Positions 1-64,000 of a stretch of DNA of 64,000 nt are shown here, piece after piece. Position 1 is the first letter of the stretch. Every line of letters begins with the position of its first letter. The notes under the pieces are model-generated. The model did no database searches and was not told the origin of the DNA. It was given only the letters and a program-made list of their open reading frames with translations. The translations under genes and the position numbers were made by a program. The stretch is from Mizuhopecten yessoensis (taxonomy: Eukaryota), in the NCBI RefSeq assembly GCF_002113885.1, contig NW_018407435.1, forward strand, positions 1,320,958 through 1,384,957, written 5' to 3'.

Positions 1-685
1 GAAAGAAATATATCCAATAAACAAGTGTAAGCTGTGACGTCAGAGGAACATATTTGTGTGGTATAATGCTTTTGTACACCTACAGTTGTTCTTTAAATCA
101 TCTTATATGTTCTGCAAAACATCATTCGTTATGATACCGTATTGATGTTTAATTTTAACTTGATCCGCGGACAAAATGATGCTAAGGACGGAATATTGAC
201 GTCACGTTATCATACCGTAAAATGACGCTAAAACGTTCGCAGCTCATTCTTGTTTCAATTCATCTATTTGATCAATGGTTAACAACCGATAAGTTCCGAA
301 CATAAAAATAGTTCGGCTACTAGGGTAATACAACATCTGATAATCACCAGGAATAGAATAAATTTCTTTATAAGACGTCGGAGCTTCAATATATTGCACG
401 TCTGCGAAATAAACGATTTCAATCGACGACGTCAGACAGATATATATATATATGTTGTATTTATTTATATATGTTTCCCTACACATTATTCGTGCATATT
501 ATAGATCATTTTACTTTAATTGTAAGCCTGCAAAGTTAAAGTTGGCTGTCAAATCCCAAACGCGCTTGTCGATGTTAAACTACGTCATCACCACATAGTG
601 GGCGTCATAGTATATTGTGACGTTTATGACAATGACATTTTGTTTGAAATGGTCGACAGTTTTGCATATATGCATATCTATTATT

Positions 686-871
686 GGGCCGCGATGGCCA
701 AGTGGTTAAGACGTCTGACATTCTGCCACCACTAGCTCTCCACCAATGGGTCGCGGGTTCGAAACCTACATGGGGCAGTCGAGAACTCTGGCTTTCCTCC
801 ACCACCATAAACCCGGCACGTCCTTAAATGACGATAGCTGTTAAAAGTACGTAAAAGGCAAACAAACCAAA
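686..871 (+). mobile_element. tRNA-derived SINE (family A, internally deleted copy)
   Basis: A box TGGCCAAGTGG, B box GGTTCGAAACC, CTGGCTTTCCTCCACC core, (AAAC)n-like tail; second copy at 59612-59830. Confidence 0.85.
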
Positions 872-3800
872 TACAATATGTTAAATTTCAACGTGTTTTA
901 TGAAAACTCGAACCGAACAACATTGGAGAACGAATTGACGTGCTGAATACGTAACGAGATCACTTCAACGTATTAAATTGCTGTAAAAAATATTCAGAAT
1001 TAATTTTGATCTTTTGTTTTTTCTCAGAGGCCCTACTCACCGTTAGGAATAAACAAAATTGACGCGTGAACCTATTGAACTTGGTTCGCAAAATTCCAAA
1101 TGTCACTATTGTTTTTGTTTTCATTTTGACCTTTGAACTTGAACTCGCGGCTTGCGGAAATAAATGTCAATACCGTCCCGCTTGATACTTTATATACTAC
1201 TTAATCATTCGAACATTGGGAAATCTTCGCTGCAGCTGATAAAGCTGCCAGCTAATATCATGATTGTCCCATTATTGGGAATGGCAGAATACCGCGAAGT
1301 AATTCTGCCACAACTGGCGCCCTTCCAGACGAAGGCACAGAAACTATGAAAGCCCTTCTTGCGCCGACTTGGACACGTTCAAAAGTTTCTACTAGCTCTT
1401 TTCGTTTTATTAACAGGACATACACGTCAGTTGGAAAATCTAAAATGCGCATGTCAACGCGACTGACGTCACAATAGATTTGAAGTCATTTCATAATGTG
1501 ACGTCAGTCATGTTGACATGCGCATATGATTTGTCAACCAACGTCATCATTTTTGTTGCAATTTGTTTCTGTGTTAGACAAATATAATCAAACTATGTGA
1601 CACGAACGTCATTTTACGTACAACAATAAAACTGTAGTTCCGCGGGCTGGTGTTTATATAAATATATCTCTGTTTGTTTTGTTGTTCTTTTAAAAATAAA
1701 AAGTGGCAGATTATTTTGTTAATCATTAATTTTGAAATGATAAAGCAGTATACTTATTGTGCAGTGTTGATTTCGAGCGATATGATCATGAATCAACCTC
1801 ATCAACATACTTTCATTGTATAATACTGCCCCGCAGTTACAGTGAAAGGGATTAAACATGCACCATATATATTATGTACACCGACAAATAGAAGTCATTT
1901 TAGAAACATCTAGCTTTAGTTAATAATTACTAACAATAACACTTGATTGTACATCTATTTTAACATACCTACTAAATTTATATCTCTGTTTTATAGCGCT
2001 AAGATAAACCAACCAACGAGAGATATTGTTATTAATAAATAACAGCCAGTACCGTTACAAATGACTGTTTTCAAGTCGGAAACTGTTTGATATATACTGT
2101 TGTTAAATTCTCGACAAAGCGACATTTCCCTGGATGGATGGCAGTATAACGGGGTATTATTGTCAGTCAGCCGCAAAACAAAAGCATTGCCTGTTGTACC
2201 CTTTGTCCCCTTACATTACCCTGCCCGCCCTGGACCTGCTCCTAATTGAATTCACACCCAAAAAGGGTTTCTGTAGCTACGCCTCTGACAGTATCCCTCT
2301 GACCTACAGAAAGTATTGTGTACACATTAACACTGGCAGTTTATCGGGGTATTATTATTATAATAACAGTATTCCTGTCACCTATAGTGCACGCATCATC
2401 GAATAGCGTATTTTCCTTTGACCTATACAGTAGTGTACGCATCTTCAAATGCTGGCAGTTTAACGGGGTTTCATTTAAATGTTCTTTTCCTGAGCTTGTA
2501 TGTACATATCATATCGTTCATGGCAGTATAGCAAGGTTTTATCATACTTACTTATGTACATGTATGATAACGGACATGGACGACCTGCTATATTACTACA
2601 TCTGGCGCACCATTGGAGTAAGTACAACATGTAGATATACTGAGTGTCGAGTATACATGGACATGCTGTCTACTGTGTGTTTACTCCGCCGGCAAATCAA
2701 CGTCTGTAACGACTTAAATTTCTTTTTATAGGGAGTCTCAAACCGGAGGTGGGTAATAACATAATGGCCATGTGCGTACACTAGTACGTGAATCCTGACG
2801 TCATTTCCGCTAGAGGAAGACACATGTATATATACAAACCCATTACTATGCATGTATTGACTCGCGCGTGGTTCGTGCCTGATATGTATTTACTTCTGTG
2901 TACAAATGTATTGGTATTTAAAAGATTTACAACACCGAGGAGACCTATTTATGGATTTTACTCCAAGATTACGATGCTTTCTCGTGATGGGTTGTCATAG
3001 ACGGACAAAGTGGTCAAAGTGAGTCAATTTATCACAATTTTATGTAGTTTTCTTGTACAAGTTAACTTTTCGGTAACGTTTTTCCTCGAGGGTTGCTGAC
3101 AGAAAACGGATGTAAAAATGAATATTTGTTCGTTTTTGAAGGGGGAGGGGGAATGGCAGTGATGCTGCCATCAGCATCATGCAAATGGGGTCCAGAGGAT
3201 GAACATGCATTTAGGAAGAGAGGGTCAAAAGGCTGTCTTGGAATTAATTTTTAATTCAATGGGAGTTAGTCTGTCTTTAACATAATTATAGTGCTATTCC
3301 CCCCCCCCTCCCCCTTTTTTCTCAGTCCTGTAACATTCGTGTATATTATTTAACGTTTCTCTTGAAGCTTACAGTTTCGCTTATTTTAATCAACTAACTG
3401 AAACCAATATCGTCATGGCTTCTTTTTTAAGCAATTCTAATAGCATAAAAACATACTTTTCTCGAAGCATAATTGCACAGAGTCAAGTGTAATACCTCTG
3501 AGAGGATGGAAGTGATATATTTTCGCTGTGTTTTAACTACAATTTCAAGTGTACGTCAATCAGAGAGAGGGAGCATTTCCTCTGTCCTGTAGATATGTAA
3601 CTAAGTATGCCTATTGGAGATAGCGAAGGTTTTCAGAATAGGACACTATTTCACCGCCGAACAGATTGAGGCCGAGTTTGAAGTAGAATGTTGTAAAAAT
3701 TACAATCGATTGGAGCGAAGCTGAGATCTCTTCCTGAAATTGTAGCAAATAATAGTTTTGAAAGAGAGAAAAACAGGGTAATGGCTATCTTCAAAATTAA

Positions 3801-3880
3801 ATGGTTACGTTCCCGATACACGTATTTTTCTTTGTTCCATTGGATTTTCTAATCACAAAAGCAAAGGCTCGCGGTAAGCT

Positions 3881-4211
3881 TTTTGATTGGTCCAAGACAC
3901 CAAAAACTGACCAATCACAAGGCTGATAGACACTGGTGCTTGAGTTTTGAAGATTATCCAGAAGCTACTTTGGAGGTTGCAGCTGATTGATTTTACCGAA
4001 ATGCTGTCGCGCGATTCACTTGTATTTTTAATTATCAAAGTTATAATCTGAGGTCACAGATAAAAACAGAAACTTTGATTGTGTCATGAGAAAATCCAAG
4101 CTTGCATAAAAGACACTGTGAAGTCTGCATCTCAGAAAAACTCGATGTTTTATGAAGCGTAATAAGATTTAACATTAGCGCTTTAACAAACAAACATACG
4201 AAATAGTAAGT
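3881..4211 (+). promoter_or_regulatory. Candidate distal promoter and non-coding first exon
   Basis: Inverted CCAAT pair (ATTGG 3886, CCAAT 3911), CpG-containing CGCGCG at about 4008, GTAAGT donor at 4206. Motif evidence only. Confidence 0.35.
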
Positions 4212-4899
4212 GCTGTATAATCTGTGTCAATATATACGTATAGTTCTCGTACAAACCTTTATTGTAACGTTCTCATGTTTCATATTAAGTGTAGCACCGG
4301 TATATGCATGCACGTTAGCATGTTTCATGACGTCAATCCATTTTTGATATGCACTAAACGTCCTCTCATCCGGTTCACGTGAATTGTTTATGACGTAGGT
4401 AATGGCCTCTTACCGACATATATTGTTTCCTGGTACAATGCACTGCTCATTATTGAATGTTTTTTTGTTGTTATTTTTTGTCGGGTTTTTTTTGTAAAAG
4501 TTATTTGCTATAGCAAAAATGAAGCAGGACTTTCCCCTGTAAATTAAAATACTGAAATGCGAATGCGTGAAAACGTCAGTCGTTTGGTATAAGGAAATGT
4601 TGTCAGGCCAGGAAGCGTGCTACTTAGCGCCTTATCGTTTAATTAGTACTTACTATGAAAATTCTGTGTAAAACTCAGGTCACGGTGTTTTCCCCTCTTA
4701 GCAGAATTACAAGTAAACTGACCTGTGGCCGGACATTGCTGTATACCGTTAATGACCTACTCAAGACTTCCGTCCGCCGCTGATGAAGGTCGTTACAAAA
4801 TGCAGTTGCTTTGTGTACACATACGGGGTTGCCTTTCTCATATGTAAATAAAGTGCATTGTAAATTGCATATCAACACTCAACTAAAACGGGTTTTTTT

Positions 4900-5825
4900 C
4901 GTAGTTCTTTCGAATTTTGTGAACCTTTCTTTAAATACTGCACTAAGTACAGATTATGAGTTACACAACGCAAAGACTAGAGTAATTACCGTTAAAAACT
5001 ACAGGGCAATGCTAGTGGATTTTGGCAAAATAGAAAAACAGCGAAATACATACATAGACATGAAAATGTAGAAAAGTCGCAAAGTGATTGCTTATATTTC
5101 TAATATACATTAACATGAACAAAATTAACATAGCTTCAAATAGAAAATTTAATTTAAACATGAGATAAGATTCTTTAATAAACTAAAAAATAAATAAACG
5201 AGAGTAATAAATTATTCATGTATAAAGACTTAAAGATGGAGTATGTCCCTGAAAAATACCTGAACATTAACAGTAGTAATTTAAGGAAAATGTTTACTTC
5301 ATTTCGTTTATGTGAAGACAAAGCTGGAGCTAGCCATGGGGCGTCTCAAAAGTATACCAAGAGACCAGAGACTGTAAAAAATGTGGTGTGTTAGAAAATA
5401 AAGTACACTTCTTTTTTCGCTGTTCCCTTAATGAATCTGCCAGAAAAGAATATTTCTAAAAATGCATTCCCAATCACAACGATGTTACCTTAGATACCAA
5501 TTATTTGACCTCAATATTATCTACAAACTACTCTCAATTTATACTGGACTCTTGCTTGTTCATTAAACAGTCTCTAGAACTGATGAGAGTGGGCTTGCTG
5601 ACAGTCTAAGGTATGGACTTTGCAGCTAAATATGTTTAAATCAAATTTTCCATTTGAAGCTATGTTAATTTTGTTCATGTTAATGTATATTAGAAATATA
5701 AGCAATCACTTTGCGACTTTTCTACATGTCTATGTATGTATTTCAATGTGTTTTTCTATTTTGCCTTCAAACTACTTTGTAGAACTTTATAAATGTGCAA
5801 ATAAAATTTTGAATTTGAATTTGTA
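4900..5825 (+). mobile_element. Degenerate 3' end of a non-LTR retrotransposon (LINE)
   Basis: Frameshifted LELAMGRLKSIPRDQRL-C-KKCGVLENKVHFFFRCSLN resembles the C-terminal CCHC module of LINE ORF2. It is followed by AATAAA and a (TTTGAA)n tail at 5800-5823. The left boundary is approximate. Confidence 0.7.
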
Positions 5826-6009
5826 ACCGTCTGACCGGAATGAATCCAAGGAAGCAATTTTTTCGACAGAGTTTGATGAAATGCGGTTAGTGACATACAG
5901 TATATTTGAAGACGATCCAATGGTATACGATGACATGATGACAATGTTTTCATATTAATAATAATAAAATTACTAATTCAAAGTTTCCGATATTATGATG
6001 ACGCTTTTT

Positions 6010-6365
6010 TAATAATAATGATAATAATAATTCAAAATTCTTAAACACCACTTTATCATAACCTAGGTCGTAGATCGATTCAAAGCGGTTCACAAATTAT
6101 AATCCGTGGTTTTGGGGCATTTGCAGCCAGGCAACATCTTTCTCTACTCCCTGAGGAGCATATAACCGGTGCTGCTATTAAGGCGCTCACAGCTAGCATT
6201 CAACAATTCTAGCACTGCCCAACCACGTACCGATGTACAGCTGACCAGACTGGAACAAACGGAGTAAAGTATATTGTTCAAAGATGGAAGATAAGTGACG
6301 TGTCTCGAACTCGCAATCCTTTGGTCGCGTGCCCGGCGTCCTACCACCAGACTATCGTGCCTCCG
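6010..6365 (-). mobile_element. tRNA-derived SINE (family B)
   Basis: Minus strand reads GGAGGCACGATAGTCTGGTGGTAGGACG..GAGTTCGAGAC (A/B boxes), a conserved-domain-like centre, and a (TTA)n tail. Confidence 0.75.
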
Positions 6366-6539
6366 TAAAAATGCTGCTAGTCATTTGTAATTTGGTTCGC
6401 TATAAAGAATCTAGCATGGGTCCTATAAAACGAAGTAGGATCGCCCCGCAAAATTCACGTTAATGTACAAGTCTACAATATGGTGATGCTTATTATGTAC
6501 GATTGCAATGACATGCCAGCAGACCATCGCGGTTAGAAC

Positions 6540-6803
6540 TATAGCTTGTCATTGAGCTCCCAAGATGTCGTTGGAAGGACGGTTCCATCGCAAAACAAAA
6601 CACTTCTTTGCCTCCAGACCACACACGCATGCATGCACACATGTGGAGGTATTAGCAAAGTAGCTAAGGACCAGTAGTTTACGTATTATGAAAAAAAATT
6701 CCTGTGAAAGCTGTATTAAGTGTATGAATTGATTAACTTTAGCTTTGGGATGGCTTATTTTAGCTGGATATAGAGCGCTTTATCAAATGCTGTATTATAT
6801 ATT
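6540..6803 (+). mobile_element. Degenerate 3' part of SINE family C
   Basis: Colinear similarity to 25100-25360 (CTCCAG-CA repeat, TATTAGC, GGAC.AGTAGTTT, CCTGTGAA, TGGCTTAT..TAGCT.GATA, GCGCT.TATCAAATG). Confidence 0.6.
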
Positions 6804-9800
6804 GTGATAAATTGAGGACAGCGAGCGTGGGAGAAGCCTATAGGAGTCCTGAAAAGGCGATTACTAGAAGTCAGGTGGGCCAAAACCTATTTTTCTAATT
6901 TCAAGTCGTCATTTCCAGTCGTCATGGGAACGGGTCCTGAAATATGTACAGTTTCGTGCATATTTTCATTTCCAAAGCATATTTAAAAATTCGTCACAGA
7001 TTTGATTTTAAAACTTGCCACATGAGTCTATCCCTGAAGAGAAGAGATGCCCTTTTATTATTTAAAGTTTCCAAATGAGACATTTTGAGTGTCTGTGTGT
7101 GGTTTTGTGGGTCTGGGACGAGGGGAGGGGGTAGTTGAGGGAAGGATTACTTCTTGTCGNGGGGTGGGGGGGGTTAAACCGTCATTAAAAGCATAAAGGT
7201 AACAGTCTTTCAATAAGCATGTCTCTACAAACACGCGGTATGTGATAGTGTAGATGGGCGTAACTTACAGCGATTACAGAAGATTTTGGTTGAGCCAGGT
7301 ATATAAATACATACAGTGAAATTTAATTTAAATGCCACTTCACTTTTGTGACTTTACAGGTACGTAGTATATTACTTTCCAATATCAATTTGGCGTAGTC
7401 AATGTCTGTAGTCAGTGGAAGAGATAAGCATACCAATATGTGAGGTTACAATATTAAAATAAAATATCAAAGTGAGTTGAATCAGAAAAAGTCAATACGA
7501 AATGAAAGGTTCTTATATTTGTATATATATATACAAAAAGTTTACTTTATCGTTGTGTGGACAGGGGCTCAGTGACGGTGAAAAGTTCGCTATATCAACA
7601 GTAGAGATTATAATATATCAGCTTTACACAATCTTGTGTAGACTTTGACCAAAATATTAAATAAATAATCGTTTACAGGCATATCGGCATCGTAAAAGAT
7701 CCTTGGTCATATTACATATTGTAAGTCAACAACGAAGCTCGCCGTTGATATCCTGTGTGGGAACACAATACTCCTGGAGTTTTACGCAGAGTGACGTAAA
7801 TTCAACTGTTTTATTCCTGATACTTAAGTTGTTTAACACTTGTTAAAGTTCTTCACGTTTAATGGGTTTTCTGAACTCGGGCCAGCGTAAAATAGGTGAC
7901 GTATCGAATAAAAAGTGCTTTGTTGCATTCCGTACTATGATGTGACTGGAGAGCGATTTCTATCGCACGTTAAACATTTAAGCGGCTAACAACAGCGGTA
8001 ATCCAGATGTGGTTAAATGGGCAGCCGTTCAATAAACCCAACCTGGGCACTGTACACACTAGGTCAGAACTTCGCTAATGGCACTTCAATTAGTAGCTAA
8101 GTGAAAACTGATGGACATCTACTTAATTGTGTTTGTGTAAATCAGCCAATACATCGTAATCAATATGATGTTAAACGGATTATATACCTGAGTTATATAC
8201 GTGTGTGTAACTTAAGGCTGTGGTGCTTTAAACTGGACCGATTCAATGCCCTGTTGATCTGGGTTGTTTTGTTTTCATTTTGGGATATAATTATAAATCA
8301 AGCGAACTGTTCGACGAATGAGGGGTATTCGAGTAAACCGAGTTCGAGGAAGTGGGGTTTTACTGTATACATGCTTCTATTTTGTGCGAGAGAAATAAGA
8401 AAATTCTGGAATTGTTTACTTATGTGAAGAAATATTTCCAGTTCTTCAAATTTCCATGAGGTACGTATCTAATTGAAATATCAAGTGTCATCGCAACGCA
8501 ACAACTTAATTATATAAGTTGAATGACGGTATGTCCGCTGTCATTATAAGGTCACTTTCAGTAAAGTGTCATCTCAATGTTCTAAGGTCATAACTTGGAC
8601 ACGTTAGCATGTCACCGACCAGGCACATTATTCTACAGGAAATCTGTATGGAAAACCATTTTATTTATCTTTTTTGTTGTTTGTTTTCAATTGCAATGAT
8701 TTGTTAACCTCAACCTAAGAATCAAGACGTCCTGGTGTCGTCTTAATCTTATATAGCTTTGATTGACTGACAGAAATGTATTTTACGTCAGAGTTAATTA
8801 GCTCAATGACGAACTGCATTTCCAACAGAATTTCACTCCGGTTCGTTTTCTGGTGACGACTCCGAACTTTTACAAAGTGTTTCAATCAGTTCTACATCTT
8901 TTCTTTTATATCTGAGAAGATCTGGTTTCAGTGGACTCAACTGGCTAAAATTTAAAATGTCAATAGGAACGTTTCAATGGCACTATATAGTACCCTTTTA
9001 TGTGGAAGACTTGTGACACTCTCATATAATAAATTGTATTTGAGAAAAACTGCTTTTATTTCACGCAGCATTGTGTTTCCCCGTAAAGGCCCACCTCAAT
9101 TTTTGTTGAGAAAAAAAAAAAAAAAAATGCCGTCGGAACTGTAGGAGTTTTGTACCAGACACATTTGATGTAGTTCAAATCGGTTTATCTGTTTGCCCAT
9201 TTGTAAATATTATAGTTAGGATTTTTTCCCTAAAATGGGAATGTCCAAATTTTCAAAGGTTTTATTCGAAAAAACATGTTTTATATTTCGGAAATAGCAG
9301 TCGCTTAAACATTGAGTAATTCCATGTTGAAAAGTGGTGAAATCGAGCAATTCTGTGGGCAGTCCGTATCGCCCACGGATGGACCAATAAACAAAGCGAA
9401 AAATGGCATCCATTCACGTTCAGATATAACTCCGATACACAATAGCCACTTTTTATATCTCGTGTAGACCTACAAAATGTACATTGCATCTGTGCCTATA
9501 CTATCATCATGACTGACAAATGGTTGACACGAATGATTGACGCTCAGATATTCAAAAAAACATAGAAAAGTTCGATCAAATTTGTTTATAATAGCAAAAA
9601 AAAGTGTGCAGGCTGATTTACTGGAAATATATCCATGGTATTTTGTTGTTTTCAGTGAAAAAAATACAATGCATCATTTAGATAGCATGCGACTTTTACC
9701 ATTCCATGTATTTAAAACTTGATGAAATAAAGTTAAAGAATCATGTCCGGTCCGTTTTTTAATTATCTGGCGGGAAATAGAACGACCTGTGACGTAATCG

Positions 9801-10582
9801 AAAATGGCAGATGGAAAGTTTTTCGAAGCGCTGCAGTTTGAGAAGACTGTTCATAGATAGACACTAGCATTTCCAACTTACCTAGATGGAAATATGTTTT
9901 CAGATATATCTATGTTATGCAGTTAAAGAAGTAAATATGTAAGCTTTCCAGTGTCTAGGAAACTTCAGGTAACAGAAATTTTGCTTTTGAGATTGTCGTG
10001 ACAGGCTGTTGATCATTTCGTTCAATCTTAGAATGAATGAGTTTGTTTAGTTATAAGACCTTTGAAATAACACATTACCAATAATGTGATTGTTACCTAC
10101 AAGATGGTTAACGTTGCATCCATGCCATTGAACGACTGTTTTGTTTTGTTAAAAAATTGTTAACTTTGTGTACAGTAGTTTTTGGGGTATGGGTTTTTTT
10201 TGGGGGGGGGGGGCCGGTTGGAGATGGAAGTTGGTAGAAAAATTGATATAATATTTATTTCCGAATTCTGCCAGGCCCCATCCCTTCAGTATCAAATGAC
10301 CATCCCCTAGCGACAGTCCATATCAAAGAACATGATAATGCAGACATAGTTTCTCATAAATTTGCCGTTATTATTTCATCTTCATCAGTAGATATTATGT
10401 GAGGAGTCAACATCAGATAGTTGTTTTTACTTTCTCATGCTTGCCGTTGCAAGGAATAATTGTTCAAATGCATACATCATGTTCCCCGTATTAAATTCTT
10501 TAAAGTGTCTGTAAATCACAGATGATGTACAGACCAGGGACCACTAAGCAAGTATTCCATTCATTTTTAAAAGGCAGCAGTG

Positions 10583-11189
10583 AAAAGGGCTATGTATGGT
10601 TTGGGCCTTTTTTGGCCCCCAAATCCATCAAAATTAAAAATCTTCAATATTGAACTTTCAAATAACTGTTTCTTTAATTTTGAATACCTCCCTTTTACTA
10701 TAATGTAAACATTTATTTAGGTTTTCAATTATGGCTGCCATGGTAACCAGTTAATATTTGCATTTAATTATAAATTAATTAAATTTGAAAATTCAGTAAA
10801 TTTTGACAGGTTTTTGCCTACTTTTTCTCTTAGTTAGTTACCATAGAGCGCACTCTTGAACAAACTTAAATTTCTCCTAAAGATGTATTACAGGTGCCTA
10901 CACATTATCCTTTGATTTTGAGTTTGTTCAAGCATGCGGTCTACAGTTTCCAGGAGAAAAACTATGCAAAATATGACAAAATTCACTGAATATTCATTTT
11001 TTTCTAATTTATGCAAATTTGAACTTGTTACCATGGCAACACTAATTAGAAATATAAATAAATATTTTCATGACAGTGTTTGGGAAGTATTTAAAATAAA
11101 AGAAACAGTCATTTCAACAATCATTTAAAGATTTTGAATTTTGATGCATTTGGGGGCCAAAGCATGCCCAAACCATACATAGTCCTTTT
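10583..11189. mobile_element. Non-autonomous DNA transposon (MITE) with about 60-bp TIRs
   Basis: AAAAGGGCTATGTATGGTTTGGGC..GGCCCCCAAAT.CATCAAAATT is mirrored at 11128-11189. Confidence 0.85.
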
Positions 11190-12172
11190 ACGCATCATTC
11201 AGAGGTTTTTTACGAATTATTTATCTCAATATTACTAAAGTTTTCTTGGTTTCAAGATATGATGTCTATCAAAAAAAAATGTTGATCAATCAGAAAAAAT
11301 AATTCTAGTGCCAATTTCTTCTTTACATAGTAACCAAATAATTTCAGAATTTTGTTATGGAATAGAAATTTGCAACATTTTTTGTTAATAATGCATGAAA
11401 TATAAGGAGGCAGAAACCAAATTGGATCACTATATATGCAAAAATACTTGTTAATTTATCAATAAATGTATCAACATGTAGGTTATTACAATAATGTATC
11501 CTTATAATACATAGTTATACATCATTCTCAGCCTAGATATGATTATTTTTTAAGTTCAGATAGCATCAGAAGATGTATTTCAAATGCAAAATCTAGTATT
11601 ATTTTTTCTTTGAAGATTGAAAAGTACGTAAGAATTGTGTATTGGAATTTTGATTACGATCTCAAAAATCAGGAAATATATGTTTGTGTCCTTGTTTTTA
11701 GAATTAATGTCCTTGCAACATCTGAGGTCAAATGGAGACTGGCAAGAACCCAAACAAATCAAGATAAACTGTAGGGTAGAGATATAGGGCTACCAATTTA
11801 GCAGAAACATAGAGGTTCCCCAACGAGTGGTGGTTGATTTAATATCATGTTTATCTATCTCGAGTTAGTTAATTTTCAAATTGAATAAAGACACAAGGTT
11901 TACCGAGTGACTTTTGCGATATGAAAATGATAACCTACCATCACGATAACGTTAATATTCATATCTGCAAAGCCATATGTTTCCCTTGAAAATACACTAT
12001 GTCAGCTTCCGATGGGGGAAACCGTGAATCATGACGTCACTATTGAAGATGACGTCGCAAAGCATTGACATGGGTAACCAAAAATGTTTACCAACTCCTA
12101 ATAGGTTTATTCAATGAATTGGGGGGTGAGGAAACCTATAGTGGTTTTGGGAGAAATATGTGTTGCCTGATA

Positions 12173-13143
12173 CAGTGATAAATCTAGGATTTGTGTGAGT
12201 GAGTCCTTGGGACCCACCTGTTCTGGACCCATGGGTCCCAGCAACGGCTGCCATAGGCAGCAGGCGAGGAGCGAGGCGACGAAGTGGGGGAGGGGGCTGT
12301 GGCCCCCGCCCTCAAGGGGGGTATGGGGGGTCTCCCTCAGAAAAATTTAAGAATGTAGATGCAAAATCCTGCATTCTGAGCACATTTCAAGTAACAATTC
12401 CTACTTTTGACATTGTCAGAAAATGTTGTTTTTTTCAATTTAAAAAAACAAATTATTACTGTATACAGCTTCCACACCTCATCCCCACCTCAACCTAAAA
12501 CTTCCATTGGGTCCTATTTCAAAATAATGCGTTACACAACCATACACTAATTATAAAATAATACAAACGCTTAAACAACAACTCTTATTCTTTATTTTCG
12601 TGACAAGGGGCATTTCACTTAAGGGCTTTCAGTTTGTATAGGCGCCTCTCCTTGCCCTCTTTCCATTGTTGGAGGAATTGCCGCCTCCCCTTCTTTATCC
12701 ACCACATCTTCTCTCTCATGGTCTTCGACATGATGCTTGTTGTCCCTTCCCCAGTCGTAGGACATCTTTGGGAGGCATTGTTTACATTCGTCCACAGTCA
12801 ACCCTGCTCACTGAACTAATGCGCGATTGGCTGGTTACTGGAAATCGGTATCCAATCAGCCCGTCACTTACATGTATATGAAAGACCCGTACGCTATAAT
12901 TAGAACAGGGAATTTCCACCACGGGAGTTCCACACATGATCGATGATGAAAGCAAAAACGACACGGGACAGCACCTTTTGATTTTGGTCAGATTTATTTG
13001 TTAACCAGTTTGACATGAGGTTGTACAACATAAGTATCTCCTAATTTTTTATGCGTCCCTAGGACGCTCATGGTTAGAATATGTGCGTCCTTTTCAATTT
13101 GTATGCGTCTCAGACGCAGGACGCGCACGTAGATTGATCACTG
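12173..13143. mobile_element. hAT-like non-autonomous DNA transposon
   Basis: TIRs CAGTGATAAATCTA / TAGATTGATCACTG, flanking direct repeat CTGATA, GC-rich subterminal region. Confidence 0.8.
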
Positions 13144-13714
13144 CTGATATGAATTGTATTAAAATTTTCTGATAATGTTCTGAGGCCAGAGTATGATCTT
13201 CGATATTATTAGAACATCGGTCAACTTTCTTTTATTGTATTCTGGTTAAAACCAAGGATATACAGTCAATCTCCAATAGATCATTCTATGAATAGACCAC
13301 TGTAATTTATCATTGATGTACAATTTCATAATTAATCTAATATTAGTTATCCACAGGAAAAAAATCTACTTGCCCCACTTGTATTTTCGTAGTTAATATT
13401 GAGAATTCTCACTGGCCCCGACAATAAAACCTATGTGCACTGGGCTTGTGAAATTGTTCACCGATGTTTACTATATAGAGTGTCTGTCATATTGAATTAG
13501 TGATGGATTTTCTCTTTCCTACCAACTTTAAGAAAGTCAGACACATATATTTCAGACAGAATGGAAAGTATCGTTTACATTATATATAAAAAAGATTTAG
13601 GATTTAGGACATTCCATTTTTCATATCATGGACTATCCTATCTAAAGTATTGACATCAATTTTTTTTCACTTTTCAGATTTTGATATTCTCAGCTGTTGG
13701 AAAGTCTTTCAGCC

Positions 13715-14377
13715 ATGGAGCCCTTGACAGAGGAAAGTGTGGAACATTTCCTCATGAACCATGAGGACTTTTTGGCAAGGTTTTATGAAAAGCATGGTTC
13801 AAAAGAAATGATTGAAAGAATGACTGGGAGAAAGACATTAAAAGTGGAAAATATCAGTATTGTGAAATCTGAGACCTTTATGGAGGATGTCCCCACCCCT
13901 AAAAGAAGATCTGTGACTGGAACGGCTGCAGGTAAACCCATGGGCGGCTATCAGTCATCTCAGAGGAACTCCGTCACGACCAGCATGTTCAAACAGTATG
14001 TGGAAGGACAAATGAAGCAAATGAAGAAAGCTTCGTTGGTTCAAAACATCCTCAGTTTGCGTAAACTAAATGAGCAGGAGTTATTCATGGAGCTCATTAG
14101 GGATATAGCAACGGAACTTGATGTGAATGTGTTGTGTCATAAAATATTACAGAATGTTAGTATATTGACTAAAAGTGACCGTGGCAGTCTGTTCCTGGTG
14201 CGAGGGAATGACCACAGGAAGTTTCTTGTGTCCAAACTGTTTGATGTCACCAGAACGTCCACTCCAGAAGAGTCCATTCACACAGAAGACAATGAGATAA
14301 AAGTGCCATTTGGGAGGGGGATAGCAGGTCATGTTGCTGAAACGAAAGAAACCGTCAATATTGAGGAGGCCTATGAT
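13715..14377 (+). CDS. PDE coding exon 1 (N-terminus and first half of GAF-A)
   Basis: Acceptor ttttcag at 13677; in-frame TGA at 13682 upstream; Kozak-like gccATGG at 13715; MEPLTEES...NIEEAYD; donor GTAAGA at 14378, phase 0. Confidence 0.93.
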
Positions 14378-17300
14378 GTAAGATGCTTATTTAGTTATAA
14401 ACTTAAAAAATAAGTCTTTTTTTATATATACTATAATTAATTGTTTGAAAGCAAAAAAAAATAAAAAAAAATAGGGTTTACTGGATGTGAAAGTGTAATT
14501 TATTTCACAACTTACACTACAGTCTGGTCCTCTTCTGAGCATGAAATATTGATCAACTCTGGACTACTGTTGAGGTGAAGATAAATATGAACCTGAGAAA
14601 GAGAAATCTACGGAGACAAAATCAAAGTCAATATAACTTTTCATATCCATACAACCACATATTCAGCAGAAAAAAAGTCCATCATTGTTACATAATAGAT
14701 CTTAATGAAATTACGCAGCTTTTATCATTCAACAAGATGGAATGTAAGCAAATGGTTGAGAGAAAGGGAACGGTATAGTTTGAAGTTTTGAGCACTCACC
14801 AAGATATGTACATGTATTACAAATTTGATTGACATGTTTTACATAGAGGTAAGTAATCACATACAATCTTAAAGCGAAACAATGTGTGTAAAAGGAAAAA
14901 CTAAATTTAATGTATTGCATTACAGGGAAGTAGCTTTCAGTCAGATATTTGTGGATTGATTTTAACTAAATTTCCCCTTAGGAAGTGTACTGGATGAATA
15001 TTATTAGATTATTTACAATCCGCCAAAATAACTTTAAAATATCTTTAAAATATCTTTATCATTTCATGCACTGAATCTGAATTGCTATTTCATGTTTTGG
15101 TTGCAGGTACAAGGGTTTATGCTTTTTCATTATTAACATACATACATGTGTGAAAATCGTGTTATTTTGTGGACATGCCATATGTAAATATGTCAATATA
15201 CGCATCTTCATGCAGGACCCAAGATTTAATCAAGACGTTGACAAGAAGACGGGTTACAGAACACACAGTATTCTCTGCATGCCTATACTAAGCTATGACG
15301 ACGAGCTTGTAGGTGTGGCACAAATCATCAACAAAGTTGATGGGCCACATGAGTTTACCAAACAAGACGAAGAGGTAATTTAGCTGCTTCAAAAACAATT
15401 TGGTGTGTTAAATATGTGGATAGCAAGTCAAGAAAAAGCATTCCAATCTAATTTGTAGATTTTTAAACTGAATTCACACTTGTTCACCTGAGAATGTTGG
15501 TTGTATTTCGTCCAAATTCTTGTTTTAAAATGTTATCTTTGGACTATATATTTCTATTTTCATCCTTTTAAAAGGGTACATGTATGTATTGTATCTCAAA
15601 GAATTAGGATTTTAATTTGATTGTATACGTTAGCCACTCCTTGACTTATTTGCACTTGGTGTCCAGCCTTGAGAAAGAGGTCAACAAGTTTTTAGGCTAG
15701 ACCCAAAAAATATATATATATGTTTCCTGTAACACATTGGAAAAAATTAGGGTAAGTAGGTAAGTAACAGGTTTTTAAATTTTTAAAGACAATTTCATGT
15801 GGTTAATAAAGGAGAGTGTTCTTGACTTTAACAGTGCTTCTTTGTAAATTGCCTTAAAAACTTTAGGATATAGGCACAAAAACTCAGGATAAGGTAGGGT
15901 TACCGGAAACACCACATATTGTTTATTTGGCTTTATCGGGTATCATTTTCTTTAGTAAAACGGTTTTTACATTACCAGATGTGACACACTCTGTCAGTTT
16001 TAGAACCAGAATTTTTTTTGGAAATGTTTACAAGTCTGATTTTTTGTGGAAAATTAGTTAATGTAAAGTTACAAATTATTTTGGAAAATTCAAAGGAATG
16101 GAGTCATTTCGCATCCAAAATTATATATTCACTTCAGGGGAAATAAACTGAGCACTGACCATCTACTTGCATGTAGGTATAAGCTTACCTGTAATATAAA
16201 TACATATATATGAGGCCATGACTGTTGGATCATTTGTGTATGGTGAATAAAGTCATAATTGTATCAAGGATTAGAACTGTGCTTATATACAATAATATTG
16301 GTAAAGCTTGGTGGGTCTACAGAAGGGATTAGGGTGTTGGTGCATTTATAAGTACATTAGTTTAACGGTATGTGTATCATTTTTAGTTACTTTCATTGTT
16401 ACTGTTAGCTGATTCTAGCATATTACAAGCCGAATCATCTAATATGTAATAGTCTAAAACATGAAATATCACTTATTTTTAACTTAACTGGGTATGTATT
16501 GAAAAGATTACTATATATATATAGTAACAATTTTAATTTAAATCTGGAATATCTTAAAATATATTATGCAGTTGAATATTATTTCTTGATTTTCAAAAAT
16601 ATCTCACCAAAAGGCAAAACCAGAGTAACTTCTTGTGTAATTATAGACTCCTGATTTGGGGTATTCTTGTCTGGTAAGATGTACCCAGGGATCTTTCAAG
16701 ACCTAGGATTGAAATCTGTCTATTCAAATGGTGTGGATCAGAACCACATATTAATTGGTTTTCCCCTCATACAGTTTATGTAAAGATTGTTACAAATTCT
16801 ATTCTAGCATATAGGACGTCAACACCTGGTGATTTTTTCTATAATGTACAAGGAAATTTGAAACCTTGAAAATAATTAAATGTGACGACTTCATACATAT
16901 ATTGCTTGCTTACGATCATTGTGCTTTAGTTGATGTCATGAATTTTCTCACCATGTCTAGCTTTGAGTATTTATTGACCTTACCCAGTTCCTATTGGGCC
17001 TCTCCGTGCTATACAATGCTGTAAGCCCCCAATACACTGAACAATTTCTTTTCATTTAAACAAAAGTTCAGACAAATATTGCCTGCTTTAGTTGTAAAAC
17101 TACAATACCTTTCCCCCTTCAGCGTTTATTCATATTTTGACTGTTGTACCTAACTACAGTAATAGCCAATGTTTGTTCATGCCATTTGTTAACGGGTACT
17201 TGAACAGCCTATATACATTATGTTTGCGTATACTTTGACCAGCTCAGTGTAATTCTGACCTGGCAGAGTTAAGGTTGTGATGGGATCTAGACTTATTTGT

Positions 17301-20300
17301 GGGAATTAGATTGGAGATTTTACAATTATGGGGACTCATCAATAAACCATTATGTCATCATATTCAAGAGAAATGGAAGGTGAGTTTGATTATGAAGATA
17401 AAAGAATATAGATGAAATAGACTTGATGTTCTGTTGACTTTACTGATTATCCAGATATTTTGTATAAATACAAGATTAATTGCTGATCATAACCAAATGA
17501 TGATTTAGAAGTATGTTTAAGTTTGTCGGTTAATCTAATTTGAAGTTTGACAGATTGCTGAAATTGCATATTTAGTTCATTTGTCATAGTTTTGTGCAAA
17601 GTACAAACTTAATTGTATGCTTTCTGGTAACCCTGCATCTAAGTAAATCTTTATAATGTTATTTAGGATGTATATACCTTACTATGTCATCAGGCAGAAG
17701 TATGTAAATGCTTTTCCAAAGTGCCACTTTACTGGAGGAATGCTACTGTGCAGACGATGTAGCACCCAAACCAGACCATTTTATACTCTACCTGGAGTCT
17801 TCTGGTCAGGAGAAATACACCTTGCTATTATGACTTCAGGATGGAACCCGTAGATTGCTAGTGTTTTCTGCTTTGTCAAATTTATCCAAGATCTGCCAAG
17901 GTTTATTCTGTCTTTGCGTATCGCAGAGTTATCTTCTCTTGTGAGCAGGTATCGATTGTTACGTCATTGGTTTGTGAGAGTAACGTCATCAATTTTTGAG
18001 AAAACGACGTAGTTTTCTCACACAACCCAACGACGTAACAATCAATACCTGCTCACAAGAGAAGATAACTCTGCAATACGCAAAGACGGAATAATTAAAT
18101 ATGTAACTTTTGGGATCTTATACAAGTCATAAAATTGTTATCCTATGATCATGATGATGCTACATGTATGTAAAAAGAAAACAAAATCTCTAAACATGTA
18201 TGTGTTAATGTTGATGTTGCATTCTGAAAGTTTTCGTTTCTCCATTGCAGTACTTCCGGAGGTACTTGATTTTCTGTGGAATTGGCATTACAAATGCCCA
18301 ACTGTTTGAAATGTCTGTACAGGAGTACAAACGAAACCAGGTAATGTTCTTGTCCTCAACAATGCCAACGGGGGTAATATTTATACCTATAGTACTGAGG
18401 CAGATGTATTAATTATACCCCCCGCAACAAAGTTAAGGGGGGTATACTGGAATCAGCTTGTCTGTCCGTCTGTCTGTCTAACCCGTTTTTGATGAAGTTA
18501 TGGCCCTTTGTTGAAAAAATTCTGAAACTTTTTGTCCGGACAACTCCTTCTAAAGTCATGGACCAACTTCAACGAAACTTTCCAGATATGATAACTACGA
18601 CCTGAAGTTGTGCATCCTGGTATTAGTTTTTCATTCTGACCCTTTTTACGGAGTTATTGCCCTTTGTTGAAAAATGCTTCCCCGCACAACTTATCCAAAA
18701 CTTCTGGTTCAATTTCAATGAAAGTTTTCACATGTATATCATAACTACCACCTGATGCTGTGCATCCAGGTATTATCTTTTCAATCTCTCCCTGTTTTTG
18801 GAGTAATGGCAATTTGTTGAAAAATACTTTTCCACACAACTCCTCCAAGACAATGCGGCTAATTTCAGCAAAAGTTTTCAGATATGATAACTACCCCCTG
18901 ATGTTCTGCATCCAGGTATTTTTTTCCAACCCTTTTTTATGGAGTTATGGCTCTTTGTTGAAAAATTCTTGTCCTGACAACTTCTCTTAATCTACTTGAC
19001 CAATTTCAAAGAAAGTTTACAGATATGGTAACTGTCCCCTGACGTTGTGCATCTAAGTATTACTTTTTCATTCCGACCCTTTTAAAAGGAATTATGGCCC
19101 TTTATTGAATAAACCTTTGTCTGCCTCATAAACTACTAGGCCGATTTCAATGAAAGTTTACAGATATGGAAATTACCCCCTGATGTCGTGCATCAGGCTA
19201 GTATTTTGTTCATTTCGACCCTTTTTAAGGTGTTATGGCCCTTTGTTAAAACCTTTGTCCTGACATCTTTTCCTCAACTAATAGGACAATTTCAGCAAAA
19301 CTGGTTCATCTGGGCTAACCAGATTTCGTTTGTAAGTATGTTTTGGCATGGGGAGGGAGTACAGGAAGTATGTCAGTGACCTGTATGCTTAAATAAGTGT
19401 ACAGCTCAGTCAATAAACAAATCATTACTGGTGGAAAACTGGATTGCTTTGCAATGCTTTGCCTTAGTAGGCCTTTAGCATACAGTTCTGGTTTATATAG
19501 GAGCAGGGGTATTTAAGTTAGCCTTTGGCTTACAGTTCTAGTTTTTATTGGCTGTTCCATTAGTGACCGCAATAAAACTCAATTTGCTATCGTATTTAGC
19601 TCATGATGTACTGCTGCAAATCTCTAAACAATTTAGAGTTGTCCCCTAGTTATTAAATCAAAAGAGTGCTACTGGCTTTCACTTCTGATGGGCTGAGACA
19701 TATATACATATATAGCTATGAGCCTACAACTTTTGGTTTCCTAATTAATACAATTTTGTTCAAACTTGGTGGTATATATCGTAGTCGGTGGATAGCTGAT
19801 ATGGTGACAATCTACCTTATCCAGATCCCATAATCCAAGGTGGCTGTTGTGACTTCTGATTTGCTGAGACCTAGGCTATAACTTTTGTTCTATGGCTACA
19901 ATTTTGTTCATACTTGTTGATAATGGTACACTTAGCAAATAACCTGCTAGTACTATTACCCTTTACCACAATTCCATAATAGAAAATTATCCCTGTGGCT
20001 TTTGGTTGGTGATCAATAAGGGGAAATATAGTATACTGTCAGACACACAGCAGGAGACTCACCCTTATTTCCCTAGTCGGGTGCTATATTTTATGCATAA
20101 AATGTCATACTGCAGTTATTCTTTTATATATATTCATGTAAAAAAAATCTGTATTTCTATAGCCCTTTCATTTTAATCTTCTATATATCTTCTTATACAA
20201 TAATTTCAAAAACATCTTGCCTTAGACTTCCAATGAAATCCAAAATGCCAATCAACATCCATTCTGCTACTTAGAGTATTCATTTCATTATAAATGGGTG

Positions 20301-23300
20301 AGTTTTTCCTATCACAGGATCTGAACCTGATGCTTTATGTTTTAAGTTGCTGCTCAATTTGGCAAGAGGCGTGTTTGAGGAGCAAACAAGCCTGGAGAAA
20401 CTCCTTCAGAAGATTATCCTACAGTCCCAGGACCTGCTCAAGTGTGAGCGGTGTCTGGTCTATTTGCTGGATGATGTCCTGGATCAGGTAGGAATCAAAT
20501 CAAACCAATCCCTTAATTGGTTACTGTTGGGTTCATTTTAAAAACAAAACACGCTTATAAATACAGCATGAGTGCAGCTATTGGATATTTGGGCATTGTA
20601 TTTATGGTTTGGCATGCCTGTTGATAGATTGTATGCATGCTTTTTGTTGCCTGGAAAAGAAACTCTTGCAGCATACATGTTGTGTAGTTCAGTATCTGTA
20701 CTCACTTTTCAAAATATGGTGCTCAGATTTTGAAGTTTGCTTCCGTAGACTTAACGTTGTAACAAGATTTAGGCAGCATATATTATGCTATTTCATTCAT
20801 CTTTGTACTTAGTACTAGTACCATCTATTATAATGTATCATTTAAGGAAAATTGTTTTTTGATTCAAACACGTTTTTTTGTCTCAGATATATTTTGGAAT
20901 ATAGGCACACAATTTTTCCAACTTTTGTCAAACCCTATTATTGAATAGCCTGTAGGCTATTATTTTTTACTGTAGTTAGTGTTAGTGTAGGCATTCAACA
21001 GGCTCAATATCATATATCATAATATTTAAATGATTATACTGTACCCAAATGTTTCTGCAAACAAAAGATGAACTGTTCAAACAAACTATTTACATTTGGA
21101 ATTATTCTAAAAAATATAATTGACAACCAGAATTATTCGAATAAAAGATAGATAAATACTAGCACCGCTGGCTAACACATAAGTTTTTTTCTATCAATGA
21201 TATTATTATGGATACAATTCACAATATTATGTAAATACTTTTAGAAAGTGATTTTATAAGGTAAAGGGTACCAACAGGTTATAAGTGTTCAAAAATGCTA
21301 TTTTGAAGCTGTTTTTTTCGGCTTGGAAAAAATACAAAAGATATAGCAAAGTGGGGAAGCTCTTCTCGCTTAGAGTTATCTTCTCTTTATAAGGCATTAT
21401 AAGTTTCATAGCGCTATTTACAAACATCTCCTGTATAGCAGTTGTGATAAAAACTAAGATCAGAAGTGGATAGGTGCTGTGTTTGACCTCTGGAATTTCT
21501 GCTTTTGGTTATTTGGTTTTATTTCCAAATATTGAAACATTTTCAGCAACTGCAATTCCATATGATGCATCAAAACTCAAAATATGTGTTTTATATGGAA
21601 TGCTTGACTAAATCTCATGTTCAATACAGTGATTTTTAGTGAAGGGATTTATATTTTCAGTTTATGGTACATCGGTACGCTTTACCTTAACTCTTTGTGT
21701 ACTAGATACTCAATATCTAAGGAATTATTAAAACACATCGAAAACACGATTCAATATGTCATATACATGTCTGGCACTATAGGGAGTAAACAGCCTGATT
21801 TGTTGATACATGTTGTCAGTGGTACTGAGAGTGTTAACTTTACTTTCCTGGAAAAAAATTAAAGATATTTAATCATAATGTATAGAACCGTATACATATC
21901 ATATTAGACTGTATAGTCATTTCCTATTTCAGTGTAGACATCCCAGAGTGATTAATGTACATCAGTATGGTGCACATAGACCTATATAACGTGTATTTAG
22001 TTCGATTTAATTTTTTTGTTTTCTTTTCTTTCCAAAATTACAATATTTAGAACGTTCTCACAGGCTTGTTTGCCAAGGTTATGGAGGAATACATTAATCA
22101 CAAACAACTGCGATGGGCTTTCAATAAGGTAAACAGAGGTAACTCACATCCCTTAACCAATGTAGTGAACTGCAATTTTAGGTTCTAAATTTACGCAAAA
22201 CTGTTTTTCCTGACTTTCCACCATCACTTTCACTAAACTAAAATTGTAGGCTAGTAAGATATGCATTGCCATATTATATTAATGCATTTTTTTCTTTTTA
22301 TAAAATAATTCATTTGTGTGAGCAAGGGGTAAATTTTTCAAATAAAAATTACTCCTGTATGATCATGTGATGAAAATATCTATACATTCAATTAACCTCT
22401 CAAAAATATTGTTCTGTGCAAACATTTAAAGTGGCAAAACGAACACAGAACTTTTGTTTGGACTTGTACTCAAATTAACCAATGTGTGCCAATAAAAATG
22501 TTGGTGGGTTTTCCTGTATTCATATGCCACTTCACAATAACTTTCAAAATTTGGGTACAAAATAGGAAAACAAAGCAAAAAAACTTTATAACAATGGAAT
22601 TGTTTGGAATTTATTTTCTGGTTTGTTACCTGAATAGTATATATACCCTAAAAATCTTGAAATTAAGCCTGACTTGAAAATATGACCGAAATGAAAATCA
22701 TTGATTTACCTTGCAAAAAAACCACCCTGAAAATAAGCTGCCTAGAAATTTGGCTATCTTCTGTTTTTGAACTGAATCTCACTTTATAAAAAGCCTTTAA
22801 GTTCCATCAAGGAAAGAAATGCATTTTTCAGAAAATTTTGCAAAGAATTTATAGCTATAAGCAGCTCCTGGTAAACAAGTATACACAACACAAGTTTGTC
22901 TTTACCTAACCTTTTAATGTCCCTGTCTCCTGTCTGAATAAACAGTGATGGGTACTATAAACCAACAATTTGTACATATGTATTGATTTTGGGTCCCTAG
23001 TGCAACAGCTGAAGTCGTATGAAAACGGTGTCAGTTGATGATGAGGCCACTCAAGGGTCCGCTTAAACTGCTATCTCATGGAAATATCATAACTTTGCAG
23101 AGTAACATATACCAAACCACTCTGTCTTATTGTTTTGACATTTGGAATATTGAAAAAAAATAGGTAATGTAAAGAAGGGAATAAAGGTTACAAGTGTTTC
23201 AAAAGAGCAGCAGCAAATCAATTTTGGTTCTTCAATGTCGCCAATAAAAGGGTAGAGAAGTTGACCTGCTGACCCCAAGTTTTGAGGGGTTCCATATCGA

Positions 23301-26300
23301 ATGCATACATATACGATTCTTTATAACATCCTAGAAACAGCTCTGATTGGCGGTTTTAGTTCATCCACACAGGGAAAACAATAGGGTTTTTGTGAGTTGT
23401 GAACTTACAGTCTCGGCAGTAAACAATGAACCAGTCTACGAAATGATTTCAGGGGAAAAAGAAGCATGACGGCATATCATGATAACAGTGCCATCCATAA
23501 GTATGGTATTGTTACATGTATATACATGTCTGGCGAGAATGAAACTGTTCCATGTCTGGAAAATGCACCGCTGAAAACCTTCCACCTTTAAACTTGCTGT
23601 CTAAAATACGTAAAATTAAAACCACCTTGAAATTACCAGGTAGCTGTCTTGAAAACATAGTGGAAACAAAGTTGCAGCTTAATTTCAAGCTTCTTGAGTG
23701 ACTTTAAAATGGTTGCTAACAATCCTAAATTGAGTGATAACACTTAAATACTGTTGAGTGTTAATATAATACATTGAGTGATCTCTCTGATAAAGTTCTA
23801 GTGATTAAAACTGGTTGATATCATTCGACTCCATTTATTGAGCTGTGTTTTTGGGTATTTTAGAATTGGAAGAAGTTTCATTGTTTGGGGGGGGGGCTAC
23901 CGAGGTAGTCACTTTATAATATGACATGATTTGTTGTCGTGATCAATTAAAACAAATTGTCTCAAATCTGAGCTTATTCAACGTATCATCAGGATAAATC
24001 TGGTGACAAGGTACTGGGTTGAGTGAAAAATGCTATATCATTTTAAAAAACAAAACAGTTCCTGTGCATGATATAAATATACATGTTGTATATGGCAGTT
24101 GTACTTATTAGTGATATAAAGTGTAGTAAAATTACTGAAATTCACAATTTCAATTTTATATTTCTACTGAATTCTTCTGCTATAAGCATCTGCACAGCAT
24201 TTTGATGTTTGAAATACTATCAGTGCTCAGTTATAAATCTGCATGTTATCTAACCAACATCAGTTGTATCTGCTGCTAATTTAGATTTCTCTATCTTTTA
24301 TATTGAGAGATTGCATGTCAGAAGCAGGTTTAATTATTAAGTCCCATCACGGCAAGGTTGTGGAGGGGATGTAGCTTTCCATTAAGACATACTTGCACTA
24401 TTACACCAGTTGACATTTAATTCTGGCGAATCTCTTCATTTCTTAACTGGTATTGATGAAACTTCATACAATGCGAAAACATCAAACACGTTCTACAATC
24501 AAAGCCGAAGTCACTGTTACTATTTATAGAAAATCTTTCCAATCACGACAAGGTCTCGGTTAAATATATATGGGCGAAGGTAACTTACTACTAGTAATTA
24601 TTATAGACTTCATCTTGTGTTCTGTGTACAAAGATGTGATATTAAAGATACTTCTCTTTTCCCTGTAAATTTTGAGGAAATAATGTCTCTAAAGAACCAA
24701 TAATATTCTCAAAGGAAATTTTCCTGAATTATTGAATTATTGTTGTGTAATTATATAGGATATCTCAAGTATAGAAATTGTGTTTAAGCTGTAATAAGCC
24801 CAGGGAGACGACATATAATGTCTAACTTTCAGATTTTTTTTTTTTATTGTTTATATGACTGATTTAAATCTTAGTCATGGGCGGATTGGTCGAGTGGTTA
24901 ACACTCCAGCCTCCCAAGCAGGTGGCCGGGGTTCGATCCCTGAAGTCGCCGTACGCATGGAATATTCATAGAAAGTGTTTTTCTCCTGCCCACACAACTC
25001 CAACAACCCAGGTGGAGTATAAAATGTTCTTGGGCGGGTGTTGCGGTATCTGTGCTGTAGCATTCAAGTGAGGGGGCACTATAAATGATACCGTTGAAAG
25101 CACGGTCCCACTACAAACAGAACACAATACATCTCCAGCACACACACACAGGCATACACACATAGGGAGATATTAGCCAGGTGGCATAGGACTAGTAGTT
25201 TAGCGCCTGATAAGGAAGCTCCTGTGAATTCCTCAATATTGTATTGATTAATGTATATGCTAATTGTTATGACTGTATAAAAATTAATAATGAACTGTAA
25301 AGTGCTTTAGAGTGGCTTATCTTAGCTAGATAGGGCGCTATATCAAATGTTGTATATTTATTTAGTTTTTGGGGGACTAAATTTTTACAGGACAAGGAAA
25401 TTGGGTTTTTTTGTTATTGAAATGTTATAGATAAGGTTCGTCTTTTCACCAGATATAGGTTTATTGTAGGATGAATATAGTTTAAAATAAATAGATAAAA
25501 AAAAATCAATTTATTTATATAAATTACATTTGCATAGCATTGCCACTTTCATAGCCCAATAGTAGCATTGGATAACATTAAACTTACCCTAAAATGTAGG
25601 TGATTGTCCAAAGCACGGTCAATAAAATGATAATTTCTTAAACTGTTTACAGACGGCAATCATTGGGAACTCATTACAGGAAAATTCAATATAGAAGTGA
25701 TGCTTCATAAAGTTTTCTTATGTGATTATAAAAATCTGAATTGTTTAATAAACTTGATAATCGTAGGAATTCTCTGAAATGCATGCCTTGTTATTCATGA
25801 TAAAGGAAGACCATAATTATATATATTTCACATTAACAAAAATCTGTAATTTTGTTTCCTATGTCACCGGAGACAAATTAACACCTCTTGACTCTCTACT
25901 CCCGTCAGTCAATTTGCTGGAACCATTTCTAAATTGATCTGACTTGAAATGCTTTTAATTTCCAAAGTCACTGTTAAGGTTCTTTATTTCCCCTTAATTA
26001 GTGTTTGAGATTAACAACAGCACTACTAACTCCAGAACTTCCCATAATTAGCTTGCTGACCTATTTTGTGAAAGGTTGATCTAATATGAGTGGTTAATCT
26101 TTCCTTTTCCCTAGCTTCTAATACTAACCAGTGCTTTTTGAAAAACGATATTAACAAAAAGTTTTGTTTTTTTGAATGACTTGTTTATAGTGATACACTA
26201 ACAATCTACTAATAATTAACTGGAAAGCCCTGAAATATTAAAATTATGTATTTTGTTCTGGTTCTATGAAAAAGTTGTTGAGAATTTGAACTAATGTTTC

Positions 26301-29300
26301 CAATTTACTATATTAAAATTTGACATATTTTTATCCATAATTCAGACAACATATTACTAATTCAAGTCTATATCTACTTGGCTTTTGATTATGAGCATGG
26401 CTTTATTTCAGCTAGGTACTAGATCATGTATAAACCTAAGTTTTCTGATTTGGTATCTTTAAGTTATTGCTTGCTAGTAAAATATTGCATTAATGATTTG
26501 CATAATAATATTGATTTCATTTGGTATCGAAAATCTAGTAGCAAACACATTGTTTCTTTGTTATGATCAAAGAGTTGTAATGATTTAGATACAATTTGTA
26601 AAATAAATATCCATTAATTATCGCTACAACCATCTATAATAATGATAAAAACTCGAGTGTTTTGTTGTAAAGCATGTCAGTCATCTTAATGTTTGTGATT
26701 TGAGTATTTTCTGCTTCCTCAACACAATGGTATCATGGACCATTATTACAAACGTTTTTATCTACACAACTTGAACCGAGTCGCTTTATAATGTTGGATC
26801 TGACATCCTTGTCGATGAACTGAGCCGCTTTATAATGTTGGACCTGACATCCTTGTCGATAAAGGAGATGCAGCAGGGCATGTTGTGTTCTGTTGTTCTT
26901 GTTGTCATCAATGTTGTACATTTTTCTCATAGGATGCAGATAAGCCACACGAAGATTATAAAAAGCCGACCAGTACGAAGGTAATTCTATAAATCAAACG
27001 TATCTGTAGCCCATATGGCATGTAGTTTTCATATGTATGCCGTTTCTTCTGTCTTTTACTAACAATTGGAAAGGTTCGGTATACAGCAGAACTTGTGGTA
27101 ATTCAGAGACTACATTCTCAACATACTGGTAACATATATAAGGTAGGTGGTGGCTGATGGCTTAGTGGAATAGTAAAAGCATGTGACTTAATTAATTTAA
27201 AGGTTCGATGTGCTAGCAGTTTTACAGTATAAGACTATTTAACATTAGCTGATTCTTTGGGGAAAATAGTTAGAAAGTAGGAAAATTCAGAGAAATATGT
27301 CATCATTCACTGATTAGCTTTTAGGCAACCTGTGTTAACGTTTCAATAATGAAATCTTTAGAGAGAGCAGATGTTGGAATGCTGGAATAGTTTGCTCTGT
27401 AAATAACATTGATAATGCACCAATGTAATATGGTTCATATCAACCAACATTTTCATGCCTCAGTCTTGACAGCATTTTTTTTCCATTTTAAATAAGAAAT
27501 TTTATTAAACACTTAATTGGAATTGTGCGTTTGGCCAAAATTTCAAAATTCAAAAGATCATTATTTTAGTTGTCTAGATTGAAATTAGCTGATGCATGCA
27601 TGTATTTTTTTGTTGACTGGAACGTGACGTGTTGGAATGAGATCCTCTACTTTTATCTACTTATATAATTAGAGTTAAATGAAAATCAATTATTTAAATC
27701 TGCTGATCAATTATATGTGTATAATTAAATCTAAAACACAGAAAAATATAGCCACACCCTTCCGGTGAGCATGTGAAGTATTGTAGGTGGGACTGATATA
27801 TTTCTATAAAACTATCGATTTGGAGGTTCGTGGTGAATTAGGTACTGTAGTTTGAGTAAACACTTAAATGTAATGCACGGAGAAAAGAAGGTTGTCATTA
27901 CTGCAACACAATGCATGACATTTAAATTTGTTTCAAAAGCATGTGAATTAGATGTGATATGCTGGAGGAAAAGCATGTGAATTGGATGTGATATGCGGGA
28001 GGAATAGATATTTGTTTTCTTCCTGCTTCAGTTGGAAGTATTTCAAGGGCTAATATTCTAACCCAGTAATTTTTTAACTAGTTATCCAACCCTTTATAGA
28101 TTTGTAGTCATTTCTAGTTCATTTCATTAAAAATTGTATCTTATATTACACCAACTGCTGATTCATGATCATCAGCAACAATCTGATGTTTCATTTGTGT
28201 AATGAAAACTTTGGTAAAAACTGTCTGGTTGCTTGAGGTGTTGTTTAACAAGACTAGATTGATTGCATTGGCCAAAGAATGTAGGTACAGAAAGTGTGCT
28301 GTTGTAATCGTACGGTGAGTGAACATTTCATACAGAGAATTACTGTATCTATAATCTAAATGTATATTTTGCACTGTACATATCTTGCATGCAAATATGA
28401 AGGAAATCTGCATGAAGAAGTTTAATTTTTTGTGTCAAGAACTTGTTACTTCTTTTTTAAAGTTCAAATTCATGCATAACAAACAATAGTACATTTAAAC
28501 AGCAAATTAAGCCAGTTACTTCCTTTAAAAAAATTTAAATTCATGCATAACAAACAATAGTACATTTAAACAGCAAGTCTGTGGTGCTAATATAATAGCA
28601 TTGTGTCTATTAGTATAGGAATTTGTTGTTGCAATTTGCATTCATGATCAACTATACTTGGGTTGTTGCATGTTTGATTGGAAAGCTATATATTACTATT
28701 TTCTTTTAGTTTAAGAATTTATTGAAATATATAGTCTCATTAATGTTGAAATCCCAGTTTGTATTTATCAAAAATATTGAATCAAAAATTCCATGGCACA
28801 GTGCATTACTAGTATAACACAGATTAAATAAAATTCACCCGAAAAATTGTCTTTTTTTAAGAATTGATATTTTTCATCCTGGTTTCGAGAGCCCTCTTTG
28901 TAAACATGATTTTCTTGTCAATGTGTTATCATTTAACTTGCATAAAGCGAGGTCAAAATTGTGAACTGTTCAAACATATGTTGCATTTAAAAATTCACAG
29001 GTTGTGTTTAGATCACTAAGATAGAAAAATATAACTGCTACAGTATACAAGTCAATAGCAATAATGCTGATTAGAGTTGGATATTCGGTTCAGAAAAGTG
29101 TGACTAATGAAAGGTTTCTGTTTGCAGGAAGTCGTTTTCTGCAAGGCATTTGATTTGTGTGCCAAAGATGGTGGAACAATCCATGTACCAAGGTGACTTC
29201 TAAGTTCTTTAAGAAACTCTTTACCTCTATGGTTCATTTAGAACGTCCTATACAGATAATCATTTTGTCTGTCCCTACTTGAAAGCAGGGTTCTAATAAA

Positions 29301-32300
29301 ACGCTACCTTAGGCTGCCTAGAATATGTTGCCTGAATGTCTTACAAGGGCAGCTTCTTAAGACTTCTTAAAATATGATTTGAAACATTTAATTTAATGAA
29401 AATATTGATTAATAGTATCTTAATAGAAACCCCGAGGGTTGGAGATTAATAGAATCTTTCACCCCCTTGGGGGTGAGATAGGAGAATCTCAACCCGAGGG
29501 GAAGATTTTTAAGTTGCCAAACACGAGGCTTTGCTGAGTGTTTGGCAACTTAAGAATCGTTTCCCGAGGGTGGAGATTCCCCTATCTCCCCCACAAGGGG
29601 GTGAATGATTCTGTTTCTCTTACCCTGTTCTCCCATTGTGTATCATATTGATATACACAATGTAACGATAACGTTACATTGTAAATTCAGGGTTGACGTG
29701 ACGTTGGCGGATTGTTGACGTGACGTCATTGTATTGTTGAAGTGACGTCATGCCATTGTATGAATAGGGGAATCCCCCCGTCTCAACCCTAGGGTGAGAC
29801 AAGGAAATCTCACACCGGTAAAAGTGCGGATACACCTGTTCAGGGTAAGAGAATACTCTGTCACACCCTCAAGGTAGCAGATGAGTGTAAACAAAAACAC
29901 ATGAATATTGTCATTCTCTTTTGATTACGTCACAATTACCAGTGACGCATTTTAATGACGTCACAATTGAACACGTGCTAATCGGCACAAGGTTATCTCC
30001 CTGTAGGGGGTGACAAGCTGTTCTTTCTCGGCTAAAAGGGGAGACACACCCGTGAAGGGTGGGAGACACATCCGTGAAGGGTGGGAGACACACTCGTGAA
30101 GGGGGGGGGGGGGGACAAACCCGTGAAGGGGGGGAGACACACCCGTGAAGGGTGGGAGACACCCCCGTGAGGGGGGGGAGACACACCCGTGAAGGGTGGG
30201 AGACACACCCGTGAAGGGGGGAGACACACCCATGAAGGGGGGGAGACACACCCGTGAAGGGTGGGAGACACACCTGTGAGGGGTGGGAGAAATATTTTTC
30301 TTTTAAATTTTCATCTGAGGATGCATTGAAGTGTAGAATTAAGCATGTATGCTTCAAAATGTTCTCAGCACTTTCTGTTGGCTTCAAGGATAACGTCACA
30401 GCTATTAACCATCTTTCGAAAATATTTGTCATCAATATTAGAATTTAAATACTCAGCCTGTATCCAATAATAGAAATCTTATGACCTTGGCACAGCTTAT
30501 AATCTGTGGAGATAAAATTTCAAAGTTTATCCAAGTACAGTGAGATTATCCCTGAGTCACACTTTATTGCTCTCCATGTTTTAACTTATATAACTTCAAT
30601 ATATTCTCATTGTTTTTATGAACTAGGCTATGAAACTAAATGCAATAGGTAATATTGTGTTATGCATGTAATGAAGGCAAGTGGGATACACTGTCAACAT
30701 ACTTTTGTGCTAATTTGGAGGTGGTAAAATATTTCAATTGCTAAACATAAAATCCCTGTTTCCTGCGCATGTCACAAAGTATTTGATTGCTGTAGGGTAA
30801 CTCATGATGTTTGTGACTTGGAAATTGCTGCTAATGTGCAGAAATTTACACTTCATCTCTTTTGTTTTCTTATTTCTTATAGTGTTGCCAGTTTAGCAAA
30901 ATCAAAAAATGCTGAGATTGCTCGCCATGTGGTGGTGCAGGGAATGCCTCTCAACATTGTTGATCTGGAGGAGGATACAACGTTTAAAGGCCCGGTAAAA
31001 TTTGGTTTGTTATGACAGGCTTCAAAGTGATATGTTTGATTTGTAGTAAAGCCTCACAGTATTTGATGTCTGCGGGAATGTCAGAACCAATGTGAAATAT
31101 AAGGATTTACATGTAATTTATAAAATCCCTGTTGTGAGTTTTCTATACTTTACTTTTGAAAACAAAACAAGTCTATTTTTGTACCCTTATGGTAAATTCA
31201 AACTTCTGCTAATCAATGCAAAAATCAATATGAAGGTGAAAAGTTTGAAGACTTTATCACAAATAGGCAGACTTTGCAAGTATGCTTTCTGTTTGAATTA
31301 AACGTGAAAGCCACAATACATCTGGTAGTTGTTGTGTGGTTCCTACTCACAAAATCATCTCAATTAAAAACTACTCCTACTTGCGTCATTGACGGTATTG
31401 CAGAACCATGTCAGAATTTAGGCCAAACAAAAAAATATTTTGTGTTTCCGGTAACCCTACCTACCCTAATTTCTTGTGCCTACCCTACACTTTTTATTAA
31501 GGCAATTTTTAAAGAAGCACTGTTAAAGTCAAGATCACTCTTCGATATAAACCATATACAATTATTTGTTAATTTTTTTTTTTTTACCTACCTACATACC
31601 CTAAATTTTTCCAACATGTTGCAGGAAACACATATTTTTTTGTCTGGCCTTAATTAACCATGCAATTTTAAATCCAATGGTATTGAGTGCAAAACAGTGT
31701 TAAAACAGTGTAGATATTTAAATGTCAATAGCTTCTGTTAATCCATTACACACGATTCCATTTCATTTGACTGTAGCATGTTGACGAGGATGGGTTCCAG
31801 AGTAAGAGCATGCTGTGTATGCCTATCTACAACAGTGACAAGAAAATCATTGGGGTGACACAGCTGATCAATAAAATCAATGGCCAGGCCTTCATTGAAA
31901 GTGATGCCAACATCATCGAGGTAGGAGACCGACCAAATTATAGCTACAAAACACGGTTGTGTATCTTACAAGACCAATTTAAATATATATGAAAATGAAA
32001 TCTGAATTGATGGTATACACTTATAAGTTTAAATCGATATGACAAAACTAGGTAATACAGTTGAATCTGTATTAAGTGGCAGCCTAAAGGAAAATTCAAA
32101 ACCAGCCTTTGATAAGAATTGACTATTAACAAATTCTTTTTAACAGAATTACCAGACACATGTGACCTACCAAATGACCCCTTGTTCATATAACTGTTAC
32201 CATAAACTGACCATCAACCCAAGCGCACATTCACACATGTATTTAAAGAAAGTTTGAAACAAAAAGATTCAGTGGATCAATTAAACTATGATATGACAGT

Positions 32301-35300
32301 AAACAAATGTCATTTCACTCATAACAATAAATCACCGGAGACTTGCTGAAGTGCTTGAATTACACAGCCATCTTTTTCATCAGCATTCAGGATTTAAGTT
32401 GAATTATAATGTAAAACATTGTCATCGAAATAAAAGTGACTTTCCTCCACTTGCTGGTTGCATCAGATCTACATTCTCATATACAGTTAAATAACAGTTT
32501 CAGAAGGGAGGAAAATGGTTGCATAAAAGTCACCTAATACAGATGGTCTCATGATTAGATTTATTTATAGTTTTTACAATCTTTTTAAAACATGTTGCTG
32601 TTGTCGACATTCCTTCGCAAAAATTCTGTAAGAAATGTCTTCTTTTTTATGTTTAGGCATTCTCTATCTTCACTGGCCTGGGGATCCACAATTGTCAGAT
32701 GTATGAGAATGCTTGTAAGCTGATGGCAAAACAGAGTGTGGCGCTGGAAATCCTGTCCTATCATGCCACGGCTCAGGCTTCGGATATAGACGAGTTGTTG
32801 GTAAGTAGAAGCTAGTGCCCAATGCTATCCCAATCCCATTTTGTGATTTAGGAGAAAGTTTTTAAGCTTTGGACTGTTATTGAAAGTATTATAAGTATGA
32901 ACAAAATAAACCCCACAGATATTTAGCTCACTTGGCACAAAGTATGAACGGTCAGGCACATGACGGGGCCCTCGCTGACCTCACCTATCATTGGTCTAGT
33001 TTCATTTTGATATAACTGTAGTTGAGTCACGACACTCAATCCATTGACCAGGTAGCTCAGTGGGTTAGAGCGATATTACAACAATCGGAAGATTTTCACA
33101 CTCAGAACACTTTGATGATTGTATTTTGTTCATTTCATCTTTATTATTTTTTCATAAAAGTCGTGCAAGGTACGGTTTTCTTTTCAGAAATGACTTATCA
33201 AAGCTATAATCTTGTCAGAAATGACTTATCAAAGCTATAGTCTTTCTTGACAGGAGTGACTTATCAAAGCTATAGTCTTTCTTGTCAGAAATGTCACTTA
33301 TCAAAGCTATAGTCTTTCTTGTCAGAAATGTCACTTATCAAAGCTATAGTCTTTCTTGTCAGAAATGTCACTTATCAAAGCTATAGTCTTTCTTGTCAGA
33401 AATGTCACTTATCAAAGCTATAGTCTTTCTTGTCAGAAATGTCACTTATCAAAGCTATAGTCTTTCTTGTCAGAAATGTCACTTATCAAAGCTATAGTCT
33501 TTCTTGTCAGCAATGACTTATCAAAGCTATAGTCTTTCTTGTCAGAAATGACTTATTAAAGCTATAGTCTTTCTTGACAGAAATGACTTATCAAAGCTAT
33601 ATAGTCTTTCTTGTCAGAAATGACTTATCAAAGCTATAGTCTTTCTTGTCAGAAAAAAACACTTTCCAATGGATAGTTACAGAGTACATAGATTTCAGCA
33701 GCGTAACAGGGGTCCTCAATTTATTGTATTCATATAAAGAACAAGCCCATTATGCAGTTTGGCTGTGAATTGTTATTGAAAAGCCTTCTGATAAAATTCC
33801 ACTGCATGGTGTCTAATACATGATTGAAAATACAATACAAATTGAATTATACCAAACTAGGTAGAAATCAATACAAGATTTGATTTGAAAGTGGTTGTTT
33901 TCTTATTTTAACAAGCATTTTCTATATTTTGTATTTTTTGTTTTCTCATTATCAGACCTGTGAAATCCCATCTGCAGCCAAGATCGAGTTGTACTCCTTT
34001 GGCTTCAATGATATACCCATGCCTGATCTTGATACAGTTAAGGCTGTGGTGTGTATGTTCAAGGAAGCCGACCTTTTCACCAAGTTTCGGATACCTTATG
34101 ATGTAAGTAAATGTTCTTGTAAACGTGGACCTAACTTGGTTAAGCTATATATAGATTACTACCTGCATCATCATGGGTACAGCTAAGATCTGTGATAGTT
34201 ATAACGTTGCGATCATCAGGTCTTTTTGAGTTGTTTATTCATATAGGCAATCGATACATCACTGATCGATGCACATGTAGTCAAGAAGAATACAAGGTAT
34301 AAAATGATTGCCAATACAACTATCAAAAGAAACTAACCTTTTCTGGAAATATTTCATTCATTACCAGGTGCTGTGTCGATGGGCGTTCAGTGTTAAGAAA
34401 AACTACAGGCCAGTGACGTACCACAATTGGAGACATGCATTCAATGTTGCTCAGACCATGTTCACCATGATATTCGTGAGTTGAAAATTCAACACAATTA
34501 TCTATGTCGGATTTTCATCATAGGAGGAGAAGTAGTTACATGTAGTTCTACTTTTGTTGCAATCATGTTTGAAGTTTTAAATGAGAAGTGATTTTGATTG
34601 GCTGTTACTCAGACAATAGTATTGAACTGGACGAATTACAATCTTCATAAACGAGCTATAGAGTAATTGTAATAAAGATATAATTCTAATTGGATTGTAA
34701 TTGACCTGAATTAGTAAATATGAATGAAAAAATCACCTGGATGACTCGAGATCTAATAACTCTCAGTGTCATCTTCATTGTCTTCATTAATGAGTATCAA
34801 TGGCTGCCATGTGGGTAACAAGATGTCATTGAAATATCATGAAATGGCAGATACACTTGGTGTCTAGTGGTACTTACATATATATAACAGCTGCACATGA
34901 AACTTACATAGACTTGTTATTTTTATTCCTACAGACTGGAGGATTAAGGCATATGTTTTCAGACATAGAAATATTGACGTTACTGGTCGGCTGTCTGTGT
35001 CATGATTTGGACCACAGAGGAACTAACAACGCTTTCCAAGTCAAGTACATGTCCATCCATTGCATATCTAAGTTTCTTGATTAGTTTTAAACATATTTTG
35101 ATAATAAACTGAGAGTTTCATTTTGATACTCCCATCTATGATGGGACATGTATTATGGTATGACATAATATTGTCTTGCTGGCTGGGTGTCAACAAATAT
35201 TTCATCAGGGTCATAACTTCCTTGCTAATCTACCTATACATAACCAAACTTATTTTACTTGTGTATCTTGGGGATAGGTTGTGAGCCCTATACTGAAATT

Positions 35301-38300
35301 TAGTCATGTGCCTCATTATAATTGTACCCAGTTATAGCCTTTTGTTCATTTTTTGACACCAAAGTTTGTCAACAGTATCACTTTTGGGAAGGGTATCCCA
35401 TGTTACAATTATGGTTTTTTAAGTTCACCTGGCCCAAAGTTGTCCGTCGTCTGTCCAGCATCAACGCTTTTCTTTAAACAACTTCTCATATCTGGCCAAT
35501 GTAGCATGTTGGGATTTAGGGCTACAAAGTATGACTTTGACCCACTTTCAATATCACAGGGGTCAGATGTTTAAAAAGCTTCAAAGCAATTTCTTCTATA
35601 TAACCCAAAGGTCTAGGATGATGATATCTGGCCAGAAGCATGCTGGGATGAATTGTTCAAATGAATTACCTTTAATAACCGACTTTCAAAGTCCCAGGGG
35701 TCAAATAAAACTCCAAACAACTTATTCACAATAACCAAAAGGCCCAGGGTGATTATATTGGCCTGTAGCTTAATTTAGCCTATTTAATTATATTCATCCT
35801 TGGTCCACTTTTGAGGTTACTGGTATGAAACTAAATACCATTGAGGATCGGCCAAGCCATTGGGCCGCTTGTTCTTGTTACAGTTCGGTAGTTTGATCAA
35901 TTTTATTACAAAAATGCATTAGCAGAAAGGTTATTCGTATGGCCTTTAGGTTGATGTATTATGCAATTTGAATTCAGGACTTTAAATCGATTTATTTTAT
36001 TTTGCTTTCTCAGGGTTGTCTCCCCTTTGGCTATGCTGTATAGTACCTCGGTGATGGAACATCACCACTTTGACCACTGCATTATGATACTCAACAGTGA
36101 GGTAGGTTAAAATAATTAACAAAGAATCACATAGTCTCAAACCAATGATGAGAAAATTGCATTTGAATTACCATACTGAAGCTGTTTTATCAACACCTAT
36201 GTTCATTATTTGCTTGATTAAAATTGATCTTTCTTTTCAGAGTTTAATATTCACTGTAGTGTATATCTGCATATTTGAGTTGATATTTGAATTGAGACTC
36301 AGAGTCTGTAAATACATGTAGGTGTCCTTTTAATTAGCATCATATAGATTTAATAACTGGATTTTGAAGTTAGAATTTTCTCCACCGTTATAGAATAATC
36401 TGACAATGTTTTTTCTTCTTTTTTTTAGGGCAACAACATCTTTCAGTCCTTGTCATCAGCGGAATACAGAACTGTAATCAAGATGTTGGAGCATGCGATC
36501 CTCTCCACAGATCTCGCTTTGTACTTCAAGTAGGTGTTAGCAGAGTTTTAAGACTTGAAAGATCTAGTGTTTCTGAATGTTAAGCATTTGCAGATAATTT
36601 TATTAAAAATTAAAGTTGTATCATAATGTTTTGTGAATAAAGAGGATTTAAATCCTCCAGTGGTGACTAATATCAATAGAATTTATCATAAGTTAGGATC
36701 TGGGAGCTGGAAATGTTGCCAGAGGATGGAGAATTAAAGGTCAGAAGGAAGGTTTTGCTCACATTCTGACCCCAAATTCTACATGACGATTTTCATAATT
36801 ATCCCCCTTTACTACATACTGGTAATGAGTGAATCTTTGTCTCCAATCTATGACTCCGAAATTCTGTAAAATAACAACAATGACATTGGGAATGAGACAA
36901 TAAATATAGTAGATTTTCAAGATAAAGTACAAATTAACCATGAACATTTTGTGTAGAAAATGAGGTGACAAAATATTGTGATGTCATGCTGTGCTAGGTA
37001 ACTATCAAAAACAGTCATTCATAATCTAGAGGTAATGAAATATATAGCAGGTTTATGATGAATACCTGGAGATATGTATCTGGCCATGGATGAATGTTAA
37101 CATGGAATTCAATAGGTAAGTGAATATCCTAGATCTGAATAGTTGCTGAAAGAGGAACTTGTTTCCTTTGATAGCTGTAATGTGTTGTAAATAACTGTTA
37201 TTTGTATATATTTACAGGAAGAGGGGAGACTTCAAGGCTTTGATAGACAAGGGAGACACGAAATTTGAAACAGATCATAATAAGGAACTGTTGAGGTAAA
37301 GTAATCACATTATAATCTGCACAAGTATAGGGCAAACTTTAAAAATAAAATAAATAATTTCAAGTGAATTCCATAAAATTGATTAATGATAGAATGAAAA
37401 GATGAATCCAGATTTTAGAACATTAAACAAAATTATTGTAGACATTGCTTTATCTTAAATCAGTACCAATAGTATTAGAAGGATTTAGAATAATGTAAGT
37501 TAAAAATGATTTCTTTTCTATGTGTTCTATTTAATGGCATATCAATGGAAGTCATGCTTTTTTTTATATATTTATATGCTTATTTTTTTACGATTGTGGT
37601 TAAAATACAGAGCCATGATGATGACCGCATGTGACGTGGCAGCTATCACAAAACCGTGGGAAATCCAGAAGGAAGTGGCACAGCTTGTGGCAAATGAATT
37701 CTTTGAACAGGGGGACATTGAGAAAGACAGACTGGGTGAAAAACCAATTGTATGTTTAAATTTCATATCAATCTTTATCATCGTGTGCTGTACATACTCA
37801 GATTAGTGCATTGATGTTTCAGTACATCAACCTCAGTTTTCACACCTAGATATATATGGGAGATCAATGAATACACTGTAAAAGCTCTAGGCCTTAGGCT
37901 TTATGTATGAGAAACATATGCAAGACCACACACTTGTGTTTTTCTAACAATCAAAAAGCACGAGTTTATTGCGCGGACGAATATCCGCACACGAGTGAAT
38001 ATATACGTCCGCGCAATAAATGAGTGCTTTCTGATTCGTCAGTAAAACACAAGTGTGTGGTCTTGCTTTTATCACATACCTTCCGTATTTGGTAGAGATC
38101 GATACAAAGATTTTATAAACTTTTATATTTTTTGCAAAAACCTGGAACTTTTCAGTTCGCCATGACAAGGGGATGATTCCCATAAAAAGTAGTTCCGACT
38201 AGTAGGTAAATACAACATTCCGTATTGCACATGTGCAATACAGAACGTTGTATTTCATGGTCTGAAATTTGCTTGTATTTCTATAACAAGATTCAACAGG

Positions 38301-41300
38301 TATGTGATAAACTGGATTATGAAATAAAATGCTGTTTTAAATTATCAAAGTTATACACGTCGGGATTTAGTGCTAGAACTTACAAAAACCTTAACGTATA
38401 CAGGCATTTTATATTAGCAGCTATCATTATGTTAGAGCTCTTTAAAATAAGCTCAGGAAGCACGAACATATCGTGACCACTGGAAATAAGTATACTTACT
38501 ACAGAATGATATACATACCTGTATGATGTTTCAAATTCCAGTATAATTTAGATATTTAAAAGCACACCCTTTAATTAAGGTTGTCTTTTCATGGTCTCTT
38601 ATCCGTGTTGATGATTTATGCATTGCGCAGATGGAACTGATTTTTCATTGTCTTTTGTTTTGTTCACAATTTGTAGGTATACTCAGTTTAAATCTTGTTA
38701 TATTTGCCAGGCTATAATGGACAGAGAGAGTTTAAATCTTGTTATATTTGCCAGGCTATGATGGACAGAGAGAGTTTAAATCTTGTTATATTTGCCAGGC
38801 TTTGATGGACAGAGATAGTTTAAATCTTGTGATATTTGGCAGACTATGATGGACAGAGAGAGTTTAAATCTTGTTATATTTGCCTGGCTATGATGGATAG
38901 AGAGAGTTTAAATCTTGTTATATTTGCCAGGCTATAATGGACAGAGAGAGTTTAAATCTTGTTATATTTGCCAGGCTATAATGGACAGAGAGAGTTTAAA
39001 TCTTGTTATATTTGCCAGGCTTTGATGGACAGAGATAGTTTAAATCTTGTGATATTTGGCAGACTATGATGGACAGAGAGAGTTTAAATCTTGTTATATT
39101 TGCCAGCCTATGATGGACAGAGAGAGTTTAAATCTTGTTAAATTTGCCTGGCTATGATGGACAGAGATAGTTTAAATCTTGTTATATTTGCCAGACTATG
39201 ATGGACAGAGAGAGTTTAAATCTTGTATATTTGCCTGGCTATGATGGATAGAGAGAGTTTATATCTTGTTATATTTGCCAGGCTATGATGGACAGAGAGA
39301 GTTTAATTCTGGTTATATTTGCCAGGCTATGATGGACAGAGAGAGTTTAAATCTTGTTATATTTGCCTGGCTATGATGGATAGAGAGAGTTTAAATCTTG
39401 TTATATTTGCCAGGCTATGATGGACAGAGAGAGTTTAATTCTGGTTATATTTGCCAGGCTATGATGGACAGAGAGAGTTTAAATCTTGTTATATTTGCCA
39501 GACTATGATGGACAGAGATAGTTTAAATCTTGTTATATTTGCCTGGCTATAATGGATAGAGAGAGTTTAAATCTTGTTATATTTGCCAGGCTATGATGGA
39601 CAGAGAGAAGAAGGATGAGTTGCCGAAAATGCAAGTTGGCTTCATTGATGCCATCTGTATTCCTGTTTACAAAGTATGTACAATTGTTTATAACTTTATT
39701 GATATTTTTATACTTCAGAACATGATAATTGTGTTATACTTTGCACTCTAGATTTCAGTTTAACTTTTTCACCATTTCACAGATAAACCAAATGATCCAA
39801 AAAAATATGTTAAGCACTATTTTTTTAACTCACCTGTTCATCAACTAATTAACCAAACTTGTATTAACATGATATAAAACTCAACGTTGTTAAACTAAAC
39901 CTTTTTAGCAGGACCAATTAAGGAGCTAACAGTCAGTACCTAAATTTCTATAAGGGATCAGAGACTGGAAAATCATATTGTGTGTATTTGAAGTTGTTTG
40001 AATCAGGGATAACAGACAGAATGACTTTAAGGGCCATATTAATGTCTAGATGTTAAAAATATATGTGTAATTGGCATTTTTTATTAGAACAATATCTTTC
40101 AAAAACCCAGTTTTAATATTGTGGTAATAACGTTTGTTCTGTATAAGATGTACAAAGCATAATAAATCTAATGTACCAAAATTTCTTGCAAGCTACACCA
40201 TGTAACCAGACATTGCATGAAACTGTAGAAAGAAAAATTTGAAAAGCTTAAGAATTTTTGTTATCATGAATGATTTATTAATTCAAAAATTTGAAGTATT
40301 AAACTGACATTACATGCTGTAGGAAAATGATTTTACCTATAGATATCTTCCAAAATATCACTGGAGTTTGAAAAATAAAAGAGAGAAGTGTTTTTTTCAT
40401 GATGATCACATTTTGTAGGTTTAAATCAATTTTCAGCTTTCCATTACATATACACTTTCAAATGAAATTAAATTCTAGCTTAATTGGTGGTATACATGTT
40501 TTACATCAACTGTAGTTTGTTAAATGATAAGGCCATATGCAGAAAAATTAAATGAGTCGCAACTACTTACAGTATGTGAGATAGTATGTAGATATAATAA
40601 AGCCTTTTAACTAATCATGTGTTTGGTATATGGTTAAGATGTTTTCAGAGTTGTGGGGTGGTTTACGGCCCATGTACAAAGGATGTGTATACAATCGGAA
40701 TCAGTGGCAGGATTTGGCTGACAAGCAGAATGCACTAGAATCACCTTCTAAAGTCACCTCCACAGGTCTCCTTGTCAATATATCTTTATATTATTTTCTC
40801 TCCGCCTCTTCATCTTGTCCTAGCTTGATTACCACTGCAGAATCCTGCATGTTGGCTGTTCATTGGATGGTGCTTTCTTAACCTTAGTTTATCCTGAATA
40901 TTGCCTGAAATGTCTTACCAGCTTACTTTTGGAATTCCTGAAGAGGTTTAATTTCCATACACATGTATTTATGTTGTGGTGTAAATGTGGGAACTAATTG
41001 AATTCTTGCATGCAAATTGAATAGAACTTGCATATGGACCTGAGAGTGCTCCCTACTCTGATATTGTAATAAATATTTACCCTGTATACAAGACTTAAAA
41101 TATCCCTGCATGTACATGTATAGATAAAGTTAGAGAAATTCTATCCAAGGGGTTTAATGCTAAATTCTCATGGAACAAAATATTCACCTCGAAGCAAACA
41201 ATAATGCCCAAAACAGTTGAGAATATCAGTGAAAATTATAGAAACATGTACATTCCATTACTATTCTGCAACACCATATATCATCTGATTGTAAAATGTT

Positions 41301-44300
41301 ACGCGATGTCATTCTTTGTCTTTTATGTTGACTTGACAGTACAGTTTGCCTATTTAATTATAGTTATGAGTCAATCAAATGTAGAATTTGAGGATATGGA
41401 AATTACACCTATATCCCTCCTGTATGAAACTTCGAGGTGGTTTTAGTCTGAAGATTAGAAACTAGGGAAATTCTGCCTGTTAATCAGAATTTACAGGCGG
41501 GGTGGATCGAGGCAGAGTTTGAAATTGAACAAAGCTCCATCTGAATTATGTCTGTGAATTGATACAGAACATTGTTATTTTCTTCCTTCAGTTCAGAGGT
41601 GTAAGTTTCTACTCCAGTTGTTGCCAAACTACAGATTACCAAATGTGGTCTTTTAGGATACATGTTTTCTACCTTTTTATGAGTGCTCGGTTAAATACAT
41701 GGGACCTTGTATATGTGTATCTTTTATGTAGAGGTGAGAGAAATGCTTCTTGCGTGAGACATCTCTATCTTACATGCATGATAAATTGGATAAATATCAT
41801 CTGAAGAATGTTTCACAGAGTCATCAGTACACAGCTACATAATAGTGAATTCCATGCTAAAGTCCTCATTGTTGTTAATCAGTGTATGTACCCTAACAAC
41901 AAACACCATGCCTGTGTGTTTCCCTATAGTAAACCCTGGAATCAGTATCCGGCACCCACACCCAATAGACCAGTTTAACATTTTGCTTTCAGTTTTCCAC
42001 AGTATGCCCAAGTACCGGTATATAACATGACAATTCCTGGACTTTTAACCTACCTAACAAGTATTTCATTTCTTGAGCATTCTTTGCTTGTTGGCCATGT
42101 CATATTTAGATTATAACCTCTGGTTTTGGTAGTCTTAACAACGGTCCATTGACTAAAGGAAACAAGAGTATTTCAAAAAATTTTCATATTAACCCATAAA
42201 TCCTTCCACCAATGTTCCTTGTTAATTCCTTAATCAGAAAATATTTGAAATATTTGCACAAGTTTAATATTTTACCGTATATGCCGTAATGGGCACCCCT
42301 CCTTCAATAAGTGTTCTTCCCTATATCTGTTTCCAGTGACAGGAGCATAAGAACATATGGTTGCATTATTTGGCTTTTGAACTTTTCAGCTTTTTTTTTT
42401 AGCAAACTTGGTGAAAGGGTGGCATTTTAACTCTACAAACTACTAGTAGTATTATTACGGAAATGTTGGTGTTGGCAATGCTGCTTCAATATATTCTCCA
42501 CCACGTGTCAATATTTCTGCATACATGTATATATTTATAATTTGTGACGATTAAAATAAGAAAAATAAAAGTACTGAAAATTTCCACTTTTATGATACAG
42601 ACGATTTCTTCTGATTAACCAAGAGATCCAGGCTGATAATATTTGGCCAGTAGCATGCTGGGATAAAGGGCTACCAAGTTTGTTCAAATGAATGACCTTC
42701 ATCCATTTTCAAGGTTACAGGGATCAAATATGTTAAAATCTTTTAACGACTTAAGAGGCCTAGGTTGATGATATTTGGCACGTTACATGCTGGGATGATT
42801 AAGGGCTACCAAGTTTTGAAGGGCTACCAAGTTTTGAGGCTACCAAGTTTGTCCAAATGAATGACCTTGACTTATATTCAAGTTTAAACCTTTAAACAGT
42901 TTCTTTTGAATAACCAGGAGGCCTAGGTAGCAGAGTACAGTAGAAATGGCTTGATCCTAAAAATAAAGGGCATGTCTCATATAAACATGGAAAGCGGATT
43001 TATCCTGCACAACACACCTACATATATATATATATTATAAACTACATTTTGAATACAAATATTTTAGAAGAATGATTTCTTTTTCAAAAAGTGATTTTCC
43101 CAGATTTGGGACTTGTGAAAACCATGGTTACCACATCAAAAACTGCCAAAAAATGCTAAAATACATGATTTTTAACCAAAAATTTGACCCATGCAAATAG
43201 TATTTTTTGTCTAAACCTGTTTGAAATTGAATATCACCTACTCTGTAACAGAAATACTCACGTTTTAGCATAGGTCGTTCAACTGGATTTTTCACAATAT
43301 TTACACATGTGCTGAGTACAAAAATAGACTACCGTACATGAAAAGCTAGCTTTTGTTGTGTAGACACAGATTTGTAAATGGCCAAAAATGTAGTCTCAAA
43401 CCAAATTTTTTTTTTTTAAATGTGAAGCCCACATAGTCCTTCCTCTTCATCATGTATATGCCATGTAATATTACATTGGTTATTCATTATACAAAAATAT
43501 CACCCATGGCCACCATACGCTACTCTACACTGCTACCCTAGGACGATGGTATTTGGGCAGTAATTACATGCTGGGATAAAGGACTACCAAGTTTATTCAA
43601 ATGAATGACCTTTACCTATATTCAAGGTCACAGGGGATATATGTTTACAACCTTTTAACAACTTCTTCTGAATAACCAAGATGCCTAGGATCGTTGAAAT
43701 TTTGCCAATGAACATGGTGGGATGAATGGCTACCATGTTTGTTCAATTTAATGACCTTGAATTTAATTCAAAGTCACAGGGGTCGAATATGTTGAAAACT
43801 GTGAAAGACTGCTTCTTCATAACCAAAAGGACCATGGTGATGATATTTGGCCAGTAACAAGCTGGGATAAAGGGTTACCAAGATCAAATGAATAACCTTC
43901 ACCTATTTGCAAGGTCACAGGGGTCAAAAATGTTGAAATCTATAGACCAATTCTGAATAATCTAAAGGTCCAGGGTAATGATATTTGGCCAGAATCATGC
44001 TGGTATGAAAGACTTAAAAGAAAGGCTGTTCAACTTAATGTCCTTGTTTGACTTTCAAGGTCACATGTGTCTCACGTTTAAATCTTTTAATAGATTCTTT
44101 TGAATCAAAAAATGATATTTTGCCTGTAGTATTTTAGTCCACTTTTACGATTACAAGTGTAAGATTAATACCAGGTGAGCAATACAGGCCCATTGGGCCT
44201 CTTGTATTTTTACCTAGTATTAAAAACATTTTAAAAGTATACAATGTTCTGAAAAAACGAGTGGGAAATTTTGATCGGTGATTGTGGTGTCTGCTCTTTG

Positions 44301-47300
44301 TTAACACAATATATTATTTCCAAGTTCAAACTGCAGAGCTATAACATTTGATTCCCAAGGCATGTCCAGGCATGTGGTACAGATCCTATGTCAGCCTCTA
44401 TAAATATGTCTATAAATATAGTTTCTTCATTTTCACTGCTTGCTGACTATAATTTACTTGCAATCGGAAAAAGATTTGTGATTGGTGATGGTATAATTGT
44501 GAAATTCATTTCTTCATTGATATAATTTTTTAATTAATATAGGAGTATGCCTTTTATTTTACCAAAAACAGTGAGCATGTTTTTTTCCCCAGCATCATGC
44601 ATATGATTGATAAATTTTATAGAACGAAGTCATTTAATCAGAAAAAAATATTGATTACTGTCTCAAACTTATTATTCTAATGTTGTACTGAGTAAGCTTG
44701 CATGTTGTTTGGAACATGTATGTATACAATGTAGTGTACATGTCTCATTTTAAATGATACAGCTGATGGGGTCATGTTATATTTTTTTTTAAATCAAGAT
44801 ATGTAAAAGATCTTGGGTACATGGTTCTCATATCTAGCCATCTCTTAATAGGTGTATGCGTTACATTTCAAAGTAATTGTTCTTTTCTCCTTATTATTTT
44901 GTAAAATATATCAAGATAAGAAGGCATTATCAACATCAAAGTTGTCTTTTCTTGAAAATATCATTAGCAAGTTTCATAAAAAAAGATTAACAAATTCTGT
45001 TTCGGCTAAACAATCAAAATGCAAAATAAAGCAACTTGGCCAATTATAATGTAGAAAAACAGAAGCTAAGTAACATAATCAAATGAAAACAGACACTAGT
45101 ATAGTTTAACCCTTTCACCCCTATGTAACTTTAGTAGACTCTGCCATGCATTGATCCAGATGAGTCTATTTTGGTCTACAGTGGTTAAAGGCCTATGGAA
45201 AATTTATATAAATTTGAAATTAAGATACATGTACTAATAAAAGTATGGTATCATTTAAGGTTTGAAACGCATGTGTTTTTAACATTTATGATGGTATACA
45301 GCACAGCTATGCACATCTTGGAAAATAGGGTTGAATTGAAATGTGTTGCATACCATCTTCAGTGTCAAAAAGATGCATTGCAATCCTTATATTTACTTTT
45401 CAAGACGATATTATTCCATCGATCTCATTCAGTTCAAAATATATTTTAAACCAAACTGTTTCACCGAACACTTTTTCCGTCAGTTGGTGAACATCAAATA
45501 AAACCATTCAGGAATGTCAGTCATAATATAAATGTGACATCACATCATGATTGGTCCGTAATTACTCAGACAGTTTGATTAAAAAGGCCAAAAACTGTTT
45601 CCGATTGGAAAATAATCACACGTAAAAGTTCTTGCTGTTTAATTGGGTTATAACAACGTTTTTTATATGGTATATGTCTATCAAAGGACTTTTCCTGGCA
45701 GAGTGCAATGGTGCAATCGACTTTCGGACAGATATTTCATTCTATTGTAGCACTCTGCAACTCTAAGAAGAATTGCCTTTTGTAAAAATTAGGAAAACAT
45801 TAAGGTATAATCAAGGATTTGTTCTTGAAAACAAGTCCTTCTGGTTTAATAAGTATTGTGATGGCAATAAAGTGATAATATGTAATTAAGCTTAAGGTAA
45901 GACCTACAGAGGTTTTGTGACATTGTCATTGAATGTTTTCATCCCATTTAGATATTGTTTGTGACTGTGTTATACTCCTTCCAGATGTTCGCCGAGATGA
46001 ATGGAAAACTGGATCCTCTGTACAAAGGTGTAATGAATAATAGGGACAAATGGCAGAAAATGGCTGATGAATATGAACGTAAGATGGCAAGCAGTGGAAA
46101 GCAGGCAAATCATGGTTAGAGATCAGTTTCTGTATTTGAATTCACATATGGCTGCTATATTTTATAGGCTAGATAAAAATGGAAATCTACCTAGGCTGAT
46201 TTTGCTTTTTGTTTTTACGTATAATCTCGCTTTCTAATATATTACGCTTTTAACAGTTCTGAATCTTTAAAAGATACTGGTGTGCTGTTTTATTTAAGAA
46301 AATTTGCCAGGAAGCTCAGGTGGATTTCCATACATGTGAATTGATAAGAAATGGATTTCTCTCAGATTATACCTTTGTACTGGAAGCTCCGATGAAATTT
46401 CCAACAGCAAAACTGGAATTTGATTGGAAGTGCCAGTATTACTAACCTGATTCTAGTTTGCATGTTAAATTATTACTAACATCTTGTTGTATTGTTTACT
46501 GTTGTTTGTAATGTTTTCAGTTTCGATGTTAATCCTTGTTGTCAGAGTGTTGTATATGTTGTCCATAGTGTGCAGCACAGTGCACCTTCAAAGAGGTGTA
46601 AAAACTGTTTTGCAAAATAATTAATATTTGGCTGTCTGCATGAACTTAATCGTTTTTAAACTGGTGCTTCCTTCACATTTCTGATATGGCTTATTATATT
46701 ATGATAAAATTATCAAAGCTATGTTATGAATGTTAAAAAAGGAAATTAAATAGAGAATAATACATGCCTTTTTCCATATCACACCCTTGGTCGAGGGTTG
46801 ATACTGGGTGTGATATGGAAAAAGGCGTGTTTTATTCTGTTTATTACATACTTACTAATAAAAACTACTAACTTATGATTTATTTTCATTTTTGAAATAT
46901 TGAAAAATGTTTTTTTTTTTCAAATGGGGTGTGATATGGCTTTTGCGGGCTGATATGGGTTTTGGGGTGTGATACGTCGGGGGCTGATACGGGTTTTGGG
47001 GTGTGATACGGCGAGGGCTGATATGGGTTAGAGCAATTGTGTCGTATCGCATATACAAAAAACCTGTATTTATTCGTAAGTATGAAATAAATGTTATTAA
47101 TATCCAGTGTAGTAGATAATGGCAATGATATTTGATGAATAATCAACAACATGTTACATGTCTGTGTATTATGATTGAATGAATGAAAAGGTGAGAAAAT
47201 GTTAGAAAAATATAAGTAATGAAGGCCACTTTGGCCTGAGTTAATATCCAACACTTTTAAATCTCAGGTTTTATATTCCTTCATAATATAATAAAAAATA

Positions 47301-50300
47301 TTTCTAATAATAATTTAAGTTATCACAATGAAGACTTAATTTAAACCTGTGTTAGTGATAAATTACAAGATTTTAGCATTTGAGTCATTTCCCTTAGTCT
47401 GGTAGACTTTCGACTATAGAGTTATCTACTTAAGTGCCTATAAGACAATGTGACCTAAATCATTCATAAATTAGCTCCAAAAACTGTACAACTAGAGGGG
47501 ACTTGGGTTTGCACAGTAGCATTAGTCGATGTGTGTGTCACTTTGTCTGGGGTATATATCTTATACACTCTTTCACCTACAAATGCTAAATTTTATTTTG
47601 TATCACTTGGGATGATCGATTGAAATGGGTCTTGTGCCTGTTAACAGCCTTTTGTTCATGTGTCACTTTGTCTGGGGCATACATCTTGTATAGTATATAT
47701 GTTACCTACAATGGCCGAATTGTATTTGAATACCTCTTGGGAGTATCATGTACAGAAGTGGATCTCATGCCCAAGTATATACAGAGTTATAGCCCTTTTT
47801 TCATTTTTTTATTCTGAAATTCACGACAAGGTGGGAGGAGGGATTGCTTGCAATACTTTGCTTTGTTTAAACTATGCTGTTCTATTGCCTGTACAACCAT
47901 TTGCCACATGATGCCTCCTTTTGATTTCACCATCAAGGCATTCACAGCTGATGTCATAGTTTCTGGATGCTGCAGTCAATGGTCCTGTCCTGCCAGTTAA
48001 ACATGGATGTATGTGGAATCATTAGATATGCACATGCACGCATGTTAATTCCCTCAATAAAGCTAATATGTCAAAAACAATCCACACCCGGCTAAAATGG
48101 AGGCTTTAGAAGAGAGTTGCACATGTTTTTTGTTTGTTAGGAAATGATGCATGCACACGCATACATTGTTATCCAATGATACATGGAAACTAAACAATTG
48201 AAAGTGTCATTTAACAATTTTTACATTGCAGACATAGAATAATATTGAAAGTAGTGTAACATACGATATTGCAAAGTAGGAATTTCATTGGTGTGATCAC
48301 GAAGGCATTTCAAAATTATCGGCAGAAAAGATTCTGCCAAAATCAAACTTCAGGAACAGCAGGAAGCTAGTGATCAATTAAAATAATGATTTAAATTCTA
48401 TCTTTTGGTACTGGTAATGGAAGTGATACAAAGCTGAATTTGTATACAATCACCATAAAGCCTTCAGTACAATTGCAAGATTGACCCCCTCCCACCTACC
48501 TCCCCCATATTTATTTATTATGAATTTTTCATATTATTCCAAACAAGGAATTGGCCAGGAGTGCATCACGTGTCCACCGATAAAAACCGATAATGACTTG
48601 GAGCGCGTGATTTTTGTTCAAGGACTGGGTGTTTCTAAAAATAGAATTATGACGTGTCTCCAAACAATGCACTGTCCCGCTGCCGAAGTTGTTTTGCTGT
48701 GGGTTTTTTTGTCGTGTTTTTTTTTGTCAGATTGCTTACATCACTGTTTTGAAAATAATGAAATAATAGTAGCATTTGGCTGAAGTCAATGCCTGGATTT
48801 ATTCACCAGAGCAAGGATATATTGACCGAGGATTGCTATAATTGAATATTGCAGACTCTTCCAAATTTGTTTTAGTTGTTGATGAAACTTGCAAGAAAAT
48901 AACCATATCCTTTATCAGGAGAAGACAATTGATAATCAAAGTCTATACTGCATATCTTGTCTGTCAAACTAGTCGTTTTAAGGAAAAATGTCTAAAACAT
49001 TTGTCTTCTTCTCTTCGAAAGAGCTTTGACAGACTTGGTGTGATACTTTGTTTCACCATCAACTTGTTGTAATGGATGTGTCAACAGTTATCAGTTACAC
49101 ATGTACTAAAACTGTGTAGGTTAGATTAAGAGGATGTGGTGTATTACACACAATTTATGTTTTGAAGTTTAGTTTGTACTTAGTATAAGTTGCTAAATGT
49201 TTTTACTTTCTTTTCCTACTAACATAAAACAGTGATATTTTTGTAATCACCTGGTTAGAGGGACTGTATGGTTAAAAACTTTCATAGAACTATGAGATGA
49301 TTGTAATGGCAAGATAAATCGATAACAACCCTATTTGGCGCCATTCTTAGGTGGTAAGGATTCAGAATTGTACAAATGAAGGAGTTGACTGCTAAATTGA
49401 CTATGTGACTGTGATTCTTAAACTTATGAGATAGTTACCAACAATATTTGGTTGGGGAAGGAGGCTGAGGGGGGCATGGCTAAAAATGTTAATTAGGATA
49501 GACCTTAATTGGGGTCTGCCCCTGGCAGTAGGAACTTGGACGCTAAGCCAAGCATGGAAACAATGAAAAGAAATATACAATTGCTAAGCATGGAGATCTT
49601 GATACATATTTTCTACTAGGATTGGCCCTTGGGTCTGGCCCCATCCCTTGGATTTTAATATCAATGTTTCTTTGAATGAGATTATTTTGGTAGGATTTCT
49701 TTAACATACAGGTGAGCAATACAGACCCTCTAGGCCTTTTTGTTATATGTACACTAATAACCAATGTCTCAATAGCATACAGACCCTCTAGGCCTTTTTG
49801 TTATATGTACACTAATAACCAACATATCAATAACATACAGACCCTCTAGGCCTTTTTGTTTAATTTACACTAACAACCAATATCTCAATATCCTACTGAC
49901 CCTTCATTTACCTTGTATTATATATAATTACGTGAAACATTAACATATTAACACATGTTTGTTGGTATTGCTGACTTGTTTATTCTGTTTTGAAAGAAGT
50001 TTTTATTACATGTTTTGGCCCAAAATGATGTGGTTGATGGGCTATAAAACAAAACAGATAGTTATATCTTATATTTGCTATTTAGCCAGTGTATCTTAAC
50101 AAATTACAAAATGTCTAGAGTTTTTTGAAAAAAATAGCTTTCTTTATGCAGAAATCTTTATTCTATACAGAAAATCATGGGGAAAAGAATGTAATTATGG
50201 AAAAATTTTGATATGATGATGAAATCATTATGATAACAAATATCATAATAACTATAGTTAATATAGTAATTCCCTGTCAATGATGAACATGTGAATAATG

Positions 50301-50956
50301 TAAATGAACGTGGTACCCGGGTGTTGTAGATGAACAAGGACATACTTTTAATTCTCAATGCTCTTTCCCAATGTTAGATACAGATGAACAACCTGCACCA
50401 GCCAACAACTCAAGTCAGGAACAAAAAACACAAAATGGAGGAGTACGCAAGAACAGTACAAACAATACCCAGCAAAAGAAGGTTAGTTTCTTCATAAAAT
50501 ACCTCAAAACATGAGGAAAAGAAAGTATGTATGTGCATATGGTAAACTTCTTTCACATCAGAAATGTTTTCATTGTTCTGTTAAAATTAAATTATACAAA
50601 TTTGCACAAAACACAAAACCTAAAGTATCTTTTGTTGCAAAACAAAAAACAAAGGAAGGTGGACTTCCACTGGTAGCCAATTATGATGTCTCCTAACTAG
50701 AGCAGGACTGATCTTTAAACAAATGTTACAAATATTAAATTTGGTTTAGTCTTTTCTGTCATTTTTTGTACAATTAAATATTACTTTAGCCATTAAGATT
50801 GATGTCATCTTTTGTAACTGTTTGAATGAAAAAAAATATGTGCTATGTATCATGAACTTATTTTGTATTCCTCGATTCCAGTATGGGTCAAATGTGATAT
50901 CAAACAAGACTGACTCGAAAAGCTCTAAAAAGACCAAGATCTGTTCCCTGATGTGA
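13715..50956 (+). CDS. Pde6: Spliced gene: GAF-domain cGMP-type 3',5'-cyclic nucleotide phosphodiesterase (PDE5/6/11 clade, invertebrate PDE5/6-like) with C-terminal CaaX
   Basis: About 20 GT-AG exons join in frame. They encode two GAF domains (SILCMPI...GVAQIINK...F...DE; SMLCMPI...GVTQLINK...F...D), a PDEase catalytic domain ([59 protein letters not shown]) and terminal CSLM*. The symbol refers to the Drosophila-type PDE5/6 orthogroup and needs a phylogeny to confirm. Confidence 0.93.
15216..15374 (+). CDS. PDE exon 2 (GAF-A)
   Basis: cag|[24 protein letters not shown]...FTKQDEE|gtaatt, 159 nt, phase 0-0. Confidence 0.95.
15695..15932. mobile_element. PIF/Harbinger-type MITE (family H1)
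   Basis: TTA flanks; inverted copy of 31421-31649. Confidence 0.78.
17903..18094. mobile_element. Palindromic MITE of about 190 bp (family P, copy 1)
   Basis: About 65-bp arms TTATTC.GTCTTTGCGTA..GCAGAGTTATCTTCTCTTGTGAGCAGGTA..GATTGTTACGTC. Confidence 0.9.
18251..18340 (+). CDS. PDE exon 3 (end of GAF-A)
   Basis: tgcag|[30 protein letters not shown]|gtaatg, 90 nt; not in the ORF track. Confidence 0.93.
18413..19542 (+). mobile_element. Helentron/DINE-like non-autonomous element with internal ~150-bp tandem units
   Basis: 5' TTATACCCCCGC with short hairpin and (GTCT/GTCC)n; repeated GAGTTATGGCCCTTTGTTGAA units; 3' GCAGGGGTAT subterminal inverted repeat and CAGTTCTAGTTT end. Confidence 0.8.
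20347..20487 (+). CDS. PDE exon 4 (start of GAF-B)
   Basis: tttaag|[23 protein letters not shown]...[15 protein letters not shown]|gtagga, 141 nt; AAG acceptor. Confidence 0.92.
21256..21690. mobile_element. TIR element, Kolobok-like (TTAA-type flanks)
   Basis: TAAGGTAAAGGGTACC ... GGTACGCTTTACCTTAA. Confidence 0.65.
22051..22128 (+). CDS. Candidate cassette exon 5 (GAF-B loop insert)
   Basis: T-rich tract and tag|[26 protein letters not shown]|gtaaac, 78 nt, phase 0-0, no stop. No recognisable family homology. Confidence 0.5.
24879..25362 (+). mobile_element. tRNA-derived SINE (family C)
   Basis: TGGTCGAGTGG A box, GGTTCGATCCC B box, CA-rich segment, 3' GGCGCTATATCAAATG..TATT tail. Confidence 0.82.
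26933..26980 (+). CDS. PDE exon 6 (48-nt GAF-B loop exon)
   Basis: tttttctcatag|[16 protein letters not shown]|gtaatt, phase 0-0. Confidence 0.72.
29128..29192 (+). CDS. PDE exon 7 (GAF-B)
   Basis: tttgcag|[21 protein letters not shown]+AG|gtgact; phase 0-2 matches the next exon. Confidence 0.88.
29451..29612. repeat. Long inverted repeat (about 75-bp arms), part of a larger repeat element
   Basis: AGAATC..TCACCCCCTTG..AAGTTGCCAAACAC / GTGTTTGGCAACTT..CAAGGGGGTGAA..GATTCT. Confidence 0.88.
30038..30290. repeat. About 22-bp G-rich minisatellite, about 11 copies
   Basis: Unit GGGAGACACACCCGTGAAGGG(T/G). Confidence 0.93.
30883..30994 (+). CDS. PDE exon 8 (GAF-B)
   Basis: Long pyrimidine tract, tag|(S)[37 protein letters not shown]|gtaaaa, phase 2-0. 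Confidence 0.9.
31421..31649. mobile_element. PIF/Harbinger-type MITE (family H1)
   Basis: TTA|GGCCAAACAAAAAAATA...TATTTTTTTGTCTGGCC|TTA. Confidence 0.85.
31777..31920 (+). CDS. PDE exon 9 (GAF-B)
   Basis: tag|[48 protein letters not shown]|gtagga, 144 nt. Confidence 0.95.
32657..32800 (+). CDS. PDE exon 10 (GAF-B end and linker helix)
   Basis: tttag|[48 protein letters not shown]|gtaagt, 144 nt. Confidence 0.95.
33181..33655. repeat. 36-38-bp minisatellite, about 13 copies, in intron 10
   Basis: Unit TCTTGTCAGAAATG(TC)ACTTATCAAAGCTATAGTCTT. Confidence 0.95.
33956..34102 (+). CDS. PDE exon 11 (start of catalytic domain)
   Basis: atcag|[19 protein letters not shown]...FRIPYD|gtaagt, 147 nt. 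Confidence 0.94.
34368..34475 (+). CDS. PDE exon 12 (YHNWRH motif)
   Basis: ccag|[36 protein letters not shown]|gtgagt, 108 nt. Confidence 0.96.
34935..35044 (+). CDS. PDE exon 13 (HDLDH metal-binding motif)
   Basis: acag|[36 protein letters not shown]+AA|gtacat, phase 0-2. Confidence 0.95.
35416..35875 (+). mobile_element. Helentron-like non-autonomous element
   Basis: TTTTAAGTTCACCTG head, GTCCGTCGTCTGTCC, internal units shared with 42600-44205, 3' GCCATTGGGCCGCTTGTT. Confidence 0.7.
36014..36101 (+). CDS. PDE exon 14
   Basis: ctcag|(K)[29 protein letters not shown]|gtaggt, phase 2-0. Confidence 0.95.
36429..36529 (+). CDS. PDE exon 15
   Basis: tttag|[33 protein letters not shown]+AA|gtaggt, phase 0-2. 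Confidence 0.95.
37218..37295 (+). CDS. PDE exon 16
   Basis: tacag|(K)[25 protein letters not shown]+AG|gtaaag, phase 2-2. Confidence 0.93.
37611..37749 (+). CDS. PDE exon 17
   Basis: tacag|(R)[46 protein letters not shown]|gtatgt, phase 2-0. Confidence 0.96.
37904..38079. repeat. Long inverted repeat
   Basis: GCAAGACCACACACTTGTGTTTT..TTTATTGCGCGGACG / CGTCCGCGCAATAAA..AAAACACAAGTGTGTGGTCTTGC. Confidence 0.88.
38685..39607 (+). repeat. 44-bp tandem array, 21 copies, derived from the intron 17/exon 18 junction
   Basis: Unit AGTTTAAATCTTGTTATATTTGCCAG-GCTATGATGGACAGAGAG; 923 bp = 21 x 44 minus one deletion. Confidence 0.97.
39590..39673 (+). CDS. PDE exon 18 (invariant substrate-binding Gln)
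   Basis: gccag|[28 protein letters not shown]|gtatgt, 84 nt; begins inside the last copy of the 44-bp array. Confidence 0.94.
40639..40765 (+). CDS. PDE alternative exon 19A (last catalytic helix, variant A)
   Basis: ctaat branch-like motif, taag|[42 protein letters not shown]+G|gtctcc (weak donor, phase 1). Read-through would stop at 40881. Confidence 0.7.
42600..44206 (+). mobile_element. Helentron-like element with ~160-bp tandem units, interrupted by a nested MITE
   Basis: Repeated ATATTTGGCCAGTAGCATGCTGGGAT..GGGCTACCAAGTTTGTTCAAATGAATGACCTT; 3' end CAGGTGAGCAATACAGGCCCATTGGGCCTCTTGT. Confidence 0.82.
42926..43537. mobile_element. Nested TIR element with 3-bp TSD (PIF/Harbinger-like)
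   Basis: CTA|GGTAGCAGAGTACAGTAG ... CTACTCTACACTGCTACC|CTA. Confidence 0.8.
45985..46114 (+). CDS. PDE alternative exon 19B (last catalytic helix, variant B)
   Basis: ctccttccag|[43 protein letters not shown]+G|gttaga, phase 0-1; a second phase-1 donor GTAAGA lies at 46079. Confidence 0.85.
46747..47030. repeat. Inverted repeat plus short GGGCTGATA/GGGGTGTGATA tandem units
   Basis: GCCTTTTTCCATATCACACCC / GGGTGTGATATGGAAAAAGGC hairpin at 46747-46845; repeats at 46926-47028. Confidence 0.8.
49240..49900 (+). mobile_element. Degenerate Helentron-like element with triplicated 3' end and flank
   Basis: CAGGTGAGCAATACAGACCCTCTAGGCCTTTTTGTT at 49709, then two more ~59-bp copies of ATACAGACCCTCTAGGCCTTTTTGTT..ACACTAA.AACCAA. 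Confidence 0.6.
50378..50481 (+). CDS. PDE exon 20 (low-complexity N/Q-rich tail)
   Basis: tag|ATACAG| tandem acceptors (50377/50383); (D)[34 protein letters not shown]|gttagt, phase 1-0. Confidence 0.78.
50882..50956 (+). CDS. PDE terminal coding exon 21 (polybasic plus CaaX)
   Basis: ttccag|[24 protein letters not shown]; phase 0 matches exon 20. Confidence 0.85.
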   Translation, partial: YGSNVISNKTDSKSSKKTKICSLM

Positions 50957-53184
50957 CAAAGTGTTACTCCTTTGTCTTGTGCTTTGAGATTTTACGGCTA
51001 GGGTCAAAGCTTGTTCATAGGTCGTGTGAGTCCTCAACAGTGGATTTACGGGAGATATGATGTGTGGACAATCCTTGACCCGCCTCTTACAATCAACTTT
51101 GACCATCTGGCAGCTGGATTATGTAAGACTGACCGACATTTGGCCTAGAGGACATGGTGTGCTGACTGGTGCAGGAGAACATTTTATCCTGGTGGTCATC
51201 ATCGTCATCACCCTTTTCTGCTGATGTATATTTATTTACACCATTGTAGTTGTTTTTGTTACTTTCACCGTGATGAATGTTAATTGTAAATAGATGTTTA
51301 TAATACATTAGTATACCTTATAAATTATTCTTAAATCACTTTTGTGCAATGAATCTAAAAATAAATCGGAAAAGGTTTTAAGACATATGTAATGGCAATT
51401 TATATTAGTTAAATACTGTTACAGAAAAAGACAAATATTTAAATAGGTGTGTTTAATTGGAATTTAATTGATATATAGTCAACTGCATGTATTGTGAAGC
51501 TCTTTTAGGCATCACAAGATCGTATGCAGATTTTCTTTACAATGTATTTTTACAGCTATAAAAGCTTAACACTGTTGGTGATAAAACATGTAACTTGATA
51601 TTAACTTCATAGAAATCATCCGGTTTGTTGTTCATACCACCAATATCCTTTTTGTCTTGAAAGTTTGCGTCTCGTTGAATAGAGGATCGTACACCTTGGG
51701 TTTTATCAACACATCAAAATATTAATGCTATTTACCACATGCATTTTCAATTTCTTATTAGATGTGGATGTGTTATTCTTTAATAATTGCAAATGGAACG
51801 CATATTTTATTTATCTCAAATTTGAGCTCTGCTCGAAGAGATATCATGCAATATTGCTGCTATGAGGACAACGCCAAAGTGGTCCGACATATCAAAATAT
51901 GACAGATGTTACTATGTAACACATACAGAATATTTACATGTACGTACCTTCGTAAGTCGCCGTGTGGTCAAGACAAAGGTAGGGTTTCAGCCCAGGTACG
52001 ACACAAAGTGGCTTCTGATAGGTATAGAACTGACACTGCTCAAACATGGCAATTTAGCTATCAATCGAACCTGATATGAAGTTCTCCCTAATCCCTAGCA
52101 AGTCAGCGTCTGTTGAAAATGGCAATTGTTGTTTGTTGAGATATTTCTAATGACTGTGATTTTCCCAAACTCTACATAGTCAAGGATATCAAGGACGACA
52201 CCTGATAATGATGGTCCCATACGCCTGCGAATCATTGAACTTTCATTCATTTTGCAACTTTTTCATCAAATTTTGTTGAAGGTACATGGAGTTGACTTCA
52301 GAACTATCAAATATCCTCTCCTCAATACCTTCAACAATACTAATATTGATTAGAATACCAATTACAATGTGGAAATTATTGATTTACCTGTCCCTCCCCT
52401 CATTTCTTTCTCTTACCAGACCATATCACCCTTTATCTGTCTCATTCAGATGACCACTGATGACTGCTAGTTGAATTTGCCTGAAATATCTAATAGTGGT
52501 TGTCTTTTGTAATAGTGGTGTCTTAAGTTCGCTCCACCTTGGTTCCCCTTACCAATGATTACTGTATACTGGAAACTTTTGCACTTCACGGGTAAAATCC
52601 ATATTCACCCAGAGTTATTTTCTACCGTAACATGTCATTACAATGTATGGCATGTATTGAACTGAAGTACCCTACTAAGATAATTTTGTCCTCATTCAGA
52701 GAACGAAAAGGCAAAAGTTGAACTGCGATAAACATTTCCTGGCATACAGTATTCATCTTAAGGAAACAAGTGTGTTTAATATTGAATCCTACGATACCAT
52801 AACTCAGTACAGGTATTAGGATCTCAATATGTTGAGCATCATAGTAAATAAAGGTTTGGTTTTGATAAAATTGTTATGCACTTAGGTTGGAGTCTGGACA
52901 ATGATTTTTCAATACCGTAATATTTGTTGAAAAAACTTCTTATCTTTTAGCAAGGATTATTCTCGTATCTGTAGATTTTTAACTCTGAACTTGTGCCAAA
53001 CACTTACTCTCTGTGATCAGTCCAGTGAATATCAGTATGATGTAGTTTTAACTCTTTCACTTCATGCTATTAATCACTGTTATTTATTTTTAATGTCAAT
53101 ATAGATTTTGAAAAAGTTTTCTTAACCAATTTCAAGTGAATCATTTTATTGAATATTTTAACAAACACGTGCATGTAACATTTG

Positions 53185-53373
53185 TTATTTTGTCTTTGCG
53201 TATTGCAGAGTTATCTTCTCTTGGGAGCAGGTATTGATTGTTACGTCATTGGTTTGTGCGAGAACATACCTTGTTTTCTCAAAAATTGATGATGTTACTC
53301 TTGCAAACAAGTAACGTAACAATCAATACCTGCTCCCAAGAGAAGATAACTGCAATACGCAAAGACGGAATAA
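53185..53373. mobile_element. Palindromic MITE (family P, copy 2)
   Basis: Same arms as 17903-18094. Confidence 0.9.
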
Positions 53374-53682
53374 GCTCATCTGGTACAAAATATCTGGGTG
53401 AGCTTATGCTGTGGTGCTTCATCTGATGTCTCAACATTTTTGTAAAACAATATCTCTCAAACTATTGAGCAGATTTCAACCAAATCTTGGTGGCAGGATG
53501 GGAATTAAAAGTAAAATAAGAAAGAAGCTGACAATGCTTGGAGCTGAAGGGTAGGGTGAAAAGGCTGACTTGTATTTTAAATACATCACCTCCTAAGCAA
53601 CTGTGCAAATTTCAACCTAAAATAAAAGCTTCACTTTTAAAATAGCCAGGTGAGCAATTTAGGTCTGCAATGGCCTCTTGTT
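53374..53682 (+). mobile_element. Short Helentron-like element
   Basis: AGCTCATCTG..GGTGAGCT head; CCAGGTGAGCAATTTAGGTCTGCAATGGCCTCTTGTT end. Confidence 0.65.
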
Positions 53683-53988
53683 AAAGATACAGCTTATGTT
53701 GTTATTTTATTTTGATAAAAGTGAAATTGGTTCTCCCTAATACAACTATTGTAATGGTTGTATACATTTACAAGTACCAGTTGTATATACAACTCTCTGT
53801 AACTTGTGATCTACGATAAGATGTACAACTGCTATATTATATAACTGTTGTAACGTGAGATACTCCTACTCTGATGTAGAACTCCTATCCTTCAAATACA
53901 ATACTTTTATTGTTGTGACATTATGTGATAGACAATGCTGTCTCAGACTGTTTCTTGTTAAAGTTATAAGTTCTTAAGCCTGGAATGG

Positions 53989-54030
53989 AATAAAAGCGAT
54001 TATTTATTATTTATTTGTTATTTGTGCTTT
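53989..54030 (+). terminator. Candidate polyadenylation signal of the PDE gene
   Basis: AATAAA at about 53989 followed by a T/GT-rich tract; an alternative AATAAA lies at about 51360. Confidence 0.35.
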
Positions 54031-55399
54031 TTACTAAAAACCTAAGGAATATTAACAGTGGTATGTCTTATTAACCAATCCACAGGTGTATCTACCAACA
54101 ATACAGTTTTCAAAATTATGTGGGTCTTACATCCCATGTTGAACTTGACTGGGCCCAATTGATGGACCCAGCTTATCAGCTAAGGCTTGTTTCATAAAAT
54201 GTTGGTGAAAATCCTCTTTTTTGAAAAGTCTGTTGAAGGTTTTGCACTCTTAGACCTCGTATAGTCCAGCAATACAGCCCCTTCTTGAGTAGAAGTTATG
54301 TGATCCTAATTATGTAAGCATCATTTCATGAAATGTTGGTGAAAATCTGCCTGTTAGTTTCTGAGAGAAGTCTTTTCAAGGTTTTATGAGCCTTATGGCC
54401 CAGCCCCTCGGTTCCCTTAGGGGTCGACTCGTCCGGAGTATGCATTCTGATCCTCACCTCAGGCTGATGATAAATACCAATTTTTTATCAGAATCTAAAG
54501 ATGGTTTCCGAGGAAGAAGATGAAATGTGTTTTTTTTATGCATGACGGATGACATCCGAAGCACTACAGCAGAAATGCACTTGCAACAGATCACTCAGGT
54601 GACCTAAATATAGGCCAAAACTGCCCTGAATTCCCCTATCTATGGCCAAAACAGTTATCAATTTTATGCTTCAGTTTTTTTACATGCATTTGATTTCTGT
54701 AACATTCAAGGATTTGTAAGATGGAACATCAAAGTCCACAAGCTTTGATTTAAAATGCTATATATATAATTTAAACATCAAGCAATCTAACCACCTAAAT
54801 ATGGAAGTACCAATACCGTCATTGGAAACATTTACATTTTTTCGTGAGCACACTGCCAGGCTTGTCACAGAATATAACGCATCATTAATTTATAGGAACA
54901 TTTACTTTATTTCTCTTGAATCTACCTGGTACATGTAAATGAAGTGTGTTGCATTCATGACAGAAAGCATGACCTACGGTAACGTATTCTTACTCTCAAA
55001 TGCCGAACTTTCTAAGTTCACACCCTGGTACTACGATTCAGTACAACCTTGTAACAGTTAAACATTTTACATAGCCCCAACAGCAAAAATCACATGATCC
55101 CCAAAATCAATCATTAATGAGTTTTCAATCAAATGTTTAATGAATATGAAAATCCTTCAAGTTGATTCCCTACACAGATCCTTCATACAAACATAACTAA
55201 AACAATTATCCCCCTTTCAGTTTTCAAAATGAAGCCAAACATTTTTTTTCTCAAAGAAATGCTTTGTTATGCAATCTCACTTACAATATGTTGTCTCCTA
55301 ATCATGAAGCATATAATCTTGTCAAATAGTTTTCATTTTTTGGTCACAATTACGACTACCGTGCTTACAATATAGCTACATGTATACAGCACACACAGG

Positions 55400-55590
55400 T
55401 ATTCCATCTTTGCGTATTGCAGAGGTATCTTCTCTTGTGAGCAGGTATTGATTGTTAAGTCATTGGTCTGTGTGAGAAATTTTCGTCGTTTTCTCAAATA
55501 TTGATGACATTACTCTCGCAAACAAATGACGTAACAATCAATACCTGCTCAACAAGAGCAGATAACTCTGCAATACGAAAAGACGGAATA
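55400..55590. mobile_element. Palindromic MITE (family P, copy 3)
   Basis: Same arms as 17903-18094. Confidence 0.9.
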
Positions 55591-56593
55591 GGCAAAATAT
55601 AGTTTTCAAATCACCACAAATATTTAAGCTTATATATATCTATATACCAGGTATGTAGAAACTACTGAAAATATTACCAAACTTTTCAATATAAGAAATT
55701 GACAAAACAGATGGAATAATTTGGACTAAATGTCATGGTGCTGTAACCTAAATCCATACTCTGTTAATGTGCAAGATGGAACAATTACAAACAAATTACA
55801 TTGGTTTTTAACATTGCATAATCATACAATTAAACAGGATTAATTCTCATAAAGGTCAACATGCACGTCAAGACATATTCTCAATATGTAACACCAAGAA
55901 ACTGAGGGAGAAACGGAGGGTTTGTTTTATTATCAACAGAAATGCATCTAAATGCTATGACTATAATTTAATGTACTTTTCACAATTTAAAAAAAAAAGG
56001 GATTTGATAATTTTTCTTATGAATCATAGATGAAAATCATAGGATTTATTGTTCTTGTGACAAGTTAAACTTTTATTTACAGATTAAAACGTTATTTGGG
56101 TTTTTAAATGCTGATGAAAAAAGATTATGTCCAGTTACTACCTGTACACAGAATAGAGTTGTCTCCCCTCATGCACACATTGAACACGGCTATTATAATT
56201 TAGTGTCTAGGCTCGAAAAGACATTCTTTTGGTTGATTCTTAAATTTTTTACACCATGAGAGAATAATTGTACAAGATTATGACAACAACACACATGAAA
56301 TGCTTTGTTCTGATACAAAAGATTATTTTAAGTAAATGAAGGATCTTGACAAATACACAATTTTCATAATCAGAATATGCTATAAACAACCGTTAAAACT
56401 AAGTCATATATCAGAGGATATGGATACTAACAGTACAAGTGATATGTTAAAATAAACTTCAAACAAGTTTTACATTGTAAAATTAATTACATAATCAATA
56501 ATAAATCATGTATTATTAAAATCAACAGACTAGAGTAGAAATACATTTTGATTGGTAAAAAAATCATCATAGACCTGCTACTTGTGTTAGTTT

Positions 56594-57004
56594 TTAAGGT
56601 AAGGGGTACATACCGCGGCATCGGTTATAATCTTGAAAAAGACTTCTACTGGTTTTTGACATGGAGTACTCTCCCTTGTATATAGAAGATGAAGCAGTTC
56701 CATTGCCAATATATTCATTTCTGTGTTCAATGGTGTTTTTTTTGCAACCCCAAAGTACGACTTTTAATTTTGAAATCGATAATTTGTAATTCTTAGTATA
56801 GTGTAGGATGGGCCGTGTGAAGGTCCCAAGTTCGAATCCAGCAATATTTGATTTTTTTCATACATTTTTTTTCCATTTTTGAATTTTCAAATTTTGAAAA
56901 ACTGTTATCAACTAAAATGCATTGGATCAAATACAGAATGTTCTTTTGGAAATAATTTTCATACCAGGGACATTAGTTACATTACATGGTACCCTTTATC
57001 TTAA
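56594..57004. mobile_element. TIR element, Kolobok-like
   Basis: TTAA|GGTAAGGGGTAC ... GTACCCTTTATC|TTAA; same termini as 21256-21690. Confidence 0.7.
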
Positions 57005-59611
57005 AAACTGTTTTCTGCCCTATACGGTGCATGACACTGCTCTGATGACAAAAAAAAATAGACATAAAACATGTACAACTATATTAAATCAAGCATAACT
57101 AAATGTAAATACATGTATATTTTCAAATATTCTATTTTGTATCTTTTGAAAACTGTACTTATGGATGTTTGTTTTCATTAATTTTATAATCATTGTAAAT
57201 TTAAAGAACATTAAATTTCATAAAACAACATTATAATTTCAGACAGTAAGTGTTCATAAGAGGATGAACATCAATTAATGATTAAGCAGAACTTTATTAA
57301 TTATAAAAGAAGTAATATTTTTGCGTAAGTGATATTACCAATCACAACTATAATGTATATATATATAGGACGCAGACAACAAACCTTTTCATGCGTCTCA
57401 GTACTGGAATTGTAAAAAAGCACCTGTTTAAAAATGTTGTACACATATATAAAAAAAAATCTTTGAATTACGAAACGCGTACACAAAGTGCAGTGTATAT
57501 ATACATACATTGTTATATACAATTCTATATACATGGTTATTAATACAATGCAACAATACAAAAATATACTTACTCCACATGTACATAACATATGTACAAA
57601 CATCTCTACAACCTAAAGCAATCTGCCCACTAACCCTGTGATAATTAAAGTCAGTTACTGTTTAGTCCCCACATATTTCCTATGGGCAGATAACATTATC
57701 TTGCAGTCGAGTCAACTCTGCCATTCCTACAACCGGAACAGGATTCTTTAGATAAAGCTATTTCTGCAATAATTCATCAACACACAGACATTTGTATCAT
57801 CTTTAGATAACATGGTTAGTTTTTTTGTAAAGAGCAATATGATCTTCATAAAATACTCACTTTACTATAGAGCATAAAAAGAGTTAGTCTACTTAACTGT
57901 GCAAAGGGAGATAACTCAATTATATGAAGTATGGGCATATTTTAATATTTATTTGGATAGTGTGCAATTCAGTTCCATTTTTTATTAATGTGCATTCTCT
58001 TTTTAAAAAAATTAAATTTATTTCTGAAAACTGTCCAAAATTATCGCCTTTATATCGTTACCCTTCTTAAAAAAATACAAATGTTCATTTTTCGGACAAT
58101 ATATATTTTCATTTTCATTTTTGTATCAAATGATATTAAGTAGTGCTCAGCAAGCAAGCTTTAATTAATGATAATTGGTCCAAATAATCACAAGATTCAA
58201 ATATCTGAAGTGTATTATTCACACAGTAGTAGTGTATCCTTGTAATCCCATTTAGAAGGACCGAAACCCCTTGGTCCTACAAATGTATTTCAGAATGAAA
58301 AAAATTACAAGTGTATGTATATGTAGTAGGGATTAAATCATAGGTACATTGGAAGGACTTCCTGTAGTGGCGCTTTTCTAACTTTTCTTTGACATCATAT
58401 TCACCAAAATGTCCGATGTATGTTGTTTATGTTCAATACATTTTCTTCACCACTTAATTTCTGATACCTAACATCCCTAAAGTGCCTCACAAAATGGCTA
58501 GATTGAAAGGTCAAAATTGACGGAGAAAAGTTGCAATGATGCAACATTAATTACTCTATCGTGAAATGTTGCACAACAGTCATGGGAATGTTAAGTGTTT
58601 TGAGATCTCATGTGATCAAACACTTGCAGCATGTTTAACCGTACATTCCGGGTTGTAATGTAGTTGTATATACAGGAATTGTATCTAGTGATCAAGGCAA
58701 AAAATTCCTTGCGTCCTGAAAAATATACTAACATTGTAAATGTTTCAGGGTAAAGAACACTAACAGCTGAACATGTATACTGTAACAGTAACCTATGATA
58801 AATAGTGACTAGCCACACACACATATATAGTAAAACACAACCTACTCAGTAAAAACGTGCACGCTGTGCAACACATAACATCAAAGTAAAAATAATACAT
58901 AGTCAGTATTTGGTATTAAGTTAATCCCGATAAATGACAGGCCGGATGTACACATAAATCCATCAGATAAATAAACAACCTGTGTGATTGGATTCAATTT
59001 TCATGCCAAATTGCCCTTGATATTCATTGCCCTCTGGTTATAACTGACCTTGAACTTCCACTGTGACCTTAATTTTCGAGGCAGTGGTAACATTAGTGTA
59101 TACCTTACTGAACTGGACGAACTTTACTCAAGTCACATCAGTCCACACACAATGTTGCTGGTCCAGTAAAGCATATGTCTTTCACCAACATGACCAGGGT
59201 TTGATTTCCCCATAGGATGTGTAAGTGTGTGCACAATGCCCAACCACATTGGTTTTGTCAGAATGCAGAGATTTCCTGTGTCAGGCCAGCGAAAGTGATT
59301 TAAAACATTTAGAGGATCAACAAATTAATGTCAATAGTTAGAAAACAATGCCCATGTAATAATGACAGACCTGACCTGTGAGTTTGACTTGCCATTACTG
59401 AGAGTGGTACGAGGAAAAATGTTGATTTACTATTTTGGAAGGATATCTTCCATGGACAGGTCTATTGTGAGACAGACTCCTCAATAAATCTAACGAGCAG
59501 ACTAGAAAAACATTACAGAATTTGTGTGCAAAGGGTTAACCTACTAACCAATAGTATATATACAGGGTAGCTAACTATTTCTGGCTTGGAACTAAAATAT
59601 AATTGTATAGT

Positions 59612-59830
59612 ATGGTTTGTTTGTGTTTTACGTCCTATTATATTAACAGCTATGGTCATTTAAGGACGTGCCAGGTTTTGGTGGTGGAGGAAAGCCAGAG
59701 TTCCCGGAGAAAGACCACTGACCTAAGGCCAGTACCTGGCAACTGCCCCACGTTGGTCTCGAACCCGACCCAGTTGTGGAGGGCTAGTGGTAGCAGAAAG
59801 GCAGACGCCTTAACAACTTGGCCCCCCCCA
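59612..59830 (-). mobile_element. tRNA-derived SINE (family A)
   Basis: Reverse complement matches 686-871 and carries an extra internal segment of about 35 bp. Confidence 0.85.
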
Positions 59831-60534
59831 TAATTATATTGTTATAAGTTAAATGACTGATACAGAATATCCACAATATCAGACTTACAGGACTAGTAAT
59901 ATAGATCATTCACATTAATTTGAATTTACAAAATTTTGTTAATTACAACCAAATCTAAAACACCTTATCTTGGAATTACAGAATACAATTTAATTCTGTT
60001 GTGAAAACCAGTTCCTCAAACAATAACCAGACCTCAAGTTACAGGATTAACAGAGCCTGGATCAAGTCTAGTGTATGGGGCAGGTTTTTTATATATCTAT
60101 ATTATCATAATCTTAGTGTGGGCTGCATCAACTACTGCTGTGAATCCCCGGGGTCTCACCTTTGGGGGAGGGGGGGTTGTTCTGCATAATAGATTGCATC
60201 AAACATTACCACACAACAGACTGATCCCCTACCAGGAGAAAGGATTAGATACAAGGACTTGTGTGAAGTTATGCATGAATGATTACTCTTGTGAGAAATC
60301 TTGAAAGCTCAATTCTATAAATTTAAAATTTATCACAAGTGACCATATATATACTTAGTACATTCCCAGTACTCACTGATCAGGCAAATATTGTAAATAT
60401 CATTTCATGGCAAGAATTATCAAATATGGCAAGTAATCTGTAGTATATATTGTCTATAAAACTAAGTATCTATCTACCACATAGCACAAGGGGGTCATTT
60501 AATTATCCCTAGTTTTATAGTCTTAAGTACATTT

Positions 60535-60624
60535 TACCTCATTCACCCCTGAAATTTCATAATCAACTATTCCAACCTTTGAATTGGAAGAGTCCAAATG
60601 TGTCATCAGGGGTGGATGAGTTAA
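60535..60624. mobile_element. About 90-bp micro-MITE (piggyBac-like TTAA flank)
   Basis: CTCATTCACCCCTGA ... TCAGGGGTGGATGAG|TTAA; a related degenerate element lies at about 45106-45190. Confidence 0.6.
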
Positions 60625-61500
60625 TGAGTATGCCACGTAAACTAAAACAAAAGGCTAAGATGTGCATTCATCGGCTAAGTTTATGGAAGATTTTTTAAAT
60701 AATCGAATTTCGGAGCAGTATCTTTGTATAATCTTGAAAATGTTTACAATGATATAAATGTTAGCGTGACTGACATTTCGTGTACGTGAGCTGGAGGAAT
60801 GTTTTCAGATAAACGGGAACTATTTGCTTTATGTGGTCTGTTTTTCGCAGATGTCTGCTTTCAGCCTGGGAATGTTGTTTGAGCGGAATGTATCAGATTT
60901 AAAAAAGTAAATCACATTTCACACTGTGTGTGAGGGAATCGTAAACAGGACTCAACTGAATTCTCTAAAGAATTCACAGGCAAGGTCTTCAACATAATAC
61001 GAATAACTTTAAAACAATTTTGATCAAGTGTTTAAGCATGTGATATATAACCTCATAAAAAATATTTCATTAACAATATGAGGGTGACATCAATATAACA
61101 AACAAGCACACAATCACTTCTTTGTCAATACCAAACAGACGAAAACAATCTGTAACCTGTTGTGTAATCACAAAGTTAAAAGGTCATGACCTTCAAAACA
61201 ACCCCAAGTTTACACTCATCATTATAACTGTATGCAAATGAACTTTAAACAGTGCAAATGAAATAAAAATTGATTGTAAATACTTAAATACTTGGAAAAT
61301 GTAAAAAAAAAAAAAAAAAGTGCATGTTCTTTCAGTAACGATTATTATGAATGGTTCCTACAAAAGCCAGCCAGCTGGCAAGGAAACATTCCTGGTCCCC
61401 AGAAACATTGGGCATTAACAAATACAACTAAATGTGTAACAATGTGATAAAAACAGTCTTCGCTCTCTCAGTACTGTACAACTGATGCAAACAAAATCAG

Positions 61501-61764
61501 GGCCCGCATTCATGAAAACATTCTCAGACTCAAGCATGCATTTTGTGCTCATACTAGCCTCCTTCTAACTTACTTCAATCATGTCAAACAATCAAAAAGT
61601 CAAGTGGAAATATTGAAAACAGTATTCAGTTAAAGTCTCTTTAAAAAATAAAATTAAAAAAATCCAAATCATTTGAATTTTGTCTTCATTAATATCTGAA
61701 CAAGATCTTGGGCTTGAACACAGAATCTGAATTTGAGCATAAGACAGTTTCATGAATATGGGCC
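61501..61764. mobile_element. Harbinger-type MITE with CAG TSD
   Basis: CAG|GGCCCGCATTCATGAAA ... TTTCATGAATATGGGCC|CAG. Confidence 0.82.
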
Positions 61765-63134
61765 CAGTCTCTGGTTCCCAGAACACCACATGGCATGCTT
61801 TAATCACTCCTGGGGTTTGTGTTAAAATTACCCCCAGACACAGAGAGAGGTGAGAATGCACACATTTTCAAACATAATGCATTATCAATTATCTGGATGG
61901 ATTTTGGATTTCATAATTAAAATAGCTGTGATCAGAACTATCATCATTCATACTGCCGTTTTCTTGATCAAACACCTTTCTTGACATTCAGAAGCCATTA
62001 TATTTTTTGGCCCAACTTAAAATTTATCACTAGTTTATCGTATTAAAAATGTACCATGCAGCAAAATGTTCTTTGTCAAAATCAGATTAACTGTTCACTG
62101 AACTTTAGTAATTTTCCTTTTTTGTTCAGCAACATTATTTCATATGATAAATAAACAGGAAATAATATTCTTTTTGAAACAAATTCGAAAAAATGTGTGA
62201 AGATTAAATTCAGTAACGCTAACTGAACCTAGAACGTAGAGTGTTCAAAACTTCCTCAAACATTCCGAAAAGGCAGAGTGAAAAAGACAGACGGCTCTCT
62301 GAAATGATGCTTCAAATCACACCTATCAGGATTTCAAAAATAAATGTCTTCTCGCAAGCTTTCCTTACATTGCGTTTGTGTAGATGTGAGGTTCAAGTGA
62401 ATGTCAATTAAAACTTTGGATTAACAATATAAATACGTACAAAATACTAACGTTAAACAATGGAAATAAATCATGTTTACTATATTATCCAATCTGTTTG
62501 TTTAACTGATTACTGAGATACAAAAAAAAATCACACATTGACAATTCATTGGAATGTATGTATCAATCAATTTCATCAGAACTTTTAGTAAATATGTGGC
62601 ATAAAATTTCTAAAAAAAATAATTTAGCACTGATTTTCATTTGGTTTCGGTTTTTATACTTTGTAATCCTTCAAATCAAAATTTGAAACAGAAATCACTG
62701 AACACCGAGTAAATAAAGAAGTTAACTTAAAGAGATTATATATATGTATTAGATAACTATTCAAAAATCACAAATATTTCACACAGACATATTTTTACAA
62801 AACTGAACTTATAACCTAACCTGGGAAGGATTGGTGTCCTATTTCAATGTATCCGAATAAAAAATTCTAGACAAAAATAAAATCTTGAAAAATATATGTG
62901 ATTTATCAAATATGTTATGGATGGATTCGTACTAGCAAACTATTATGGCTTATATAATAAGAGTGGTCTTGTACCCAGTCAACATTTATCTGTTTTGGGT
63001 ACCTATATCTGACTCCATACAAGCTGGGAATGTAATCAGCTTATACCATGTAAGTCAATCTATTTTATTTTAACTACAAATAAAACAATGGGTTTTTTTG
63101 GTGGCAATGCAGTTAAATAGACTATTAATAAGTA

Positions 63135-63460
63135 TACCATTGGTCAGCTACAACCTATTGGAGATACCTAGGACTGGAATGGTCAAATATGCCGTCCCCC
63201 TGGAATGGTCAGACCAATATAATCCCTACAACCTGCTCTTGAGCTCATTCATTTTAGCTACAACCTAGCCTATTGGAGATACCTGGAATGGTCAAACGCC
63301 CTGAATCCCGTGGAATGGTCAGACCAATATAATCCCTACAACCTGCTCTTGAGCCCATTCATTTTAGCTACAACCTAGCCTATTGGAGATACCTGGAATG
63401 GACAAACGTCCTGAATCTCGTGGAATGGTCAGACCAATGTAATCCCTACAACCTGCTCTG
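63135..63460. repeat. About 120-bp tandem repeat, about 2.7 copies
   Basis: Repeated AGCTACAACCTA..TTGGAGATACCTGGAATGGTCAAA..GGAATGGTCAGACCAATATAATCCCTACAACCTGCTCT. Confidence 0.88.
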
Positions 63461-64000
63461 TATTCCTCGAATCAACTTAATCCTTAAAATCTACCTCTGT
63501 ATACCCCTCTAGGTGGTCAAACATAAGCAACCCTCCAGAGGGGTCAGACCATTGCGATGCCATCATCAACACACCATCTTCCATCTTTTACGAATCATGC
63601 GGCAATCTTTTTGAATCTAAACAAAGCTTTCAGTTTATAAATTCTCAAATGAAAAGACATTTAACTATTGTTTTAATTAGCCCTTCAATTAAATAGGTCA
63701 ATTTTTTATAAAATGTCCACTATTCAGTCGAATGCATCGATTGCCAGAATTTCATTTCACTTAGTACAATTCAAGTAATACAAGCAGTGACACAAATATT
63801 TCCGGTTACATATGATACAATGTATAGAACACATACTGACAAAATTTAGTGGGCTTCCTGTGATTACCATTAAAAACCTCAAAAGTTGAAACACTGGAAC
63901 CAAAAAGATTGTTGCATGGTCATAAAGAAAAAAGACATTTCGCGAAAAAAATAATCATAAAATTATTCTAAATTCCATAAACCAACATTATATACTCCAC

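Follow-up and report, generated by a model that had tools for sequence, protein, structure and literature searches.

Two homologous exons for the last catalytic-domain helix, probably used as alternatives, in a PDE5/6-type gene of the scallop Mizuhopecten yessoensis

The window (the whole stretch of 64,000 nucleotides that was analysed, from contig NW_018407435.1 of Mizuhopecten yessoensis) carries on its forward strand what is, judged from its sequence, a GAF-PDE gene of the PDE5/6 type, as it is annotated in this species. The term "cGMP-specific" attached to this type of enzyme is taken here as a database name only. The gene and the elements around the exons of interest are as follows.

13715..50956, + strand: coding span, from the first ATG to the stop, of a GAF-GAF-PDEase gene of PDE5/6 type with a CaaX end
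39590..39673, + strand: exon 18, constitutive, contributing to helix 15 the segment that holds the conserved Q-V-G-F-I-D, and ending in phase 0
40611..40615, + strand: CTAAT, lying 24 nt before the acceptor AG of 19A and likely its branch point
40639..40765, + strand: exon 19A, the proximal copy of 127 nt ("A type"), whose residue 6 is Trp; phase 0 to 1
45985..46114, + strand: exon 19B, the distal copy of 130 nt ("B type"); phase 0 to 1
50378..50481, + strand: exon 20, entered in phase 1 whether from 19A or from 19B
50882..50956, + strand: final coding exon, with the CaaX box C-S-L-M followed by the stop

The public protein P0199 (isoform X2 of M. yessoensis), for which precomputed Pfam assignments place GAF domains (PF01590/PF13185) ahead of a PDEase_I domain (PF00233), was mapped to the window one exon at a time. 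Exon 1 and six further exon blocks matched at 100% and the remaining blocks at 83-98%, all matches being untrimmed at the exon ends; two further weak secondary matches (61% and 46%) were also obtained. The coordinates, lengths and phases that an earlier note on this DNA had given for 19A and 19B were confirmed, and position 46119, where that note had ended its region, is a TAG reached by read-through past 19B. Exon 19A has the acceptor ...ggttaag/ and the donor CACAG/gtctcc, and exon 19B the acceptor ...ccttccag/ and the donor ATCATG/gttaga. An internal alternative donor after position 46078 gives 19B a short form of 94 nt, found in isoform X2 (P0199), the long form being that of isoform X1 (P0272).

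By frame arithmetic, the combinations 18+19A+20+21, 18+19B+20+21 and 18+19B-short+20+21 were all in frame to ...CSLM-stop, whereas the joining of 19A to 19B led to a TAA inside 19B and the skipping of both shifted the frame, as the earlier note had claimed. Since 127, 130 and 94 nt are each 3n+1, the CaaX end is reached by single inclusion only. Exclusivity through U2/U12 incompatibility or steric hindrance was rejected, as the donors (GTATGT, GTCTCC and GTTAGA) included none of the U12 type (ATATCC/GTATCC) and the intron between the two copies is 5.2 kb long.

The translations of 19A and 19B aligned without gaps over 29 residues, of which 15 were identical and 23 similar (BLASTP E value of 5e-12), bearing out the homology proposed earlier, and the whole genome held only these two copies of the exon. 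Synonymous sites between the copies were saturated (pS 0.99) while pN was 0.31, suggesting that the duplication is old and that neither copy has drifted freely. When PDE chains were searched with the single exons, 19B matched the PDE6 C-terminal helix (E value of 2e-4) and 19A matched that of PDE5 weakly (E value of 1.4). An AlphaFold2 model of the A form (overall pLDDT of 86.9) agreed with the catalytic-domain structures of PDE5 and PDE6 at TM scores of 0.89-0.92 and 44-50% identity. In this model 19A began with the five residues that close helix 15, had a break of one residue at its Trp and went on to form the final helix of 28 residues, all within a region of pLDDT 95-98. Each exon is predicted to encode the last catalytic-domain helix in full, together with the turn before it and the end of helix 15, in agreement with the assignment made in the earlier note. 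The sharpest difference between the two versions lies in the turn, which is Trp-Gly-Gly in A and Asn-Gly-Lys in B. The Gln and Phe conserved in the substrate pocket lie on helix 15.

To follow the copies within scallops, the M. yessoensis sequence was compared with those of Argopecten irradians (L003) and Ylistrum balloti (L004). In both, 40 of the 42 residues of 19A were kept, and 19B was 86-88% identical. Across scallops, 19A exhibited a pS of 0.115-0.245 and a pN of 0.020-0.025, against 0.51-0.56 and 0.07-0.095 for the constitutive exons, and the pN of 19B was 0.009-0.094. The Mizuhopecten-Argopecten pair had three synonymous differences in 19A where about 14 were expected. The scallop alignment of 19A contained six synonymous and three nonsynonymous events, although neutrality predicts about four nonsynonymous changes for each synonymous one, suggesting that the peptide itself is constrained. 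Introns beyond the exon flanks could not be aligned among scallops, while the 19A donor G/GT and the first 12 intron bases were conserved, the CTAAT at 40611..40615 was unchanged in three scallops, and 19A remained free of stops and in frame in all of them. These substitution patterns indicate that 19A and 19B are both under purifying selection. The earlier suggestion of an old duplication under selection is upheld by the identities and pN/pS values in scallops and by other phyla (see below), and the conservation of 19A in relatives, which had been proposed as a check, was found in two scallops.

The public isoform models, which in RefSeq are automatic predictions, contained both versions. In M. 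yessoensis, X1 (P0272) and X2 (P0199) were B-only models, and the sole public model with 19A, X3 (P0270), joined 19A to 19B and ended 18 residues after the join without a CaaX box. In Pecten maximus, X2 (P0533) included A but not B and stayed in frame as far as the CaaX box, and X3 and X5 had only the B exon. Oyster X2 models (P0303, P0308 and P0332) had A in place of B, and both versions occurred within the isoform sets of chiton, abalone, nemertean, starfish, urchin, crinoid, sea cucumber and acorn worm. The tail of the same gene also varied, through the long and short 19B donors and through CaaX or non-CaaX ends. A search of scallop transcript assemblies for short fragments with exons 17-18-19A returned no A-containing fragment from scallops, and two Logan-derived full-length scallop proteins were both of the B type. 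Use of one exon or the other, as expected of mutually exclusive exons, is seen in the public models of P. maximus, oysters, abalone, chiton, nemertean, echinoderms and hemichordates; in M. yessoensis itself the B-only models agree with such use but P0270 does not, and an A-only mRNA presumably exists in this species.

Outside the exons, the scallop introns contained short conserved elements complementary to them, as listed here.

40703..40741, + strand: stretch of 19A able to pair with 42069-42104 (30 bp including a 13-bp helix, -35.9 kcal/mol)
42059..42105, + strand: conserved intronic island, 91-93% identical among scallops, in surrounding intron that is unalignable
46020..46034, + strand: 15-nt stretch of 19B pairing with 46366-46380 (93% complementary)
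46353..46379, + strand: 27 nt of invariant intron sequence 3' of 19B, complementary to its interior
46179..46331, + strand: conserved hairpin just 3' of the 19B donor, with arms at 46179-46197 and 46313-46331

The core of the island (42069-42104) had 19A as its top partner in three scallops (z of -4.0 to -5.5), and none of 40 shuffled elements reached the energy of the island-19A pairing. For the block at 46353-46379, the interior of 19B was the best partner in each of the three scallops (z of -4.0 to -4.9), and the second best in Mizuhopecten was the homologous site of 19A, which failed in the other two. The arms of the hairpin were conserved in the three scallops, with one-sided changes that kept the pairs, and its fold z-score was only -1.8. 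The duplexes are known from three closely similar scallop sequences, in which covariation was almost nil. A scan of 39500-51000 returned no Rfam family at the conserved islands. When whole exons were scanned for duplexes in oyster, nemertean and crinoid, no pairing stood out, which confines the duplex claim to scallops. Within the three scallops, sequence comparison points to conserved complementarity between each alternative exon and its own intronic element 3' of it, and it is this arrangement, as read from the sequences, that appears to be new here.

The A copy lay upstream of B in six of the six genomes read (three scallops, oyster, nemertean and crinoid), always in the order exon 18, A, B, next exon and in phase 0 to 1; this comparison leaves aside starfish, urchin and two acorn-worm loci, each of which spans more than 100 kb. 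The "cis minus trans" similarity was positive in 10/10 cases in Ambulacraria even without the motif positions, in 9/10 with and 5/10 without the motif in Lophotrochozoa, and in 23/25 with and 14/25 without it across the two superphyla. Given this drop, the case for a single bilaterian origin comes down to what the copies share across the groups, namely their order, their phase and the aromatic-Pro/Gly motif of the proximal one. Vertebrate PDE5 and PDE6 had only a B-like version, and the single copy of amphioxus and insects scored nearer to the A type. Descent of vertebrate PDE5 from the A copy and of PDE6 from the B copy was rejected, as both score B-like. A far-reaching account would have the pair come from the protostome-deuterostome ancestor and be kept for more than 0.5 billion years in the single invertebrate PDE5/6-type gene, with loss in vertebrates and mussels, with exon-masking RNA duplexes that set the choice, and with a swap that retunes a surface beside helix 15, which lines the substrate and inhibitor pocket. 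Taken as a whole, we regard this combination as possible but rather doubtful.

The reading that we prefer, with a probability of about 80%, is that 19A and 19B arose when a single exon of the invertebrate PDE5/6-type gene was duplicated in tandem long ago, and that they act as functional alternatives, with the scallop duplexes as putative switches. Because each copy is predicted to encode the same helix element, their use as alternatives would produce two enzymes from one gene, alike except for this element and perhaps different in function. Exclusivity at the protein level would be enforced by exon length, only single inclusion leading to a prenylated CaaX tail. Exon 19B, with its strong acceptor, would be the default. 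The polypyrimidine tract and the donor of 19A are weak, and this exon is probably the less frequent choice and under regulation. In scallops, the exon-intron duplex would loop out the 5' splice site of its own exon and may in this way set exon choice.

It could instead be argued that 19A serves unproductive splicing, in that its joining to 19B would bring a frameshift and an early stop, lowering output or yielding a truncated, nonprenylated enzyme, and that its conservation reflects splicing control and not a second protein version. The A+B structure of P0270 is what this predicts, the unusually conserved synonymous sites of 19A resemble those of regulated poison exons, and the A+B stop precedes two further exon junctions. 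However, 19A lacks an internal stop and stays in frame in every scallop, its changes there are mostly synonymous (six against three), and the A peptide forms a confident helix in the AlphaFold2 model. Models with A alone and in frame come from P. maximus (X2), oyster, chiton, abalone, nemertean and ambulacrarians, and the frameshifted tail is unconserved, such that other scallops would stop after 6 residues. We consider unproductive splicing improbable as the main role of 19A.

A use of 19A mainly as an alternative last exon, where the transcript ends in or retains the following intron and encodes a short non-CaaX enzyme, is suggested by two oyster models, one running from the A exon into intron sequence (P0330) and the other ending two residues past it (P0298). 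In the window the frame stays open for 37 more codons past 19A, and about 140 nt 3' of it can be aligned with Ylistrum. This same stretch nevertheless has indels between scallops, indicating that no frame is kept there, while the donor G/GT and the first 12 intron bases are conserved and Pecten X2 splices 19A to the next exon, making this a very improbable explanation. The view that 19A is a decayed pseudo-exon, an unused relic of the duplication, would account for its weak acceptor and donor and for the E value of only 1.4 against solved PDE5 chains. It is refuted by the conservation in scallops of the residues (95% identity), of the synonymous sites, where change is suppressed although the constitutive exons differ at half of theirs, and of the flanks and branch-point motif, and 19A is used in the RefSeq models of two scallops; we assign it next to no probability.

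Our preferred reading, that of functional alternatives, places the pair in a kind already known, tandem-duplicated mutually exclusive exons, of which the PDE catalytic-helix case is a new member. As in other such pairs, the exons are adjacent, homologous, equal in phase and nearly so in length, and presumably only one is used per mRNA. What they exchange is a homologous piece of structure; the pair is old, and purifying selection acts on both copies. Substitutions derived from tandem exon duplication have been catalogued in human genes (PMC8373072, PMC9741552) and reviewed (PMC9013439), and most of the events are stated to be ancient (PMC8373072, PMC9741552). The main text of PMC8373072 and PMC9741552 has no mention of a phosphodiesterase, and unlike the catalogued pairs, the scallop pair swaps the last helix of a PDE catalytic domain. 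In competing RNA structures of the Dscam and 14-3-3 zeta type, one docking site serves several selector sequences (PMC6071210). The scallop elements resemble these in being conserved, complementary and close to alternative exons whose use they could decide, but the paired stretch lies inside the exon and there is no common docking site, each exon having its own downstream intronic partner. A docking-site/selector model was rejected on these grounds, cross-pairing being seen in Mizuhopecten only. The choice between FGFR2 IIIb and IIIc is aided by a stem of intronic elements between both exons. It shares with the scallop gene a two-exon exclusive pair and a conserved RNA duplex involving the intron between them, but in scallops one arm of the duplex is exonic and its role is predicted from sequence.

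Known PDE isoform diversity arises from alternative promoters and N-termini and from C-terminal tails. The scallop gene also varies in its tail, whereas the A/B swap alters neither terminus but a fold element of the catalytic domain adjoining helix 15. The impression in the earlier note that such a swap had not been described is supported in that searches on the exon pair, PDE5/6 exon structure and related topics found no account of it in the literature, although the isoforms already exist as automatic RefSeq predictions.

PDE5 and PDE6 are of major importance as drug targets and as the effector in vertebrate vision, and to our knowledge the role of the last catalytic helix and of the turn between helices 15 and 16 has been little explored. 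The gene offers two natural versions of this element in an otherwise identical enzyme, under strong selection and in many phyla, and recombinant A and B forms could show what part the element plays in kinetics, inhibitor sensitivity, partner binding and the coupling with the prenylated tail. Being compact, with two exons and conserved duplexes between exon and intron, the pair may also serve for the study of RNA structure and exon choice outside insects and vertebrates. For annotation, the "PDE5-like" entries of molluscs and echinoderms should be read with the caution that they exist in two catalytic versions.

A GAF-GAF-PDEase protein is encoded on the + strand at positions 13715-50956. The public model P0199 (cGMP-specific 3',5'-cyclic phosphodiesterase-like isoform X2 [Mizuhopecten yessoensis]) matches the window exon by exon, with 100% identity in seven exon blocks, including exon 1, and 83-98% in the remaining blocks. 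The 3' end of the gene is arranged as follows.

Exons at the 3' end of the gene
39590-39673, + strand, exon 18; phase 0 at its 3' end, following the conserved helix 15 stretch
40639-40765, + strand, exon 19A; 127 nt, candidate exon 3' of exon 18
45985-46114, + strand, exon 19B; 130 nt, candidate exon 3' of exon 18
after 46078, + strand, alternative internal donor giving the 19B short form (frame check)
50378-50481, + strand, exon 20
50882-50956, + strand, last coding exon; the CaaX box C-S-L-M ends the protein

The translations of 19A and 19B aligned without gaps over 29 residues, 15 of them identical (E value of 5e-12), and no third copy of the exon was present in the whole genome (988 Mb; 82,659 contigs searched). 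Against solved chains, 19B matched the C-terminal helix of PDE6 (E value of 2e-4) and 19A, weakly, that of PDE5 (E value of 1.4). The catalytic domains of 19 A-type proteins were aligned (alignment A6), and residues 511-849 of P0270 were folded as the Mizuhopecten A form. In the resulting model (mean pLDDT of 86.9; TM of 0.89-0.92 against PDE5 and PDE6 catalytic domains), 19A is predicted to contribute the end of helix 15 (five residues), a break of a single residue at Trp and a 28-residue final helix (pLDDT of 95-98). A local frame check found that the CaaX stop is reached by 19A alone, 19B alone or the 19B short form alone, while inclusion of both exons gives TAA inside 19B and skipping of both shifts the frame. 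The earlier note, which had described a gapless homologous pair encoding the last catalytic helix with these same reading-frame consequences, is thus confirmed in its observation as written, and its interpretation is supported.

Whether 19A might be a decayed pseudo-exon, as the earlier note had allowed, was addressed in the orthologous genes of Argopecten irradians and Ylistrum balloti. In both, a 19A copy matching at 40 of 42 residues lies between exon 18 and 19B; the identity of 19B in these species is 86-88%.

Synonymous (pS) and nonsynonymous (pN) difference measures for the scallop orthologs
About 780 constitutive codons: pS 0.51-0.56, pN 0.07-0.095
19A: pS 0.115-0.245, pN 0.020-0.025
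19B: pS 0.24-0.33, pN 0.009-0.094

Between Mizuhopecten and Argopecten, 19A exhibited 3 synonymous differences against ~14 expected. Counted on the three-scallop alignment (A2), there were 6 synonymous and 3 nonsynonymous events, far from the ~4:1 nonsynonymous excess expected without protein constraint (P of ~0.004 by our own arithmetic). The flanking intron was alignable only for ~35 nt upstream, including a CTAAT branch-point motif, and for a short stretch downstream. Taken together, the suppressed pS, low pN, event counts and conserved flanks indicate that 19A is under constraint at both the protein and the RNA level. The pseudo-exon reading fails on the retained residues and the low pS and pN in two other scallops. 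The proposal of an old duplication under selection holds, given this retention and the values between the copies (pS of 0.99, with synonymous sites saturated, versus pN of 0.31).

Alternative use was examined in public isoforms, which are automatic RefSeq models. In M. yessoensis, X1 (P0272) has the long form of 19B and X2 (P0199) the short form, while X3 (P0270) has 19A followed by out-of-frame 19B, with a stop 18 residues on and without the CaaX box. Since X3 contains 19A, an annotated transcript does use the splice sites of this exon; this frameshifted isoform is the sole 19A-containing model of the species, and short transcript-derived fragments containing 19A included none from scallops. 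In the sister scallop Pecten maximus, X2 (P0533) has the A exon alone, in frame through the downstream exons to the CaaX box, and X3 and X5 have only the B exon. The A type replaces the B type, with identical downstream sequence, in Magallana gigas X2 (P0303), M. angulata X2 (P0308) and Crassostrea virginica (P0332). A chiton (P0177 versus P0281), abalones (P0254 versus P0209), a nemertean (P0403 versus P0184), starfish, sea urchins, a crinoid, a sea cucumber and two acorn worms likewise have isoform sets that include the two types. The mutual exclusivity thought probable earlier therefore finds support in the A-only models of Pecten and the oysters, but not in the Mizuhopecten 19A model, which also has 19B.

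Several further features of these transcripts were observed. The internal 19B donor (GAA C/GTAAGA; 46070-46080) sits within Glu-Arg-Lys codons, and the same short/long C-terminus pair is annotated in Pecten, Ylistrum, oysters and Mytilus, so that these codons also serve as a conserved 5' splice site. A G/GTTAG donor is found in scallop 19B (46114-46119), oyster B, both nemertean copies and crinoid A, whereas the donors of 19A in scallops, of A in the oyster and of B in the crinoid differ. Since an unspliced G/GTTAG transcript would give Gly and then an immediate stop, read-through may be a conserved route to a tail-less, nonprenylated enzyme; several public isoforms terminate no more than one or two residues from this point. 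In the clams Ruditapes (P0256) and Mactra (P0220), the A-type exon leads into a short C-terminus lacking the CaaX box, which the Ruditapes B-type isoform P0567 retains; some lineages may couple the type of helix to the membrane anchor. Just upstream of exon 18, many repeats of its 5' part with its CAG acceptor were seen (38685-39673). The terminal peptide of isoform X4 (P0271, 795 aa) is read from one such copy, indicating use of a decoy acceptor in an annotated model.

How one exon might be chosen was also considered. All forms of the alternative exon are 3n+1 nt, so that length enforces exclusivity of the product. Spliceosome incompatibility and steric hindrance were ruled out, as no U12-type site was found at these exons and 5.2 kb of intron separate A from B. 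Comparison of the three scallops revealed conserved intronic elements.

Conserved intronic elements
42059-42105, + strand, intronic island; 91-93% identity among scallops
46353-46379, + strand, invariant 27-nt block downstream of 19B
46179-46197 and 46313-46331, + strand, arms of a conserved hairpin just 3' of the 19B donor

The island core (42069-42104) and 19A (40703-40741) have the potential for 30 bp, including a 13-bp helix, at -35.9 kcal/mol, an energy matched anywhere in the exon 18-19B interval by none of 40 dinucleotide-shuffled islands. In all three scallops, whose sequences are too alike for covariation, the 19A site was the best partner of the island across that interval (z of -4.0 to -5.5), and the best partner of the 27-nt block was the 19B interior, 46020-46034 (z of -4.0 to -4.9). 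The hairpin arms are retained in the three species with wobble-type changes only (fold z-score of -1.8). [quoted passage not shown] No Rfam family matched the island, block or hairpin, and a duplex scan revealed no clear equivalent in oyster, nemertean or crinoid. Weak microRNA-precursor-like Rfam matches at 44154-44231 and 46752-46836 (28 and 27 bits versus gathering scores of 90 and 86 bits) are probably due to chance.

To date the pair, similarity was scored as (A-A + B-B) minus (A-B + B-A), with and without the motif at positions 6-7, where the proximal (A) copy has an aromatic residue and then Pro or Gly in molluscs, nemertean, echinoderms and hemichordates. The score was positive in 10/10 cases within Ambulacraria either way, in 9/10 with and 5/10 without the motif within Lophotrochozoa, and in 23/25 and 14/25, respectively, across the two superphyla. 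In the three scallops, oyster, nemertean and crinoid, exon 18 was invariably followed by A, then B, then the next exon, and every copy was phase 0 to 1. These comparisons indicate that the pair already existed when echinoderms and hemichordates diverged and at least when scallops parted from oysters; the shared motif, order and phase make one origin in bilaterians plausible. In vertebrates, PDE5 as well as PDE6 came out as B-like; amphioxus is A-like in 9/10 comparisons, and insects lean toward A over the first 29 positions, fading over 35. In the mussel Mytilus galloprovincialis (42803-44174 of its locus, L008), exon 18 is followed by a single copy, about equally similar to both types, and then by the next exon, which looks like a lineage-specific loss.

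In agreement with the earlier impression that such a swap was undescribed, searches of open-access full texts turned up no account of alternative or duplicated catalytic-domain exons in a PDE5/6/11-type enzyme, and neither did a paper on PDE6 evolution (PMC4906994) or two catalogues of substitutions derived from tandem exon duplication in human genes (PMC8373072 and PMC9741552). What lifts the finding above the routine is its broad phyletic spread, a swap within a catalytic domain of pharmacological interest and the pair of conserved exon-intron duplexes.
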